64,000 nt of DNA from positions 7,196 to 71,195 of the IMG/VR virus record IMGVR_UViG_3300047402_000065. The stretch is one strand, 5' to 3'. The notes under the pieces are model-generated. The model had not been told where the DNA came from. It worked only from the letters and a program-made list of their open reading frames with translations, and did not search any database. A program made the position numbers and the translations under genes. The stretch is from a virus. Taxonomy: Duplodnaviria > Caudoviricetes. Positions 1 to 64,000 of this stretch are shown here, in pieces. Each line of letters starts with the position of its first letter. Position 1 is the stretch's first letter.

Positions 1-75
1 AATGAAAGATTGTCAATGCCTTTGCTCGTCAGACATGTACGATAAGATAATCGAACGCGCTAAAAAACTTGGACT

Positions 76-417
76 ATGAACTCCTACCACAACACCAACC
101 ACGAAGGCGGCGACACCCTCAAGAAGAGCGAGGCAAAGGCCATGCGCCAGGAAGACGAGATCCTCGCATTCATCCAGTTCAGATACCCTCAGCAGATAAC
201 CCCTGAATACGCATGGGAGTACTCGGGCATGAAAGACCGTAACATCCCCCTGACATCGGTACGCCGATCCTTCACCAACCTCCACCGGCAGGGCAAGATC
301 GTCAAGAGCACCCACATGGTCAAAGGGATGTACGGCAAGATGATCCATACATGGACCATCATCACGCCCTTTGTGAAACCAGAACAACTATCGCTAATAG
401 AACTCGCCAATGGCTAA
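76..417 (+). CDS. small winged-helix-like DNA-binding protein (putative)
   Basis: 113 aa ORF; SVRRSFTNLHRQGKIVKS pattern typical of phage wHTH proteins; ATGA overlap with a short upstream frame. Confidence 0.45.
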   Translation: MNSYHNTNHEGGDTLKKSEAKAMRQEDEILAFIQFRYPQQITPEYAWEYSGMKDRNIPLTSVRRSFTNLHRQGKIVKSTHMVKGMYGKMIHTWTIITPFVKPEQLSLIELANG

Positions 418-907
418 GTCCAAACCTAACAACACCCTCATCCTCTCGGTATTCTGCCGTGACGGAAAGCTGAAGGTCGAAAACCCCCATCTTGTCAACG
501 CCTTTGTCGCCCAATACGAAGGGATGCGGGGCGTGATGGAGCTCAGACCTCTCACCGACTTCTCAAATAAGGAGAGGATGATGCGATTTTTGCATGCCGC
601 ACTCATCCCCTGCGTAGCCACCCTGCTCGCCCACAACGGCTATGGAGACCTCTCCAACGCCGACGTATACACCATCCTCAAAGACAGGTATGCCAAAGAG
701 ACATGGTACGATCCTATCAATAAGGTCGAGAAGTATAGATACAAAGACTTCTCCTCGTCATCCACAACAACAGGCGACCTCGTGGACTTTCTCAACGCTG
801 TGACGTATTTTATTGAGCACGACCTTGGTGGCACCGCCCCTAAGTCCGACGACTGGCTCATCAAAAAAAAACTTGGCTACTCCAAGCTCAACATCAAAGG
901 ACAATAA
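410..907 (+). CDS. NinB/Orf-like recombination accessory protein (putative)
   Basis: 165 aa, coupled to upstream gene; size and motif pattern (RFLHAALIP...STTTGDLVDFLNAV) resemble lambda NinB-like proteins. Confidence 0.4.
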   Translation: MAKSKPNNTLILSVFCRDGKLKVENPHLVNAFVAQYEGMRGVMELRPLTDFSNKERMMRFLHAALIPCVATLLAHNGYGDLSNADVYTILKDRYAKETWYDPINKVEKYRYKDFSSSSTTTGDLVDFLNAVTYFIEHDLGGTAPKSDDWLIKKKLGYSKLNIKGQ

Positions 908-938
908 CTATCTTCACACCCGGTAATAACGGTACATC

Positions 939-1988
939 ATGAAAACATCCATCCTTCCCCTTCCATTTGCTGACGCCATCCACCGCCATGAGTTTATTCC
1001 GGCGGGAACACTCAACGCACGGCGCCTGTACGACACCCCGCAGATCGCCTACCTCAAGAAAAAGCACGGCGTAGAAGTCGAGGTAGACGACATGGCCTGG
1101 GCACTCATCCAACGTGCCATCCTGCAGATACTGCGTGACAGCAACCCAAAGTACAGAGTGGAATACGCCATGTCTGTCATCGCCGAAGCTCTCTCGAGCC
1201 AGTGGGGCAAAGCATCAGAGCACTACCTCGCCATTGAGAAACTACTCCCGCAGGAAGAATCAGAGTGGATCGTAAACCAGACCATGGCCCTGCAGATAGG
1301 TGATGTCAACTTCACCACCTTCGAGGGAACAGACAAAGAACACATGTGGGGACGCAAGAACGCGTCCGTGTTCGGAGACATCCCCCTTTACCACATACCA
1401 TCCAAGACATTGTACTACTTCCAGGTCTGCAATACCCTGAGCTGGACCAAACAGGAACTACGCAAGACATGGCTCAACGAAGCCAATGTACTCGCTCAGA
1501 TACTCAGCGGCAATGACCACGAAGTAGAGAAGATCGAATGCCTGATGATCTTCAAAGACTGGTCACGGGGACGCGCAGATGCCAACGACCCTGACAACCC
1601 CACCTACCCGACCAAGCAGGTGGCCACGCTGGCACTGTCAGTATACAAGCCAGAGAGCGTAATGAAATTCATCAAAGCTCGCGCCATCCAACACCTCAAG
1701 ACATCGGAAGGCGATGTACCCCCATGCACAGATGTAGACAGATGGAAGGATGCAGACACATGGAAAGTCTGCTCACCGGTGAAAGACAACCCAGATGTAT
1801 ACCGCACCGTGGCAGGAGGTAAGTTCCTCACAGAACAGGATGCACAACAATTCCTCGCCACCAACCAATACAAGCTGCCAAAGGCGATAGTACGCCGCGA
1901 GACAGGAGAGTACAAACGATGTACCTCCTACTGCCCCGTGCGCGATCACTGCCCTCAGCATAAAGAATCACAACAGCATACGGGCTGA
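939..1988 (+). CDS. Cas4-like/PD-(D/E)XK family exonuclease, catalytic motif apparently degenerate
   Basis: 349 aa; C-terminal C..RC..YCPVRDHC cysteine cluster typical of phage Cas4-like nucleases; located in recombination module. Confidence 0.55.
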   Translation: MKTSILPLPFADAIHRHEFIPAGTLNARRLYDTPQIAYLKKKHGVEVEVDDMAWALIQRAILQILRDSNPKYRVEYAMSVIAEALSSQWGKASEHYLAIEKLLPQEESEWIVNQTMALQIGDVNFTTFEGTDKEHMWGRKNASVFGDIPLYHIPSKTLYYFQVCNTLSWTKQELRKTWLNEANVLAQILSGNDHEVEKIECLMIFKDWSRGRADANDPDNPTYPTKQVATLALSVYKPESVMKFIKARAIQHLKTSEGDVPPCTDVDRWKDADTWKVCSPVKDNPDVYRTVAGGKFLTEQDAQQFLATNQYKLPKAIVRRETGEYKRCTSYCPVRDHCPQHKESQQHTG

Positions 1989-2139
1989 CATCCTGTTATC
2001 CACAGCGCTCACGGCTATCCTCTCTTCTTCTTATCAGGACGAATCAGAACCACGCCGTAAGCCACAGGTGTCAGCCCACCAAATTGAATCATCACGTTCT
2101 TTAAAATGTTCCGGAAAATCCCCTGTACTTAAGCAGGTC

Positions 2140-2540
2140 CTTGGGGGCTCGCCCTTCTGCGCAGAAGGGGTAATCCCCGTCAACAATGGGCAAGACGAAT
2201 GGTAGGAAGACCATTGCAGATGAGATCTCTGCTTCCGGATACCCCCTTGCTTGTTTCAGATGCAATACATCCGAAGCAACGGTCATCGCCGAATGTGTGT
2301 CGGTTGCTCCCCCAAAAGGGTCGGAGGAAAACTTAAAGTGGAAATTTGCTGGTGCACCAGCTTGCCCATGTATAGAGCCAGTACGAAGGGAAATAACGAG
2401 CCTTACACACCGAGGCGATGACACCTTAAAAAGCACGAAAAGTCAGGAGCGTGAACGTGACGCATGGTGACACTATCCACCAAAACATTCCAACGGATAG
2501 CGTGTGAGGACCACAGCCGCGACACGGGGCGTGTCAGAAG
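2140..2540 (+). ncRNA. candidate structured RNA, unidentified family
   Basis: Dense inverted repeats: 2152-2169 perfect palindrome, long-range stem 2186-2194/2361-2369 enclosing hairpins 2198-2215, 2216-2232 and 2348-2361, plus 2473-2500 and 2521-2535; strand assumed from flanking genes. Confidence 0.3.
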
Positions 2541-2580
2541 CTACTTCTTCGATGAGGAGTGGTCCACAAAAAACATAACT

Positions 2581-3918
2581 ATGAAACAAGGACTATACCT
2601 CAGACAGATGACCGTCGAGCACTTCATGGGCGTCGACTACCAAGAGATTAACTTCGATAACGGCAATGTCGTACTCATCGGTGGCAACGGCGCCGGCAAG
2701 TCTTCGCTCATCCGAGCCCTGCTATCGCCTATCGACAGCAAGTGGATCCCCGACAAGCCCATCAAGGCTGGGGAGGAGCGCGGAAGCATCATCCTGAAGA
2801 TCGATGGCACACGCAATGGACAGAAGGAAGAGTATGAGATACAGTGTGTGTTCACTCCATCAAACCAGCGCGGTAAGATATCCATCATCCGTAACGGAGA
2901 AAAAGTTAAAGGCGGTGAGAAAACCATCCTCAACCAGATATTCGGACGCATAGGCTTCTCCATCACAGACTTCTTCAACGCCTCAGAGAAAGAACGCCTG
3001 CAGATGCTCAAAGAGGTCAGTAAGTGCGGTGACAAAATCGACAAGCTCGATCATCAGCGTGCCGAAGCGGAGGTCGTCAGAAAGGTCGCAAAAGCAGAGC
3101 TGGAGAAGATGAAGAATGTCAACTCCCGCGAGGCAAGACCCTTCACCGATGAAGACATCGACAAATACCGCAAGAAAGAGGATGAAGAAGCCCTCCAGGT
3201 AGAGCTCAAAGAGGTGTCCTCCCGCATCGAGAAATACAACGAGAACTATCAGAAGATAGAGACTGCCCGCCGACAGATGGATGAGGCCGTCAAGAGAGCC
3301 GACGAGATAGGCGAAGAGATAACACGCCTCAACGCAGAGCTGGACGCTAAGAAAATCCAGATGCTCGAGAAGACCTCCTTCGTAGCGTCAAAACAGAAAT
3401 GGCTGAAAGAACAAGCCGAGCCGTGGCTCGAACGCAATAAAACCAAGCCATCCACAGATGCGGTGATCGCCCGTATCGCTGATGTACGCAAGCATAACCA
3501 GATGGTAGAGATCATCTCCCAGTATGCCGACAGGCAGAAAGGCATCCTATCCAAACAGGAGGAAGTGGAAGAACTGGAAGAGAGAATAAAGGCTATTGAC
3601 AAGCAGAAGATAGATGTCATCGCCTCCTCGCAACTGCCGGTGGACGGCCTGCTCTGGGGCGAAGACGGGGTGACACTCAACGGAATACCCGTAGAACAGG
3701 TCAACACACAAAAGCAGCTCGACCTGGCCATAGCCATAGCAACGGCGATGAATCCGACATTGAAACTTGTTGTGATCAGCGAGGGCTCCCTGTTTGACAG
3801 CACCCACCTGAAGTCAACACTTGACACATTGACAGAGCGAGGGTTCTACTGGGTAGTAGAGAAGGTGGCCCAGGATGGCACCCCGCTGGAAATAAAATAC
3901 GAGGAGAGAAGCGCATGA
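2581..3918 (+). CDS. SMC/RecF/SbcC-like ABC ATPase with coiled coil
   Basis: Walker A GGNGAGKSS near N-terminus, long coiled coil, C-terminal signature/Walker B-like region; start moved to ATG 2581 behind an A-rich leader. Confidence 0.75.
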   Translation: MKQGLYLRQMTVEHFMGVDYQEINFDNGNVVLIGGNGAGKSSLIRALLSPIDSKWIPDKPIKAGEERGSIILKIDGTRNGQKEEYEIQCVFTPSNQRGKISIIRNGEKVKGGEKTILNQIFGRIGFSITDFFNASEKERLQMLKEVSKCGDKIDKLDHQRAEAEVVRKVAKAELEKMKNVNSREARPFTDEDIDKYRKKEDEEALQVELKEVSSRIEKYNENYQKIETARRQMDEAVKRADEIGEEITRLNAELDAKKIQMLEKTSFVASKQKWLKEQAEPWLERNKTKPSTDAVIARIADVRKHNQMVEIISQYADRQKGILSKQEEVEELEERIKAIDKQKIDVIASSQLPVDGLLWGEDGVTLNGIPVEQVNTQKQLDLAIAIATAMNPTLKLVVISEGSLFDSTHLKSTLDTLTERGFYWVVEKVAQDGTPLEIKYEERSA

Positions 3919-5645
3919 ACGACATTAGATTAGAAGGCACCATACTGCTGTGTTATCAGAAGGTGTGGCCCACAGAAGTCCTCGAAGTGGCAAAATTCCT
4001 GTGGATGACCATCGACCCGCAGACCAACGTCATCTCTATCAACCTCCCTATGACATACAAGAAAGGAGTCATCGCCTTTCTGCGTCACGCCTATCCGACT
4101 TTCATGCGATCACCACAGCATAAGGCCGACAGAGCCGCCCTGCAGCAGGACCTGCAGCAGGCTTATAACTCCATTTACCTCGACTTCGAGCAGCACCAGG
4201 CTCCGCTCATCCCGTACTGGGATCACGTCTATGATGAGGTGCATGACACTTACACCCCACTCTTCCAACATCAGAAAGAAGCTATCGTGGCGATGTACCA
4301 TCGCAAGAATAACTTCCTGGCCTACGAGATGAGGACGGGTAAGACCATCACAAGCATGTCTAACGCTCTTGCATCCCGCTCCCGCAGAACAGTGATCGTC
4401 TGCTACGATGTGGGCAAATTCTCATTCATGAAGGATCTATGCAGCAAGCGATGGAATAAGCATATCCAGTCCTTCGACCCATTTGAGTTCACCGTGCTCT
4501 GCTCGGCACGTCGCAGGACCATCCACGCCTTTAACGAGAAGTACGTCATAGTCAACTACGAGGCGGTGACCAAGTACCTCGACGCGCTCATCCACTCCGG
4601 CACAAAAGCGACCGATCACATCATCTTTGACGAAGCTCAAAAAGTAAAATCAACCAGTACAGCTACACACAGGATATGCCGACAGCTCATCGAGGAGTGC
4701 CCCGACGCACGACTTACCATGATGACCGGCACGCCGGTCATGAACCGCATAGACGACCTATTCGCATACTTCAAGATGAGCAAGCACCCCCTTGGAGAGT
4801 CCCGCGCTCACTTTGAGAAGCTGTTCATCATCCGAAACAATAACCAACGTAGCTCAAAAGTAACAGGTGTCAGGCAAGCCGACCTGCTGAGCGATATACT
4901 TGGCAACTTCATGCTCCGCAAGCGCCTCGATGAATGTGTGGATGTACCCAAGAAGGCGCACGTCAAGCTCTACTACCCTCTGGGCGAGTATGAGCAGGCC
5001 TATGACGACGCCGTCCGTGCTGCGCTGATAACAGAGGGTAAGGTTAACGAGAGCAACTTCTCCTCACTCACCTCACTGATGGCTCAGGCTAAGTGCCCAG
5101 GCACCATCGAGCAGATTAAACTCCTTGTGGATCAGGGAGAAAAGGTCGTCGTCTTCACGTCTTACTCTAAGCCTCTTGACATCCTCTCGGAGGCGATGAG
5201 AAGCGAGAAGATAGGGTATGTCAGAGTGGACGGCAAGATAGATGGCGCGGAGAAAGTAGCTCGTGCCGAAAAGTTTAATACCGATCCTGAGTGTAAGGTA
5301 TTCCTAGGTCAGATGAGGGCTGCCGGACACTCCATATCTCTATACGCAGCTAACCATACCATCATCCTCAACCAGCCTCTCACCGCCTCAGATATCAAGC
5401 AGTGTCTGTTCCGAGACGTGACCATGACCAAGCAGCAGGCCAGCACAGTATACTATGCTATATGCACGCGTGACGATGGCGAGGCGACCATAGATGAGGT
5501 AGTGCTCGACCTGAACATCAGCAAGTACGAAGATGCCAACGATGTGATAGATCGCGGAGAGGCCATGACAAGCATAGAAAATGCCGCCGAGGTAGTATAC
5601 AGGGCGATGATGGAACAATACGAAAAACAACACGCAGACTTATGA
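3915..5645 (+). CDS. SNF2-family helicase/ATPase
   Basis: Motifs EMRTGKT, IIFDEAQ, TGTPVMN, KVVVFT, RVDG, AAGHSISL; ATGA coupling. Confidence 0.8.
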   Translation: MNDIRLEGTILLCYQKVWPTEVLEVAKFLWMTIDPQTNVISINLPMTYKKGVIAFLRHAYPTFMRSPQHKADRAALQQDLQQAYNSIYLDFEQHQAPLIPYWDHVYDEVHDTYTPLFQHQKEAIVAMYHRKNNFLAYEMRTGKTITSMSNALASRSRRTVIVCYDVGKFSFMKDLCSKRWNKHIQSFDPFEFTVLCSARRRTIHAFNEKYVIVNYEAVTKYLDALIHSGTKATDHIIFDEAQKVKSTSTATHRICRQLIEECPDARLTMMTGTPVMNRIDDLFAYFKMSKHPLGESRAHFEKLFIIRNNNQRSSKVTGVRQADLLSDILGNFMLRKRLDECVDVPKKAHVKLYYPLGEYEQAYDDAVRAALITEGKVNESNFSSLTSLMAQAKCPGTIEQIKLLVDQGEKVVVFTSYSKPLDILSEAMRSEKIGYVRVDGKIDGAEKVARAEKFNTDPECKVFLGQMRAAGHSISLYAANHTIILNQPLTASDIKQCLFRDVTMTKQQASTVYYAICTRDDGEATIDEVVLDLNISKYEDANDVIDRGEAMTSIENAAEVVYRAMMEQYEKQHADL

Positions 5646-6790
5646 AAAGCATAACCATGTCCCGCGATGCGTTCGTCAGCGCATCCTCCAAAGCCTTTCC
5701 GTTTATCGAGAAAGATGTTACTCTACCGATCTATTCATGCTATCGCCTTGACTTCGATGGCACCAACCTATACATCACCGCCTCTATGGGTGGTAATCAC
5801 CAGATCACCACCTTCTGTGCTGCGCAGGGCGACAAGTTTACTGTATGCGTATCAGCATACATGCTCCATAAACTAGCGTTATCTCTGATCGAGAGCGAGC
5901 TGACCTTTCAGTTTCCTGAAAGCAAGGGACAGCTAAAGCACCTGCGCATAACAGGGAGAGGTCATAAGCACGACCTACCTATCTTTGACCCAGTAGACTT
6001 CTACATACTGCCGGAACCGGAGAAGAGGAGCCGTGCACGTATCAAGGGATCGGTATTCACCGGGATGATAGGGGTGGCCATGAGTCTTATCGACTCCAAG
6101 CGCAATGAGATGCACCCGCAGATGGCGGGAATCAACATGACCCTGCACGAAGCGCTGCCTGGATCCTTCATTATGCAGGGAGGCACAGGACATTCTTTCG
6201 CCGTCGCCGAATATCCGGCCTGCGGCATAGACAAGTGGGACGCTGTCACCATAGACAAAGCTCCTGTAAAAGACATCGCTGAATTAGTGCAAGGACACGA
6301 AGATGTGGAGATGTATCACGACAACATGAGGGTGGTCATCTCTACCGCCTCGGCTCGCATATCCACCCGATTGCTCGAAGGCAAGTTCCCGGATATGGCC
6401 AAGCTGCTGACCAGCGTCAAGACAACAGGTCGCATAAGGCTTAACGCAGGAGAGATCGGCATGGCACTCAGGCGCCTGTCTTATCATAAAAGCGAGACCG
6501 TCAAGATACTGGTAATGAATATACCAGACCATGGCAACATGGTATTGTCGCTCGACAACAACGAACAGGGGTCTATCGGCAATGAAGAGGTGGAGTTATC
6601 TGGCAACCCAGAGCCAGTAGTGATGGGGTTCAGCCATACGCTACTCAGTGAATCTCTGCGCTCGGCACATGCGGTATCCCTGGAGTTATCATACTCAGTG
6701 CATGACAAGCCTATGGTCATCACCGCCACAGAGTCGGAAGACAACAGGTGGAATTGTTCAATACTCATCGCCCCGACACGAATCAAATGA
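5642..6790 (+). CDS. dnaN: DNA polymerase III beta sliding clamp homolog
   Basis: 382 aa; STRLLEGKFPDM motif, MGFSHTLL and terminal LIAPTRI match the DnaN pattern. Confidence 0.8.
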   Translation: MKSITMSRDAFVSASSKAFPFIEKDVTLPIYSCYRLDFDGTNLYITASMGGNHQITTFCAAQGDKFTVCVSAYMLHKLALSLIESELTFQFPESKGQLKHLRITGRGHKHDLPIFDPVDFYILPEPEKRSRARIKGSVFTGMIGVAMSLIDSKRNEMHPQMAGINMTLHEALPGSFIMQGGTGHSFAVAEYPACGIDKWDAVTIDKAPVKDIAELVQGHEDVEMYHDNMRVVISTASARISTRLLEGKFPDMAKLLTSVKTTGRIRLNAGEIGMALRRLSYHKSETVKILVMNIPDHGNMVLSLDNNEQGSIGNEEVELSGNPEPVVMGFSHTLLSESLRSAHAVSLELSYSVHDKPMVITATESEDNRWNCSILIAPTRIK

Positions 6791-8544
6791 ATATCAGCAT
6801 CTATAAAAATGCGCTGGACCACAAGGGCACGACAGACTCCCTTATCGCAGTCCTCAAGCGCATCAAAAACGGAACGTACGCCCAGCAGATAAAGCATCTG
6901 CGATCGCTCGATAAAGAGCAGTATGCGGAAGAAAAGAAGTCGCTGCTGCCGGCAGCGACTTTCTCAGGGCTATTCGAGCCCACACGCCTCGACGCTAATC
7001 TAAGAGCGTACTCAGGGCTGATCACCTGCGACATAGACCATTTGCTTGAAGAGGAGTTTGACGACACAAGGGCGGCTATCTGCGCTGACGCACACACCTA
7101 CTGCCTGTTTACATCCCCCGGCGGTGATGGGCTGAAGGTGCTCGTACCTGTAACATCGGGCAAGGAACATCATAAGCAGGCCTTCAACTGCGTCAGAGAG
7201 TATTTCCTATCGCAGTTCGGAGTAGAGCTGGACCCATCAGGTAAGAATGAGGCTCGCCTCTGCTTCGTAAGCCACGACCCTGACCTGTACTTCAACGGTA
7301 AGGCGACGCCTCTGCCGGTCATCATCGACGAGGCCGTCGCCAAGACCGTATACTCGGATCGTACCAAGACCTACGGAGATTTCCGGGTGACGGAAGACGA
7401 CCGCAAGAAGTACGAGGTATGCGCTATGTGGGCAGATTTCTACACGCCCTATCAGGAAGGGCAGCGTAATACCCATATCTACAAGCTATCGTGTAACCTT
7501 AACAGGGTGGGCGTGAAGCGCGAGACGGCAATGCTGATGATACTACGCGACAAGACAGATTTCCCTGTTGACGAGTGCAAAGATGTAGTGTATAAATGCT
7601 ATGCCGCCAACGCATCAGAGCATGGCACGCAGAGCATCTACGACTTCGAGCAGGAGCAGGACGCACAGCGTGGCATGCTTGAGTATTCCTCGCCAGGAAG
7701 CATCATGGAACGTCTCATTAATGCTCCCGTCACCGGACTCATCCCCACGGGCTACCCCAAGCGGGACATGATGTTCGGCGGTGGCATGCAGCGATCCAGC
7801 GTATATGCTTACATAGGACGCGAGAAGACCTTCAAGAGCGTCGACGCCATACGCACCGCCTGTCATGTAGCAGCGGCAACAGGCCCTGTACTGTACTTCA
7901 ACGGCGAGATGAGCGAGCTTCAGTACATGCAGATAGTAGCACAGCAGGAACTCGGAGTACGGAGAATCCATTTCCAGCAGGAGCGTGAGCGCATAGCAGA
8001 ATACTACAAGAACCACCTCGGTAAGCTGTGCATCGTCTCCGGCTCGGACTTCACTCGTGACCAGGCGGAGAAGACTATCAACGCCATGCGCATAAAACTG
8101 GGCGAAGATCCTGTGCTGATCATCTACGACGGCCTCAAGCAGATGTCATCGGGTCGGCAGCGCGAAGCCATCCTATCCATGATAGAGAATGCTGGCGTAG
8201 CCAAAGAGGTCGCCAAGACTACCAACTGCGCGGTAGTAGTGCTGATACATACCGATGCCAAATGTAAGTACTGGCACCGTAACCCAAGAGATTTTGTACT
8301 GGGCAAGACACAGGTGACGCGTAATTTCGACGGGTCAGTATCTTTCTCCCGCTTCATACAGGATGGCTCCTTCCAGGATGAATACACCTACGAGCTTCGC
8401 AACGACGTATATTGCGTCAAGGTACAGGATGACCGCCTCACCGGAGAGTCTGACTTCGTAGTAATGGACCTCTCTACGAACGTGGTACCCGCCGAGAGCG
8501 AACAGGATATAGTCATGCTCGAAGTAAAAATGAACGAAGACTAA
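6787..8544 (+). CDS. primase-helicase (BT4734/VirE N-terminal, PriCT-1-like, DnaB/RepA-like helicase)
   Basis: KKSLLPAATFSG, CDIDH, FTSPGGDGLK, RLCFVSHDP; EGQRNTHIYKL; Walker A-like GREKTFKS and YFNGEMSE; start taken at ATG 6787 overlapping clamp TGA. Confidence 0.75.
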   Translation: MNISIYKNALDHKGTTDSLIAVLKRIKNGTYAQQIKHLRSLDKEQYAEEKKSLLPAATFSGLFEPTRLDANLRAYSGLITCDIDHLLEEEFDDTRAAICADAHTYCLFTSPGGDGLKVLVPVTSGKEHHKQAFNCVREYFLSQFGVELDPSGKNEARLCFVSHDPDLYFNGKATPLPVIIDEAVAKTVYSDRTKTYGDFRVTEDDRKKYEVCAMWADFYTPYQEGQRNTHIYKLSCNLNRVGVKRETAMLMILRDKTDFPVDECKDVVYKCYAANASEHGTQSIYDFEQEQDAQRGMLEYSSPGSIMERLINAPVTGLIPTGYPKRDMMFGGGMQRSSVYAYIGREKTFKSVDAIRTACHVAAATGPVLYFNGEMSELQYMQIVAQQELGVRRIHFQQERERIAEYYKNHLGKLCIVSGSDFTRDQAEKTINAMRIKLGEDPVLIIYDGLKQMSSGRQREAILSMIENAGVAKEVAKTTNCAVVVLIHTDAKCKYWHRNPRDFVLGKTQVTRNFDGSVSFSRFIQDGSFQDEYTYELRNDVYCVKVQDDRLTGESDFVVMDLSTNVVPAESEQDIVMLEVKMNED

Positions 8545-8602
8545 CGGTTTGCAGCTTGGCGTTCGGCTGAGGAACGAAGCTGACGCTAAGGTGCTGTTAT
8601 AG
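8539..8602 (+). repeat. attC-like palindromic site 1
   Basis: GACTAAC (contains primase stop TAA 8542-8544) GGTTT GCAGCTTGGCGTTCGGCT - GAGGAACGA - AGCTGACGCTAAGGTGC T GTTATAG; imperfect hairpin. Confidence 0.75.
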
Positions 8603-8634
8603 CCAGTAGCGGTTAGTTTAGTAGGAACTTAAAT

Positions 8635-9375
8635 ATGGAACACGAACAAATGTTTTTAAAAATGCGAAGCGAAGGGAAATTAAAATTACTTGACTTATTT
8701 TGTTGTGCTGGTGGTGCAGGATATGGCTATCATCTTGCTGGGCTTGAAGTAGTAGGAGTGGACATAGAGCCACAGCCCGAATACCCATTTGAGTTTATAC
8801 AAACCGATGCTATACAATACTGCAAGGAGCATGGACATAAGTTTGACTTTATCCACGCATCACCGCCCTGCCAACATTTTACGAAATACAATAATTGCAG
8901 AAAAAACCTGAAAGAAAAGTATGAGGACTTGATACAACCAACAAGGGCGGTGTTAATTGAAAGTGGAAAACCTTATGTAATGGAGAATGTGGTTGGAGCT
9001 CCGTTAATCAATCCAATAACATTGTGTGGCTCTATGTTCGGACTTGACGTGCGTAGGCATAGATTGTTTGAAAGCAATTTGGAAATACCACAACTCAAAT
9101 GTGACCATAAAATTTGGCAACCAAACAGATTTCCAGGCGGTAGGTCAAGAGAGCGAGGACACGCAAGGGTGTTGTGTAGAGGAACAGTTGAAATTGGTAG
9201 ATGGAATATTCCGATAAAGACACAGCAAGATGCAATGGGCATTGATTGGATAAACGAGTTACGAAAGTTGAGCGAAAGCATCCCGCCAGCTTACACAAAA
9301 TATATCGGTGAACAATTTTTGTGCGGTGGGGCATTTTTAAAAACATTTGAACCGAAAACTAAATATGGAACGTGA
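8635..9375 (+). CDS. C5-cytosine DNA methyltransferase-like protein (cassette 1)
   Basis: LDLFCCAGGAG (motif I), HASPPCQ (catalytic PC), MENV, RRHRLFE; AT-rich. Confidence 0.8.
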   Translation: MEHEQMFLKMRSEGKLKLLDLFCCAGGAGYGYHLAGLEVVGVDIEPQPEYPFEFIQTDAIQYCKEHGHKFDFIHASPPCQHFTKYNNCRKNLKEKYEDLIQPTRAVLIESGKPYVMENVVGAPLINPITLCGSMFGLDVRRHRLFESNLEIPQLKCDHKIWQPNRFPGGRSRERGHARVLCRGTVEIGRWNIPIKTQQDAMGIDWINELRKLSESIPPAYTKYIGEQFLCGGAFLKTFEPKTKYGT

Positions 9376-9382
9376 ATGTAGC

Positions 9383-9490
9383 ATTGCTGGTAACGGTGGC
9401 GATTGGCGAAGTAAAAGCCGACCACAAATGTTGATGCGAAGCACTATACTAAATCGGCTTTTATTTTGCCAATTGCGTGTTACCAGTAGT
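9383..9490 (+). repeat. attC-like palindromic site 2
   Basis: ATTGCTGGTAAC...GTTACCAGTAGT; inner arms GCGATTGGCGAAGTAAAAGCCGA / TCGGCTTTTATTTTGCCAATTGC pair at all 23 positions if three G-T wobbles are allowed. Confidence 0.85.
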
Positions 9491-9558
9491 GTGGTTAATG
9501 TGCAGAAACTTAAATACGAAGATGAAAACCTTTTTTATTAAAACTTTTTAGCGAGGGA

Positions 9559-10227
9559 ATGAAAATATTAAATTTATATAGCGGAGTAGGAGGCAATAGA
9601 AAATTGTGGGGTAACGACCATGATATTACGGCAGTAGAGTATAATGAAAATATTGCCAAAGTTTATAGAAATCAATTTCCAAATGACAAATTGATTATAG
9701 CAGACGCACACCAATATTTACTTGACCATTATTCAGAGTTTGATTTTATATGGAGTAGCCCACCTTGTCCAACACACTCAAAGATGTGCTTTGCTAAAAA
9801 ACAGAAAGAGTATATTGATTTTAAATTATACCAAGAAATTATATTACTGAAAAGTTGGTTTAAAGGTAAGTTTGTCGTTGAAAATGTGATACCTTATTAC
9901 GAACCGCTAATTAAACCAAATGTAATTTTAGGCAGACATCCATTTTGGACAAACTTTGAAGTAATAGAAAAGGAGTTTAAAAACATAGACATAAGCCGTT
10001 CTAATGCTAATGACTTATTGAGTGAACGAGGAATTGATATGAGTATCTTTGATTGTATAAAAGATGTTCCTGAAAATCGTTCAAAAGACAACAGATTTGA
10101 GAGGATGCAATTAGTTAGAAATATGGTTAATCCTGAAATCGGTTTACACATTTTAAATTGTGCGTTGGCAAAAAGTTTTAATAAAAAAGATTATGAGCAG
10201 AAAAGTTTATTCGGTGGACAAATGTAG
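9559..10227 (+). CDS. C5-cytosine DNA methyltransferase-like protein (cassette 2)
   Basis: ILNLYSGVGGN, WSSPPCPTHS, VVENV, GRHPFWTNF, RNMVNPEIG; AT-rich. Confidence 0.8.
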   Translation: MKILNLYSGVGGNRKLWGNDHDITAVEYNENIAKVYRNQFPNDKLIIADAHQYLLDHYSEFDFIWSSPPCPTHSKMCFAKKQKEYIDFKLYQEIILLKSWFKGKFVVENVIPYYEPLIKPNVILGRHPFWTNFEVIEKEFKNIDISRSNANDLLSERGIDMSIFDCIKDVPENRSKDNRFERMQLVRNMVNPEIGLHILNCALAKSFNKKDYEQKSLFGGQM

Positions 10228-10228
10228 C

Positions 10229-10319
10229 ATTACTGGTAACGGGTTGCAACTAACCGATGAGGGCATAACAAACTAAGTGCTTTCGCCCTTATTGGTTAAT
10301 TGCTGTTAGTTGCAGTACC
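10229..10319 (+). repeat. attC-like palindromic site 3
   Basis: ATTACTGGTAAC...GTTAGTTGCAGTACC; inner arms GCAACTAACCGATGAGGGC / GCCCTTATTGGTTAATTGC; left flank is a 21/22 direct repeat of the site 2 left flank (9375-9396 vs 10221-10242). Confidence 0.85.
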
Positions 10320-10345
10320 GATTTAATAACGATAAAATTAATTAT

Positions 10346-10792
10346 ATGAAAACATTTGTATTAACAGTATCAAAACAGTTTCCGAAAACTCATATTCGGG
10401 CAGGAGAAAGTACTCGTTTTGTGGAAAACATTAAAAGGCTTTTTACTAATGAATGTGAGAAGATACATACCATTAGAGCAAATTATGAGTTGTGGGAGAA
10501 ACGAGCAAAAGAGATTAACGAAGGTAAAGCTATTCTATCAATTAGATATTGGAGCGATAAACCATATAACTCAAAGCAAGTTGAAATTTGCAGACTTGAA
10601 AAAATTGGAATTGAAAAGTTAGAAGACCCGACAAACTTTGTTTATGCTCCAATAGGTGATAAAGCTATTAACTGGGAAACATTAGCAATAAATGACGGAT
10701 TAACATTCGAGGACTTTTGCGAGTGGTTTAAAGTCAGAAGTAAAAAGCCTATGGCAGTAATTCACTTCACGGATTTTAGGTATTGCAACTAA
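10346..10792 (+). CDS. hypothetical protein, possibly ASCH/PUA-like (cassette 3)
   Basis: 148 aa from ATG 10346; KIHTIRANY...LSIRYWSDKPY...NDGLTFEDFCEWF; stop TAA lies inside the AACTAAC box. Confidence 0.65.
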   Translation: MKTFVLTVSKQFPKTHIRAGESTRFVENIKRLFTNECEKIHTIRANYELWEKRAKEINEGKAILSIRYWSDKPYNSKQVEICRLEKIGIEKLEDPTNFVYAPIGDKAINWETLAINDGLTFEDFCEWFKVRSKKPMAVIHFTDFRYCN

Positions 10793-10793
10793 C
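10779..10793 (+). repeat. attC-like left half-site 4 (right arm not found)
   Basis: GGTATTGCAACTAAC is the reverse complement (14/15) of the cassette 3 start GTTAGTTGCAGTACC (10305-10319). Confidence 0.7.
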
Positions 10794-10825
10794 TACCGGA
10801 TAAGCGCAACAAATGTAGGACGAAA

Positions 10826-11002
10826 ATGAGCAAACTAATTCATATCTACCGAATTAGAATTTCCGATTCAGACAAGGAAATGATAAGTGAATTAAAGCGA
10901 CATCAAATCAATCCTCAGAGGTTCATTCGATCTGCATTCAAAGAAAAATACGCATCGACAAAGATGCCTGATTTAACACCAAGAGAAAAACTACCATTCT
11001 GA
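10826..11002 (+). CDS. 58-aa small protein, ribbon-helix-helix-like (not in ORF track)
   Basis: Read by hand: MSKLIHIYRIRISDSDKEMISELKRHQINPQRFIRSAFKEKYASTKMPDLTPREKLPF; TGA overlaps ATG of next gene. Confidence 0.6.
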   Translation: MSKLIHIYRIRISDSDKEMISELKRHQINPQRFIRSAFKEKYASTKMPDLTPREKLPF

Positions 11003-11358
11003 TGAAACAACAACTATCGCCCGTAGGATCGCATGTAGATATTGCTCCAATGTCCGTCAACAAGTGTTGGCAGGGGCAACGATTCAAAACAAAAGGGTAT
11101 AGACAATACGAGATGGCTGTGATGCTGCGTCTTCCAAAATTGACACTACCCGCACCTCCCTACAAGATCACGCTTGAGTTCGGTGTGAGCAGTAAGCTGG
11201 CAGATTGGGACAACCCCGTAAAACCATTCCAGGACATCCTGCAGAAGAAGTATAAGTTCAATGACAAGGACATCTATGAGGCGGTGATACGTAAGTACGA
11301 TGTAGAAAAGGGGAAGGAATATATCTCTTTTATCATCGAAACGCTTGTCCGTGAATAG
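11002..11358 (+). CDS. RusA-like Holliday junction resolvase
   Basis: PMSVNKCW, ADWDNPVKPFQDILQ, FNDKDI, V+K...E motifs of the RusA family. Confidence 0.75.
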   Translation: MKQQLSPVGSHVDIAPMSVNKCWQGQRFKTKGYRQYEMAVMLRLPKLTLPAPPYKITLEFGVSSKLADWDNPVKPFQDILQKKYKFNDKDIYEAVIRKYDVEKGKEYISFIIETLVRE

Positions 11359-11378
11359 GTAAGTGCGTATATTCGCCC

Positions 11379-11744
11379 ATGTTTCTCACGGTACAAGAGG
11401 TAAATAAGAACGAGGACGGCATCATGGCTGTCCGCACCAACTCCATCATCGTTGAGAACATCGTCAAATACCGCGAGTTCCGCAAAGGACCACTCCATAC
11501 GGATATCGAGGGTAAGCTAACCAAGGTGGATATGGTACGGAATGATGGCTTTGAATACTTTCATGTCATCGCCGAAGATCCTTTTCACTTCGAGAACAGG
11601 GTAAACAAGGTAAAATGGCTTCTTCAGAACAGCAATGTCCGGTATGTGGATCCCTCGGAGATGATATCCTCTACTCCAGAGCCATCCGCACAGCCTTCAG
11701 AGAACAGTGCGCCAAGCGCGGAGTCTCAGAGCGAGACGTCATAA
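11379..11744 (+). CDS. hypothetical protein
   Basis: 121 aa ORF in operon; low-complexity C-terminus. Confidence 0.55.
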   Translation: MFLTVQEVNKNEDGIMAVRTNSIIVENIVKYREFRKGPLHTDIEGKLTKVDMVRNDGFEYFHVIAEDPFHFENRVNKVKWLLQNSNVRYVDPSEMISSTPEPSAQPSENSAPSAESQSETS

Positions 11745-11926
11745 AGATCGCCGGCCTTAGCGAAGAGTGGTATACCCGCTGGATGCTCGGCGACCCCCGC
11801 AAGAAATACCGGGAACGTAACAAGCTCGAGGTATATGCTGCCGTCAAGGAAGCCCTACGCATGGTAGGCATAGAACTTAAAGTAACAATGGTCATCAAGG
11901 ATGAAAGCTCAAGGAACACTGCTTAA
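11615..11926 (+). CDS. putative Cro/CI-like HTH protein (start uncertain, overlaps upstream gene)
   Basis: RGVSERDVIKIAGLSEEWYTRW helix-turn-helix pattern; fills the gap between 11744 and 11901. Confidence 0.45.
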   Translation: MASSEQQCPVCGSLGDDILYSRAIRTAFREQCAKRGVSERDVIKIAGLSEEWYTRWMLGDPRKKYRERNKLEVYAAVKEALRMVGIELKVTMVIKDESSRNTA

Positions 11927-12188
11927 AAAGCCACTGGAAGAAGAGATGCGCCCCCTCATAGCCCGAATGCTCGGGATGATGGACTACGCCATCAAAGCTG
12001 ACAAGGTGAATAGCAAGAAGGCCTGTGACGACCTCATCGCCGAGCTGAACGCATCGAAGAGGGATATCGACCTTATGATCCGGCGCTGCCGTAACAAGCA
12101 GTGGGACCTGGACAAGGCCGCCGCCTATGCCAAGCGAGGGGTAGGCCCCGACCAGGACGAGGCGGTGCACAATGAAGTAGATCACTAA
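11901..12188 (+). CDS. hypothetical protein
   Basis: 95 aa helical ORF in operon. Confidence 0.55.
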   Translation: MKAQGTLLKKPLEEEMRPLIARMLGMMDYAIKADKVNSKKACDDLIAELNASKRDIDLMIRRCRNKQWDLDKAAAYAKRGVGPDQDEAVHNEVDH

Positions 12189-12219
12189 TCAATCAATAAA
12201 CAACCAAAAACAGGTACCA

Positions 12220-12549
12220 ATGGTAGAACCAGGTAAACAAAGTGTCAGAGCTGACGCCATGCGCCGCAGCCTGAATGATATGCGAGACCAGCATATCAAC
12301 ACCCTGCTCGACGAGCGACGGGTGATCCAGAGCAACCTCGCACAGAACGAGGTCGATCTCAAATTCATGGGCTTTGAGTGGCCCGAGGAAGACGATCTCA
12401 TAGAGCGTATCAAGAGACAGGTGGTCGACCTCTCTGAGATGTATCAGAAGGCCAGCAAGAGAGAGGCGGAGCTTCTCAAGGCAAACGAGTCCCTGGTCAA
12501 TCAGATCGAGGCGATGAAACAGAAACGTAAACCAATAAAAAAGAAATAA
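12220..12549 (+). CDS. hypothetical coiled-coil protein
   Basis: 109 aa, A-rich leader. Confidence 0.6.
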   Translation: MVEPGKQSVRADAMRRSLNDMRDQHINTLLDERRVIQSNLAQNEVDLKFMGFEWPEEDDLIERIKRQVVDLSEMYQKASKREAELLKANESLVNQIEAMKQKRKPIKKK

Positions 12550-12552
12550 CCT

Positions 12553-13212
12553 ATGGCACGTCAATCAATCGGAGGCAACTCCTTCGGAACAAAGTGGAAC
12601 CCGTCAGTAGATGGAGACGGAAACCCAAAAGACAAAGCGGATAAAGGCGACTTCGTACAGGGCTACCTGATCGAGCACGAAGAGAAGACCTTCGCGAATA
12701 ACAACAACCCCTCTCAGATATACACTATCGAGATCGCCCAGGACCCTAATGATGGCGAAGACTACAAAGGCTTCGGCACTGAAGGCGAGAAGATCTCCCT
12801 GTTCGGATGCGCTGTACTGGACAAGAAGATGGCTGAGGTCATGCAGAGCCGCGGACTTGGGGTATGGGTGCACGTAGAGTATAAGGGACGCGAGCTGAAG
12901 AAAGCCTGCAAGCAGATACTCGAGAAGAACCCTCGTAAGAAGTTCGAGAGCAAGGACTACGTGAAGCTCTTTGACGTGGCTACCGACACCGAGATCCCGT
13001 CCAAAGAAGGGTTCAGCAAGCCGGCCTACAAGCCCGTGGTGAACAACAGCGCACCCGCACCGGCAGAAGCTCTTCCGGACTCACTCGATGACGAGCCGGA
13101 ACTCCTGGAAGAGGAAAAGCCCAAAAGCAAGCCTGCTCCTGCAAAGAAGGCTCCTGCCAAAAGCAGCGACCTGGTGATGAATCAGGATGACGCAGAGGAT
13201 ATGCCATTCTAA
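12553..13212 (+). CDS. single-stranded DNA-binding protein (putative)
   Basis: OB-fold-like N-terminus, Pro/Ala/Lys linker, acidic tail DDAEDMPF resembling the bacterial SSB C-terminus. Confidence 0.65.
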   Translation: MARQSIGGNSFGTKWNPSVDGDGNPKDKADKGDFVQGYLIEHEEKTFANNNNPSQIYTIEIAQDPNDGEDYKGFGTEGEKISLFGCAVLDKKMAEVMQSRGLGVWVHVEYKGRELKKACKQILEKNPRKKFESKDYVKLFDVATDTEIPSKEGFSKPAYKPVVNNSAPAPAEALPDSLDDEPELLEEEKPKSKPAPAKKAPAKSSDLVMNQDDAEDMPF

Positions 13213-13238
13213 GTAAACGCAGGACCCTATGAATCGAG

Positions 13239-13266
13239 AAGGGCGGTAGTGATACCGCCCTTTTTT
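13239..13266 (+). terminator. intrinsic terminator between convergent arms
   Basis: AAGGGCGGTA-GTGA-TACCGCCCTT followed by a T run. Confidence 0.85.
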
Positions 13267-13495
13267 ATTCCTGCTCAGCTTCTTCCATTTCCTCGCCCGA
13301 TGCCTTGAATAGCTCTACGAGCCTGGCCACTGCCTTGGAGGCTTCGCTGGCCTTATAGACCTCCTCTTCGGTAGCATACTTGGCCGTGCGATCATACGTC
13401 CCCCGGCCTACATAGTAGCAACAGGTGTAACGGATCACGAACCCGTTCTCTACGGGTCGCATACTGATGGAGTCTGACTGTATCTCGTGTGCCAT
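13265..13495 (-). CDS. hypothetical protein
   Basis: 76 aa, last gene of minus-strand operon. Confidence 0.55.
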   Translation of the reverse strand: MAHEIQSDSISMRPVENGFVIRYTCCYYVGRGTYDRTAKYATEEEVYKASEASKAVARLVELFKASGEEMEEAEQE

Positions 13496-13497
13496 GA

Positions 13498-13833
13498 TTA
13501 TACAGGTATTGATGCCGCTACGGCGTTCTCAAAAGCTGTGCATGCCGCCTGATCGCCAGTCACCCATGTAGGATGAGTACCCTGATCGACATCCTGCAAC
13601 TCGAAAGAGAGCTCCTTGCCATCGTTCCATGTGATCACCGCCCATGTCTGGGTGGGGTATGGATAGGCGATGCCAGGATAGGCGTTGAATACAGCCTTCA
13701 CCCTTGTGATGGTCTTTTTCATGTGCCACTCTTCATTCTGGGTGTATCCCGAATTGGTGGCTGTCTTGAACATCGGATCTGCGTTTGTCAGCAGATTGAT
13801 GAACAGAACCGGACGTCCTGAGTTATATGCCAT
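13498..13833 (-). CDS. hypothetical protein, probably virion-associated
   Basis: 111 aa, tightly packed in structural operon. Confidence 0.55.
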   Translation of the reverse strand: MAYNSGRPVLFINLLTNADPMFKTATNSGYTQNEEWHMKKTITRVKAVFNAYPGIAYPYPTQTWAVITWNDGKELSFELQDVDQGTHPTWVTGDQAACTAFENAVAASIPV

Positions 13834-13840
13834 GGTCTTC

Positions 13841-15064
13841 TTATACTAAGGTGAATGTTTTCCACGCCCCACTGACGCGAATGAATACGTCGGTACCGTC
13901 GAAATAGATGTCTCCATCGCTAGGCAACGTAGGTGCTATCCCTGCCGTGATGTTTATTGATGCGTGGCCTGTAGTTCCGGCGGACAACTGAACAATAGCA
14001 TCATTCATGGTCAGCGTGCTGTACATGGTCGTGTTTGCGCCGGCCTTACCAAACTGGATGATAGAGGCGTTTGTTGTGAATGCAGACACTGTGCCGTTAG
14101 GCGTGTCGCAGTCAAACAATCCATTGTCGGTCATCAACACCATCGGGGTGTTCATCCAGAAGTAGATATCATGCCTGACCGCAGCATACCCCTCGCTCAG
14201 TGAGAAGGCCGGGTCATACCCTACGATTGACGTGATGTCAGCCTGCTTGCCTGCAATGAACCATGCCGGATGGTAACCTGTGATATCTGTGGTAGTGAAT
14301 GAATATGGGCTGTCGATAGTATAGCTTGACCAGTAGTAGGTATTTTTATGACCTATTCCTGCCCCATCTTTGGGTCCCCCATTTTTGCCGTATCCATATA
14401 TCCAGAACTCACCGAACTTTCCTCCGTCGGTCGTAACCTGGAAGAGATCACCTGTAGCTCCGAAAAGCATCTCGGTGCCGTCCACTGTAGGCGACTTGAA
14501 CTTGTCGCTGTTGCTCAGGATAGGATCAGTTCCGCCAGATGGATTGCCGTTCGCAAGAACCTGAGCCCATGTCAGTGCGCCACCACCACCGCCAGTAGGA
14601 AGTGAGGAGACGAGCGCTGACACACTCATGGCAACGTAGTACGTAACCAGCGTGGGGTTGCCCTGCTCGCGTACCGAGAAGTGGCACCCGCCACCATCAG
14701 CCTCGATAGGTCCGACAATGGACGGCAGGTAGAACATAAAGTCCTTGGCAGGAGAATATGTCACAGGATCCTTGGTGGCTCCGGAGAACTTCTTGTAAAC
14801 AGGAATGACAGCCAGATTGTAGTCCATCGCCGCGATAGCACTCAGGCTCTCTGTGACGGTCCACGCATCTGCATTCACATTGTCGCTCTGTGCCTTCTGG
14901 AAGTTGTCGGTGCTGCGCACGTGCACAACCACCGGCGACCCTCCGCCATCAGGCGTAGGACAGGTGATGTCGCTCACATCAATGGCGATCTCGCCGGAAT
15001 ATGTCTTGCCATTCTTGGCTGAAGCGGTCAGAAGAATAATATCTGCTACTGTTGCTGTTGGCAT
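13841..15064 (-). CDS. putative fibre/spike protein
   Basis: 407 aa, Gly/Thr-rich beta-strand composition; GGGGALTWAQVLANGN linker and GDIYFDGTDVFIRVSGAWK terminal motif seen in fibre proteins. Confidence 0.55.
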   Translation of the reverse strand: MPTATVADIILLTASAKNGKTYSGEIAIDVSDITCPTPDGGGSPVVVHVRSTDNFQKAQSDNVNADAWTVTESLSAIAAMDYNLAVIPVYKKFSGATKDPVTYSPAKDFMFYLPSIVGPIEADGGGCHFSVREQGNPTLVTYYVAMSVSALVSSLPTGGGGGALTWAQVLANGNPSGGTDPILSNSDKFKSPTVDGTEMLFGATGDLFQVTTDGGKFGEFWIYGYGKNGGPKDGAGIGHKNTYYWSSYTIDSPYSFTTTDITGYHPAWFIAGKQADITSIVGYDPAFSLSEGYAAVRHDIYFWMNTPMVLMTDNGLFDCDTPNGTVSAFTTNASIIQFGKAGANTTMYSTLTMNDAIVQLSAGTTGHASINITAGIAPTLPSDGDIYFDGTDVFIRVSGAWKTFTLV

Positions 15065-15069
15065 AGCGA

Positions 15070-15405
15070 TTACGGATTAAGAGCTCCTACTGAGTATGTT
15101 CCGGATGGAGTGGTCACCTGGAAGCCGGTCTGCAGTGCAGCCTGGTAGTTGGTGAAGTCCATAGTGCCGGACTGCATAGCGTTGTTGATAGCCGTAGTGA
15201 AGTTGCAGAGCAGATCACATACGCACTCATCAATGCCTTCTGGCGATTGATCAGCCACAACCACGTTGCCTGCATCGTCCTTGTACGAGAGCTTGTTGCT
15301 GTTCGTGGAATCAAAGAAGTAGCTGACATAGCCCGCAGTGGGAGTAGCCACGCTGCCGGGCGCTGATACAGGAATGCTGTTTGTATTGAGGATAGGAAGG
15401 TTCAT
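15070..15405 (-). CDS. hypothetical virion protein
   Basis: 111 aa; central CxC..C cluster. Confidence 0.55.
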   Translation of the reverse strand: MNLPILNTNSIPVSAPGSVATPTAGYVSYFFDSTNSNKLSYKDDAGNVVVADQSPEGIDECVCDLLCNFTTAINNAMQSGTMDFTNYQAALQTGFQVTTPSGTYSVGALNP

Positions 15406-15417
15406 CGCCTTATTTTT

Positions 15418-15747
15418 TTAGGATGGATTTACTTCGAGATATTCTGCCACTGTCACGAATCCGAGGAATACCCCGTTCACAACAAGCCTTACATATCCGG
15501 TCGGAGGCGGCGCCACCTTCAGGAAATACCCTTCGGCATCATTAGGGGTGAGGCATCCGATGACATGATCATCATTAGGGTCGCGAACCTCTACAAGTCC
15601 GGGAGGGCAGCAGCCGCAGCCATTATCCTTGCAATCGTCGCAATCATTACAGTCGCTGCAAGGATTCTCATCGTTGCAACCGGAGCATCCTTCATTCTTC
15701 TTGGCGTTGAAGTATGCGCTCTTAGCGGACCATTCTGTGAAAGCCAT
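15418..15747 (-). CDS. Cys-rich hypothetical protein
   Basis: GCSGCNDENPCSDCNDCDDCKDNGCGCCP. Confidence 0.6.
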   Translation of the reverse strand: MAFTEWSAKSAYFNAKKNEGCSGCNDENPCSDCNDCDDCKDNGCGCCPPGLVEVRDPNDDHVIGCLTPNDAEGYFLKVAPPPTGYVRLVVNGVFLGFVTVAEYLEVNPS

Positions 15748-15962
15748 CAGAGTATCTTTTTAAGGTTATCAATAGTGATCTTGACAAGCTCGCCGTTATT
15801 GACAGCGAACATATACGCCGAGCCAGGCAGCGTAGTGACAGTCGGAACACTCAGGATGTCCTGCGTAACAGCAGGCGTCTGTGGAGTGCAATAGTGGCAA
15901 TGGCCACATCCGCCGCATGGGTATGCGCCGGATTCAAGGACTACGCTCGGTTGTGTGCTCAT
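15747..15962 (-). CDS. Cys/His-rich small protein
   Basis: CGGCGHCHYC; stop/start overlap with next gene. Confidence 0.55.
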   Translation of the reverse strand: MSTQPSVVLESGAYPCGGCGHCHYCTPQTPAVTQDILSVPTVTTLPGSAYMFAVNNGELVKITIDNLKKIL

Positions 15963-15967
15963 CGTTT

Positions 15968-16336
15968 TTAGCAGTTACAGCTACATCCTCCGCATAAAGT
16001 TTGTATCTGAGAAAAGATACGCTCGACATCTCTTTGTGTTAAGCAATTATATCTATCCGGATCAACCTTTACTTTATGCGTTGGTGTGCTCAAATATAAA
16101 GCCTTTTGTCCTATCGACAAGTAGGCTCCATTATATTTTATGTATCCCTGTGGGAGGCATCTTACGTCACATGGGTTATACCTCTTCAACGCCTCGATGT
16201 AGCTCTCAGCCAACATCAGCTTGTTGAACATGTCTGGCGTCGCCTCGCCATGGTTCTTAGCCTCCACATAACAGACCGCCAGCTCAGAGACACAGCACTG
16301 AGCTTTCTTTAGTCTGCATGTAAAGTCATTTACCAT
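15968..16336 (-). CDS. Cys-rich hypothetical virion protein
   Basis: 122 aa ending LCGGCSCNC. Confidence 0.6.
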   Translation of the reverse strand: MVNDFTCRLKKAQCCVSELAVCYVEAKNHGEATPDMFNKLMLAESYIEALKRYNPCDVRCLPQGYIKYNGAYLSIGQKALYLSTPTHKVKVDPDRYNCLTQRDVERIFSQIQTLCGGCSCNC

Positions 16337-16339
16337 AGG

Positions 16340-17137
16340 TTACGCGCACTTCTGAATGAATACTACAGCCCAGTATGGAGGACGGTTCTCGTGAGCATCG
16401 CCTGATCCGGTATTCCCGATAGTCATGCCGGTTGTGCTAGATGCTGCAGTAGCACCCGTGAAGGCGCTGTCCACGCTGATGCCTGTGAAGGCGTCGTTAA
16501 CCGTTACTGCCGGGGTCTGCGAGTCGGTGGTGATAGTATGGTCGTGATCGCCATTGGCTGCCAGAGAATCCGCATCGCTTACTTCGGATGCTCCAGATGT
16601 TCCGTCAAGGTACAATCCCTGGTTATCCGACGACACAATACCATTCCCGGCATTGCTGGTAAGCACGTGAGTATGACTTCCGTCAGTAGATGTGGTTCCA
16701 TTGTGGCTGTGACCCACCTGGGTAGCCGAATGGTCATGACCTGCGTCAGTAACGGCATGCGTATGACCGGGGTCGGTCAGCGTGTGCGTATGGCCAGGGT
16801 CGGTCAAAGTATGCGTGTGCACAGGTATCTCAGCAGTAGTGAGCGTCACCGTGTTAGCACCACCGGTATCTCCCAGGTTATAGGAAAGCCCAGAGCCTAC
16901 CACGAACTTATCGCGCAGGTCGGTGGTCGTATACCCAAAGTGGGCAGCGCCATCAGCAAATGCCCAACCTATCCAGTCTCCGGTGCCATTACCATTGTTG
17001 TCGAACTGATCAATATCATCCTGATCGGTAAGGATAAGGATAGGATGACCCGACAGGAATGGTCCTATCTGGGTCTTGACAGTATTGAGAGAGTCCTGCA
17101 GGGCAGCGATCTCGAGTTGGCAGCAGCAGTTTCCCAT
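16340..17137 (-). CDS. tail collar domain / tail fibre tip protein with HxH repeats
   Basis: GWAFADG...DLRDKFVVG...TGGANTVTLT..IPVHTH collar motif; repeated HTH/HDH/HSH; HENRPPYWAVVFIQK terminus. Confidence 0.8.
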   Translation of the reverse strand: MGNCCCQLEIAALQDSLNTVKTQIGPFLSGHPILILTDQDDIDQFDNNGNGTGDWIGWAFADGAAHFGYTTTDLRDKFVVGSGLSYNLGDTGGANTVTLTTAEIPVHTHTLTDPGHTHTLTDPGHTHAVTDAGHDHSATQVGHSHNGTTSTDGSHTHVLTSNAGNGIVSSDNQGLYLDGTSGASEVSDADSLAANGDHDHTITTDSQTPAVTVNDAFTGISVDSAFTGATAASSTTGMTIGNTGSGDAHENRPPYWAVVFIQKCA

Positions 17138-17139
17138 GA

Positions 17140-17646
17140 TTATGCTATTTTAAGTACGATCATTGCAAATCGCTTGATATTACCATTGCCGGCGGCCTGG
17201 TTGATCTCCACCGTCAATGTTCCTGGTGCGATTAAAGTTATAATCTCATTCATCGCCCACTTGTAAATACCTTGTTGGTATGACATTCCGGGGTTAGCGC
17301 CATACTGACGCGGAGCATTAACAGGAGTGCCGTCAACAACGAACCCATAGGTGCCATTAGTGACATCACTCAGGTTCATTATATCCAGGTCGAACATACA
17401 CAGGTATGTTCCGGATGAAGGTATCGCCAAAGTAGCGTCAGTAATAGCAAGGTCGACCTGCGCCCCATTGACGGATTGGTTATTATTAGCCGTAACCTCG
17501 TATGAGGGGAATGTCCCGTCAGGTCCTTGTGGGCCAGTAGCGCCAGTAGCGCCTTTGGGACCCCGAGGCCCCATGTCACCTTTCGCTCCGCGAATGGTCT
17601 TTTCGCAACAGCAGCACTTTTGTTGTTTGCACTTTTTGCAGCTCAT
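17140..17646 (-). CDS. short collagen-like protein with Cys-rich N-terminus and jelly-roll-like C-terminal head
   Basis: MSCKKCKQQKCCCC; GAKGDMGPRGPKGATGATGPQGP; SGTYL strand motif. Confidence 0.7.
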   Translation of the reverse strand: MSCKKCKQQKCCCCEKTIRGAKGDMGPRGPKGATGATGPQGPDGTFPSYEVTANNNQSVNGAQVDLAITDATLAIPSSGTYLCMFDLDIMNLSDVTNGTYGFVVDGTPVNAPRQYGANPGMSYQQGIYKWAMNEIITLIAPGTLTVEINQAAGNGNIKRFAMIVLKIA

Positions 17647-17650
17647 CGTA

Positions 17651-18214
17651 TCAGTGGTTGCATCCGCAGCGGCAGTTGAGGCTGATCTGCGTGATAAGTT
17701 CGTTAGCGCCTACAAGGTTGCAGCAGTCGATAGCCTTCTTAGCGCGAGTCAAGAGCACCTGCATCTCTGCAAGCTGTCTTGAAGTCTCATCGCGGAATAC
17801 ATCATCGAGCTTCACATTGTTGGTCTTTGCCGACATCTTATCGAGACAGCACTCGACCTCTTTTGTGAACACCGCCTCGGCGGTAGCCTCATAGGAAAAA
17901 TTACTTCCGGAACCATTGGTACCTGTGATAACGAACTTTACCGACCACAGACCCGAAGCAATCATCTTGCTGCCGAAGTCATAGGCCATGAACTGATATT
18001 GAGTGCCGGGGCCACCGAACCCGTTGAGGTTCTTGAAAATCTGCGTGCTCCCGTTAGGTAGTGTGACGTAGGCGGTGACGCCTGTGATCATCGTTGGAAG
18101 AATGGTCTGGAGGCCGTATCCGTAAGGATAGTCAGGCTTCCACTTGCCCGTGCAGTCTGTGACCACGAATGATCCGACACGCTCGGTGAGTTCTATCTTG
18201 AAGACAAGTGCCAT
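17651..18214 (-). CDS. hypothetical virion protein
   Basis: 187 aa; ECC, DCC and terminal CRCGCNH. Confidence 0.6.
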   Translation of the reverse strand: MALVFKIELTERVGSFVVTDCTGKWKPDYPYGYGLQTILPTMITGVTAYVTLPNGSTQIFKNLNGFGGPGTQYQFMAYDFGSKMIASGLWSVKFVITGTNGSGSNFSYEATAEAVFTKEVECCLDKMSAKTNNVKLDDVFRDETSRQLAEMQVLLTRAKKAIDCCNLVGANELITQISLNCRCGCNH

Positions 18215-18222
18215 CGTGAGTT

Positions 18223-18230
18223 CAAATATA
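18223..18230 (-). promoter_or_regulatory. Bacteroidota sigma70 -7 element (TATATTTG)
   Basis: CAAATATA on + strand, 8 nt upstream of ATG at 18214. Confidence 0.6.
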
Positions 18231-18272
18231 GGGATTAAAGTTTTACTTCAACAAGGTTTATTTGTTCGATTA

Positions 18273-21200
18273 TTATTCAGGCTCTTCTGTCAAGTCAACC
18301 CCTGCCAATGTACTAAGAAGAGCCGGGTCTCCCATAATAAGCATCTTCTTAGCTCTTGCCTGCGCTGCTGAATATATTTTATTCAGATGCGCAGCACGCA
18401 CCTCCGGAGAGTCCTCGTCAAAAGATCCGTACATGACATACTTCTCGACCTCCATCGCCCTCTGCTTTCCAACAAGCACCTGGTATTCGTGGTACTGAGA
18501 TGGGGTAAGCTGTACCGTGTTTCTATTTATAGATATCTGCTGTGAAGGCATCTTCGGCCATATCTTAGCCCGCAGATCATCATCGTCAGTTGTGCGATAG
18601 AAGTCAAATAACTTACGTCCCATATTAGGGCCATCGTATGATGAAGACTTCATTACGCTCATCATATAGTAATAGTATGGATTAGTTCCCGATGGAGCAT
18701 TTTTCACCTCATCGCCCCAGAGCGTGACCTTGCTAGGAAGCTGATCGCCCATGAACAAAGAGCTCTTCATGTTGTTGAGGAATATTTCTCCAGCAGTATT
18801 CCCCCTGGTATCCCTTAATACATCGTCGGATCCTTTGCTGATCTGCGACACCACATTGGGCAGAAATATCTTGGACATCGTAACTCCGTAATTAGCAGTC
18901 CAATATGCACTTCCCTTCCTGTCGGGATTAGCAAGAATGGTTAAGAAGTCGGATTCAGATTTAAGGAATGACTGATCGAATGCCGACTTAGTAGCGGCTC
19001 CCATGGTGTGCATAAATGCGTCATATACAGGGTATGTAGTCTCAATTTCTCTTTGAGAATCATGGCGATATATCTCGGCCCATACTCCCATCATCATGCC
19101 CACCGTGCCAAGTTTCTGATAACTGCACCATGTATCAGAATCCTCGATTTTATACCAGTCCTTGTCGCCGGACATAAGCCTCTGTATCGCCGTCCAGTTC
19201 ACGGTGCCAGGGCGAGTATAAGCGTATGCCGCAGCCTTTTCACCGGGCTTCTCATCCCTTGACGCGTTGGGCTGTATCAGTCCATATCTCACCAGGTTAC
19301 CAACGGCATAAGATAATCCAACTGCAAAAAGACTCTTCGCAAAGTTCTGCTGTGCTGACCTACGAGCATCTAGCGCCAATTCATGTTGGTCCGACTTCTC
19401 GTATCTTCTGCTGCGAATCAAATCATAAATACCAGATGCCATGCCGAACTCAGGGACAGTGAAGTGCAGCATCTCTGTGATGATATTGAGAGGCACTGTA
19501 GTAAATGGGAATACACCGGCCTTCGCCAATTTGATAAACCCGGCAATATGCCTCTCTACGCCACCAGCATCCATCATCTCCTGGAGCTTGTTGGCTCCAA
19601 GGTTCTGAATACTTTTCGATAGCACATTATCCTGCATATACACCGCCTTCTTACCTGCCTTAGTGATAGCTGCCATATCAGCCTCGTCAGGGAACATGGT
19701 CTTCTCCCATACCTCAGCCTCGCTCAAAGGCTTGCCATCTACAGTCTTGGTCTTTGCTATCTCGTATGCGCGGCCTATCTCAGCCATCGTCCTGCCGAAA
19801 TAGTCCGGCACTGCTGCGCCTCTGGACATAATGTCTGCGATCACACCAAATGACGATCCATACGCCTCGCTGAGTTTGCGCTCAACGAACCTTGTCTCCC
19901 CTGGCTTGCGACCAGTAATCAACCCCTTCATTGAATCAACAAAGTTTAATCCCGGAGGGCGAAGATCAAACTGCTCTCCCTCCATGGCACTTCCGGTTAT
20001 CAGCCGTCGCCATGTCTTATACGCAGAGAATGACCACCCAAACTTTATCATGCCATAAGCCTCCGCCATCGGACTCATCGACCTGTCGAGTTTAGTCCCA
20101 AACATAGCATTAGAAGCCTTTACCCATACGTATTCAACGATACCGGGCATCACCCTTGTCAAGAATCGGAATGGAGTAATGGCAATGTTGGCTACGACGT
20201 TAGCCACAGTAGTCATAGGAGTCATCAGGTTCCCGCGAAGACCGGATGCAAGCGTCACCCAGATGTCAGGCTTGATAAACGCCTTGGCGGTACGCATACG
20301 CCCTTCTGCCGCGATCTCCATGCTCTTCTTGTACTTATTCCACTTGTCGGCAATATCTTTTCTGAAGGCCGCATTCTTTTCTCTGGACAATACGCCACCA
20401 CTTCTCTCGGCCTCTACTCGCGCCTCCTTCCATTCATCAATGGTCTTGCGAAGATCGTTCTCAGATGCCTTGGCTTCAACAGTAAGCGCCCTGTCCTTTT
20501 TCATCTGTTCGATGACCTCGTCGGTAAGGATATCCCCCTTCATCGCCTCGGTGTACGCCTCTTTGAACTGTTCATTGGTAATGCTTCCACTCTCGCCAAG
20601 ATGCTTTGACACCTCCGCAACAAGTTTGCGCTGCCCCTTCTCGGACATGTCTCCGAAGCTATCCGATAGGATTTTCTTGATACGTCTTTCGCCTGTAATA
20701 ATATCCCTCAGTGGCACATTATCGACAACCTCATCCAGTGCACGCTCGATCATCTCTTCACTCGGCTTCTCGCCCATAGCCTTCTCATAATCCTTGCGGA
20801 AGCGAGTAACGGCATTTGCCGTCTCCCCCTCCTCAAGATATGTCTTGAGAATCTCGGCAGTGTTTCTCACCCGCTCAGAGGCCTGCAAGAGAACGTCTGC
20901 TCCTTTTGGAGCGCTTGGCTTATCAGGAGGGAGTGTCTTGAACTTCTCAAAAAGGCTAGTGCGCCTGCTAGCTGCCGCCGCCTTCTTTGCTTCACCCACA
21001 GGCTTTGCCTCTCGGGTCTTTGCGGCTTCGACGTTTATCTTATGTACGACGGTCTTATTCTTTCTCTCATTCGCCTTATATCGCTTTGCCGCCTCATCTT
21101 TAGCCTGAGCCTCTGCATAGCTTATCATGCCCTCTTCTGTCCCCTCTGCGATGCGTTTGTTGAACTTACCAATAATAGATGAGGTCGCTCCAGATGTAGT

Positions 21201-24200
21201 CGCAATTCTGTTTGCTTCCTGGCTTAGTTTCACCATCTTGTCAACCGATCCTTCCGAAGGGTTCATCTGGTAATGCTCGAATAACTGAAGAGCAACCATG
21301 CCTCTGGTCAGCGGATCCTTGAACTTTACATCCTTAGAAACAACATCGTTGTATAGCTCGTCAAGCTGGCCTTGACTTTCAGCGAACTTCACAACCTCGG
21401 CAGCCTCAGTCTCCGTCTTCAACTGCGACGTCTGTACATACGTAATGCCTTCTTCCTGCAATCCAGACTTCAGCTCATCGCTCATGCGGTCACTCTCCAT
21501 CATCCTCTTCAAACCAGCAACCTGTCTTACCTTTTGCTCCGGCGTCACGTTAGCTTCTTTCGGAGGCATCCCCTCCCGCTTGAAATCCTCGCGGATGCGG
21601 TTCTCGATCTCATCCGAGCCCACCTTGCCCCACAGCCTCGTAGACTTGATCGCCTCGATGGCCTTCTCTATGGCCTGCTCCACATCCATGCCTTTCGACA
21701 GCGCACGCTTGTATACATCGCCTGCGAACTTCACCAGCCCCTCTATGTCCAGTCCGGCCTTGACAACATCTTTGTCGCCGGAAGAAATGTTTCTCTCGCG
21801 CATCCAGGCGATAGTGCTGGTCACGCCTGCCTCCACCTGTTCGCCCACGCGAGCATCTTTCATCTGCTTGGCCTTCGCCTCCATCTTAGCAGCGGTCTCC
21901 TTTGTTATCAACCCATTCTTCACCGCCTCGCGTATCTTGCGCGTAGCAGAAGAGAAGAGTGCGAAGGTAGACTGCGCCTTGCCGGCCTTGCTCGCCATCA
22001 GCGAGAGCCTGTCGTTGATGTCCTTGACTGCATCTGCATTATCTGCAGTGGCAGCAGGGACAGGCTCTATGGCCTGCTCCTGCTGCGAAGGAGTGCTTAG
22101 TACTTCTTCTTGCTCTTGCCCGCTTTGCTCATCGCGATTGCGACGGCCTGAGCTTTCGGCTTGCCGTGTTTCATCTCCGTTTTGATGTTGGAGCTGATCA
22201 CCTTCTTGCTTGATCCCTTCTTGAGTGGCATCGGTCTTAGGTTTTACTGTGGCGCCCTCTTTCACAGCTTCGGGCTTGGCTGGTTCTTTATCGGATAGCA
22301 TCCTGTCGAAGACCTGACGAATCTCGTCACTCATCTTCACGTCTAGGCTGCTACCCTTTATCGTCTTGTAGACATTGGTGAGCCATTCTTTCAGGGAGTC
22401 GAACACCGCCTTGAGGGAGTCATTAGGAGCCTTCCCGTCACGCAGATATCGCTCGAAGCCTCGGGCGAACTTCTCCTCCGCCTTGCGCGTCCACACCTCT
22501 CCCTTCACCCCTGCCCACTCTTTTGCGTTCTTGTAGTGCGTCGCAAACTCTTCGCTACCCGTCGCCAGTCGCTCTAAGAAACGACGGCCTATATGCCCAC
22601 CGATCTCGTGGGTGAGCGTGGAGATGTCAGCACCCTCGAACAGGTGGATGGTCGCCTTGTTCTCCGCAGAGAAATCTACGGCGCCCTTGACCTTTGCTCC
22701 TGACTCCTGGAAGGCGATGACAGGGTTCTGCCTGTCGGCATCGGTGATAGCCGTCTCCAACCACCCCATGCCATTCTCGTCCACCACACGCTTCGCGTCG
22801 GGACGCATCTTCTTAAACTCTTTGTTGAGGCCTTTGTACTTGTCTACGACGGTCTGCTGACCGCTGCTCAGGCTCTCCTCAAAATTATCAGCAGAGGTAG
22901 CGTCGCTGCTCTCATAATCCTGTGGCTGCTGAAACTCCTCTATGCCACCACGGCTATTCACGGTGATGACATTATCACCATCCATATACACCTCTGCATA
23001 GCCGCCGAAGAGGTCTTCGATAGGCATGCTATACAACTCATCCTCTATCTTCTTGCGCACATCGCTCTCTATATCCTCCCATGCTACGGTCTCAGCGTCC
23101 TCATTGTCGCGGAAATAGTCCTCCATCGCCTCTTTAGCGTGGTCGGCAAGCCATTCGTCAGCACTCCAATTCTCCACCTCTTCACGCGTCATCGCCGAAG
23201 TGTCTTTGAACTCGCGCTTTATCTCATCGGTGATAGTCTCTTCTCGGTAATTTACCTCTTCGTTTACGCCTGTATGGTAGTCGAAGATATGCACGTCGTC
23301 ACTCGGCGCCACCCTGATGCCACCTCTATCCGTATCTATCACGGTCATTTCCGTCCCGCCATAGTTTATCACGTCGCCGGGCGACAGCACCTCGGGGTCT
23401 CCGTGCACAACCTCGTAAGGCATGCCATTCTCTCCCGCCTTGCTGACATATCCTTCTATCACCGCGATGGTGTACGGCTCAGGAAAACGCATCGTCTCCG
23501 CGCCCGACTCGGCAGCAGTCTTCACCGCCTCGCGCATCAGGCGCCCCTCATGACCTTTGGCAGATGCTATGAACTGCGCGAGCATCATATCCTTCTTGCC
23601 AGAGCTCTCGATCTCCTTTGCCCGCTGCTCTATGAACTTGTTTTTCTCTACGTTGAGGATCTCGCTGCGACGCTTGTTATATTCTGATCTGAACTCTTCT
23701 TTTTTTGCTTCAGCTTTTTGCGCCGAAGCATTTGTCTCATCACGAAAATGTTCGGCCTCAGTAAGAGTATCGAAAACCTTTATGTCGCCATCTATAGGTC
23801 CATAACCACGAACGTCAACTTGATATCTGCCATGATAACTTCTTGTTCCGGTACCGGGACCATCGCTCTCCAACGCCTCAAAGGGCTCCATTGCCTTCAC
23901 CCGCCCCATATTGTACGCTGCGTTAACAGCCGCCTGTCCTTTGTTCAGCGAGTCGTGATACGCATCAGAGTGGTCATCACCTCTCGTTACATCACTCTGC
24001 CCCACCCTCTTTCCATCTTTATACGCCACCCACTCGCCACCATTCTTCTTGACCTCTATACCCAACTCCTTTGTGATGGCTTCATACGTGTCCTTGTGGA
24101 CGTCGAGCATCTTCTGGTCGACGAACGCATCTATCTCATGCTGCGAAACTTTCTGCGCGAGCAGGTCTGTAGCCTTGTTCTTCTGAAAGTAGTCACTCTG

Positions 24201-27200
24201 CAGCTCGGCAACAGTAAACACCTTGCTCTTTTTGTTGAACCATGAGCGGATGTGACCGAACAGCCCCACGTTGATATTCTTACCACCTTCGGGGCTCGTG
24301 CGCTGGTCCACCCATCGCTGCACCTGATCTTTGTTACCTGCCGTGCCCACCCATCTCTCTATCTCTGTCGGAGGGGTGCTGTCGGGCATGGCTTTGTCCA
24401 CCGCCGCCCACATCTCCGTGCCGGGTATCTGGCGCATCTCCCACTGACGGCCCTCAAGACCTTCTCGTGTGAAGTCACCGCCGAAGTGCCCCGTCTCCCC
24501 ATGCTCGATAGGAGCGTTGAATACTATCGTCTCTGCATCGCCATAGTTCTCGTTGTCGCCAAGGTTACCCTGTCCATACTCAGAGTATGAGGAGGTGCGT
24601 ATCGGCTCAAGGCGCATGGTCTGCATCTCGACATCTCTACGGAACTCGTCGAAGTTGATGCGCTTCTGCCCTTTGTATTTTTCGTAGTCAAGAACTTCGC
24701 TGATGATGTCTTTCTCGATCTGCTTGCCACGACTTTTTATCATGTCGCGGATCTGCTGTGGGTTGACACTCTGCCCCTTCATCTTGGCGATGGTAGGGTC
24801 ATTGAATATCGCCAACGTAACTTTCGGAGCAGTCCCTTCCGCCTCCTGGCGAAGTGTGCCACCTTTTCTCTGCAACTCTTTGAGGTCTCCCTTTTTGATG
24901 TCGCCGATAAATGTCTCGTAGAAATTGTCGTTGCCTGTAGTCTTCTTCCACACATCGGACATCGCGTCCATGAGCTTCATCTGCACATCTATCTCCTTGT
25001 CGGACATAGGTACTTTCTTCTCGGCTCCCACCAGCTTTCTGGCGCGGCCAAGAAGAGATTTGTCTGCGCTTACAAGAACTCCTTGATTTCGGAGGTCTAT
25101 TAACGACTGCCTTGCTTCTTCTCTTTTATCAGCATTGCGTGTAGATTCTGCAAGTCTTTCTTCGTCGGTTTTTTCGCCGGCTTTGCGAACAGATGCGGAT
25201 GACGTTTGGTCTGTACCTTGTGTACCTTCATTTGATAAAGGTACTTCTTTTTCAGCAGGAATCCTACTCTTCAACGCCTCGAGGTGTGTCGTCTCCTCCG
25301 GGCTGAGCATACCCTGGTCTTCGAGCCATCGTAGCTGGTCGTACTCATGCTCCTGCTCCGGCGTGAGTGGCTGCTGTTCCCCCTCTTTCCCTTCAGGCTG
25401 CTCGGTCTTCACCCCTGTCTGTTGCTGTATCTCATTTTCGATCTGCTGTATCTCTTCTTCAAGATGTGGCTTAAAGCTGCTGTCCGCCGTCTTTAGCTCC
25501 GCCTCTATCCTTCCCTTCTTTACAAGAGTTGCCAGCACCTCTCTCTTTTGCGCAGGGGTGAACCCTTTGGGCATTGAGCTGAGTCGCGCCTGAGCGATAT
25601 CCAACTGCTCGTTCAAGAAGTTCATGCGGCTGTCATCTATCAGCCCATCCTTCTTCATCTGCATGATGCGCTCGCGATATTCCTTCGGGTTCGACGCAGC
25701 CTCAAACAATGCCTCTGAATACAGCCTGTTCTGCGTGCCTGTGCGGAAATTATTTCTCTGTGCGAAAGCACCCATGACGCCACCGAGCAGCGTGCTCATG
25801 ACGATAGTCTCTTTCAGGTCTTCACCAATATGCTCCCCTGCAGACAGGTTGGCTCCTGTTATCTGATTGGCTGCGGTGTTAAGAACAAGGTCGCCGCCTT
25901 TCTGAACAAAGCCAACCACGTTCGCTCCATAAATTTCTCTCACAACCCCTTTCATCGCTGTCTTCATCGCCGCTGTTGTCCCCACTCCGTCTGCAAGCGC
26001 CTTGGTAAACACGGCTGCATTGCGCTCTGCCGTGGAGAATATCTGAGCTGCTTCGGATCCGGCAGGGTTAACACCCATAGCTGCACCTGTAACTGCTGCG
26101 CCAAATGTCGAATATATGGACGCCTGACTCTCGCTCATCCCTGCGGCGATGCCAGCGTCATAGTAATCAGATGCTGCTCCAGCTCCGAATGCTGCGCCTT
26201 GCATAACGGTCAACATTCCAGAGGTTGCTTCTGCTGCTCCCGAGAGGCTCGCCAACGCTCCTGCGCCGATAGCCGCACCGCCAACCTTGATGGCCATGTC
26301 AGCAATAGACTCGGCAAGCCTTGGCAACAAATTCTCCTTGAACTGACCTGTCTTTGGATCCCATGTGCCAGCAACAGGAAGGTATGTCTCGTTGAAGTGG
26401 TTATTCCACTCTTTTACATTGTCATAAAGTTCATCCGTCCAGTCGTAGTCTCCTCCATGCCCTGTCATTGCCTCAATGATAGAGAGGTTCATCTTGGGAA
26501 GATAGGATGCGCTCTTGACGAGCTTCGTTACTGCTCGACCCACAGGATTGGAGATGTTTGTCATCACATCGCCGCCGGGCATTGTTCGGATCATGGATGA
26601 TATGGCGATCTGCTCCCTGTCCGATTTGAGCATGTCTGCCATCAGCTCCGGATATTTCTTCAGATTATTTTTCGCCAGCTCCGCCACCTGATCCATCTCG
26701 CCCACAGACGTATAATACCCATTGAGAGCCGCCGAGAACGACGGGTCACTCATCAGCCCATTGGCCTGCGCCGCAGATTCATCGTACTTTTGCTTCCACA
26801 GGTTAGCGCTTGACATAAGAGAATTATACCTAGCCTGATCCTTCGCATCAGCAAGGATGATCTCGCCATTCGCATTTTTAGAGAAGGAGTTGTTGATGTC
26901 AGCCACAGCCTGAGCATACCCATTCTGCGCCTCGGTCATCGCCTGGGCGAATGTGTTGAACTGATTATACTTGTCCTTATGCCCCTCCAGCAATATTGCC
27001 TGCTGCATCTTCACATTACTGTCAGAGGCATCACCCGCGAAGTTGAGCGCCTGCAGGTCGAACGTATATCTATCCTTCTGGGCGTCCAGGGACTCTGGGT
27101 CTGTCTCAGAGTGATACGCAAGACGAGAGTTCATCTCATAGAGCTTCTGAGGATCATACTGCTCCAGATATGACTTGTACGCGCCCTTCACATCCTCCAT

Positions 27201-27818
27201 CTCATCACGCACTACCGGAGCTGCCACTCCGGGCGCATGAGCTACGTTATACTCCGGGGTTCCGGGAGTATTGGAACGAATGTCTCTCGCCGTCTTGGCC
27301 GCAGTCATATACTTGTTGTATGACTGCGTCTGATTGGAGTTATAATTCTTTAAGGCCTCACTCTGTATAATTGAATTGGGAATAAATCCCATCTCATCTT
27401 TTGGCATCGCCACATCCATTTCATGACCAGTTCCGGCGTATGGATTTGCAAATCCGAACGGGCTGGCATTCATAAATGCAGCCCTGTTGATTTCAGTCTC
27501 AGATAATGGTTTAGCGGACGGAGGCGTTGTCGCCACTATCGTCCTTTGCTGAAGCGCATTCGGTATGAACGGGTTGGTAGCGCCTGTTGAAAGAGATGCT
27601 GAACTCGGAGTCGCCCCACTCGAAGCAAACGAGGGACCGGAGCCCATTGGCAGTGCCGTAGATGATGAGGTAGAAGGCTCTTTTTTTTTTGGAGAAGACG
27701 AGTTGGCCGCATCAAGAGCCGCTTGGTCTGCCGCAGACAATGACGATGTCTTTGTGCGAGCATTAGCTGCATCCAGTGCCGCCTGATCTTCCTTACTTAG
27801 TTTTATAGGAGGTGCCAT
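18273..27818 (-). CDS. giant internal virion/ejection protein (polyvalent-protein-like)
   Basis: 3181 aa after two smaller ejection-like genes; AELQSDYF motif, zincin-like [17 protein letters not shown] and C-terminal region resembling LPD38/T7 gp16-type proteins. Confidence 0.7.
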
Positions 27819-27821
27819 ATT

Positions 27822-29534
27822 TTATTGAACGACATATTCGGTTCCGTTCCATACGGCGGTCTTTCCGCTCGGAAGTGTAAACGACTGCCCTTGTGGGCCA
27901 TAGGTAGCAGAACTACCAGATGATGTGGATGTAGGAACGGGTTGTCCAGAATAATTCTTTGGCTCATTGATATTCTGAATGCGAGTCTGCGCTGTCCTTT
28001 GATTCGCATTGTTTATCTGAATATCTGTCCTTACGCCTCTCTTGTAAGACCCGTCAGCATTGAACTGCGTAAGACTATTCTGTATCTCTGACACAGGCAA
28101 CCACACCGTCTGTGTGGTAGGCGTCCGTGTAGATGTCTGGAAGTCTGAAGTGGTCTCGCTGCCAGTATAAATTGTTCCGGACGCATACGTCACCCACTTG
28201 GTCCTTCCCGGATCAGCTTGCGTCTCATTTGGAACAATATTTCCTTTAGAGTCCACGAGTACATTGAATGTCTTGCCGATAGATATTTGCGCATTGCCGG
28301 GGACAGTTATAGGCTTGCCTGTTGCTGGATCCACTGCCGCTGCCGACTGCGGCACATTGACTTTTATCGGGTTAAACGTCTGTCCATCGTAGGTTACAAC
28401 GCCTCCTGATTCGCCTGCATAATTTACTGTCTCCGATTCAGGATTCACAGCGTTTGCTTCGTATGTCTTATCTGCACCAGAGCCTCCGGCAAACTGATTG
28501 GCGGCATGGTCTATCGTCCGCTCTGTCTTAGTGCCAAGCAATGAATACAAGCGATTGTAGATATCATCACGGGTGATATAATCACTTCCCGCATACCGAG
28601 TCTTGTACAACCCGTCAGCGAGCAGGTCGAGCTTTGTCTTATCTGTTCCTGTTGTCTTGGTAGATGTTATCAAGTCGTAGATACCCTGAGAAGATATCCC
28701 CGGATTCGTCTGATACACATCCTGTATGATTTTGTCTATCTCCGTGTTCACCGCCTTGTCGACGTCGTAGTCCGCGTTCATCCTCAGAATACTGCTGCCA
28801 AGCTGATGCCCTTTCGGGTCAAATGGATTCGACAGGCCGCCGATGCCGTTCATCACATCACTCATGCTCTTTGTGAGTGCCGGCGAGGCGTTGAAGTTTC
28901 CGCTCTTGACGAGAGCCTGTATCTCCCCAACCTTATTCACGATGCCATCCTCATACTGCGCCACGGTCTGCATGCTCTGCACCCAGTTGTTGAAACCCTG
29001 GTCCTGCTTGAGGTAGCCCGCCCAATCCTTGCCATACTGCTTCTGTGCGTTGGCGATCCACTTATCCATGCCCTCGGCGAAGACGTCGTTGAGTTCGCCC
29101 TGCACCGCGAAACGCTTGGTGATCGGCGCTTTGTTGGCAGTGTAGAAATCAGAAATATCTTTTTGCTTTGCCAATGCAGCGTCACGCAATGCTCGTTGCT
29201 TTGCGTCGAACACTCCGAATGGCACGAGGTGTGATGGAGCATAGATAGGAACGGATCCCACCACGCTGCCCGAATAGCTTCCCTTCTGAATATCATTAGC
29301 TGCTGATGGGAACATCGTCGACGCTGCCATCTCTGGCAGTGCACCTGAATATCTTGCTACCTGTGCATCGAGCTGACTCTGGTATGGATTGGGCGCAACC
29401 TGGTAGTTATACTTCTGATTCAGAAAGTTATTCAGATTATTATCCCCATAGGTCATGTTGTAGATGTCATTGACATTTACATCACCGCCTGTCGTTGCGT
29501 CTCCTGATGGAGTAAGGGGTATATCGAGTGCCAT
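27822..29534 (-). CDS. putative ejection (cargo) protein
   Basis: 570 aa, Q/N/T/G-rich; position between muzzle and giant protein. Confidence 0.55.
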   Translation of the reverse strand: MALDIPLTPSGDATTGGDVNVNDIYNMTYGDNNLNNFLNQKYNYQVAPNPYQSQLDAQVARYSGALPEMAASTMFPSAANDIQKGSYSGSVVGSVPIYAPSHLVPFGVFDAKQRALRDAALAKQKDISDFYTANKAPITKRFAVQGELNDVFAEGMDKWIANAQKQYGKDWAGYLKQDQGFNNWVQSMQTVAQYEDGIVNKVGEIQALVKSGNFNASPALTKSMSDVMNGIGGLSNPFDPKGHQLGSSILRMNADYDVDKAVNTEIDKIIQDVYQTNPGISSQGIYDLITSTKTTGTDKTKLDLLADGLYKTRYAGSDYITRDDIYNRLYSLLGTKTERTIDHAANQFAGGSGADKTYEANAVNPESETVNYAGESGGVVTYDGQTFNPIKVNVPQSAAAVDPATGKPITVPGNAQISIGKTFNVLVDSKGNIVPNETQADPGRTKWVTYASGTIYTGSETTSDFQTSTRTPTTQTVWLPVSEIQNSLTQFNADGSYKRGVRTDIQINNANQRTAQTRIQNINEPKNYSGQPVPTSTSSGSSATYGPQGQSFTLPSGKTAVWNGTEYVVQ

Positions 29535-30335
29535 TTATCTAGGCTTCAAGAATGATAAATTTGTTGACAAGTCAACGTCAGGTACATCCGTAGGATGAAT
29601 TATCGACAGCTTAGGCTCCAATAATCTTGCCTGCTGCTCCGGATTTAGAGCAGGTGATTCTGCGGTGTTCCCATGCCTTGAAAAAATATCCGCCCAGTTG
29701 ATATCCTGTGGGTTAGTACGCGCCGCTGCGTTTGCCATGTTGCCGAAGGCATCCTGTGAGTTCTGCGCCCACTCTGCTCTTTTCTGTGACATCTGAGCGA
29801 GTTGCAGTTCAAGAGAGCGCTGGGCGATCTTGTTCTGCAGGTCAGATGCAAATGTATTGTAATATTTTCTTTGTGCATCGCCCTGTGCCAATACAGCATT
29901 CTTGCCAACATTGGCTGCGTTCTGACTCATCAGAAGCCCGGAGATAGTTGCGCCGATATCGCCTGATGTGGCACGAGCGATCTGCTCCTGCGTCGCGGCG
30001 GTGTTGGCGTCAATACTACTCATGTCATTGGAGAATGCACTTCCTGAGTTATAGCTCTTGCGGAGCTGATTCAACTCAGAGAGCATCGCCAACTGGTTAG
30101 GGTCGTACAAGTCGGGAATAAGGTTGTTGGCCGCCTTCTTTGCCTTGTTGGCCTTAAACATCTCGATACCGCTCTCGATACCACTGAGAATAGTTCCTCC
30201 ACCTGCACCTATAAGAGTTCCAATATTTCCAATAGCTCCAGCTCCTGCAGCTCCAGCTCCTGCAGCTCCAGCTCCTGCAGCTCCAGTTATCATTGGAATT
30301 ATTGTAGGTGCTAATGTTGCTAATGTTACCGGCAT
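29535..30335 (-). CDS. putative ejection protein with Gly/Ala-rich hydrophobic N-terminus
   Basis: GAAGA repeats, hydrophobic N-terminal helix then Gln/Ala-rich coiled coil, as in podophage pilot proteins. Confidence 0.6.
   Translation of the reverse strand: MPVTLATLAPTIIPMITGAAGAGAAGAGAAGAGAIGNIGTLIGAGGGTILSGIESGIEMFKANKAKKAANNLIPDLYDPNQLAMLSELNQLRKSYNSGSAFSNDMSSIDANTAATQEQIARATSGDIGATISGLLMSQNAANVGKNAVLAQGDAQRKYYNTFASDLQNKIAQRSLELQLAQMSQKRAEWAQNSQDAFGNMANAAARTNPQDINWADIFSRHGNTAESPALNPEQQARLLEPKLSIIHPTDVPDVDLSTNLSFLKPR
30235..30286. repeat. 15-bp tandem repeat (GCTCCAGCTCCTGCA x3 plus a partial copy)
   Basis: Exact copies at 30235, 30250 and 30265; encodes GAAGA repeats on - strand. Confidence 0.95.
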
Positions 30336-30772
30336 GACAAATCAATTTTAAAAATTACTTTATCATTATGTTTAAAAATATCTGAGCACACTTTTTCTAT
30401 AAATGATATAGCTCTTGTGTTCTTGACATATAAACCACACAGAACTATATCGCCCATGATACGCTTAACTGCATCCCAAAACTTTATGATAAATGACTTT
30501 GTCCTTTTTACGGGAACTATAAAGAATCCAGAAAGTCCTTTTACAGAGTTTTCTAAACATTCTTCGCCTATGTATCCTACAATTTCACCATCATCCAACA
30601 TAGAGTACAAAGACACGTTTGCATCAGATAGGTCTTGCAGTGTCCTGATAGCACATTGATAAACAGATGCCGGAGCCTCAATGTGATATTTCTCGATAAG
30701 ATCTTTATCTGTAGAGAATAAATCCACTATGATTCCAAGCCACCTATGCTTCGGTTCTTTTCTTATTTCCAT
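30326..30772 (-). CDS. GNAT-fold-like protein (T7 gp13-position analog)
   Basis: 148 aa; GEIVGYIG, LYVKNTRAISFIEK pattern; markedly AT-rich versus neighbours. Confidence 0.55.
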   Translation of the reverse strand: MEIRKEPKHRWLGIIVDLFSTDKDLIEKYHIEAPASVYQCAIRTLQDLSDANVSLYSMLDDGEIVGYIGEECLENSVKGLSGFFIVPVKRTKSFIIKFWDAVKRIMGDIVLCGLYVKNTRAISFIEKVCSDIFKHNDKVIFKIDLSCR

Positions 30773-33700
30773 TTATTTAATTAGCTTCACTTGTGTTCCA
30801 AAAGTATGAATAATCATCGCCTCTGGCAAGTCGTGAATGACTTTTACCAATATAACTCTTTCCTGAATACGATCACGAGCCCCGTCATCTTTTCTCGGGA
30901 TAAACTGCTCCCACCCGTCATACTGCTTGAGGTAATACGGCCCCTGAATAAGCGGGTCGAGTGCACACAGCATATTCTCATCCCTGTCGAGAAACTCCAC
31001 ACGCGTAGGCTTCATCGTCTTGCGGGCGCTGTTGATGCGCACTCGGATGAACTCTTTTTCTGAGAACGCCTCCGGACCGAACGGAGCAATAACCTCAAGA
31101 GCTATCGGAGATCCGTCGATGAGGAAGGTGTCGGTGTCGATGTTGTATGTCTCTCCAATCTTGGCTATCTGTGGGCCTGTCGTACCTATCACCGCCCTGT
31201 CATACACATGGTCATTATACCCTACCCACGCCTTGACAGCAGGATGTGGTGAATACATGAACGTGCGGATCATAGGTATCTCACCGGGCGTCTGTATGTT
31301 CAGCCAGTATTCATTGTTCACAGAATCCCAATATCCCGACACCTTGCTGCCAACGTCCGGAAGGACAGATTCAAGGTAAGGACGTAGGCGCGAGAAGTAA
31401 TTGGCACGACCAATATCCACCACGTCATTGTTGGTGAACAGATACACCGTATCGCCATTGGCGAAGAACAAGCCCTGGCGATACAATATCCCCTGGCCTT
31501 TGTCGGCATACTCAGCAGGATACACTGCCTTCGCTGCCGATCTCCACCACTGATCGTTCATGCCCGTATCACGCATGAGCCAATATTCCCCTCCTATGAA
31601 TGAGTCTATTCCGCTCTGCGCCACAAGATTACCGCTCTTATCGTAAAGTAATGCTTTACGCGTGAGAGCCATGGCTATGCCGTGCTCTGTGAAGGCATAT
31701 AGGTTCTCGCCCTTGTCGCCCATCTCCCGGTATCCGAACTTGATCTCACCGCTCTGATCATCGAAGTCAAAGGCGTTGTTAGCTGGGAATGACCTGTTGC
31801 CAGGCGTGTCCTGCACGTTGATAGCGGAAGGCAGCGACCACATCTCCCTTGTAGGGAAGTGCGTCTGCTCGACAAAGCCATACTCAGGCTTGCTGAAATA
31901 TCCAATAGGCAACTCGCTTGAATACTGCGGGTTAACCTGCTGTAAGAACCGGAATCCGCCCCACTTCCACTGATCCTTCTCCTGCTCACCGTATGTATCT
32001 ACATACGCCTGATAGATGTTCTGGTCCGCTATCGTCTGATCTGTCTTCCACCGGTTCGGCCTCATAACGTAGTTGATAGCCGGAAAGTACTGAAGTGGAT
32101 ATTTAAGTGAATAGCTGTAAGGCATTATAGCTCTGGACTCTACGGTGAACATCATGCAGAGCTGACGCAGGTAACCGAGATACAGCCACGACTTGTCCTG
32201 TATCCGGTTGGCACCCGTCGTCCGCTTAATGATGTAGTGGCGCGGGTTCATCTTGAAGTGCCTGTATGGGAAGCCGATACCCATAGCAAACTGCGTGTCG
32301 GCAGCGTCGTCATAGGCGTCCGCCTCCCGGTCTATCGGAGCGAAGATGGTCTCTCCGACGGTTGTGTCACCTCCCCAGAAACGGATAGGCGCCGTAGCAT
32401 CATATCGCACAAGGATAAGGTCAAGTGCTTGTGGATAGAATGGTGCCTGGTCGAAGACGATAGTAAAGAAACGATTTGAGTCGTTGATATGTGTGTAGGT
32501 GCCTGTGGCACCGTTAGTGTAGGATCCATTTGCCTGAATGTAGTTGGCGATGGTCTGACGTTGCGTAGGAGTGTAGAACGTCACGTTCATCCATTTCTCC
32601 ACAGTGCCGTCTGTATGCTTGATATACACGAACCGGTCTGTAGAGGCGGTAGGATGCGTAGAGGTAAGGGCTGGTATGCAATCCTCCCATCGCTCATCGA
32701 CGAGCAGGTATTGCTGGTCAGCGAGGCCGGTACCCTTGCCGATGGTCGCCTCCATCTTCTGGAACTGGATGTGCTTGTACGGCTGGATATTCTGATCGCG
32801 AACATCCGCGCCGGTGCGCACGATATTAACAATGTAGACAGGCTCTGTCCAGTTCATAAGCCCATCATCCTCGAAGTTACGCTCCGATGTTCCGCCCGTA
32901 TATGGGCGTCCATAGATAGTTGTGTCGGTAACAAGGCCGAGGTATGTTCCGCGCCCCTCGGTTATTCTATTAACACCCGTCAGTGGAAAAGTATTATTAC
33001 CCTGGTCACCGCCGTTGAACAAGCCTGGCGACTGGTTGATATTTCTCCAGCGTCCATAACCCACGTAGCGATACCCATCCCCGCCATTAAAGCCCATGCT
33101 CACGTCTTCCAATGGGTTGATAGAGCCTCCTGTCACATCCCGTATCATACGGGCGTAGCTGATCATGTCGATGAGGTAGTCGCGTTGCTCGAAGTCTTTG
33201 TTGTTGAAGTTAAACACCTCGGAGAAGAACCCTAGGGGAGAGACAAACTGCAGCGAATAATTCTGCGGGTTGGCGATCATATCGTTCACCATGTCAGGCG
33301 GCACGATGCCGTTCTCGATATCTGGCGAGAAGAACCACCCTCTGTCCTGATACTTGCCGGCCAATCCGCTATTCCCGATGTTGTCAAATACGGCTGGAAT
33401 CAGGTGGTAGCTAAACAACCCCTGCGCCACGACCCGCGAAGCGGAATCTGTGCGAACTACAGAGAATCCTTTTACCCAATCAGGGATATTAGTCACCCCG
33501 CCGAGCAACATTCCATGAGAATAATAGTTCGGACCAAACCCTGGCGGGCGGTAGTTTATAACATCAGGCCCAGACTCTGAGTTATCCCTGGAGACCATCG
33601 TGTTAGTGATATAGTTGTGACCTGTCGTATCGCTATCTTGATCCCCTGTTGGACGATACGGATGAAAATATGGGTACACAGGAGGATTCAGCCCAACATT

Positions 33701-35248
33701 AACGTGAGCGCCATGATTCCGTATCTCTCCATCAGTCTCTGCGACATTCAAGTCTTCATTGACTGTATTTTCGGTCTTATATCCCTCCGATATAAGCCCC
33801 GCCCCGCGCTGAAAAATATTCTTGAATGATGTAAGGTCGTCCTTTGCCACTGCATCTGTCAGGTCAAACACTTCGTGTGTCTGCGTCGGACTGTTCGTGA
33901 CATCAGCAGCCTTTACCGTCCCTCCGTATGAGTAGAGCTCGGTGGTAGCATTAGTATCATCGCGTCTGTTGGGGTATTCATAGTTCTGCCCATCCGCAAT
34001 CTTTGCAGCGAAGCCAGGGCCCCACACCCCATCAAAAGGAACCACGGCGAACGAGAACTTCTCTCCGCCCATATAGGCCTTGCGATACGCGAAGTTGTAC
34101 GGATCAGAATGCCCAGCCTTGCCCATGTTATCAATGACTGGGTGCATAGCGCTGCCGTCAATCTGCGTAAACTGCAGGTCTGCAGCCTTACTCTCCAACT
34201 TGACATTCATCAGGTTGAATCGGCGGTCGTAGAATTGGCAAGTCTTAGCGCCTGTCACCACGGCGAGGTTCTGCGAATCGGTAGCGGTGCTGATAGGTGT
34301 TCCGGGTATGATGTTCTGGTCTGCCGGGTCGATGAAATCCCGCCAGCTGACCTCCTCACGACCGATGGCTATCTTGGCGATGATGACAGGCTCGGGAGCG
34401 AAGCCGATGGCCTCTCCCCTGTTCCATGCCGTGCGCTTGATCTCTATGTAATCGTAGTTATGGAAGTTATTAACCCGGAAACGCAAGTGAATACCATAAC
34501 CGGTATTGCTATTAGGGTCAGCGGCATTGCCTCTTGTCTTTGAATAAGGAAACTGTGGCGAGGCGCTGTTAAGCACCTCTACAACAGGTATCATCGGCGA
34601 TGGCGCAGAGAAGTGAGTGCGATCACCCGCGTCATTCACGTAACGCATCTCATAGCTGTACAGCCCAACGGGAAGACCACCGCCACCTCCCACCGGAACG
34701 AGTTCGATGAAGGCGACCGTGTCCAATGCGACGTAGAGGTTTACCTGATAATCCTGTGGGTCGAAGTCTGCGAAGTATTTTTGAGTAGCTACGCTGGCGA
34801 TGAGGTCATTAATATCGAATATCAATGGCACAAATGACAACGCCGTGATCCCTATCTTAGGGCCAGAATCTCTGTCTGTGATATCATACTGCGGAGGATC
34901 GGCTACTGTAACGGGAAAAAGTGCAGACTGAAGGACTATCGTTCCGTTAATACGGATAAGGGACGGAAGAATAGCGTCTGCATCCGCCCACACCTCGATG
35001 TCATTATCCCCCTGTACATCTTTGATCATGCACTGGTAGGTGCTCGCAGGAAGATTATTTGGGTATAATATCTCCTCACCACCGATCTTTTTTACTACGT
35101 CATTGTTGTTGCCAGCCCCCTGAATACGCCCATTGCGCATGTCCACATACTTTCCTGTATCCTGATTGCCGGATAGCTCGAAAGATGTGTCTGCGTCTGC
35201 CCCGTTGCCGAGGGTTCGCATCTGCCACGGTCCATGTTCCTGCTTCAT
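30773..35248 (-). CDS. tail muzzle/stabilization protein (crAss-like)
   Basis: 1491 aa directly after ring proteins; beta-rich; synteny with crAss-like tail module. Confidence 0.6.
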   Translation of the reverse strand: MKQEHGPWQMRTLGNGADADTSFELSGNQDTGKYVDMRNGRIQGAGNNNDVVKKIGGEEILYPNNLPASTYQCMIKDVQGDNDIEVWADADAILPSLIRINGTIVLQSALFPVTVADPPQYDITDRDSGPKIGITALSFVPLIFDINDLIASVATQKYFADFDPQDYQVNLYVALDTVAFIELVPVGGGGGLPVGLYSYEMRYVNDAGDRTHFSAPSPMIPVVEVLNSASPQFPYSKTRGNAADPNSNTGYGIHLRFRVNNFHNYDYIEIKRTAWNRGEAIGFAPEPVIIAKIAIGREEVSWRDFIDPADQNIIPGTPISTATDSQNLAVVTGAKTCQFYDRRFNLMNVKLESKAADLQFTQIDGSAMHPVIDNMGKAGHSDPYNFAYRKAYMGGEKFSFAVVPFDGVWGPGFAAKIADGQNYEYPNRRDDTNATTELYSYGGTVKAADVTNSPTQTHEVFDLTDAVAKDDLTSFKNIFQRGAGLISEGYKTENTVNEDLNVAETDGEIRNHGAHVNVGLNPPVYPYFHPYRPTGDQDSDTTGHNYITNTMVSRDNSESGPDVINYRPPGFGPNYYSHGMLLGGVTNIPDWVKGFSVVRTDSASRVVAQGLFSYHLIPAVFDNIGNSGLAGKYQDRGWFFSPDIENGIVPPDMVNDMIANPQNYSLQFVSPLGFFSEVFNFNNKDFEQRDYLIDMISYARMIRDVTGGSINPLEDVSMGFNGGDGYRYVGYGRWRNINQSPGLFNGGDQGNNTFPLTGVNRITEGRGTYLGLVTDTTIYGRPYTGGTSERNFEDDGLMNWTEPVYIVNIVRTGADVRDQNIQPYKHIQFQKMEATIGKGTGLADQQYLLVDERWEDCIPALTSTHPTASTDRFVYIKHTDGTVEKWMNVTFYTPTQRQTIANYIQANGSYTNGATGTYTHINDSNRFFTIVFDQAPFYPQALDLILVRYDATAPIRFWGGDTTVGETIFAPIDREADAYDDAADTQFAMGIGFPYRHFKMNPRHYIIKRTTGANRIQDKSWLYLGYLRQLCMMFTVESRAIMPYSYSLKYPLQYFPAINYVMRPNRWKTDQTIADQNIYQAYVDTYGEQEKDQWKWGGFRFLQQVNPQYSSELPIGYFSKPEYGFVEQTHFPTREMWSLPSAINVQDTPGNRSFPANNAFDFDDQSGEIKFGYREMGDKGENLYAFTEHGIAMALTRKALLYDKSGNLVAQSGIDSFIGGEYWLMRDTGMNDQWWRSAAKAVYPAEYADKGQGILYRQGLFFANGDTVYLFTNNDVVDIGRANYFSRLRPYLESVLPDVGSKVSGYWDSVNNEYWLNIQTPGEIPMIRTFMYSPHPAVKAWVGYNDHVYDRAVIGTTGPQIAKIGETYNIDTDTFLIDGSPIALEVIAPFGPEAFSEKEFIRVRINSARKTMKPTRVEFLDRDENMLCALDPLIQGPYYLKQYDGWEQFIPRKDDGARDRIQERVILVKVIHDLPEAMIIHTFGTQVKLIK

Positions 35249-35254
35249 CTGCTA

Positions 35255-36055
35255 TTACATGAATGTCCAACGATACATATATTCCTTGTAGTCATCACGA
35301 GCACCTTTGTCCATGCGGGCTACGGCGCGACGTGCTTTGTACCAAGAACCCTTCCCAGAGTTGTTATCCTCCTTGTCAAGGCGCTGAGAATATATCTTCC
35401 AGACGTTTGTGTATTGAGCGGGGTTGTCAACCATGAGTGCTCGTGACACCGCCTCGCTAACGTAATCTACGACAGCGGTACGCAAAAACTGCGGAACCAA
35501 TGGCACGTCACCAAAAGGTGCCGTGAACCCTACTGCGCGAATGTGGATATTATCGAAGCGACGCACAGAGGTAGAGTACATGAAGATGCCATTCTCCACA
35601 TTGTAGTAGTAGAGAATCTCGCCAAGAGGATTTAGCCTTCCAAGCTGTTCGGTGAATGGAGCGCGGAGGAAATTGTTTCTGTTGATATAGAATGGATCGC
35701 TCGACCCATCCCTTCTCGCCTTAGCAACAACACGTCCACCCTCAGAGTAGAAATCACTCTTATGCCAGATCTTTGTCATCTGTCCCGGCTCGCACAGGTC
35801 GCCACAATATCCATACGCTTCTTTCACATTAAAGATGCCCTGCGGCAACTCGACAGCACTTCCATCTTTATCGACGAGGATGTTCACACGCTGGTCATGC
35901 CATAGAGAGTCAAGATCGAACTCTTCGAGGCAATGCTGTATCTGCGACTCGTAAAATCCGCGATGGATTTTTTTGAACTCACGATCTCCGAGGTTCTGAG
36001 CACATTCAAAAAGAATCTGCTGCGGTGTAAGGAAGTTATGGCGCGAGAACTGCAT
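35255..36055 (-). CDS. tail ring/adaptor protein
   Basis: 266 aa; synteny (portal-MCP-rings-muzzle); helical-beta-helical layout with VPLVPQFLRTAVVDY. Confidence 0.55.
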   Translation of the reverse strand: MQFSRHNFLTPQQILFECAQNLGDREFKKIHRGFYESQIQHCLEEFDLDSLWHDQRVNILVDKDGSAVELPQGIFNVKEAYGYCGDLCEPGQMTKIWHKSDFYSEGGRVVAKARRDGSSDPFYINRNNFLRAPFTEQLGRLNPLGEILYYYNVENGIFMYSTSVRRFDNIHIRAVGFTAPFGDVPLVPQFLRTAVVDYVSEAVSRALMVDNPAQYTNVWKIYSQRLDKEDNNSGKGSWYKARRAVARMDKGARDDYKEYMYRWTFM

Positions 36056-36804
36056 TATTGAGTCGGTGTTGTTGTGTCAACGGATGGATTTACCGAGGCG
36101 ATTTTCTGTGACGGAACGGTGTTAGAGTTATCATCAGTAGGGTCATCACCCTGGTTTTCTCTCGAAGAAGGTATCATCAAAATCCACCTGCCGAGATCCA
36201 AGCACTGACGACGCAGTACGTCCATCAGCTCTTCCGGGAACTCAAATGGCGCATCGAGATCAACTTTATCCACAGGAACGATGGTCGAATAAACACCCAC
36301 CTCCACATTCTTTACCTTTATATTCTCGATACCAATTAGTCCGATGTAATCCTTGTTGCGGAAGTAGTATGGTCTGTTCGGCGATGGCTTGGTGTACGGA
36401 TTCGAGTTGAGCCACAGCGCCTCCGATGGCGTTGTTCTCTCGAAGCGCTGCTTCTGAAATCTCGGAGGGCATCCCGGACCGCCGTCAGATTCGTATGCGA
36501 TGTATTCTATGCCACCATCTTTGTCAAAGTCGAATATCATGGATGGCAGTGTAAAATACTTTCTTCCTGCTACGATATCAGGAGAGACTGTCGATGTAGG
36601 CTCAACGACAGGAACTTGTGGCCAAATGGTCAGGAATGCTCCTGAATCACGCTTGCCGATATGTTGCGAAAGCAGGCGGTTGGATAGCGTGATGACCCAC
36701 ATGCCCACCTGCGTAGGCTGTATCTCACGATCGTCGATAGTCTGTTTCAACGCCGTTATGATGTCGTCTACGAGGAAGCGTAATGGGGTGCGATACAGTG
36801 CCAT
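36055..36804 (-). CDS. tail ring/adaptor protein
   Basis: 249 aa; LDAPFEFPEELMDVL motif shared in type with neighbouring ring genes. Confidence 0.55.
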   Translation of the reverse strand: MALYRTPLRFLVDDIITALKQTIDDREIQPTQVGMWVITLSNRLLSQHIGKRDSGAFLTIWPQVPVVEPTSTVSPDIVAGRKYFTLPSMIFDFDKDGGIEYIAYESDGGPGCPPRFQKQRFERTTPSEALWLNSNPYTKPSPNRPYYFRNKDYIGLIGIENIKVKNVEVGVYSTIVPVDKVDLDAPFEFPEELMDVLRRQCLDLGRWILMIPSSRENQGDDPTDDNSNTVPSQKIASVNPSVDTTTPTQ

Positions 36805-37571
36805 TATTTATTCAATAGTGAAATCATTGTTTGAATATCGGTTGCGGACACCTGATACGAAGTTGTCCCGTCTCCAATCTTCTGAGAAATAAATCTTAAA
36901 GCAAAGTCTACATATAAACTCGTTGCTGACTCTGGGAACTCCACACTGTCACTTAGCTGCAATGGCGGTGTCGGATATTTGAAGTATCTCACCCCAACAA
37001 GTTTGCGCGACACATCGGGGCGAATCTGTATCTCGAAGACTCCGCTTGGGGCATACGATGTCGATGAGTAATTCGCAAAATCCAAATAGGTGTACTGCTT
37101 GAAGCCATTCTGGATAATAGTATTGCCCGCCTTGAAAATGTTTTTCTGATTGATATTAAAGTCCTCGAAGGTACTCCTTGATGCAGAGTAATCGCTCCTT
37201 AAAAACGTGAGGTCTAAGCGGACTTTTGACTGCGCCCCAGTTACAGAAGGGTCAATCGTTGGAGGCTCTACCGTTACTGGCTGAGGATGAATAGACAGGA
37301 TTGTCCATAATTTTTCTCCATTAAGAGCGGCCGAATCGTATGCAATTCTTGAATAATCATTTGCCTGCCATATACGAACTCTTGTTATCTCTCTCAGCGC
37401 CTCTGCTGGTAGTTTTGTCTCTGAAAAAGCAGCGTTGATAGTCTGCACCATCATCTCATTAGCGTAAGCAAAAGCATGTATTCCGTCTAGATTAAACAAG
37501 TATCTATCTGACCCTTCTGAATCTAAAAGGGCCTGAACACGATTCCATGCGTTTTGAATGCTTATTGACAT
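36804..37571 (-). CDS. tail ring/adaptor protein
   Basis: 255 aa; RYFKYPTP...VEFPESATSLYVD motif. Confidence 0.55.
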   Translation of the reverse strand: MSISIQNAWNRVQALLDSEGSDRYLFNLDGIHAFAYANEMMVQTINAAFSETKLPAEALREITRVRIWQANDYSRIAYDSAALNGEKLWTILSIHPQPVTVEPPTIDPSVTGAQSKVRLDLTFLRSDYSASRSTFEDFNINQKNIFKAGNTIIQNGFKQYTYLDFANYSSTSYAPSGVFEIQIRPDVSRKLVGVRYFKYPTPPLQLSDSVEFPESATSLYVDFALRFISQKIGDGTTSYQVSATDIQTMISLLNK

Positions 37572-38437
37572 GCCTTATAGAATTGGAAGGCCTTTGCCGC
37601 CTTACGTTTCATGTAAACAGTGTTGTCATCATACATCCAGTGAAGAGACTTTAAAACATCATCCGTTCTGCTAATATGAATCATGCGTATGTTGTTTTTT
37701 CTTTCAGGATGCCTAGTATACATTCTAAAATCAGAAATCCCCGCTTCCGACTTTAATATTTCGCCTATTGAAGTACACAATGACTCTGTTCCTGTAAATG
37801 AAACAGTTGCACACCTTCTTCTGTTGTTTTTTATAGAAATGCTGCCATCTCCATCAAAAACACCTCTTATAAAATGCCTCCAAACCCACCTTGAAATAGT
37901 TGGGAACTCAGCCTTGTGTGTTTTGTCATGAACCATTCCTAGTTCAGCTAAGCGATCAGACATGTGGCGGCTGTTAAGATGGATAAGAGCAGTCCTTCGC
38001 CGCCCCTGTCTTGGATCATTGTAAAAAAGAATTGGCTGATTGCTTCTCACAAAATCTCTGAACCGAACGATAACGTCTATGTCGTCCTCATTCTGCGTAA
38101 GGGCAATCGTCCCTCTCTTCTGATTATTATGCCCATCAGCATAAAGAAGTCCAAGGTGATATGCAGACGACTGATCTGTTATGTCATCAAAAACATGCTC
38201 ATTAACGGTGTACTGTCGCTTATTCTCTGAGTTTGTCCTGGTCTTTACGCCAGCCTCCTGCAACATCTTTCGTCCAAGCCATTGTGTAATCTCATACTTT
38301 AAAGAAATCTCTCTCAACGACTTACCTTCTTTATAATCTGCGACGACCTGTTCGGCGCATCGCTCACGAGAGGCTATCCCCTTTTGCTTAAACAAGGTTC
38401 GATCCGAATGCTTATATCGAGGATGTTCTGTCGCCAT
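37562..38437 (-). mobile_element. free-standing LAGLIDADG homing endonuclease
   Basis: Two motifs YHLGLLYADGH and HFIRGVFDGDGS plus N-terminal HTH; true start ATG 38437; AT-rich. Confidence 0.85.
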
Positions 38438-38441
38438 GCTC

Positions 38442-38449
38442 CAAATATA
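38442..38449 (-). promoter_or_regulatory. Bacteroidota -7 promoter element for the endonuclease
   Basis: TATATTTG on - strand, 4 nt before ATG. Confidence 0.55.
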
Positions 38450-38452
38450 AAT

Positions 38453-38486
38453 AAAAAAGACCTCTGTTGTGCGGAGGTCTTTTTTT
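38453..38486. terminator. bidirectional intrinsic terminator
   Basis: AAAAAAGACCTC-TGTTGTGCG-GAGGTCTTTTTTT. Confidence 0.85.
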
Positions 38487-38498
38487 ATGCGTTTGCCA

Positions 38499-39383
38499 TT
38501 ACGCGTTTGCGTGGGTCTTCTTCGACCCAACACTTCCGTCGCCCATGTCGAACAACCCATCCCTGGTGTTGTCGCGGGCAATTCTTTTTGACATCTGCTC
38601 GGCGGTGCTTAACTCATCGCCAACCATTTTATCAACAAGCTCCATGCGCATCCATTCCACGTCGGTACCCACCTCGATGCCGGCCTGGCGTGCCTTTGCG
38701 GCCACCTGGCTTGGGGTCCATGTATTGGCGATAGAGAGCATACGAGCTGCTACTGCCGCCCGTGCCGCCTTGTCGCTGGTAGCGTTGGTGGCCCTGCGCA
38801 CATCGGAGAAGATCACCCCTCCACGATATTCAGGATGCCCTTCGATCCACGCCTGCTCCTTTTTGGAGCGGGAGCAGTAGTGGCAGAGTACGATGGACTG
38901 CTGTTCTTTGATATCCCCAACCCCGGAGGTCTTGTGCCCCATATACATGAACAGGGTGGCCTTTGGTATGCCTGTCTCCCGGTCAATATCGGCCATTGGG
39001 TTGTTAAATATTTTGCCGTTCTTCATATACCCTGTCAGGCATGTAGCTGCACGGTATGAGAAGTAATACTTACCCTCCTCATCGTAATCATCCTCGTCAA
39101 TGGCGTCTGTCACCCCATCGGCTGATGGCGATGGCTTCATTGCCGCAAGTGACTCACGGACAGTCTTCTCGATAAGAGCCGCTGTCTCGGACTTGAAGTC
39201 GTTGAATTTCTTTTCGGATGCCTCTAGCTGCTTCTTGAGAGCTGCGATCTCGGCGTTCTCGTTGCCACCCTTCTTCACTTCTGTGTTCTGTGGCTTTGAT
39301 TTACTCTGGTTGTGTGATGGAGTGCTCTTTGGCGCCGGCGATTCATTTACGCCGTCCTCCATATTCAGGTCGTCTTGTCCCAT
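38499..39383 (-). CDS. conserved-position hypothetical protein downstream of MCP
   Basis: 294 aa; same position as the post-MCP gene of crAss-like phages. Confidence 0.6.
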   Translation of the reverse strand: MGQDDLNMEDGVNESPAPKSTPSHNQSKSKPQNTEVKKGGNENAEIAALKKQLEASEKKFNDFKSETAALIEKTVRESLAAMKPSPSADGVTDAIDEDDYDEEGKYYFSYRAATCLTGYMKNGKIFNNPMADIDRETGIPKATLFMYMGHKTSGVGDIKEQQSIVLCHYCSRSKKEQAWIEGHPEYRGGVIFSDVRRATNATSDKAARAAVAARMLSIANTWTPSQVAAKARQAGIEVGTDVEWMRMELVDKMVGDELSTAEQMSKRIARDNTRDGLFDMGDGSVGSKKTHANA

Positions 39384-39429
39384 TTTTACCTTGTTTAACG
39401 TGTTTACAGTATTTGATTATTTGAAAGAG

Positions 39430-39457
39430 ATGGGAGCAGGTGTTACCCTGCTCCCAT
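39430..39457 (-). terminator. stem-loop after major capsid gene (terminator or mRNA stabilizer)
   Basis: ATGGGAGCAGG-TGTTAC-CCTGCTCCCAT, 11-bp stem; weak U tract. Confidence 0.6.
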
Positions 39458-39472
39458 TATCATATCCGGTTA

Positions 39473-40786
39473 TTAGGATACGTCGATGGTGAATGACCCG
39501 AGTGGGTTGTACATCTTCAATCCGAGGTTGCCCTGGATGTAGAGGTCTTTGAAATCCTCACGGGTTCCGTTCGGACCTTCGAGCATGAGGGTTCCGCCCA
39601 TTTCAAATGGAGGGAGACCTTTCATGTGACATGGCTTGATGGTCTCCATGTCCAGAACGAAGATCTTGTTTGCGAAGCTCGCAGGGAACAGTGATGGCTC
39701 CTGCAGAAGCATGCAAGGGATCAGCACGAAGCGAAGTCCGCCGAACTTGATCTCGTCGATCTCGAGGTCGATGGTCTTGTCATCCGGGCGATAACGTGTC
39801 AGCGCCTGCTTGTACATCTTGCTGATCTCGTTGATCAGACGTGGCACAGCGCAGATGAAGCGCACGCCGCCTTCCGACTTGTAGTCGGTAGCAAATGCGA
39901 GGGCTTCGAGTGTCGCCTGCAGGTTGGCTGTGGTCGTGGTCGCTGATGCTGAACCGGCAGCGGTCATGAGTGGGAACACCCCGCCCATAGCTTTGCCAGG
40001 CTCACCAAGCGTTGTCGCGAACTCTCCGCGTGTTCCGTTGAAGAACGTAGCGAAGTAGTCGAAGCGGGTCTGCTTCATGAGCTCCTCGGTGTCCTTCTGA
40101 TAGTAATCAGTGGTTCCGAGGTTCTGCATCTTGAGCTGCTCCACACGTCCCCAGCGACGTGCGCGGAGGAAGCGCTGGATGTAGTTGTAGCGCTCGATGG
40201 TGGTCAGACGCTGGTAGGTCTGGAATACGTTCTGTCCATCAGCACGGAAAGTGCTCATAGGGATGAAGATGTCCGTACCAGAAGAAGGTGGCAGGCCAAC
40301 AGATGTCTGCGAGGTGATGGTCAGCACGTTGGTCGCTGTGTTGATAGCTGTCACGATACCTTTGGTGTTGTTGGCATCGTTGAAGCAGATAACCATGTCG
40401 AGCGTCACGAAGTTGATAGACGCCGCTGTCACAGTGTAGTTGGCTGATACCGTAGATCCAGGCACCGCCGGTGTGGCTCCTGTGCCGGGGCCTGTTTCCT
40501 GAAGCAGGTTACGCACCGAGGTGTACTCTCTCCAGTAGTATTCGTCAGACGGTGTCTGCTCGAAAGGCTGCTCGAAGAGGAGCTTGAGGATGAGGTACTT
40601 CTGCGGAGTCGCGTCGAAGAGCGCCTGCTGCAGGTCACGTGCGAAGAGGTCAGAGGTTGACGCTCCGTATGCGCTGTTGGCTGCGTAGTCGCTGCCGAGC
40701 GCGTTTGCCCAGAGGGCGTTACCGAAAGGAGATCCTTCGGCACCAGGTTGGTAGGCGTATAAGCCGTTACCGTTTGTTGTTGACAT
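39473..40786 (-). CDS. major capsid protein (crAss/DUF5309-like HK97 fold)
   Basis: 437 aa after portal and scaffold; YNYIQRF motif, strongly biased codons, terminal QGNLGLKMYNP. Confidence 0.8.
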   Translation of the reverse strand: MSTTNGNGLYAYQPGAEGSPFGNALWANALGSDYAANSAYGASTSDLFARDLQQALFDATPQKYLILKLLFEQPFEQTPSDEYYWREYTSVRNLLQETGPGTGATPAVPGSTVSANYTVTAASINFVTLDMVICFNDANNTKGIVTAINTATNVLTITSQTSVGLPPSSGTDIFIPMSTFRADGQNVFQTYQRLTTIERYNYIQRFLRARRWGRVEQLKMQNLGTTDYYQKDTEELMKQTRFDYFATFFNGTRGEFATTLGEPGKAMGGVFPLMTAAGSASATTTTANLQATLEALAFATDYKSEGGVRFICAVPRLINEISKMYKQALTRYRPDDKTIDLEIDEIKFGGLRFVLIPCMLLQEPSLFPASFANKIFVLDMETIKPCHMKGLPPFEMGGTLMLEGPNGTREDFKDLYIQGNLGLKMYNPLGSFTIDVS

Positions 40787-40808
40787 ATTTGTCGGTTTTT
40801 AATGGTTG

Positions 40809-42065
40809 TTAATAGCGTTGCTTCGACCCTTTGATGATCGACTGAAGCAGTGATCGCCGTGGGTCTTCCTGTTGTTGACCATTGTTACCATTTGTACCGG
40901 TGTGACCTGATGTCTGCGAAGGATGCCGTTGGCCACGGTCGACGATCTCTTCTCTTGCCTGTGACGCTCCAAGCTCTTTCATGCGTTCGGCCATGACTTG
41001 CATCATGGTCGCTCCATGTTGGGCGAAGGCCAGTTTAGCTGCTGCGTCAGTGTGCACCGTTCCGTCCTCATTGAACAGCAGATTGCCAAGGTCTGTTCCC
41101 CGGAGAGCGTTCGACAGTGGCATAAGTCCTTCGAGAGCAGCACTGAGCTGTGCCTTCTTGGACTCGTCTGTGAACCCTGGGATGACCTCTGTTAGGCGCG
41201 ACATAGAGGAGGAGACAGATGCGTCGTATCCCTTTTTGAAGGCACGGGCATCATTTTCTCTCTGTGCTATGGACGCTTCACGCTGCTGCTTTAGCAAACC
41301 GAACTGTGTCTGCGCGGCAGTATAAGCTACTTGAAATTCTCTTGAACTAGTATCAATATCCTCAAGCTCCTCTGGCGAGAATGCCTTGGGGACAAGTGCC
41401 TTGACAAGCATCTTTGGATCCTGCTGATCGAAAGGCTTGGTAAGGTTCACCTTTGTTCCAGAGTACGCCTCGAGCTCCTTCTTCCAGTCACCGCCTGAGA
41501 GGTTGCTCTTCACGGCTACTTTAAGATCGTCGTCGAGGTTGTTGAGGGCTGTTTCGTAATTAGCCACCTTCTTCTCCGCTTCCGGGAGCTTTTGAGAAGC
41601 TGTGCGCCACTGCTTGAAGACCTCCTTTTTCTCAAGAAGCTCTTCAGGCTTTGTGACCTTAAACCCAAACACCGACTCCATTTGTCCGAAGGCATCCTCG
41701 AGGGTCTTCACCTGCGGAGCTCCCTTTTGTGTTACCGGCACTTCGATATGACCGAAGTCAGTCTTGATGATATTCTTGTCATCAGGAGCAGGCTGAGTCT
41801 GGGACTGAGTCTGTTGCTGAGATGCTGCGGATTGCTGTGCCGATGGCGTGGACTGCTGTTGCTGTCCATTGCCCCCTGACTTAGCTACCTCATCCATCAC
41901 CTTGCGAACTCTGTCGCGGGCATTGGATGATCCGAGTGATGCGAGGAATGCTGTCTTGTTCGCAAGCTCCGCCGTCTGCTGTGCAGTAGGGGCAGGCTGC
42001 TGCTGCTCCGGAGGCTGTTGCGTAGCCGGAGCAGTTGTCTGTGGTTGTTGTACCGTATTTTCCAT
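40809..42065 (-). CDS. scaffolding protein (putative)
   Basis: Gln/Pro-rich disordered termini, helical core, between portal and MCP. Confidence 0.6.
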   Translation of the reverse strand: MENTVQQPQTTAPATQQPPEQQQPAPTAQQTAELANKTAFLASLGSSNARDRVRKVMDEVAKSGGNGQQQQSTPSAQQSAASQQQTQSQTQPAPDDKNIIKTDFGHIEVPVTQKGAPQVKTLEDAFGQMESVFGFKVTKPEELLEKKEVFKQWRTASQKLPEAEKKVANYETALNNLDDDLKVAVKSNLSGGDWKKELEAYSGTKVNLTKPFDQQDPKMLVKALVPKAFSPEELEDIDTSSREFQVAYTAAQTQFGLLKQQREASIAQRENDARAFKKGYDASVSSSMSRLTEVIPGFTDESKKAQLSAALEGLMPLSNALRGTDLGNLLFNEDGTVHTDAAAKLAFAQHGATMMQVMAERMKELGASQAREEIVDRGQRHPSQTSGHTGTNGNNGQQQEDPRRSLLQSIIKGSKQRY

Positions 42066-42115
42066 GTAAACCGTTGAGTATGCGAATGTATGTTCTTTTT
42101 ACTTAACCTACAACT

Positions 42116-44344
42116 TTAAGGCACTATCTTTTGTTGAGCCGCCTTTGGATAGGTAGATGCTGCTTGCGCTTTTGCCTCTATCTTCTCAAGGTCGTTGACG
42201 TGCTTCTGCGCCTGCACCAAGTGCTTGTCATTACGCTCATCGAGGATGTTCTGCTGTTGTTGCTGGTTCATCTGCTGGAAGAGCGCCATCTGCTGTTGGC
42301 TCTGAGCCTGCTGTTGCTGCATCTGCATCTTGGCCATCACCTGACGCTCCTTAGAGTATTCGCGTATCGCCGCTGCAACCTGATCAGGAGTAGATCGTCC
42401 GAACAGGTTTCCGAAGTGACGCTGGTCGATAAGTCCAAGCTGCAGGAGCTGCAGGAGCATTGCGTCCGCAGCGCGGTGCAGTTCTTCCTGGGCGTTGGCC
42501 CTCTTCACAGATACCCTGAAGTCCTCTATCTCCATGTCCTTTGACAGACTGATAACTTTCGCTGCGGCATCGCCTACGGCTATGGTCAGGTCATTCGGAT
42601 TATCAATATAAATCTTCTTTCCTCTCACCGCCATCGACTGATAGGCCTGCATGAATATCTTGGTCACCGCGTTGTAGAACGGCTCCTGCAGCAGCGATCC
42701 GCGCTGTATCATGAGCTCTGTCACGCCCACGAGCTGATCCTGCCCCATACTCTGCCCCTGCATAGCCTCGTTGGTTCCGATGGTATATTGTGTCAGCCCC
42801 TTGATAGCCTCAAGGATGTTGAACATATTCATGAGTCCATTCTTCGGATTCATATCATACTGGCCGACAACATTCTGGATGCCTCTGCCTCTAGCGTCTA
42901 TTGAAACTGGGCGACCATGCTGCATGTCGCGCTTGGCATCCATTTCTTCTTCTGTCGTGAGGAACACTGATGAATCCACGATAGGCCCTGAGCCTCCGGT
43001 GTTTCGGATCTGCTCGTCCACTACCGACAGAACGCGGTTCACAAAGCGCTGTGAGTCGATAGCATCTTCGAGCGGTGAGCGCACCTCGCCATTGATATAG
43101 CTCCAGCAATATGTCTTGTATGGGAACGGTACGGTGTTGTACTTCTCGTTGTTCGCCTCCTGGTATGGCATCACGCCATACTCAAGTACAAGGTCCGGCT
43201 TGCGGTCTTGCGGAGACTGGTCTGGCGCGGCCTGGTATGGCACGAAGCGTACATAGCGGATCACATCAGGATAGATGGTCACTGACTTTTTTCCCCTCAT
43301 GCGCCTGCGCGACTCATAAGTATTCGTCGGGTCTATGAGGTCTTTATCCGTATAGGTTGGCCTCTTCTCTCCCTCCGGGGTATGGTTGATACGCTTGAAT
43401 ACGGTGTCTCCATACTCATTTATCACATATCCAAATTCCTGTGGCTCAGTATCTCGCCAGTAGACATTCGCTACGGGCACGCCGTTGCGCGATACGTTCT
43501 GCTGATAGCCTACCGATGTAGCTGCGGGCTGTCGCTTGTCATAGCTCTCCACAACCAGGCGCTGTTCTTCAGACAGGTGTGGGTACATCTCATATATCTG
43601 CGGTGGCGCCATGTAGTCGAAGTGTCCCTGGAACTGACAGTCGTTCTGCAGGGCGTAGTCGCGGGAGTTGCGGTCCCAGAAGAAGTCTTTGGACTGTATG
43701 GCTTTGAAGCGTTGCTCGCCGGCATACTCGTAGTCCATCAGCACGCCAAGTCCCGAGAGTCCGATCTGCTCGGCGATGAATGGCTGCAGAGATTCGAGGT
43801 CGTTTATCTGAGCGATGTACTGCATCAGGTAGTTCAACGCCTCGACGAACTTATCCACGTAGACATTATCGAATATCTGCTCGGTCTCCTTATTCGTCTT
43901 TCCTACGCCTGTCTTCTCGCGGATGGCGTCAGCGAACACGGGCACTTTACGTGCCAGCTCTGTCTGGAAGAGCATCTTGGCGAGCTGCTCATCACGACGG
44001 GTCTTTGTCAGTGGCGATACGGAGAACGCTTCTGCATTGAGTGTCATGCGGCTTGCATTGCCGATGTACTCCATCATGATCTTTCTGATCATGTTCATGC
44101 GCACCTGCAGGCGATTGCGAACATCTCCGCTCTCGTCTTTTAGGAAGTTCTCTATATCTTCCTGTATGAACCACTGGTTGCCGATATAGAACTGCTCATG
44201 GGTGAGCACTCTGTTTATCCAGAGTGTATGGATAGGGTTATTATACCCAGCCCATATCGCATAGCGACCCCATGAGAGGTGGTATTTCTCGTCTTTTGTC
44301 TGCGTGAGGCGGTTGGGCCTGGTGTCTGCTATGGTGGTTATCAT
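42116..44344 (-). CDS. portal protein (crAss/P22-like)
   Basis: 742 aa; position after terminase; Gln-rich C-terminal barrel. Confidence 0.75.
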   Translation of the reverse strand: MITTIADTRPNRLTQTKDEKYHLSWGRYAIWAGYNNPIHTLWINRVLTHEQFYIGNQWFIQEDIENFLKDESGDVRNRLQVRMNMIRKIMMEYIGNASRMTLNAEAFSVSPLTKTRRDEQLAKMLFQTELARKVPVFADAIREKTGVGKTNKETEQIFDNVYVDKFVEALNYLMQYIAQINDLESLQPFIAEQIGLSGLGVLMDYEYAGEQRFKAIQSKDFFWDRNSRDYALQNDCQFQGHFDYMAPPQIYEMYPHLSEEQRLVVESYDKRQPAATSVGYQQNVSRNGVPVANVYWRDTEPQEFGYVINEYGDTVFKRINHTPEGEKRPTYTDKDLIDPTNTYESRRRMRGKKSVTIYPDVIRYVRFVPYQAAPDQSPQDRKPDLVLEYGVMPYQEANNEKYNTVPFPYKTYCWSYINGEVRSPLEDAIDSQRFVNRVLSVVDEQIRNTGGSGPIVDSSVFLTTEEEMDAKRDMQHGRPVSIDARGRGIQNVVGQYDMNPKNGLMNMFNILEAIKGLTQYTIGTNEAMQGQSMGQDQLVGVTELMIQRGSLLQEPFYNAVTKIFMQAYQSMAVRGKKIYIDNPNDLTIAVGDAAAKVISLSKDMEIEDFRVSVKRANAQEELHRAADAMLLQLLQLGLIDQRHFGNLFGRSTPDQVAAAIREYSKERQVMAKMQMQQQQAQSQQQMALFQQMNQQQQQNILDERNDKHLVQAQKHVNDLEKIEAKAQAASTYPKAAQQKIVP

Positions 44345-44937
44345 TGTGCTGAGAGTCTTTTACGTTCCATTACTATCTGATGAACACTCTTACCTGTGCT
44401 TACCTCGCTCTTCACCTTCATGTTGAAGCCCATGCTTTCTTCGAGCATCTTCACCATGTGAGGCATCTCTTCGCGAACCTTCTGTAGTGTTGTCGTGTAT
44501 TTTGCCATATCATCCCATCCTACCACCTTCTCTCCCGTTTCTTCATCCACCTTCTCAATAAGCTCTTCGATGTTTAGCGAACCTATCGTTACAAGGTTTG
44601 CGAACATCTTCTGCGCTGTCATGAGTGCCCTTGACCGCACATCCGGATCAAAGCGAGCCATGATATCGCAAGCCTCTCGGACGTGACTCGGGAACTTCCC
44701 TTTCAGATACAGGCCCATACGATCGCTATCCTCATTGCCTTTGAAGGCCATCTGATAGGCTTTCTCAATCCGGTCAACGCCTTGCAGGTGGCTGAACGGG
44801 CTCTCCTTTGAGGCGTAGAGCCATACGAATAACGGCTCATCCCCCTTGAGTTGCTTAAAGCAATCTTCAGAGGCAAGTTCAGGGAACTGCTCTACGTATG
44901 ATTTTTTAGACCCAAGGTCTGGGAAGAAGAGGCTCAT
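44341..44937 (-). CDS. hypothetical protein between terminase and portal
   Basis: Start moved to ATG 44937 (ATGA overlap with terminase stop); crAss-like synteny. Confidence 0.6.
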   Translation of the reverse strand: MSLFFPDLGSKKSYVEQFPELASEDCFKQLKGDEPLFVWLYASKESPFSHLQGVDRIEKAYQMAFKGNEDSDRMGLYLKGKFPSHVREACDIMARFDPDVRSRALMTAQKMFANLVTIGSLNIEELIEKVDEETGEKVVGWDDMAKYTTTLQKVREEMPHMVKMLEESMGFNMKVKSEVSTGKSVHQIVMERKRLSAQ

Positions 44938-47198
44938 GCAGCTTTCGGTCTTTTTACCCGCTTGGATAGCTGTCCGTCCGGGGTGTGAAACAGTTCGTAT
45001 CTGATCTTTTTGAATTTCGCCTGCGCCTTTTCTCCGGACATCTCTTCCGGCGGCAGGTGGGCGAAGCACTGAGCGCAAAGATAGGCGTATGTGAGCGCAA
45101 ACAGAGTGTCATCCCAATAATGCTTTTTATCCAGAGGCTCCCATATCTCAGATCGTCCCACCTGCTTGCATGTAAACGTCTTGAGCTGGTTAAAGAATAC
45201 TGGAAGGTATATGTTGTCTCCGAAGGAGTCAAACACCTGGTGCATCATGTTTATGATGGCCGCGTTGCGAAGCCCCTTGTTGTCGATGCCGATCTTAACC
45301 GTGTTGTCTCTTGTCTGGAATATCGGAGGCAGCTCGGTGCCGATGACAAGCGTTCTGACAAGGTCTTTGTTCTCCTTGTATTCCCGGTAAGCTGTTCCGA
45401 TGTTCGACTCTACCAGCTCTGTCACCGCCTGCCTGTTCTCGTCGGCGACGTTATAGTACATGCCAAGAAGGACGGTCTGCAGGAATACATATCGGTAGTT
45501 GTCTGTGCGGAAGTTCATCACAGCCACCGGTGTTGCGAAGTGCGCGTCCCATATCACGCTGGCCATCTTTGAGTGACCATTGTCTGAGGCGATAGGGTCT
45601 GTGCCCTGATAGTATCTGTTTATCCACTTCTTAGGGTGGATGAATATGGCTGTTGTTATCCGTTCATCGCCGAGTTGCAGTGGTATGAAGTTGGCGCCGA
45701 CGATCTTAAACGGCACGTCGCTACCCTCGTGCGCAGGCTTTGTGTGATCATATATCGGCTCGAAGTATCCGTAATCCGGCACCTCTCCCGTCTTGGCGAT
45801 GCGGTCAAGCTGGCTGTTGATATATTCCAGTGGCTTTAATGTCTTTCCGCCGGTGAGGAATACGTCGCTCAGTTCTACCGGGTAGGACTGGTGGAAGCGT
45901 ATCTTCATCTCCTCGGCCTTTGGACCCTGCATGGCGTAGGCTTCGGCGCGTAGCTTCTCATACATCTCCCGGGTAAACCCAGGTCTCCACCATACATTGA
46001 AGAATAGCGGTACGATACCATTGCCCCAGGAGCGGTTATCCCACTCCTCCTTATGCTTCATGTAAACGGCTGCGAAGGCAGCTCCGAAGCTCTCCATCTC
46101 GCCACCGGTACCCCACATTATTATCTGGCGCATGAGCTCCTGCTTGCCCGTCTTTGTGTTGAAGCCATAGAGGGTTGGCTCGATATCGCTCAACAGCTTG
46201 TTGAGTATCTCGATGTTTCCGGCCTCGTCGATAAAGGTGATATCGGGTGTGGACGATGCGATGGCGGTGGTCGTCGGGGCGAGCACCTCCATAGACGAGT
46301 TGTTGCCCTCGGTGATCCCCTTCTTTTTCTTTTCGCCAAAGTACAGCTCGCGGATGTTGTCGTTACGCGCCTCTGGCCTCATCCAGTGCGGTAGCATGGA
46401 GTACGGGTATTTCACCTTGGTATCGAAGGTCACCTGCGCCTTTTTATCGGTCTCAGAGATGAACTTTATGACCATGTCCAGGTTGAACCCGGCCTTGTAC
46501 ATCGCCCCCATGCACATTGTCGTTGTGAAGGCCACCTGACGTGCTTTGGCTATGTCCAGGCTGTATCCGCAGTCGAACAGGTATAAGATGATCCTGTGCG
46601 CCTTACGTGCGATATAATTCTTCAGACCATACTCGTTGGCATCCCGGATCTTACCATGTCTGTTACAGGCGAATAGGGTGTTCTCGCAGCAGCGCTCCAC
46701 CTCCCTGACCTGGTAGTCGAACAGCTCTTGCTCTGTCATCCGGTCTGGCGTTGGTTCTGCGAGCCATTGGTCGGCCTGCTTGCAGTAGAGGTCGAACTTA
46801 TCGTAGTCTATGCAGTTGTAGAACCCGTCGGAGCGATTGATGGAGTCTATCCATGCCACGAACTCCTTGGTGTGATACACGCGGGACTCTGGCATCCAGT
46901 CTTTCTTCTTCACCTTTACTACAGCCGACGAAGGCGCCACCGGGTTTTTCACCACGGCGTTGTCATGGTCGACTACAATAACATCATCCGGACGATCATC
47001 TCTGTCGATGATCTCCGGAAGGATGTCTGGCAGTATGTCTTCTGGTGCCTCCGGGAACGACTCCTCCTTTAGGAATCCTTCCTTTTTGAGCAGAGCTACC
47101 TTCTCCGCGCCGATGTCAATGCCTTTGTCATACAGCTCGAAAAAAAGTTCAAGCGTCGCTCTGTCCGCCTGATGCTTATCTCTTCCACGAGGAGGCAA
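44934..47198 (-). CDS. terL: terminase large subunit
   Basis: KARQVAFTT (Walker A region), FIDEAG (Walker B), GTGG coupling motif, GTDP nuclease motif, DDTLFA. Confidence 0.9.
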   Translation of the reverse strand: MPPRGRDKHQADRATLELFFELYDKGIDIGAEKVALLKKEGFLKEESFPEAPEDILPDILPEIIDRDDRPDDVIVVDHDNAVVKNPVAPSSAVVKVKKKDWMPESRVYHTKEFVAWIDSINRSDGFYNCIDYDKFDLYCKQADQWLAEPTPDRMTEQELFDYQVREVERCCENTLFACNRHGKIRDANEYGLKNYIARKAHRIILYLFDCGYSLDIAKARQVAFTTTMCMGAMYKAGFNLDMVIKFISETDKKAQVTFDTKVKYPYSMLPHWMRPEARNDNIRELYFGEKKKKGITEGNNSSMEVLAPTTTAIASSTPDITFIDEAGNIEILNKLLSDIEPTLYGFNTKTGKQELMRQIIMWGTGGEMESFGAAFAAVYMKHKEEWDNRSWGNGIVPLFFNVWWRPGFTREMYEKLRAEAYAMQGPKAEEMKIRFHQSYPVELSDVFLTGGKTLKPLEYINSQLDRIAKTGEVPDYGYFEPIYDHTKPAHEGSDVPFKIVGANFIPLQLGDERITTAIFIHPKKWINRYYQGTDPIASDNGHSKMASVIWDAHFATPVAVMNFRTDNYRYVFLQTVLLGMYYNVADENRQAVTELVESNIGTAYREYKENKDLVRTLVIGTELPPIFQTRDNTVKIGIDNKGLRNAAIINMMHQVFDSFGDNIYLPVFFNQLKTFTCKQVGRSEIWEPLDKKHYWDDTLFALTYAYLCAQCFAHLPPEEMSGEKAQAKFKKIRYELFHTPDGQLSKRVKRPKAA

Positions 47199-47207
47199 GG
47201 CAAGTTT

Positions 47208-47612
47208 TTATGATGGGTCTGCGGTAGCGTACTCTGCTGCGTACAGTGCGTACAGCGCTGCGATGAGTGCTGCGCGAGCCACGCGAAGGTCGTTCGGGTA
47301 TCCGTAATCGGTTACACCGCTTCCTTTGGTGAGGTTCACCACAGGGTTTGTCTCCACGCTGTCGATCACTGCCTGGAGAGCTCCTAGCGCTGTCTGCTTG
47401 GTCTGTGTTGATCCGTCGGTAGAAGCTGCTACTGCGCTGTCGGTGCGGACACCGCCTGCTGCTGCATATACTTCGTTCTTGTAGTCAGCGATGGCGGACA
47501 TCATGTCGTTCACCTCTGTCTGTACGGAATCGCGGCAGTATGAAGCTGCTGCCTTTGCTGCTGCCTCGATGGATTCCATCAGGACGAGCTGAGTGTTTAC
47601 TGTCTGTGACAT
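47208..47612 (-). CDS. hypothetical protein (paralog A)
   Basis: 134 aa; shares QxVIDSxExN and YxYPNxLR..RAxLIAxLYAxYxAEY with upstream gene. Confidence 0.65.
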   Translation of the reverse strand: MSQTVNTQLVLMESIEAAAKAAASYCRDSVQTEVNDMMSAIADYKNEVYAAAGGVRTDSAVAASTDGSTQTKQTALGALQAVIDSVETNPVVNLTKGSGVTDYGYPNDLRVARAALIAALYALYAAEYATADPS

Positions 47613-47621
47613 TGTTTTTGT

Positions 47622-48023
47622 TTAGGATGGGAATCGGTTGTATTCTGCCTCGTAGGCGGCATAGAGTTTTGCGATGAGCGTTGCTCTTTTTGTGCGGAGC
47701 GTGTTGGGGTATACGTAAGAATGTGTGGCGTCAACCCAGATGGCTTCTCCCACAATATTTTTTTCGATGCTGTCGATCACGCGTTGCACATTGCCAATAG
47801 CTACCTGTCTTTCAAAGAGTGATCCGAAGGGCACCCCCACGTTTCCAGGTGAGTATGTGGTCTTGCTGCCAATGGTCTTCTCCACCTGGGTCATATAGTC
47901 GGCCATAGCGTCTACGGCGTCCTGCGCCTCTGTTTTTTCTTCAAGAACTTTACACGCCGCAAGCAACATGTTGTAGTTGTTGAGCAGCATTTCCGAGTAG
48001 TCTGAATAGCGTACAAATGACAT
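47622..48023 (-). CDS. hypothetical protein (paralog B)
   Basis: Start moved to ATG 48023 (133 aa), downstream of the promoter at 48041-48048. Confidence 0.65.
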   Translation of the reverse strand: MSFVRYSDYSEMLLNNYNMLLAACKVLEEKTEAQDAVDAMADYMTQVEKTIGSKTTYSPGNVGVPFGSLFERQVAIGNVQRVIDSIEKNIVGEAIWVDATHSYVYPNTLRTKRATLIAKLYAAYEAEYNRFPS

Positions 48024-48040
48024 GGCGAGATGAGTTTTGA

Positions 48041-48057
48041 CAAATATAATACTTTTG
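48041..48057. promoter_or_regulatory. divergent back-to-back Bacteroidota promoters
   Basis: TATATTTG on - strand (48041-48048) facing the structural operon; TACTTTTG on + strand (48050-48057) facing the glycosyltransferase. Confidence 0.65.
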
Positions 48058-48081
48058 TGATAATCAATACTTTTTGGTGCT

Positions 48082-48834
48082 ATGGTTAAATTAAAGCACA
48101 AGATACTTATCATCACCGCCGTGTGGCAACGCCATGACCTTACCAAGGTTGTGTTGGACTACTATGGTCGGATGGCGGCATCCTCTGACGGCAGGATATC
48201 TCTGTTGGCTGTAGGTAGCGAGGGTGAGGTATCCCGTAAGATGTGCGAGTCTCGTGGCTGGGCATATACCGAGTTCAAGAACAGGCCGCTTTCTCACAAG
48301 TGGTCGGCTCTTGTCAAGGAGGCTCGTAAGATGGATTTTGACTTTCTTGTCATCGCCGGGAGTGATGATCTGCTGTCTCGGTCTCTTATCGAGTATTATG
48401 ACCGGGTTTACTCGGCTGATGCCGATTATATGCTCGGGCTGAAGGACCTGTATTTTTACATGATGTCTTCCGAAGAGTCGTGGCATTTCCACGGGTATGA
48501 TGTTCTTAAAACCATTGGTGCCGGCAGGTGCTTATCCCGAAAGGTTCTGGATATGTGTGGGTGGAGGCCGTGGTATATCTATGTTATCAACAGGGGGTTG
48601 GACACTCATTGCTCCCGATACCTTGCCAGGTGTGGTGTTGGCGAGAGGGCTGTTCTTATGGGGCAGGCTGCCGGGGTGGGAATAGATATCAAGCATTATG
48701 ATATCGCCATAACCAAGGAGGACAGGATCATCGCCAAGTCAACGCCTTCGATGAATATACTGGAGCAGTGGTTCCCGAAGGAGTATGAGGCGGTGTGCGA
48801 GATGATGGACAAAGAGGCGCTCAGGTGCGTATGA
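48082..48834 (+). CDS. GT-A fold glycosyltransferase (putative)
   Basis: ILIITAVWQR, NRPLSHKW, FLVIAGSDDLL (DxD-like), GAGR, GLD. Confidence 0.7.
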   Translation: MVKLKHKILIITAVWQRHDLTKVVLDYYGRMAASSDGRISLLAVGSEGEVSRKMCESRGWAYTEFKNRPLSHKWSALVKEARKMDFDFLVIAGSDDLLSRSLIEYYDRVYSADADYMLGLKDLYFYMMSSEESWHFHGYDVLKTIGAGRCLSRKVLDMCGWRPWYIYVINRGLDTHCSRYLARCGVGERAVLMGQAAGVGIDIKHYDIAITKEDRIIAKSTPSMNILEQWFPKEYEAVCEMMDKEALRCV

Positions 48835-48847
48835 ATCTGAAAATCTC

Positions 48848-48855
48848 TATATTTG
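48848..48855 (+). promoter_or_regulatory. Bacteroidota -7 promoter element
   Basis: TATATTTG upstream of the 82-aa gene. Confidence 0.55.
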
Positions 48856-48899
48856 ACGTGACTAGTTAAATTGATCAATTAACCTAAACCACTAATGCT

Positions 48900-49148
48900 A
48901 TGGCTACTAATGCTAATGTGATCGCGAAAGCGGCTGGTGCGGTGAATAACGAGACTGCCTTCAACACGTTTGAAGTTCGTTCCGTTGCCAAGCTCACCCA
49001 GCCTGCTATCGGCAATTACGGGCCTAAGTATCTGCTGACATTTACCCGCACCGACGGCACCACATTCAATGTGGAGTATGCTACTTCCGGAGCGCGTAAC
49101 ACAGCATTTACGAACTACATGTCCGCATTTGCAACGAGCTTCACCTAA
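48900..49148 (+). CDS. small Ala/Thr-rich protein, possibly virion component
   Basis: 82 aa with its own promoter and terminator. Confidence 0.6.
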   Translation: MATNANVIAKAAGAVNNETAFNTFEVRSVAKLTQPAIGNYGPKYLLTFTRTDGTTFNVEYATSGARNTAFTNYMSAFATSFT

Positions 49149-49171
49149 TCGGTGAAAGTGTTAAAAAGAGA

Positions 49172-49210
49172 CATCCCTTCAAAATATTTTTGGAGGGATG
49201 CTTTTTTTTT
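49172..49210 (+). terminator. intrinsic terminator
   Basis: CATCCCTTCAAAA-TAT-TTTTGGAGGGATG then C and T9. Confidence 0.85.
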
Positions 49211-49683
49211 ATTTGCTTTGTAATGAATACGCTTAAACACTTGCAGTAAGCGCGAAGAAATTGTCGGGAGGGCCGAGCCCGCAACGACACTACCGCCAAA
49301 GAGACTGCAAGCTCTGCGGCGGTTCTTTTTTATGCAGATATCAAACGGCACAACACTACTTATTCCTCCTCAGCGAATACTATTGGCTGTGAATAGCGGA
49401 AGTATCGCCATAACGAGTACCGCATCACCATTTGTAACAGCATGGACAAAACACTGATCTGCTTAAATCAGGGGGCACGGCTGATGACATCTTCCTCCCT
49501 TGAGCCTAAAACGACCGACCGACGACCGACCGACGAGTATTTCTCGTGGCGCAGAAGGTGTTCGTTGTCATCCGCCCTTACTCCTTCTTCAAAAAAAAGA
49601 AGAGGGGAGGTAAGGAGGGGTGATGATTGACATCTTCTTTGCACCACACTTCCTCTCTCCTCCCTCCCTCAGAGTATTTCTAA

Positions 49684-49995
49684 ATGACAACTCAAGAGCA
49701 GCATCCAGATGTAAATCCTGACACACGAAAAGTGTGGTTTGTGCCAATAAATCCCGACTTCCCTCACAATAGAAGAGGGTGCTTCCAAAAGGGGTTCTAC
49801 TTCGACATACGCTACAATGTCATGCACAATATTGGCGGATGGACTCTTTCATGCCCCAAATTGAAAATGGGTAATTATAGGCTCACGGCGGCAGATGTAG
49901 AAGAGGCGAAAAGAGAAGCACTTCGCTTCATAAAACAGTGCATGAAGGATAAACCCGAATGGATGAGAAAGATGATAAACAAATACGAAATATGA
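49684..49995 (+). CDS. hypothetical protein
   Basis: 103 aa ORF. Confidence 0.5.
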   Translation: MTTQEQHPDVNPDTRKVWFVPINPDFPHNRRGCFQKGFYFDIRYNVMHNIGGWTLSCPKLKMGNYRLTAADVEEAKREALRFIKQCMKDKPEWMRKMINKYEI

Positions 49996-50073
49996 ATACC
50001 AAATGGAATATGAAGCACACGAACTGAGAAAAATCTAATATTGCCTACTTTTGAACAAACTAAAAAAACAAAC

Positions 50074-50805
50074 ATGAAAAAATACACAGTTGCCATTGTA
50101 GCTATTATGGCTATCGCCCTTGTCGCGGTATGCTACATCATCGGAACCAAGCCTGCGCCAACCCCGGCGCCAGTCCAACATGACGTCACGCAGATGCGTG
50201 TTGTCAACGAAACAAAAGACAGTGTGCTGATGTACCTGACCCTTTCAGGATACCCGTCCCCGCAGGACACGTCCTACATCCAGACTGTCAACGGCATCTT
50301 CGGATGCACGCAGAACGGCCTTAATGGAAATACGTGGATCGCCCCAGGAGATTCTTTTACATACACTCCTACAAAGATGTTCTCGGGCAACATATCCTTC
50401 GGCGTAGCCCCAATGAACTGTTTTACCAACGCATGGCCAACGGGCATGAACCTGTTTGAGTTTAACCTCAACGAACCGCAGGAGTCGCTTGACATAAGCT
50501 GCATGGCCGGTGTCAACTGCATACTTGGCGCTAAGCTGATCGGAGGACCTGCATGGCCTGCCGACACCGCCTCAGACCCACGGGTGCTGCAGAACGACTC
50601 TATGTGGCATAATACAGGGCGAGTTGGCGTTTATCCGTATGGATGCACAAACTGCACAAATACAGCCGGCCACCAAGACTGCCAGACGCCACAGGAAACA
50701 CCTAACAAGTACAGCATCTGTAACCCAACCCGTGCCGCTGGAGATCATGGCGGGCTGGTGCGCGTGGCTTTCAAGGGGTATACAAATACTCAAATCTGTA
50801 AATGA
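50074..50805 (+). CDS. secreted/membrane-anchored Cys-rich protein, thaumatin-like (tentative)
   Basis: Signal/anchor MKKYTVAIVAIMAIALVAVC; NLFEFNLN...SLDISCMAGVN resembles thaumatin TLAEFTL...YDISLVDGFN; promoter TACTTTTG 50046-50053. Confidence 0.4.
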   Translation: MKKYTVAIVAIMAIALVAVCYIIGTKPAPTPAPVQHDVTQMRVVNETKDSVLMYLTLSGYPSPQDTSYIQTVNGIFGCTQNGLNGNTWIAPGDSFTYTPTKMFSGNISFGVAPMNCFTNAWPTGMNLFEFNLNEPQESLDISCMAGVNCILGAKLIGGPAWPADTASDPRVLQNDSMWHNTGRVGVYPYGCTNCTNTAGHQDCQTPQETPNKYSICNPTRAAGDHGGLVRVAFKGYTNTQICK

Positions 50806-51617
50806 ATACCAACGACAAGAAGCATGAGATGGATGATGACGCCATCATCCACGACAACGATCACCTGCGAGTGGAACCAAAAAAAGTAGTAAGTGCATGT
50901 TGCAATGCCATAGTGGCAACATCGTCAGACGAGCCACCCGTAACTATATGTGTTGGTTGCGGCAACCCGTGCATGACAATCGAAGGGAGGTACTTCCAGG
51001 CGACGCCACTCACATCGTTACCCGTGAAGACACATCTCGAAGAGGCAGATGCGCATCAAGGCACTGTGAATGACGAGATCAAGTTCCGCCACGCCTCCCT
51101 GAACAGCTTCCGCCCCTTCTTCAAGGGCTTTCCCTTCTCCGGCAACACCATCTATCAGGCGTTGATGACAGAAGACATACAGGATGATGCCGTCATCTCC
51201 GTGGGCATGGAGCAGATCGACACCATCCTGCGCCCATCCCCTTTCGAGCCGGAGCACTATGGCTTTAAGATGGACAAGAAGGACAAGATGATGCAGACCT
51301 ATATCTCCGCCCGGTCCAACGGCACGATGATCATCCTCAAGAAAAAGAGCGACAAGAACACCGGCTACTGGTCGCTGATGAGCCGCTCTACCGACGGCAA
51401 CAAAGTATTCTTCCCCGAGTTCCAGGTGTTCATCCCCAACGACCTCGCAGCGCGAATCCTGCTGACATCTCTGGGTATGATACCACGCGCAGACCTCGGC
51501 GAGGACGGGCAGGGGTGTGTAAATGACGAGGATAAGGATGGCATCTGCCCGCAGTGCGAGAACGTAGGCTATTGCGTGATGGACGCGAAAAAAGTTGTGG
51601 CAGATAAAACAGAATAA
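50802..51617 (+). CDS. hypothetical protein with CxxC motifs
   Basis: SACC..CVGCGNPC and CPQC..C. Confidence 0.6.
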   Translation: MNTNDKKHEMDDDAIIHDNDHLRVEPKKVVSACCNAIVATSSDEPPVTICVGCGNPCMTIEGRYFQATPLTSLPVKTHLEEADAHQGTVNDEIKFRHASLNSFRPFFKGFPFSGNTIYQALMTEDIQDDAVISVGMEQIDTILRPSPFEPEHYGFKMDKKDKMMQTYISARSNGTMIILKKKSDKNTGYWSLMSRSTDGNKVFFPEFQVFIPNDLAARILLTSLGMIPRADLGEDGQGCVNDEDKDGICPQCENVGYCVMDAKKVVADKTE

Positions 51618-51619
51618 CG

Positions 51620-51659
51620 TATTTTTGGGTCACCGCCTTCGCACGATGAGGCGGTGACC
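51620..51659 (+). promoter_or_regulatory. -7 promoter element followed by a strong 5' leader hairpin
   Basis: TATTTTTG 51620-51627; 11-bp stem GGTCACCGCCT/AGGCGGTGACC ending 4 nt before ATG 51664; no U tract. Confidence 0.5.
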
Positions 51660-51663
51660 GTAC

Positions 51664-54198
51664 ATGACGTATATTGTTACCACTCTTACGCAGAACATCG
51701 GTGAGACGGATGCTGACTACGAGCTTCGCGTACAGACGTTCATCAACGATCAGAACTACTACTACGTACAGGTAGGCGGCGAATACCCTACTACAAAAGT
51801 ATCGGGCAACGCCGCGTATATCGGATACCCTCCCATCGAGCCCATACACGAGGAGCTGATATACGACCCCACCAATAGCCAGAACATCCACACCAAGACA
51901 TTCGCCTACGATAATGTTTACTATTACATCTACATAGGCGCATCGCCACCATTTCCGCCCGCACCGCCATTTCCGGTAACAGGGGATATCGTTATGTTCG
52001 GGCCAGGCGGAACCCTGGCCGATACCGGCTTCGCCGTAGATACCGGCGCCACAACCGTTGATTGGAATGGCTATCAGCTAAAAAACCTACAAGATGGCGT
52101 TGACCCGCAAGACGCAGCAACAGTAGCACAGATAACAGCCGGTCCGCAAGGAGCGCAAGGCGCACAGGGAAGCCAGGGCACACAAGGCGCACAGGGCGAT
52201 GCCGGAGCGCAAGGTTCACAGGGGAGTCAAGGCACACAAGGCTCGCAGGGAAACACGGGACTGCAGGGTCCGCAAGGAGCACAAGGATTTCAGGGAAACC
52301 AAGGCAGCCAGGGTAGCGTAGGGGCTCAGGGAAGTCAGGGCAGTACAGGCTCGCAGGGCTTACAGGGTAATCAGGGTATTGTTGGAGGATGGACGCTGCT
52401 GTTTCAGTATAAAAATGGGTTCGGAGTTCCTACCAGCGGAGTTCTTCGCATGGATGACAATGATCCTACGCTTGCTACTGAGATAAGGGTCAGTAAGACA
52501 GACAGAAACTCTGTAAGCATTTCCGATGCTCTTGATTTGATAACTGACGGATATACGTTAAAGATATTCAGCGAAGTGGACGGGGTGTCATTTTTCACAT
52601 ACCTGGTCACCGCCTTTGATAATTCTCAGCCGACATACGATTCCATTTCTGTTACATTCTTATCCGGAAGTGGGTCATTTACAAATAATGACAATATAGG
52701 CTTTTCATATTCCATAATAGGACCACAGGGTATGCAGGGTAGCCAGGGGTCGATTGGATCACAGGGAAGTCAAGGGGCGGCTGGTTCTCAGGGCAGCACA
52801 GGCGCTCAGGGTTCACAGGGGGCTACTGGCGCCCAGGGATCACAGGGATCTGCTGGTGCTCAAGGTGCGACTGGCTCACAAGGCAATCAAGGCTTTCAAG
52901 GAGATACAGGAGCGCAGGGAAATCAGGGAAACGCAGGTGCTCAAGGCAGCCAAGGCAGCACAGGATCTCAGGGAAGTCAAGGAAATCAAGGGTTGCAGGG
53001 TGCTACAGGCAGTCAAGGAAGTCAGGGATCAACAGGCTCACAGGGATCAACAGGCTCACAGGGTTTACAAGGCTCAACCGGATCACAAGGCTCTCAGGGC
53101 AGCCAAGGTTCTCAGGGATCGGCTGGCGCTCAAGGATCACAGGGATCACAGGGAAGTCAGGGGTCGCAAGGAGCGACAACCGTTGCAATGGTGTACTCCA
53201 ACACCTCAGTAGCAGGCGGTGACACGATTGCAAATACAGCCTCGGAAACAACATTCACCGATCCAAACTACTCCATTCCGGCAAACTCACTCGTGGCTGG
53301 ATCGGTAGTTCGTGTGAAGGCGTGGGGAGTGTATTCGACAAAGGTGGCAACAACGCCTACGCTGACAATTAAGATGAAAGTTGGTGGAACACTGTTTATA
53401 TCCACAGGGGCCGTTACCAATTCGGGAGGTCTGACAAATGCAGGATGGTACACCGAGGGCTACTTCACCGTGTTCACAACAGGAGCCGGAGGAACTTGCG
53501 ATGCTCAGGGATTCACTGAACTATCTACGGCAGTGACCACCGCTAACGTGGTTAATATGTCAAATACCGGAACAAAGGCTATCGACACGACAGCAGGAAA
53601 CGCGGTGATCATTACAGCTCAATGGGGAACTGCCGACGCAGCAAATACAATCACACTTCGTCAGGTTGAAATCTTTATTGATAATCTCTCAGGAGCAGGA
53701 TCTGCAGGAACATTCCTTCAGGTTGCTAACAACCTGAGCGATCTCAATAATTTGGTTACTTCCAGATCAAATCTTGGCGCACCATTTGAATTAATGCTTT
53801 GTTTTCCATCTACTTTTTCCCCTGCCGATGCAACTACTTACTATGCGGGGAATGGAGCAATTACACCTACAACAACCGCAACCGCACATGACTTCAATTT
53901 AGGCTATGCACTAACAATTATTGGAGCCATAGTGTATGTGTCTAATAACAGTACGGCAGGATCGAGCGAAAATATTACACTTCAAATACGCAACACAACA
54001 CAAGCCACATCGTCAAGTATTGGGACTTTTCAATCGAATTTGGGAAGTTTGACAAATACAGAAGCGCAATCATTTACAGGGTTGAATATATCGGTTGCGT
54101 CCACGGATTCTATATGTGCTCAATTTGATTGCCCGACATGGGCTACAAATCCAATATCAACTGCATGGCGGGTATTTTTAATATGTATTAGAGCATAA
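51664..54198 (+). CDS. collagen-like fibre protein (G-x-Q repeats)
   Basis: Two long (G-S/A/T-Q) blocks at about 52141-52380 and 52720-53175 separated by globular domains; [10 protein letters not shown]...RSNLG fibre motif. Confidence 0.8.
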
Positions 54199-54200
54199 AC

Positions 54201-54404
54201 ATGACAAAAGAAATAAAATACAAATCTCAGGGTGATGGTCGTGATTCATGGGAAATCTCAGAATACGAAGGTGACGTACTTATGAATCGCTTTATGGTTT
54301 ACAAAGATCCGAATAAATCACCAACCCCTTTGTCTGACGAAGAATTAATAGCTTCGTACAATAGACTGAAAGAACTTGGTGTAATTCCAAATACAAATAG
54401 TTGA
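54201..54404 (+). CDS. small hypothetical protein, possibly fibre chaperone
   Basis: 67 aa between two fibre genes. Confidence 0.5.
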
Positions 54405-55351
54405 TGGCAATCATTCCTTCATCCAAAACAGATTTTGTATCAGGCACTCAAGCCGAATGGCTTGCCTCATCGCCAGCAACTAATGCCTCATGCTTTTGTA
54501 TCGACACCAGAAAAACATTCAGATACAACGGGTCCACCTTTGATGATATATCGGCTGAAATGGCTGCAGCCTCCGGGGCACAGGGGTATCAGGGGGCGCA
54601 AGGAAGTACCGGAGCGCAAGGAAACACTGGTGCACAGGGAAGTACCGGAGCGCAAGGAAGTACCGGAGCGCAAGGAAACACTGGTTCACAGGGAAATACC
54701 GGAGCGCAAGGAAGTACCGGAGCGCAAGGAAACACTGGTTCACAGGGAAATACCGGAGCGCAGGGAAATCAAGGATTTCAAGGATCAACCGGTGCACAAG
54801 GATCAACCGGTGCACAAGGAGATACCGGCGCACAAGGGTCAACTGGTGCACAGGGTAGTACAGGTGCTCAAGGTAGTACAGGTGCTCAAGGAGCTGCTGG
54901 TGCTAACGGATCGGGAAATCAGACGAACTACGAGATTCGCTCCGGCGACTTGACACTGACAGCACAGACCGTTACAGATTGCTTTACCGGCAAGTCTGTA
55001 AGCACAGGAACGCAGTGGCAAGTCGAGGCGTTGCTTCCACTTCAACCGGCAGCTGGAACGCAGGGCATTCAGATCGGAGTTCAGTGTTCAGTCGCAGGGG
55101 CAACTGTCGAAGCCGTTGTTGTCGGTCCACAAACTACCGCAGCCGACAAGTCTTATCGTCAATCTGCACAAGGTAACGGCACGCTACCAATTCAGAACGT
55201 AGCAGGACTTCAGACGGTGCGGGTGTTCGGCGTGATCACTGTGCCAGGCTCAGGATCTCCGGTTATTAATATTCAAGGCAAAGGTGTTCAGGCTTCTCAG
55301 AGCTGGACATTGAAAGCTGGAGCATATTTAAAAATCACAAAGACTTCATGA
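54404..55351 (+). CDS. collagen-like fibre protein (G-x-Q/G-x-T repeats)
   Basis: Collagen block about 54575-54910; beta-rich C-terminal head. Confidence 0.8.
54602..54763. repeat. nine 18-bp tandem units in collagen gene
   Basis: GGAAGTACCGGAGCGCAA occurs 4 times exactly; units 4-6 and 7-9 form a near-perfect 54-bp duplication. Confidence 0.9.
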
Positions 55352-56559
55352 GGGTATCTCTTTTCACTCCTACGCATGACACCCGGTGGCTTGCGGAACT
55401 TTACAATTCTATCAAAGACCAACCGTTCTACGAATGGGTAATCGTTTACAACAACGGAGCTGAAGTCATCCCATTTGACGACGAGCGGGTGAAATGCTTT
55501 GTGATGGAAATTGCCCCTGAATGGGTTGGACCGCTAAAGGCGTATGCCTGTTCTAAATGCACTGGAGATGTTCTCGTGGAGATGGATCACGATGATATTC
55601 TTTTGCCAGGAGCCGTTGAGGAGATTCAAAGAGCATTCGAGGATGATCAGGTTGGATTCGTCTACTCAAATGCGTTGTTCATTGACGGCAATGGGAAACG
55701 TACACCACGATTCGATGTGAATCACGGATGGAGGTATCGTGAGCATAATTACAACGGGGAGACAGTAGATGAACTTGTCAGCTTCGAGCCTACACCATCT
55801 TCCTGTTCAAAGATATGGTACGCTCCGAATCATGTCCGTGCTTTCCGCAAAAGTGTTTACGACAGGATTCAAGGGTACAACATCAAGATGCGGGTGCTTG
55901 ATGATCAGGATCTGATGTGCAGGATGTATCTGAGTACGAAGTTCAAACTGATCGACAAGCCTTTGTATGTTTACCGGATTCACGGCGAAAACTCATGGCT
56001 TCGATATAATGAAGAAATCCAAAACAACGTGTACCGGTTGTACGACCAGTACATCGAACCGATGGCAATGAAGTGGGCGAAGGATAATGGACTAAGATGC
56101 CTTGACCTCGGAGGGCGTATCGCTTCCGGTGTAGGGTATGAAACAGTTGACCTTCGGGATGCAGATGTCATCGCCAATCTGAATGAACGATGGCCTTTTG
56201 AAGATGGGTCAGTAGGCGTGATACGGGCAATGGATGTGTTTGAGCATCTGAAAGATTCAATCCACACGATGAAAGAACTTTATCGTGTACTCGCTCCAGG
56301 AGGGTATGCCTTCATTCAAGTGCCGAGTACGGATGGTCGTGGAGCGTTTCAGGATCCTACGCATGTATCGTTCTGGAACGAGAACAGCTTTATGTACTAC
56401 ACTTCAAGGGACTTCAACAAGTATATCGACTGTCCTGTACGCTTTCAGGCAATTCGTATGTACACGACTGAGAAGAATCAAATGCAGGTATGTTGGGTGG
56501 TGGCTCACTTGGTCAAGCCAAGCGACGAGGTGCTGATGCCAGGCCCAATGTCTATCTGA
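55348..56559 (+). CDS. GT2 glycosyltransferase fused to class I SAM methyltransferase
   Basis: N: [34 protein letters not shown]; C: [28 protein letters not shown]. Confidence 0.85.
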
Positions 56560-57121
56560 CCGAGAAGAAGAAAAGCTGAACGAGGCGATCCTTGTCCGAT
56601 GAATATTCCGACGCTGAGTGAATCATCTTAGCGTTCCATATCACAAGTCTGTTATACACCGCCCCGACCTTATCAATCAGCTTCCAGTTGTCAGGGTGCG
56701 TCAGGTTGTATTCTGAATATACTTCGGCACATTCTTCGTTGGTGGACGGAGGGAGGCGATGTCCTGTCTGGATATGCTTCCAGAACGATGTTCCCATATC
56801 TTCGGCATCCTTTGTGAGATACACCGCTGCTGCGTAGTCCTGCGTGTCGCTATGCCATACAAGAGGATCAGAGGCTTTTGTGAGCTGAAAGCATCCGTTG
56901 TAGGGCTGATCCATCCAGTCAGTAATCTGAACACCGAGGAGGCGTTCAAATTCCTCTTTTACGAAGGGCATCAGGTGTGGGCGGGATCTCAACCCTTTGT
57001 AGTGGTTCGGAACCTCTTTAAACTTACCAACAGCAAGAGGCGATGAGATGATGTCCGGGTCTTTGTAAAAGTTATCGACGACAATAATGTCTGGTCGATG
57101 TCTGTTAAAAACTACTTCCAT
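56552..57121 (-). CDS. 2OG-Fe(II) oxygenase (DUF6445-like)
   Basis: IIVVDNFYKDP, HSD (HxD), AAAVYLT, GTSFW, YNRLVIWNAKMIHSA, RLVQLFF. Confidence 0.8.
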   Translation of the reverse strand: MEVVFNRHRPDIIVVDNFYKDPDIISSPLAVGKFKEVPNHYKGLRSRPHLMPFVKEEFERLLGVQITDWMDQPYNGCFQLTKASDPLVWHSDTQDYAAAVYLTKDAEDMGTSFWKHIQTGHRLPPSTNEECAEVYSEYNLTHPDNWKLIDKVGAVYNRLVIWNAKMIHSASEYSSDKDRLVQLFFFSVR

Positions 57122-57148
57122 GTGTTGCTAAGGTACTTTATTTTGTCT

Positions 57149-57156
57149 TACTTTTG
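57149..57156 (+). promoter_or_regulatory. Bacteroidota -7 promoter element upstream of lysis genes
   Basis: TACTTTTG in intergenic gap. Confidence 0.5.
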
Positions 57157-57212
57157 GCTTATGACCCTAAGTCGTAATGCTAACCAACAACCGCTGTAAT
57201 TTTTCCTATGGC

Positions 57213-57446
57213 ATGGAACAAAAAGCTATGGAACACCCACAAACATACGGCCACCCTCTCATTGGGTTTGGCGTAACGATAGTATCATTTGTTTCCGGCC
57301 TGATCCTCCAGGTACAGGCAGACCTATTCCCCGTATTCGGTGAATTGCTCCGTGATGGGGCGTGGTTTATGGCGATGTGTGCCGGGGCTTTCACCTGTTA
57401 CGGAGTGATTAAAACACATCACGGTAAGAAAAAAGGGAAGCGATGA
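57213..57446 (+). CDS. holin-like membrane protein
   Basis: Two hydrophobic segments, basic C-tail, directly upstream of endolysin; start 57213 or 57228. Confidence 0.55.
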   Translation: MEQKAMEHPQTYGHPLIGFGVTIVSFVSGLILQVQADLFPVFGELLRDGAWFMAMCAGAFTCYGVIKTHHGKKKGKR

Positions 57447-57886
57447 ACACTATTGAACTTTTTTTAAAGCGTGAACATCTTCACGAATTAGCCACTCTTG
57501 GACAAATTACAAGGGACGGTAAATTAGTATGCTATACGCTCGAAGATAAAGACCGGGGATTGACCAATGAAACCCCACTCTCAGAAGTGAAAGCTAAGAA
57601 GGTGTATGGTCAGACCGCCATCCCAACAGGGAGGTACAAAGTGGTGAAAGTGTTTTCCCCAAAACATAAGCGCATCATGCCTCTGCTTCTCGACGTTCAT
57701 GGATTCGTAGGAATCGAGATGCACGGCGGAAATACGGTGGCGGATTCGTTAGGATGTATTCTCTGCGCTCATACTCAGGATATAGCTCATGATCGGATTC
57801 AGGGCAAAGCGGAATCAGATATAATGCTTATATTGGACGAAGGGGAGAGGGATCACAAAGAGGTCTGGATAACAATAGGGTACTAA
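57443..57886 (+). CDS. DUF5675 family endolysin-like peptidase
   Basis: CYTLED, KVYGQTAIPTGRY, GIEMHGGNT..DSLGCIL. Confidence 0.85.
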   Translation: MNTIELFLKREHLHELATLGQITRDGKLVCYTLEDKDRGLTNETPLSEVKAKKVYGQTAIPTGRYKVVKVFSPKHKRIMPLLLDVHGFVGIEMHGGNTVADSLGCILCAHTQDIAHDRIQGKAESDIMLILDEGERDHKEVWITIGY

Positions 57887-57897
57887 ACACTTAAATC

Positions 57898-58164
57898 ATG
57901 AAAAAGATATTCTCAGCAATAAAAGCGATTGGCAAGCCAATTATGACAGGAGCTCTTCAGTCTGTCCCAGGTGGCAACGCCTTGGTAAAAACTGTTCCTG
58001 CAGTTGTCGCAATGATAAAGGGTAAGTATGCGGACATTCCTGCCAAGGATAAGCCGCAATGGATGGAAGTGCTTATCGAGCTCGTCATTGTAGGCGTCAT
58101 CGTTTATTCGTTCGCTACGCACGCCATCACCGTCGACGAAGTTCTACGCTTGATCCGCATGTAA
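57898..58164 (+). CDS. membrane protein (lysis-associated?)
   Basis: Amphipathic N-terminus, C-terminal TM segment. Confidence 0.55.
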   Translation: MKKIFSAIKAIGKPIMTGALQSVPGGNALVKTVPAVVAMIKGKYADIPAKDKPQWMEVLIELVIVGVIVYSFATHAITVDEVLRLIRM

Positions 58165-58217
58165 TTTAGAATCGTTCTAAATTACAGGGATCCTACTGAC
58201 TTTTCAACTTTTGTTAG

Positions 58218-58225
58218 TATCTTTG
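58218..58225 (+). promoter_or_regulatory. Bacteroidota -7 promoter element
   Basis: TATCTTTG with upstream T-rich tracts, before ATG 58247. Confidence 0.6.
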
Positions 58226-58246
58226 TTGCGGTAACAATGGTACGTA

Positions 58247-58753
58247 ATGAGTGTCTACGCTAAGATAGGTTATGAAAGTCCAGGAGCTCCCAAGAAGGGG
58301 TTAACTGTTTTTGACCAGAGGATATTTGGCATTATTGCTGGTGTGTGCGCCGACGAGGCGAGTAAAATTGGCGAGGTTGAGATAAGTATTGATGACCTTA
58401 AATCCAGGTCTCGTGTTCATGAGATAGCTATGGCGCGTCAGATTTTTTTCAACATTGTATGGCGGGAGTATTCCAGGCGCAACATATCGCTCAAGGATAT
58501 TGGCCGGTACATGGGTCGTGATCATTCCACGGTGCTTCACTCTCTTCGTGTTCACGAGAACTATTTCCAGACGCGTGACGAGCTTTATATGTCTTTATAC
58601 ACCAGGTGCAGGCTTATCTATTCAGAGGCGTTGAACGCTCTGTCGGATGGTCTTCCTTCGGAGATAGACAGGCTCAGTAAGGACATCATGGTTCTTGAGT
58701 TGCGCCGCAAGGAACTTCTTGACGAGCTCAGAAACAAGCAGGATGGTAAATAA
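58247..58753 (+). CDS. DnaA C-terminal (domain IV) HTH protein
   Basis: SRSR..EIAMARQIF...SLKDIGRYMGRDHSTVLHS matches the DnaA domain IV signature; no AAA+ domain. Confidence 0.85.
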   Translation: MSVYAKIGYESPGAPKKGLTVFDQRIFGIIAGVCADEASKIGEVEISIDDLKSRSRVHEIAMARQIFFNIVWREYSRRNISLKDIGRYMGRDHSTVLHSLRVHENYFQTRDELYMSLYTRCRLIYSEALNALSDGLPSEIDRLSKDIMVLELRRKELLDELRNKQDGK

Positions 58754-58770
58754 TCAAAACAATCATAAAA

Positions 58771-59208
58771 ATGGAAAATGATCAGAATGGTTCTCAGCAG
58801 ACGCCGGAGGATAAGGGCCGGCAGGCTGTCATCGCCTTCCAGGAGGCTGATAATGTAATTGCGGGTCTCACTTCTTTTGCGAAGGCTCTTGGCGCCTCGT
58901 TGCGCTTTGAGATGTCGGTGATGGAACAGGGCGATGAGCCTATTACTCTTGTCAAGGCGTACTACGGCGAGAGTAAGGATCACTTTGCTCTTGGCGCTGC
59001 CAAGGGCGAGGGAGGGTATAACGAGGCTGCTGTGGATCTTGTCAAGAAGCTGATCAGCAAGATAGTGATGGACATCCCGCAGGGTGCTGTGGGCTTTGTG
59101 GTTACTTCTGCCAGTGGTCCGAGCATTAAGTTTGATGAGCGGCGTGTGAACGTGACTGTGCATGCGCAGAGCCGCCATTCCATGACTGCTACTATTGTTC
59201 AACCCTGA
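58771..59208 (+). CDS. hypothetical protein
   Basis: 145 aa in operon. Confidence 0.55.
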   Translation: MENDQNGSQQTPEDKGRQAVIAFQEADNVIAGLTSFAKALGASLRFEMSVMEQGDEPITLVKAYYGESKDHFALGAAKGEGGYNEAAVDLVKKLISKIVMDIPQGAVGFVVTSASGPSIKFDERRVNVTVHAQSRHSMTATIVQP

Positions 59209-59220
59209 TATATCCCCCTG

Positions 59221-59682
59221 ATGTTACGAGAAGGCATCTGCGACCAGTGTAAGAAGGACGGCATGATAGCCAAGACGCTTCCCTCCTCCGGTCGTTGGTG
59301 TGTGTCGTGCAACGCCAAGAGGCTTGATGGGCGCAAAGGTCTGCAGATCGGGAAACGCAAATCGCCACTACTCAAGAAGCGAACCAAGGCGAGTGGAGAG
59401 GGTATTATGTTCCTGGCGATATGGAATACACGTCAACACGTGTCGGGGGTTTCTGGAGAGCGACTGGGCGATGAGATGAACGCTATGTTTTTCAGTCATA
59501 TCCTTCCCAAGAGCGTATATCCTAAGTTCCGGTTGTTGGACCGCAACATAGTGTTGATGACGCCTGACGAGCATCATCAGTGGGACCACGAGCCGCACAG
59601 CAATATCATTGGTAATCCCATGTGGGAGAAAATCTTTAATTTACAGGAGCAACTAAAACGAGAATATTATGGAAGTAAGTAA
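59221..59682 (+). CDS. NinG/HNH-like nuclease
   Basis: Two N-terminal CxxC; FSHILPKSVYPKFR...NIVL...EHHQWD. Confidence 0.6.
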   Translation: MLREGICDQCKKDGMIAKTLPSSGRWCVSCNAKRLDGRKGLQIGKRKSPLLKKRTKASGEGIMFLAIWNTRQHVSGVSGERLGDEMNAMFFSHILPKSVYPKFRLLDRNIVLMTPDEHHQWDHEPHSNIIGNPMWEKIFNLQEQLKREYYGSK

Positions 59683-59956
59683 GAGTGCGGCAGAAGAGCT
59701 TGTCGAGATATTCGGCGAGAAGAATATTGAGCAGGCTTTGCGATCTCGCAACAAAGCGCCGAACCCGCTCACGCTCTATCTGAGCACGTTCATCGGCGAT
59801 GACGGGACTAAGAAGGCGTGCCTGTTCCAGACGCGCCCGCAGAAGAAGCTGCTGCATTACCTTACCTTTGTATCACAGCCCGGCAGAGACGCGGTGATGC
59901 AGGTCGAGGAGTTCTGCAAGCGTAATAAGATCACGGAGTATAAACTGGTAGACTAA
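59669..59956 (+). CDS. hypothetical protein
   Basis: 95 aa, coupled. Confidence 0.5.
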   Translation: MEVSKSAAEELVEIFGEKNIEQALRSRNKAPNPLTLYLSTFIGDDGTKKACLFQTRPQKKLLHYLTFVSQPGRDAVMQVEEFCKRNKITEYKLVD

Positions 59957-59966
59957 AAATAAGGCT

Positions 59967-60155
59967 ATGGCTATGTACGCACTCTTTATCCTTCTCATCG
60001 CCAAGGCGGTGCACTACCCGGTAATATACAGGGCGTATGCTCAGACGCGATCTCCGCACCGCAGGGCGCAGATGCTCATGTTGTTCATCTGTTCGGCGGT
60101 GAGTGATGCGATAATGCTTGGGACAATAATGTATCAAACAACCAGAATAGCATGA
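59967..60155 (+). CDS. small membrane protein
   Basis: 62 aa, two hydrophobic stretches. Confidence 0.4.
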   Translation: MAMYALFILLIAKAVHYPVIYRAYAQTRSPHRRAQMLMLFICSAVSDAIMLGTIMYQTTRIA

Positions 60156-60358
60156 AGATCCTCGAGCCTTTTTATGTAGTGGTCTGGACGATTGCCGGCG
60201 GCTGCATCATAGTAGTATGTGTTATGTTCATGTATCACTTTGCTAAATATGACTATCATCTCAACCATCAGCCAAATGTTGATACAGTTAAACCGGATAT
60301 GTGTATCAATCCTAAAATGGATTCATGTATTAGTACGATAAAACACAAAACCAAATGA
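60152..60358 (+). CDS. small membrane protein
   Basis: 68 aa, one TM segment, ATGA coupling on both sides. Confidence 0.5.
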   Translation: MKILEPFYVVVWTIAGGCIIVVCVMFMYHFAKYDYHLNHQPNVDTVKPDMCINPKMDSCISTIKHKTK

Positions 60359-60639
60359 GCAGGGTTAACAGGATGAGTAAGCGTCAGCTCGATGATCAGG
60401 TGGAGCTCTCCAGGAGGGCTACGTTGGATACGTTTGTGCCGTTGAGTGGGGTGTATCTGTCATCGCCTCAGCCGGTGTATTTCACTACTCCGGATTGCGA
60501 GTGGGACAGCAGCAGGCTGCCACGTCCGGTGATCGGCAAGGGGGAGCTGTTTACGGTGTATGACTATGGTTTTTTTGACGGTGTGGCGCAAGCTACCCGG
60601 TCTAAGGATGTTATCAGGAAGGAGAGGTCGAGGCGATGA
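60355..60639 (+). CDS. hypothetical protein
   Basis: 94 aa, coupled. Confidence 0.45.
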   Translation: MSRVNRMSKRQLDDQVELSRRATLDTFVPLSGVYLSSPQPVYFTTPDCEWDSSRLPRPVIGKGELFTVYDYGFFDGVAQATRSKDVIRKERSRR

Positions 60640-61394
60640 GGGACGAGGGGTCGTATCATATCAACAAGCGTCGGCGTTCTCTGAAGGACGAGTTGGCTGA
60701 CATCCAGGATCCGTACATCCGTGAGATGGCTCGCAAGGCTCGTGCGGGGTATCGTTATGAGAAGCGCACGGGGGTGAGTAGGGCGGAGGCTGATCAGGCG
60801 GAGGTTTCCCGTGCCGGTCGGCGCATCAAGCATCACGAGCGGGATATGTTTCCTTCGGGTAGTGTTGGCATACCTGGTCATCGCCAGTATTGTATCAACG
60901 CCCGTGGTGATGTGCATCGCATTAGCGGGACGACAAGGGCTAACACCAAGCTGACCAAGACGCCTACGCATGTGCGCAAGGTGCGCAGGGTGGTAGGTGG
61001 AGAGAAGGGGTATGTGATGGTGCTTATGATCCGGCTGCTATCCCGCGACAAGGTGGTGGGGCACGACAGGCATGGGGAGGAGCTGATCGCCGATGAGCGC
61101 TTTGTCAAGTGGTACAGGTTGCACACCTTGGTCATGGATATGTTCGGTCCCGACAAGCCGGATGACGGCAGGGGGTATTATGTGGCTTTTAAGAATGGAG
61201 ATCGCCTGGACGTGCGTGTGAAGAACCTGTGCTGGAGGCCGGTGGCGGATGCTCACAAGGATTGGCGAAGCACGGAAGATTATAGCGGGGAGAGGTATTG
61301 GAGGAGAGGTCAGAAGATGAAGGCGGTGAGTGTGGAGAAGATGAAGGATGGGATGAAGAGGTCTCGGGATCGCAAGAGAGGGGGTGGTGCATGA
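60636..61394 (+). CDS. NUMOD4-HNH protein, probably nuclease-dead
   Basis: IPGHRQYCINARGDV (NUMOD4); LHTLV...VAFKNGDRLDVRVKNLCW lacks the HNH His and Asn. Confidence 0.65.
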   Translation: MRDEGSYHINKRRRSLKDELADIQDPYIREMARKARAGYRYEKRTGVSRAEADQAEVSRAGRRIKHHERDMFPSGSVGIPGHRQYCINARGDVHRISGTTRANTKLTKTPTHVRKVRRVVGGEKGYVMVLMIRLLSRDKVVGHDRHGEELIADERFVKWYRLHTLVMDMFGPDKPDDGRGYYVAFKNGDRLDVRVKNLCWRPVADAHKDWRSTEDYSGERYWRRGQKMKAVSVEKMKDGMKRSRDRKRGGGA

Positions 61395-62680
61395 GGTATT
61401 TCAGTGTCTGCAGCGGCATAGAAGCTGCGAGTGTGGCGTGGAAGGGTCTTGGGTGGGAGTGTGTGGGGCTGAGTGAGGTGGAGCCGTTCCCGTGTAAGGT
61501 GTTAAACCATCATTACCCGTCGGTGTATAACTATGGGGATATGACTAAACTATTATCTGATGAACGATTCTTACGAACAGATTTTGATGTTCTCGTTGGA
61601 GGAACTCCATGTCAGTCCTTCAGCATCGCCGGACTCCGAAGAGGACTGGATGATGAGCGTGGTAACCTCGCCCTTGAGTATTGCCGAATTTTGCGCGACA
61701 AGCAGCCACGATGGTTCGTTTGGGAAAACGTTCCGGGCGTACTGTCCAGTGGAGGCGGGAAAGACTTTAAGTCAATCCTCGAGGCGTTTGTTGAATGCGG
61801 GTATTCTGTGTGCTGGAGAATCCTTGACGCTAAATATTTCGGAGTCGCACAGCGACGCAGAAGAGTCTTTGTTGTCGGACATCTTGGAAAGGACTGGCGA
61901 CCACCTTACGCGGTACTGTTTGAGCGCGAAAGCCTGCGCGGGGATATTAAGAAGGGCGGAAAGAAGAGGCAAGGCTCTGCCCGAGGCGTTGAAGCAGGCG
62001 CTGGAGGCGGTAGTTGGTGGGATGGAGAGCAGGTATCGGGGACGCTGACAAAGAATAATGCTAATGGCGCACAGCGGATGCCGGACAAAGAAAACTTCGG
62101 AGCGGGGCTGAAGAACCGCTCCGAAGTTTCTGCGCAGGCCAGGCCTGCGCAGCTGGCGAGTACACTCAATGCGAGTTTCGGTGACAAGCAGGGGCTGGAA
62201 GATCAGCACGCGCTTAATGGGGCACCGTTGTTTGTGCCTATGGTCTACGAAAACCACCCGGCGGATTCGCGGATAACGGAGCATAACGATGTCTCGCCGA
62301 CTTTGTCGGCGAGGATGGGTACTGGTGGCGGTAATGTCCATCTTACGCTGCACGAGAAAGCGCTTCCCGCCACGGCTTTTAAGATCCGTGGCGGGAAGGA
62401 GGGTGGCGGCAAGGGGTATCTGGGCAGTGAGGATAGCGCTTTCACGATTTCTACGCATCAGGATCAGACGATAGCGTCATCGCCTCCGGTGATGATACGC
62501 AGATTGACTCCGGTGGAGTGTCTGAGGTTGCAGGGCTTCCCGGATGATTATCTCGACATACCCGGATGCTCGGCTGATGGTCCAAAATACAAGGCGATAG
62601 GCAACTCTATGGCGGTGCCGGTGATGCGGTGGATAGGCGAACGGATCGACAAGGTCAGCAGGATAATAGACCAGCTATGA
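61391..62680 (+). CDS. Dcm-type C5 cytosine DNA methyltransferase
   Basis: YFSVCSGIEAA, GGTPCQSFS, WENVPG, QRRRRVF, RRLTPVECLRLQGFP, YKAIGNSMAVP; start ATG 61391. Confidence 0.92.
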   Translation: MRYFSVCSGIEAASVAWKGLGWECVGLSEVEPFPCKVLNHHYPSVYNYGDMTKLLSDERFLRTDFDVLVGGTPCQSFSIAGLRRGLDDERGNLALEYCRILRDKQPRWFVWENVPGVLSSGGGKDFKSILEAFVECGYSVCWRILDAKYFGVAQRRRRVFVVGHLGKDWRPPYAVLFERESLRGDIKKGGKKRQGSARGVEAGAGGGSWWDGEQVSGTLTKNNANGAQRMPDKENFGAGLKNRSEVSAQARPAQLASTLNASFGDKQGLEDQHALNGAPLFVPMVYENHPADSRITEHNDVSPTLSARMGTGGGNVHLTLHEKALPATAFKIRGGKEGGGKGYLGSEDSAFTISTHQDQTIASSPPVMIRRLTPVECLRLQGFPDDYLDIPGCSADGPKYKAIGNSMAVPVMRWIGERIDKVSRIIDQL

Positions 62681-62782
62681 TCAACGAAAACCCGTCTGTC
62701 GGCCCAAGAATAGATGTAGATACATATAAAATAAACATAGCAATAGCTTGTATTAATACAAAACTATACCTATGTTTGTGTA

Positions 62783-63475
62783 ATGATAGATAAGAACATC
62801 AGTTATGAGGATCGCCTTGTCATTGACGGGGCCAAGCCGATACCCGGTCACCGCCAGTATGTGATCACCAGAGAGGGTAGCGTATACCGGACATGGGGAC
62901 GGATGCGTAAGCCGGGGCAGCCGCTCAGGCATCAGCTACGCAAGGTGACATCACTCAGCGGCAGGGTATCATATTATATGGCGGTGACACTGATCACCAA
63001 AGACCATCAGATGCCAGATGGCGAGATAGTGGACCTGCCTCATACAAGACCTCAGTTTGTGCATCGCCTGGTAGCCTTCGCATGGATAGGGATGCCCTCA
63101 AAAGAAAAGCCATGGGTAAACCACAAGGACGGTGACAAGATGAACAACAACGCCGACAACCTCGAGTGGTCGTCCATCAGCGAGAACATCAAGCACAAAT
63201 GGTCCATCCCCGGAAATGAACCGGTGCGCGGAGAGAAACACCACAGATTCGGCAAGAAACTCACCCAGGCGGTGAAAAACAAGATGTCCCTGGACAAGAT
63301 CGGCGAGAACCACCCTAAGTTCAAAGGATGGTACCAGAAAGACGGAGTAAAATATACAAGCGCCAGATCCGCCATAGCACTCACCGGTGACAGCCGCAAA
63401 ACAATCACAGCATCTAAAAATGGGTGGTCGTTCACACACCGAGGCGATGACCACATAAGACCAAAAGACGCATGA
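62783..63475 (+). mobile_element. NUMOD4-HNH-NUMOD3 homing endonuclease
   Basis: IPGHRQYVITREGSV; FVHRLVAFAW...VNHKDGDKMNNNADNLEW; GEKHHRFGKK and GENHPKFKG. Confidence 0.85.
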
Positions 63476-63693
63476 AAAAACAAATCAAAGTGACAGAAAT
63501 CACTGTAGAGGGATGCCGCTCATGCCCGATGCTCAGACTCTCTATGGAATACGATTGGTGTCAGGCAAAGAACATGGAGTCAAAGCCCGACTGGAGCCAC
63601 CTCGTAGATTGCGAAGAGATACGCATCAACGGCATAGACCCCGAATGCCCACTAATAGGCGGAGTAATCGTAATCAAGAAAGAATCGACATAA
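63472..63693 (+). CDS. small Cys-containing hypothetical protein
   Basis: 73 aa; CRSCP...C...C...CP. Confidence 0.5.
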   Translation: MKKQIKVTEITVEGCRSCPMLRLSMEYDWCQAKNMESKPDWSHLVDCEEIRINGIDPECPLIGGVIVIKKEST

Positions 63694-64000
63694 ACATACG
63701 CTCACGGCCCAGCCAGTACACGGCAGTAAGCGTCAGAAGAGATCAGAAGGTCGCCCTAAAGGCGGCCTTTTGCCGTTTTATCAATTTATGCAAAGAAACT
63801 TGTCTCCGACCAGTGAGCAAAGAGCACTTTAATCCTATTTATAAGGGTCAAATTTGCATATATTGACCGAAAATAGCCAAAAAGATCGTAGGTGTAGCGG
63901 GGGGAGTATAGGTACCTGTACCCCCTGCCCCCTCCCGAAAAGGGAAACGCAAACGGGCGCGAAGAGGGGCGGGGCGGATAAGGAATCCATTAATCGGTGG

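Follow-up and report, generated by a model that had tools for sequence, protein, structure and literature searches.

An AT-rich block in the replication operon of a Caudoviricetes phage is quite probably an array of three mobile gene cassettes lacking its own recombinase, within an integron-like system that Bacteroidota share with their phages, to judge from comparative sequence analysis. The window, the whole stretch of DNA analysed, comprises 64,000 nt (positions 7,196 to 71,195 of IMG/VR record IMGVR_UViG_3300047402_000065), and the record is a complete phage genome of 71,195 bp. Three one-gene units, split by hairpins of the form TAAC...GTTA, lie between the primase-helicase and RusA genes (Table 1). 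Read along the phage sense strand, a unit consists of TAAC(GG), a covarying imperfect hairpin, GTTA, 10 nt, a gene, a complementary 10 nt and the next TAAC. The integron-like logic that a first-pass annotation of this DNA had proposed stands, while its crossover at GTTA and its broad claim of novelty do not.

Anatomy of the array and its cargo

The AT-rich block covers 8542-10793 and reaches to about 11000, with a GC content of 0.31-0.42 across 8501-11000 as against about 0.52 in the rest of the phage. The first-pass description of an AT-rich interruption of the replication operon by single-gene units is thereby borne out, and its hairpin positions, with their TAAC and GTTA boxes, proved correct. 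The same is true of its claim that stop codons fall in or near the left box: the primase stop (TAA, 8542-8544) coincides with the TAA of the first TAAC, the stops of gene 1 (TGA, 9373-9375) and gene 2 (TAG, 10225-10227) lie beside theirs, and that of gene 3 (TAA, 10790-10792) is within TAAC.

Table 1. Features of the cassette array and its borders, in window coordinates.
Feature	Position	Strand	Details
Primase-helicase, phage core gene (BT4734-like N domain + AAA_25)	6748..8544	+	Pfam
Site 1, degenerate hairpin	8528..8613	+	TAAC 8542-8545, GTTA 8596-8599
Cassette 1 cargo, small C5 cytosine DNA methyltransferase, 246 aa	8635..9375	+	PF00145 1.2e-5; phrog_363 DNA methyltransferase 3e-42
Cassette 1 second-tier inverted repeat, left arm	8647..8665	+	partner 9331-9349, 19 nt, perfect match
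Cassette 1 second-tier inverted repeat, right arm	9331..9349	+	
Site 2, full hairpin	9377..9496	+	TAAC 9391-9394, GTTA 9479-9482
Cassette 2 second-tier inverted repeat, left arm	9527..9549	+	partner 10170-10192, 23 nt, 96%
Cassette 2 cargo, small C5 cytosine DNA methyltransferase, 222 aa	9559..10227	+	PF00145 4e-8
Cassette 2 second-tier inverted repeat, right arm	10170..10192	+	
Site 3, full hairpin	10223..10322	+	TAAC 10237-10240, GTTA 10305-10308
Cassette 3 cargo, 148 aa, ASCH-like	10346..10792	+	919 homologues, <=94% identity; phrog_8581
Array right end, cassette 3 end box GGTATTGCAAC-TAAC	10779..10808	+	pairs with 10305-10319; orphan TAAC 10790-10793
58-aa ORF, AT-rich, stop overlapping RusA start	10826..11002	+	
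RusA-like resolvase, phage core gene	11002..11358	+	PF05866 weak, 0.009; phrog_11573 2e-37

The methyltransferase of cassette 2 has a homologue of 54% identity directly after a site in the L018 array, and the protein of cassette 3 belongs to a very widespread family whose ASCH domain name comes from one source only. Across phage cassettes, 32 of 75 ORFs are DNA methyltransferases; those of bacteria hold restriction genes and further defence genes. The two orphan C5 methyltransferases of the window most likely protect phage DNA from host restriction. Low GC, together with distant primase relatives (46-49% identity) that have neither the insert nor sites after the primase gene, marks the block as an apparent import. 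The 58-aa ORF at its right border matches no family, and none of the fetched loci contains a homologue; the ORF may represent an older import or what is left of a fourth unit.

No tyrosine recombinase, resolvase or Y1 transposase was found across the whole 71,195-bp record, which extends to the complete genome an earlier remark that the window holds no tyrosine recombinase. The array is therefore an orphan, partly decayed, that was probably acquired by means of an enzyme from the host or from a co-infecting phage and could now be reshuffled only by such an enzyme.

Hairpin family and paired cassette ends

The hairpins belong to a family whose same-strand arrays occur in many IMG/VR phage contigs as well as on Bacteroidota chromosomes. 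A covariance model (R1) was built from 21 sites, all from other contigs; in this check, a variant of one that the first-pass annotation had called for, it matches site 2 (73.9 bits, E 5e-14) and site 3 (66.5 bits, E 2e-12) strongly on the plus strand, while the minus strand gives 8.9 and 9.5 bits. The match to site 1 is weak (24.2 bits; E 2e-4 in a 3-kb search, obtained only with filters off), and the half-site at the right end of the array is not significant (3.2 bits). The window sites are thus strand-specific members of the family, sites 2 and 3 on the plus strand and site 1 as a weak one. As DNA, site 2 folds at -26 kcal/mol (z -5.3, equalled by 0 of 200 shuffles) and keeps the conserved G:T wobbles on the plus strand; the z scores of sites 1 and 3 are -2.05 and about -2. 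Site 1 has phage core sequence as its left flank and a 3-nt insertion in its right flank (GTTA-TAG-CCAGTAGC), and is similar to sites in L019, L053 and L140. At the other end of the array, about 15 nt after the cassette 3 end box correspond to the beginning of the next element in L140, and the rest of that hairpin is absent. Because site 1 and this last hairpin are decayed, at most the middle units would still be mobile.

Family-wide, the stem comprises 24 pairs, 18 of them with compensatory changes, and over 95 distinct sites paired cells make up 95%, as against 65% after shuffling. Covariation scores 0.644, compared with 0.145 in shuffles (0 of 500 reach 0.644) and about 0.07 in slid controls, to be read with the bias of model-made alignments toward the model's own structure. 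The AAC and GTT triplets are invariant and, with a T before and an A after, give TAAC and GTTA; G:T positions at columns 19/142 and 37/127 are also invariant. The asymmetric spacer on which the first-pass annotation based a non-canonical attC-like geometry is a constant of the family, with 5 nt (GGNNN) on the TAAC arm versus 1 nt on the GTTA arm. The outer-core consensus reads CTGG-TAAC on one side and GTTA-CCAG, -TGTG or -GCGG on the other, and its outer three positions differ from RYYY/RRRY. Intrinsic terminators and REP-like elements, which that annotation had named as an alternative, were rejected as a class: the stems covary and have at least 24 pairs, loops are about 60 nt, ends are gene-specific, and the elements are antisense in bacteria.

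Each cassette also carries a pairing between its own two ends. In the window, 9479-9491 is complementary to 10228-10240 (13 nt, 92%) and 10305-10319 to 10779-10793 (15 nt, 93%), with cross-cassette scores of 8/10 for cassette 2 and 9/10 for cassette 3. This cross-gene complementarity, first noted for these two cassettes, is enriched throughout the family. For 51 of 55 pairs of neighbours, the 10-nt stretch following GTTA pairs better with the 10-nt stretch preceding the next TAAC than with its own hairpin; the mean number of Watson-Crick pairs out of 10 is 7.7 with the next site, 3.4 with the own-hairpin partner and 3.9 with random partners. The pairing bridges the 0.2-1.2 kb between a gene's two ends, and such next-site pairing is the signature of integron cassettes. 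Mirror-positioned second-tier repeats accompany it in 25% of 81 cassettes versus 1.7% of controls. Excision and circularisation of a unit would join its two ends and lengthen the hairpin by a 14-bp stem; when cassette 3 is joined to its own far end, the computed fold goes from -15.7 to -24.5 kcal/mol. The folded single strand would then be the substrate of an Xer-like tyrosine recombinase.

Short units bounded by hairpins, with a terminal inverted repeat for each gene, could also be small non-autonomous transposable elements (MITE- or REP-like, or with hairpin ends of the IS200/IS605 type) moved by a transposase, and single site copies are indeed scattered around one complete Bacteroidales chromosome. 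Such an origin is highly improbable: this genome has no Y1 transposase, no target-site duplications were seen, the units stand strictly head to tail on one strand with one shared hairpin per junction, and the only consistently linked enzyme is an Xer-like tyrosine recombinase.

Breakpoints and the linked recombinase

Segments common to different arrays begin at TAAC+0 and stop at TAAC+5. Two contigs, L171 and L172, are 100% identical over 1229 nt, from TAAC through the recombinase, and unrelated immediately 5' of TAAC. The crossover, which the first-pass annotation had placed at the right-hand GTTA (G|TT), accordingly maps elsewhere: on the phage sense strand, the breakpoints locate it, as a prediction from aligned arrays, in the TAAC(GG) box. 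Since breakpoints fall at TAAC and hairpin cores co-vary only with the downstream flank, the hairpin is assigned in phages to the gene that follows it. Core identity is 0.73 where only the downstream flank is shared and 0.52 where only the upstream flank is shared, against a background of 0.57. This ownership rule is statistical only: core identity is just 0.58-0.75 in 30 of 41 pairs that share the downstream flank, and cassette 3 of the window, whose nucleotide homology covers 10301-10808 in L140 and 10301-10793 in L141, fits it poorly, its close copy in L140 having a different upstream core.

Gene polarity differs between the two kinds of carrier. A sense ORF lies downstream of the hairpin in 67 of 80 segments of phage arrays, and 45% of phage sites hold the ATG that opens the downstream ORF. 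Bacterial arrays have the classical ORF-then-site polarity, antisense to the hairpin in 17 of 19 segments, with the qualification that several bacterial records are metagenome bins, so that part of the arrays counted as bacterial may come from prophages or from mis-binned phage DNA.

The enzyme found beside the sites in Bacteroidota genomes and large phages is an Xer-like tyrosine recombinase without the IntI-specific insertion. Its homologues lie 0.1-3.6 kb from sites in 5 of 5 bacterial genomes, and in 24 of 28 informative phage loci every site, 136 in all, is upstream of the recombinase gene and on its strand; at the other 4 of 28 no sites were found. These counts answer the earlier suggestion to look for co-occurrence with a host integrase family. 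In 20 loci, a conserved TAAC-TATTATATATA(C/T) junction precedes the ATG of the recombinase by about 70 nt. Cassette turnover falls exactly at this junction, and arrays end at such a docking site, followed by the recombinase; both docking site and recombinase gene are absent from the window. Strand exchange would take place within the TAAC box, with either a like site or the docking site TAAC-TATTATATATAC just upstream of the recombinase gene as partner.

The hairpins might instead act as RNA stem-loops (terminators, RNase III or stability elements), the cassette pattern arising by homologous recombination as at T4-type promoter-stem-loops (PeSL). In T4-type phages, short conserved stem-loops lie on either side of accessory genes in hyperplastic regions, where they probably favour shuffling, presumably by homologous recombination. 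Conserved stem-loops at accessory genes are the common point; in the present family they are linked to a recombinase and end-paired, and the PeSL model is not known to include a dedicated recombinase, gene-specific end pairing or a host-chromosome counterpart. The better-folding strand in phages is the sense strand, with invariant G:U-type wobbles kept, the ATG of downstream ORFs often lies inside the site, a U-run follows the inner stem of site 2, and the conserved boxes could serve as microhomology. Set against these, the antisense placement in bacteria means that a transcript-level role cannot be general, all 136 sites are fixed in position and strand relative to the recombinase gene, and neither long-range end pairing nor an exact TAAC breakpoint in an identical background would be expected of RNA elements, which makes this explanation a distinctly improbable one.

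A recombinase-served array is also what would be seen if these were ordinary integron attC sites (CALIN) recombined by a classical IntI of the host, only the carrier being new. The AAC/GTT core triplets, the end pairing, the ORF-then-site position in bacteria and arrays beside a tyrosine recombinase that has the TIGR02249 integron integrase model as its second-best NCBIfam match all fit. So do published phage CALINs with methyltransferase cargo, whose attCs are usable by IntI1 (PMC9892861). The enzyme itself, however, departs from IntI. The alignment of the array-linked recombinase L121:5073-6182 with VchIntIA (2A3V) forms two blocks, with 21 residues versus 63 (IntIA residues 180-242) at the IntI insertion, so that it lacks the extra domain typical of IntI (the I2 helix region near patch III). 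Both curated cut-offs exceed its scores (208 vs 265 bits for TIGR02249, 213 vs 220 for NF040815), and its best solved relative is archaeal XerA. The phage recombinase, of just 267 aa, aligns colinearly with L121:5073-6182. A spacer of 5 versus 1 nt, rather than about 5 on each side, and outer core bases that are not RYYY/RRRY also speak against classical sites, as do the lack of any R1 match in P12002L, a published Bacteroidota phage CALIN, and IntegronFinder surveys that find almost no integrons in Bacteroidetes (PMC9024848). Service by classical IntI is thus unlikely; the enzyme acting on the sites is likely the Xer-like tyrosine recombinase without the IntI insertion, in keeping with the earlier proposal of service in trans by a host or distinct recombinase that this phage does not encode.

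Relation to known systems

Classical integrons, above all sedentary chromosomal ones with homogeneous attC sites of about 125 nt (Vibrio-type repeats), share with this family a one-strand array of single genes beside a tyrosine recombinase, imperfect hairpins conserved in structure over sequence with invariant AAC/GTT triplets, the rule that the bases outside a box are part of the adjacent cassette and complementary to its far end, and a docking site adjoining the recombinase, the counterpart of attI, found here in relatives. The bacterial members have defence cargo and polarity in common with them as well. The family differs in its recombinase, nearest to XerA, in its asymmetric spacer, with an invariant wobble/mismatch replacing extrahelical bases, and in a paired box that reaches 14 bp. 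Its phage recombinases are co-oriented with the array and downstream of it, and its phage ORFs are inverted relative to the site, which puts the hairpin ahead of its gene, whose start it often includes.

Xer/dif-type modules (XerC/D, XerA; dif-flanked plasmid modules) use recombinases of the same Xer-like sequence and length. Their sites are short and double-stranded, with two inverted arms around a 6-8-bp centre, whereas the conserved hairpin of the present family covaries, measures about 125 nt and has about 100 nt between its two boxes, which argues for a folded substrate.

Integrase-less attC clusters with methyltransferase cargo are already known in phages: Qi 2023 described arrays of at least 2 cassette sites, including one in a Polaribacter (Bacteroidota) phage, found with IntegronFinder and HattCI, of classical geometry, and 5 of 6 used by IntI1 (PMC9892861). 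The window, with three sites within 1.8 kb, likewise has at least 2 sites without an integrase, and its assignment as a CALIN is by analogy only, since its sites differ from classical attC. The family described here is much commoner in phages and is linked to a different recombinase. No description of this site family was found in the literature searched; given the published phage CALINs, novelty is claimed only for the site family and its recombinase.

On balance, the evidence tilts somewhat toward a second, independently specialised kind of integron in Bacteroidota and their phages, in which an Xer-like enzyme without the I2 insertion would act on folded single-stranded hairpins and orphan arrays would be served in trans. 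If so, hosts would stock defence genes antisense to the site strand, and phages, with their genes inverted, would store and exchange counter-defence genes, orphan methyltransferases among them, through the same sites. Both sides of the arms race would then share one cassette-exchange machinery, with orphan arrays such as this one serviced in trans during infection.

The AT-rich block and its hairpins

The source record is a 71,195-bp IMG/VR virus with direct terminal repeats that is rated complete, and the window covers its bases 7196-71195. GC content is about 0.52 in the replication module and drops to 0.31-0.42 after the primase-helicase gene, until the phage core resumes at about position 11000. 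The intervening AT-rich block holds four ORFs (see table) and, taken as a whole and judged from sequence comparison, is quite probably a three-unit array of an integron-like system, orphaned and in part decayed. The hairpins that the first-pass annotation had described between single-gene units of the block are present at the positions it gave, and all four upstream genes have their stop codon inside the left box or at most 16 nt away from it. Compared with shuffled sequences, site 2 folds far better (z -5.3) and sites 1 and 3 modestly better (z about -2).

Features of the window, the complete phage IMGVR_UViG_3300000931_000001 (G005) and the Bacteroidales chromosome OZ223471.1 (G007)
Feature	Position	Strand	Remarks
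SNF2 helicase	3915-5645	+	Replication module
Sliding-clamp-like gene	5642-6790	+	Replication module
Primase-helicase	6748-8544	+	Replication module, directly before AT-rich block
Site 1	8542-8599		Palindrome, TAAC to GTTA
Small C5 cytosine methyltransferase (gene 1)	8635-9375		Cassette 1
Second inverted repeat, cassette 1	8647-8665 / 9331-9349		19 nt, perfect
Site 2	9391-9482		Palindrome, TAAC to GTTA
Second inverted repeat, cassette 2	9527-9549 / 10170-10192		23 nt, 96%
Second small C5 cytosine methyltransferase	9559-10227		Cassette 2
Site 3	10237-10308		Palindrome, TAAC to GTTA
148-aa protein (cassette 3)	10346-10792		Very large family (919 homologues), ASCH domain name from one source
Lone TAAC box (half-site)	10790-10793
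58-aa ORF	10826-11002		No family match
RusA-like gene	11002-11358		Phage core resumes
G005 recombinase	262963-263766	-	267 aa, Xer-like, 36% identical to 369-aa enzyme, directly adjoins sites
G005 sites	264069-265845 and 282-6446
G007 site clusters (examples)	522-578 kb, 2.015-2.022 Mb, 4.25-4.30 Mb

No empty insertion site was recovered when primase relatives were sought in IMG/VR, the JGI metagenomes and the protein database. The first two each gave one irrelevant weak match, and the relatives in the protein database are only 46-49% identical and are followed by genes unrelated to those of the window, which prevented reconstruction of the exact insertion junction. Megablast of window positions 5000-15000 against 50,697 phage records gave no match, and an Rfam search of positions 8000-11600 with E up to 10 returned two chance matches only.

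Several further features were seen within the block and beyond it. Copies of the ASCH-like gene with 77-83% nucleotide identity occur in two hairpin-free contigs (L142, L143), and some of its homologues reach 177-189 aa, apparently because their start lies within the upstream hairpin (as in contig L141). The 17-nt direct repeat TAAATATGGAACRYGAA stands at 8630-8646, where it spans the gene 1 start codon, and again at 9360-9376, just ahead of its stop, where the second copy opens a 5-codon mini-ORF. Direct repeats of this sort at the two cassette ends were rejected as a family-wide feature (score 6.5 against 6.0 in controls). Elsewhere in the window, the TAAC...GTTA hairpins at 51615-51679 and 39396-39472 have strong GC stems that fold on both strands, and look like ordinary bidirectional terminators.

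A covarying family of hairpin sites

The 16-mer common to sites 2 and 3 (GCATTRCTGGTAACGG) has 81 matches in IMG/VR, a number near chance expectation; about 57 of these are chance occurrences, as expected given the length of a 16-mer, and about 24 share a common architecture of box, variable long hairpin and T-GTTA. A scan for TAAC...GTTA hairpins on folding energy alone proved unspecific, and a pair-count scan took its place, followed by a covariance model. Blastn of one site against the 50,697 phage records gave no match. Alignment of 21 sites from other contigs (MAFFT) and folding with RNAalifold yielded 24 pairs, and compensatory changes occur in 18 of these. Two positions are G:T in 20 of the 21 sequences, and the spacer measures 5 nt in the TAAC arm against 1 nt in the GTTA arm.

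The covariance model built from this alignment (R1), from which the window sequences are absent, finds 99 sites in IMG/VR loci, arranged in same-strand arrays of up to 17 in 13 kb. Among 95 distinct sites, paired cells amount to 95%, compared with 65% in shuffles, a count biased toward the R1 structure because the alignment was fitted to it; the score for covariation is 0.644, compared with 0.145 for shuffled alignments, none of which out of 500 reaches the observed value, and about 0.07 with slid partners. The model-independent MAFFT alignment of the 21 sites gives the same pairing and covariation result. On the plus strand of the window, R1 scores 73.9 bits at site 2 and 66.5 bits at site 3, compared with 9 bits on the minus strand of these stretches. 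Site 1 reaches 24 bits, the half-site gives no score, and the two terminator-like hairpins are not matched.

When one genome per prokaryote species was scanned for the pattern, 23 matches emerged, about 19 of them in Bacteroidota, and R1 confirmed arrays in several of these genomes. The matches in Chitinophaga japonensis, Ferruginibacter and Levilactobacillus are chance occurrences that R1 does not match. Polaribacter phage P12002L, a Bacteroidota phage with a published CALIN, likewise has no R1 match and lacks the family.

Recombinases, cassette ends and the crossover

The first-pass annotation had recognised no tyrosine recombinase in the window, and the complete 71,195-bp genome encodes neither such an enzyme nor a resolvase or Y1 transposase. 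In other genomes, the sites lie close to tyrosine recombinases. A 242-kb contig of a Sphingobacteriaceae MAG (JAUXNJ010000040, array at 1565-26182) carries at least 14 sites on one strand in 20 kb, with a cargo of a BanI endonuclease and its C5 methylase, GmrSD, an Eco57I-like enzyme, a YhcG nuclease and antitoxin-like HTH proteins, all of its defence genes being antisense to the site strand. A 369-aa tyrosine recombinase is encoded 3 kb from the last site. Among NCBIfam models, this enzyme matches XerA/integron integrase best (213 bits, against a cut-off of 220), followed by integron integrase (208 bits, against a cut-off of 265); its closest solved relative is archaeal XerA, and it has 21 residues where VchIntIA has 63, the IntI-specific insertion region. 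All five bacterial genomes examined encode homologues of this recombinase at a distance of 0.1-3.6 kb from sites, several of the host records being metagenome bins. In the complete 4.6-Mb chromosome G007, the 23 R1 matches are scattered or in small clusters, so the family does not always form one single array; one cluster directly adjoins a 299-aa recombinase homologue at 2018037-2018831.

Phages can also carry the full platform, as in the complete 265,845-bp phage G005, where about 24 sites run across the contig ends; further small site clusters occur near 194 kb and 245 kb. Homologues of its 267-aa enzyme were found in 32 IMG/VR loci, 28 of which had enough upstream sequence to judge. Sites are present in 24 of these 28, 136 in total, all upstream of the recombinase gene and on its strand. 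About 70 nt before the recombinase ATG lies a conserved junction, in which the end box of the last cassette is followed by TAAC-TATTATATATA(C/T). This TAAC-TATTATATATAC docking site by the recombinase gene is an analogue of attI.

In integrons, pairing between the ends of a cassette across its gene follows from crossover within the conserved box. Two such end-to-end complementarities had been noted in the window, and both were confirmed (13 nt at 92% and 15 nt at 93%). Joining each cassette's own ends in silico improved the fold from -15.7 to -24.5 kcal/mol for cassette 3, from -26.0 to -27.8 kcal/mol for cassette 2 and from -13.5 to -15.9 kcal/mol for cassette 1. The complementarity, which was the key point of the first-pass annotation, also holds across the family: when the 10 nt after GTTA were compared with the 10 nt before the next site's TAAC in 55 neighbouring site pairs, a mean of 7.7 Watson-Crick pairs was obtained (8.9 including wobble), against 3.4 with the flank of the own hairpin and 3.9 with random flanks, and the next site was the better partner in 51 of the 55.

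Cassettes 1 and 2 carry a second inverted repeat about 45 nt inside both ends. Repeats at mirror positions (40-49 nt after GTTA and 42-53 nt before the next TAAC) occur in 20 of 81 family cassettes, compared with 1.7% of controls, most of their arms being rich in T on the model strand, the strand on which R1 matches. In single-stranded DNA, this repeat would zip the cassette ends together.

The crossover had been placed at G|TT. Three lines of evidence instead make TAAC(GG), as read on the model strand, the more likely box for the crossover, rather than GTTA. First, BLAST segments of at least 88% identity between arrays start at TAAC+0 of the upstream hairpin (some at -1, -3 or -12) and end at TAAC+5 of the downstream hairpin. 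Second, site pairs from different loci that have only the downstream flank in common show a mean core identity of 0.73, with 11 of 41 pairs at 0.93 or above, while those with only the upstream flank in common show 0.52, against a background of 0.57. Third, two viral contigs (L171:5943-7171 and L172:688-1916) show 100% identity along a 1229-nt stretch that runs from TAACTATTATATATAC at the docking-site TAAC through the Xer-like recombinase gene, and directly 5' of this TAAC they carry unrelated cassettes, which is a natural example of cassette turnover. Together, these observations define the unit on the model strand as a hairpin plus the sequence after it. The window array is consistent with a hairpin-first unit, as it starts at a TAAC formed with the primase stop codon; at its right end, the end box of cassette 3 and TAAC are followed by about 15 nt of a further element. 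Ownership of the preceding hairpin is not an absolute rule, however. The L140 contig holds a copy of cassette 3 (89% identical) with a different upstream core, and the homology runs from GCTGTTA (10301) to TAAC+15.

Gene polarity and the relation to integrons

Phage and bacterial arrays differ in the direction of their genes. Of 80 phage segments, 67 have their longest ORF between sites on the model strand and 2 have it antisense, whereas it is antisense in 17 of 19 bacterial segments. Bacterial cassettes read in gene orientation therefore look classical, with ORF, site and crossover at CCG|TTA, while in phage arrays the hairpin stands 5' of its own gene. An ATG within the hairpin opens an ORF of at least 40 codons at 45% of phage sites and at 0 of 18 bacterial sites. 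The NTG before TTA was rejected as a supply of start codons, ATG there being no commoner than TTG, CTG or GTG. At 102 of 136 sites, the model strand gives the better fold of the two, since it is on this strand that the conserved mismatches are G:T. Among 75 phage cassette ORFs, 28 encode N6/N4 and 4 encode C5 DNA methyltransferases.

That phages can hold attC clusters without an integrase is not a new concept, since phage CALINs have already been published. IntegronFinder and HattCI, applied to 10,705 phage genomes, found 3 integrons, one In0 and 17 CALINs; their cargo includes methyltransferases, one of the CALINs lies in Polaribacter phage P12002L, and IntI1 used 5 of the 6 phage attCs tested (Qi et al., 2023; PMC9892861). 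Integrons are considered rare in Bacteroidota, and the IntegronFinder 2 survey lists only In0 elements and one complete integron for Bacteroidetes (PMC9024848). Recombinases near attC that lack the IntI C-terminal signature were not counted as IntI (Cury et al., 2016), and PMC7790495 links single-strand hairpin recombination to the I2 insertion of IntI. No description of the present hairpin site family or of its Xer-like enzyme was found in the literature searched. The logic of the array matches that of integrons, but the site geometry, the enzyme and, in phages, the gene polarity of its family differ. For the mechanism, we infer a folded single-strand substrate, a circular intermediate and action in trans.

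If this reading is correct, much of cassette biology would escape the standard integron finders, namely a widespread hairpin-cassette system with an Xer-like enzyme, which would offer a natural test of the real need for the I2 insertion in hairpin recombination. For the window phage, it would account for the 2.3-2.5 kb of foreign DNA within the replication module and predict which parts of this insert remain mobile. It would also explain how Bacteroidota phages gain and shuffle anti-restriction methyltransferases, and would suggest that genes pass directly between the defence arrays of hosts and the counter-defence arrays of phages.
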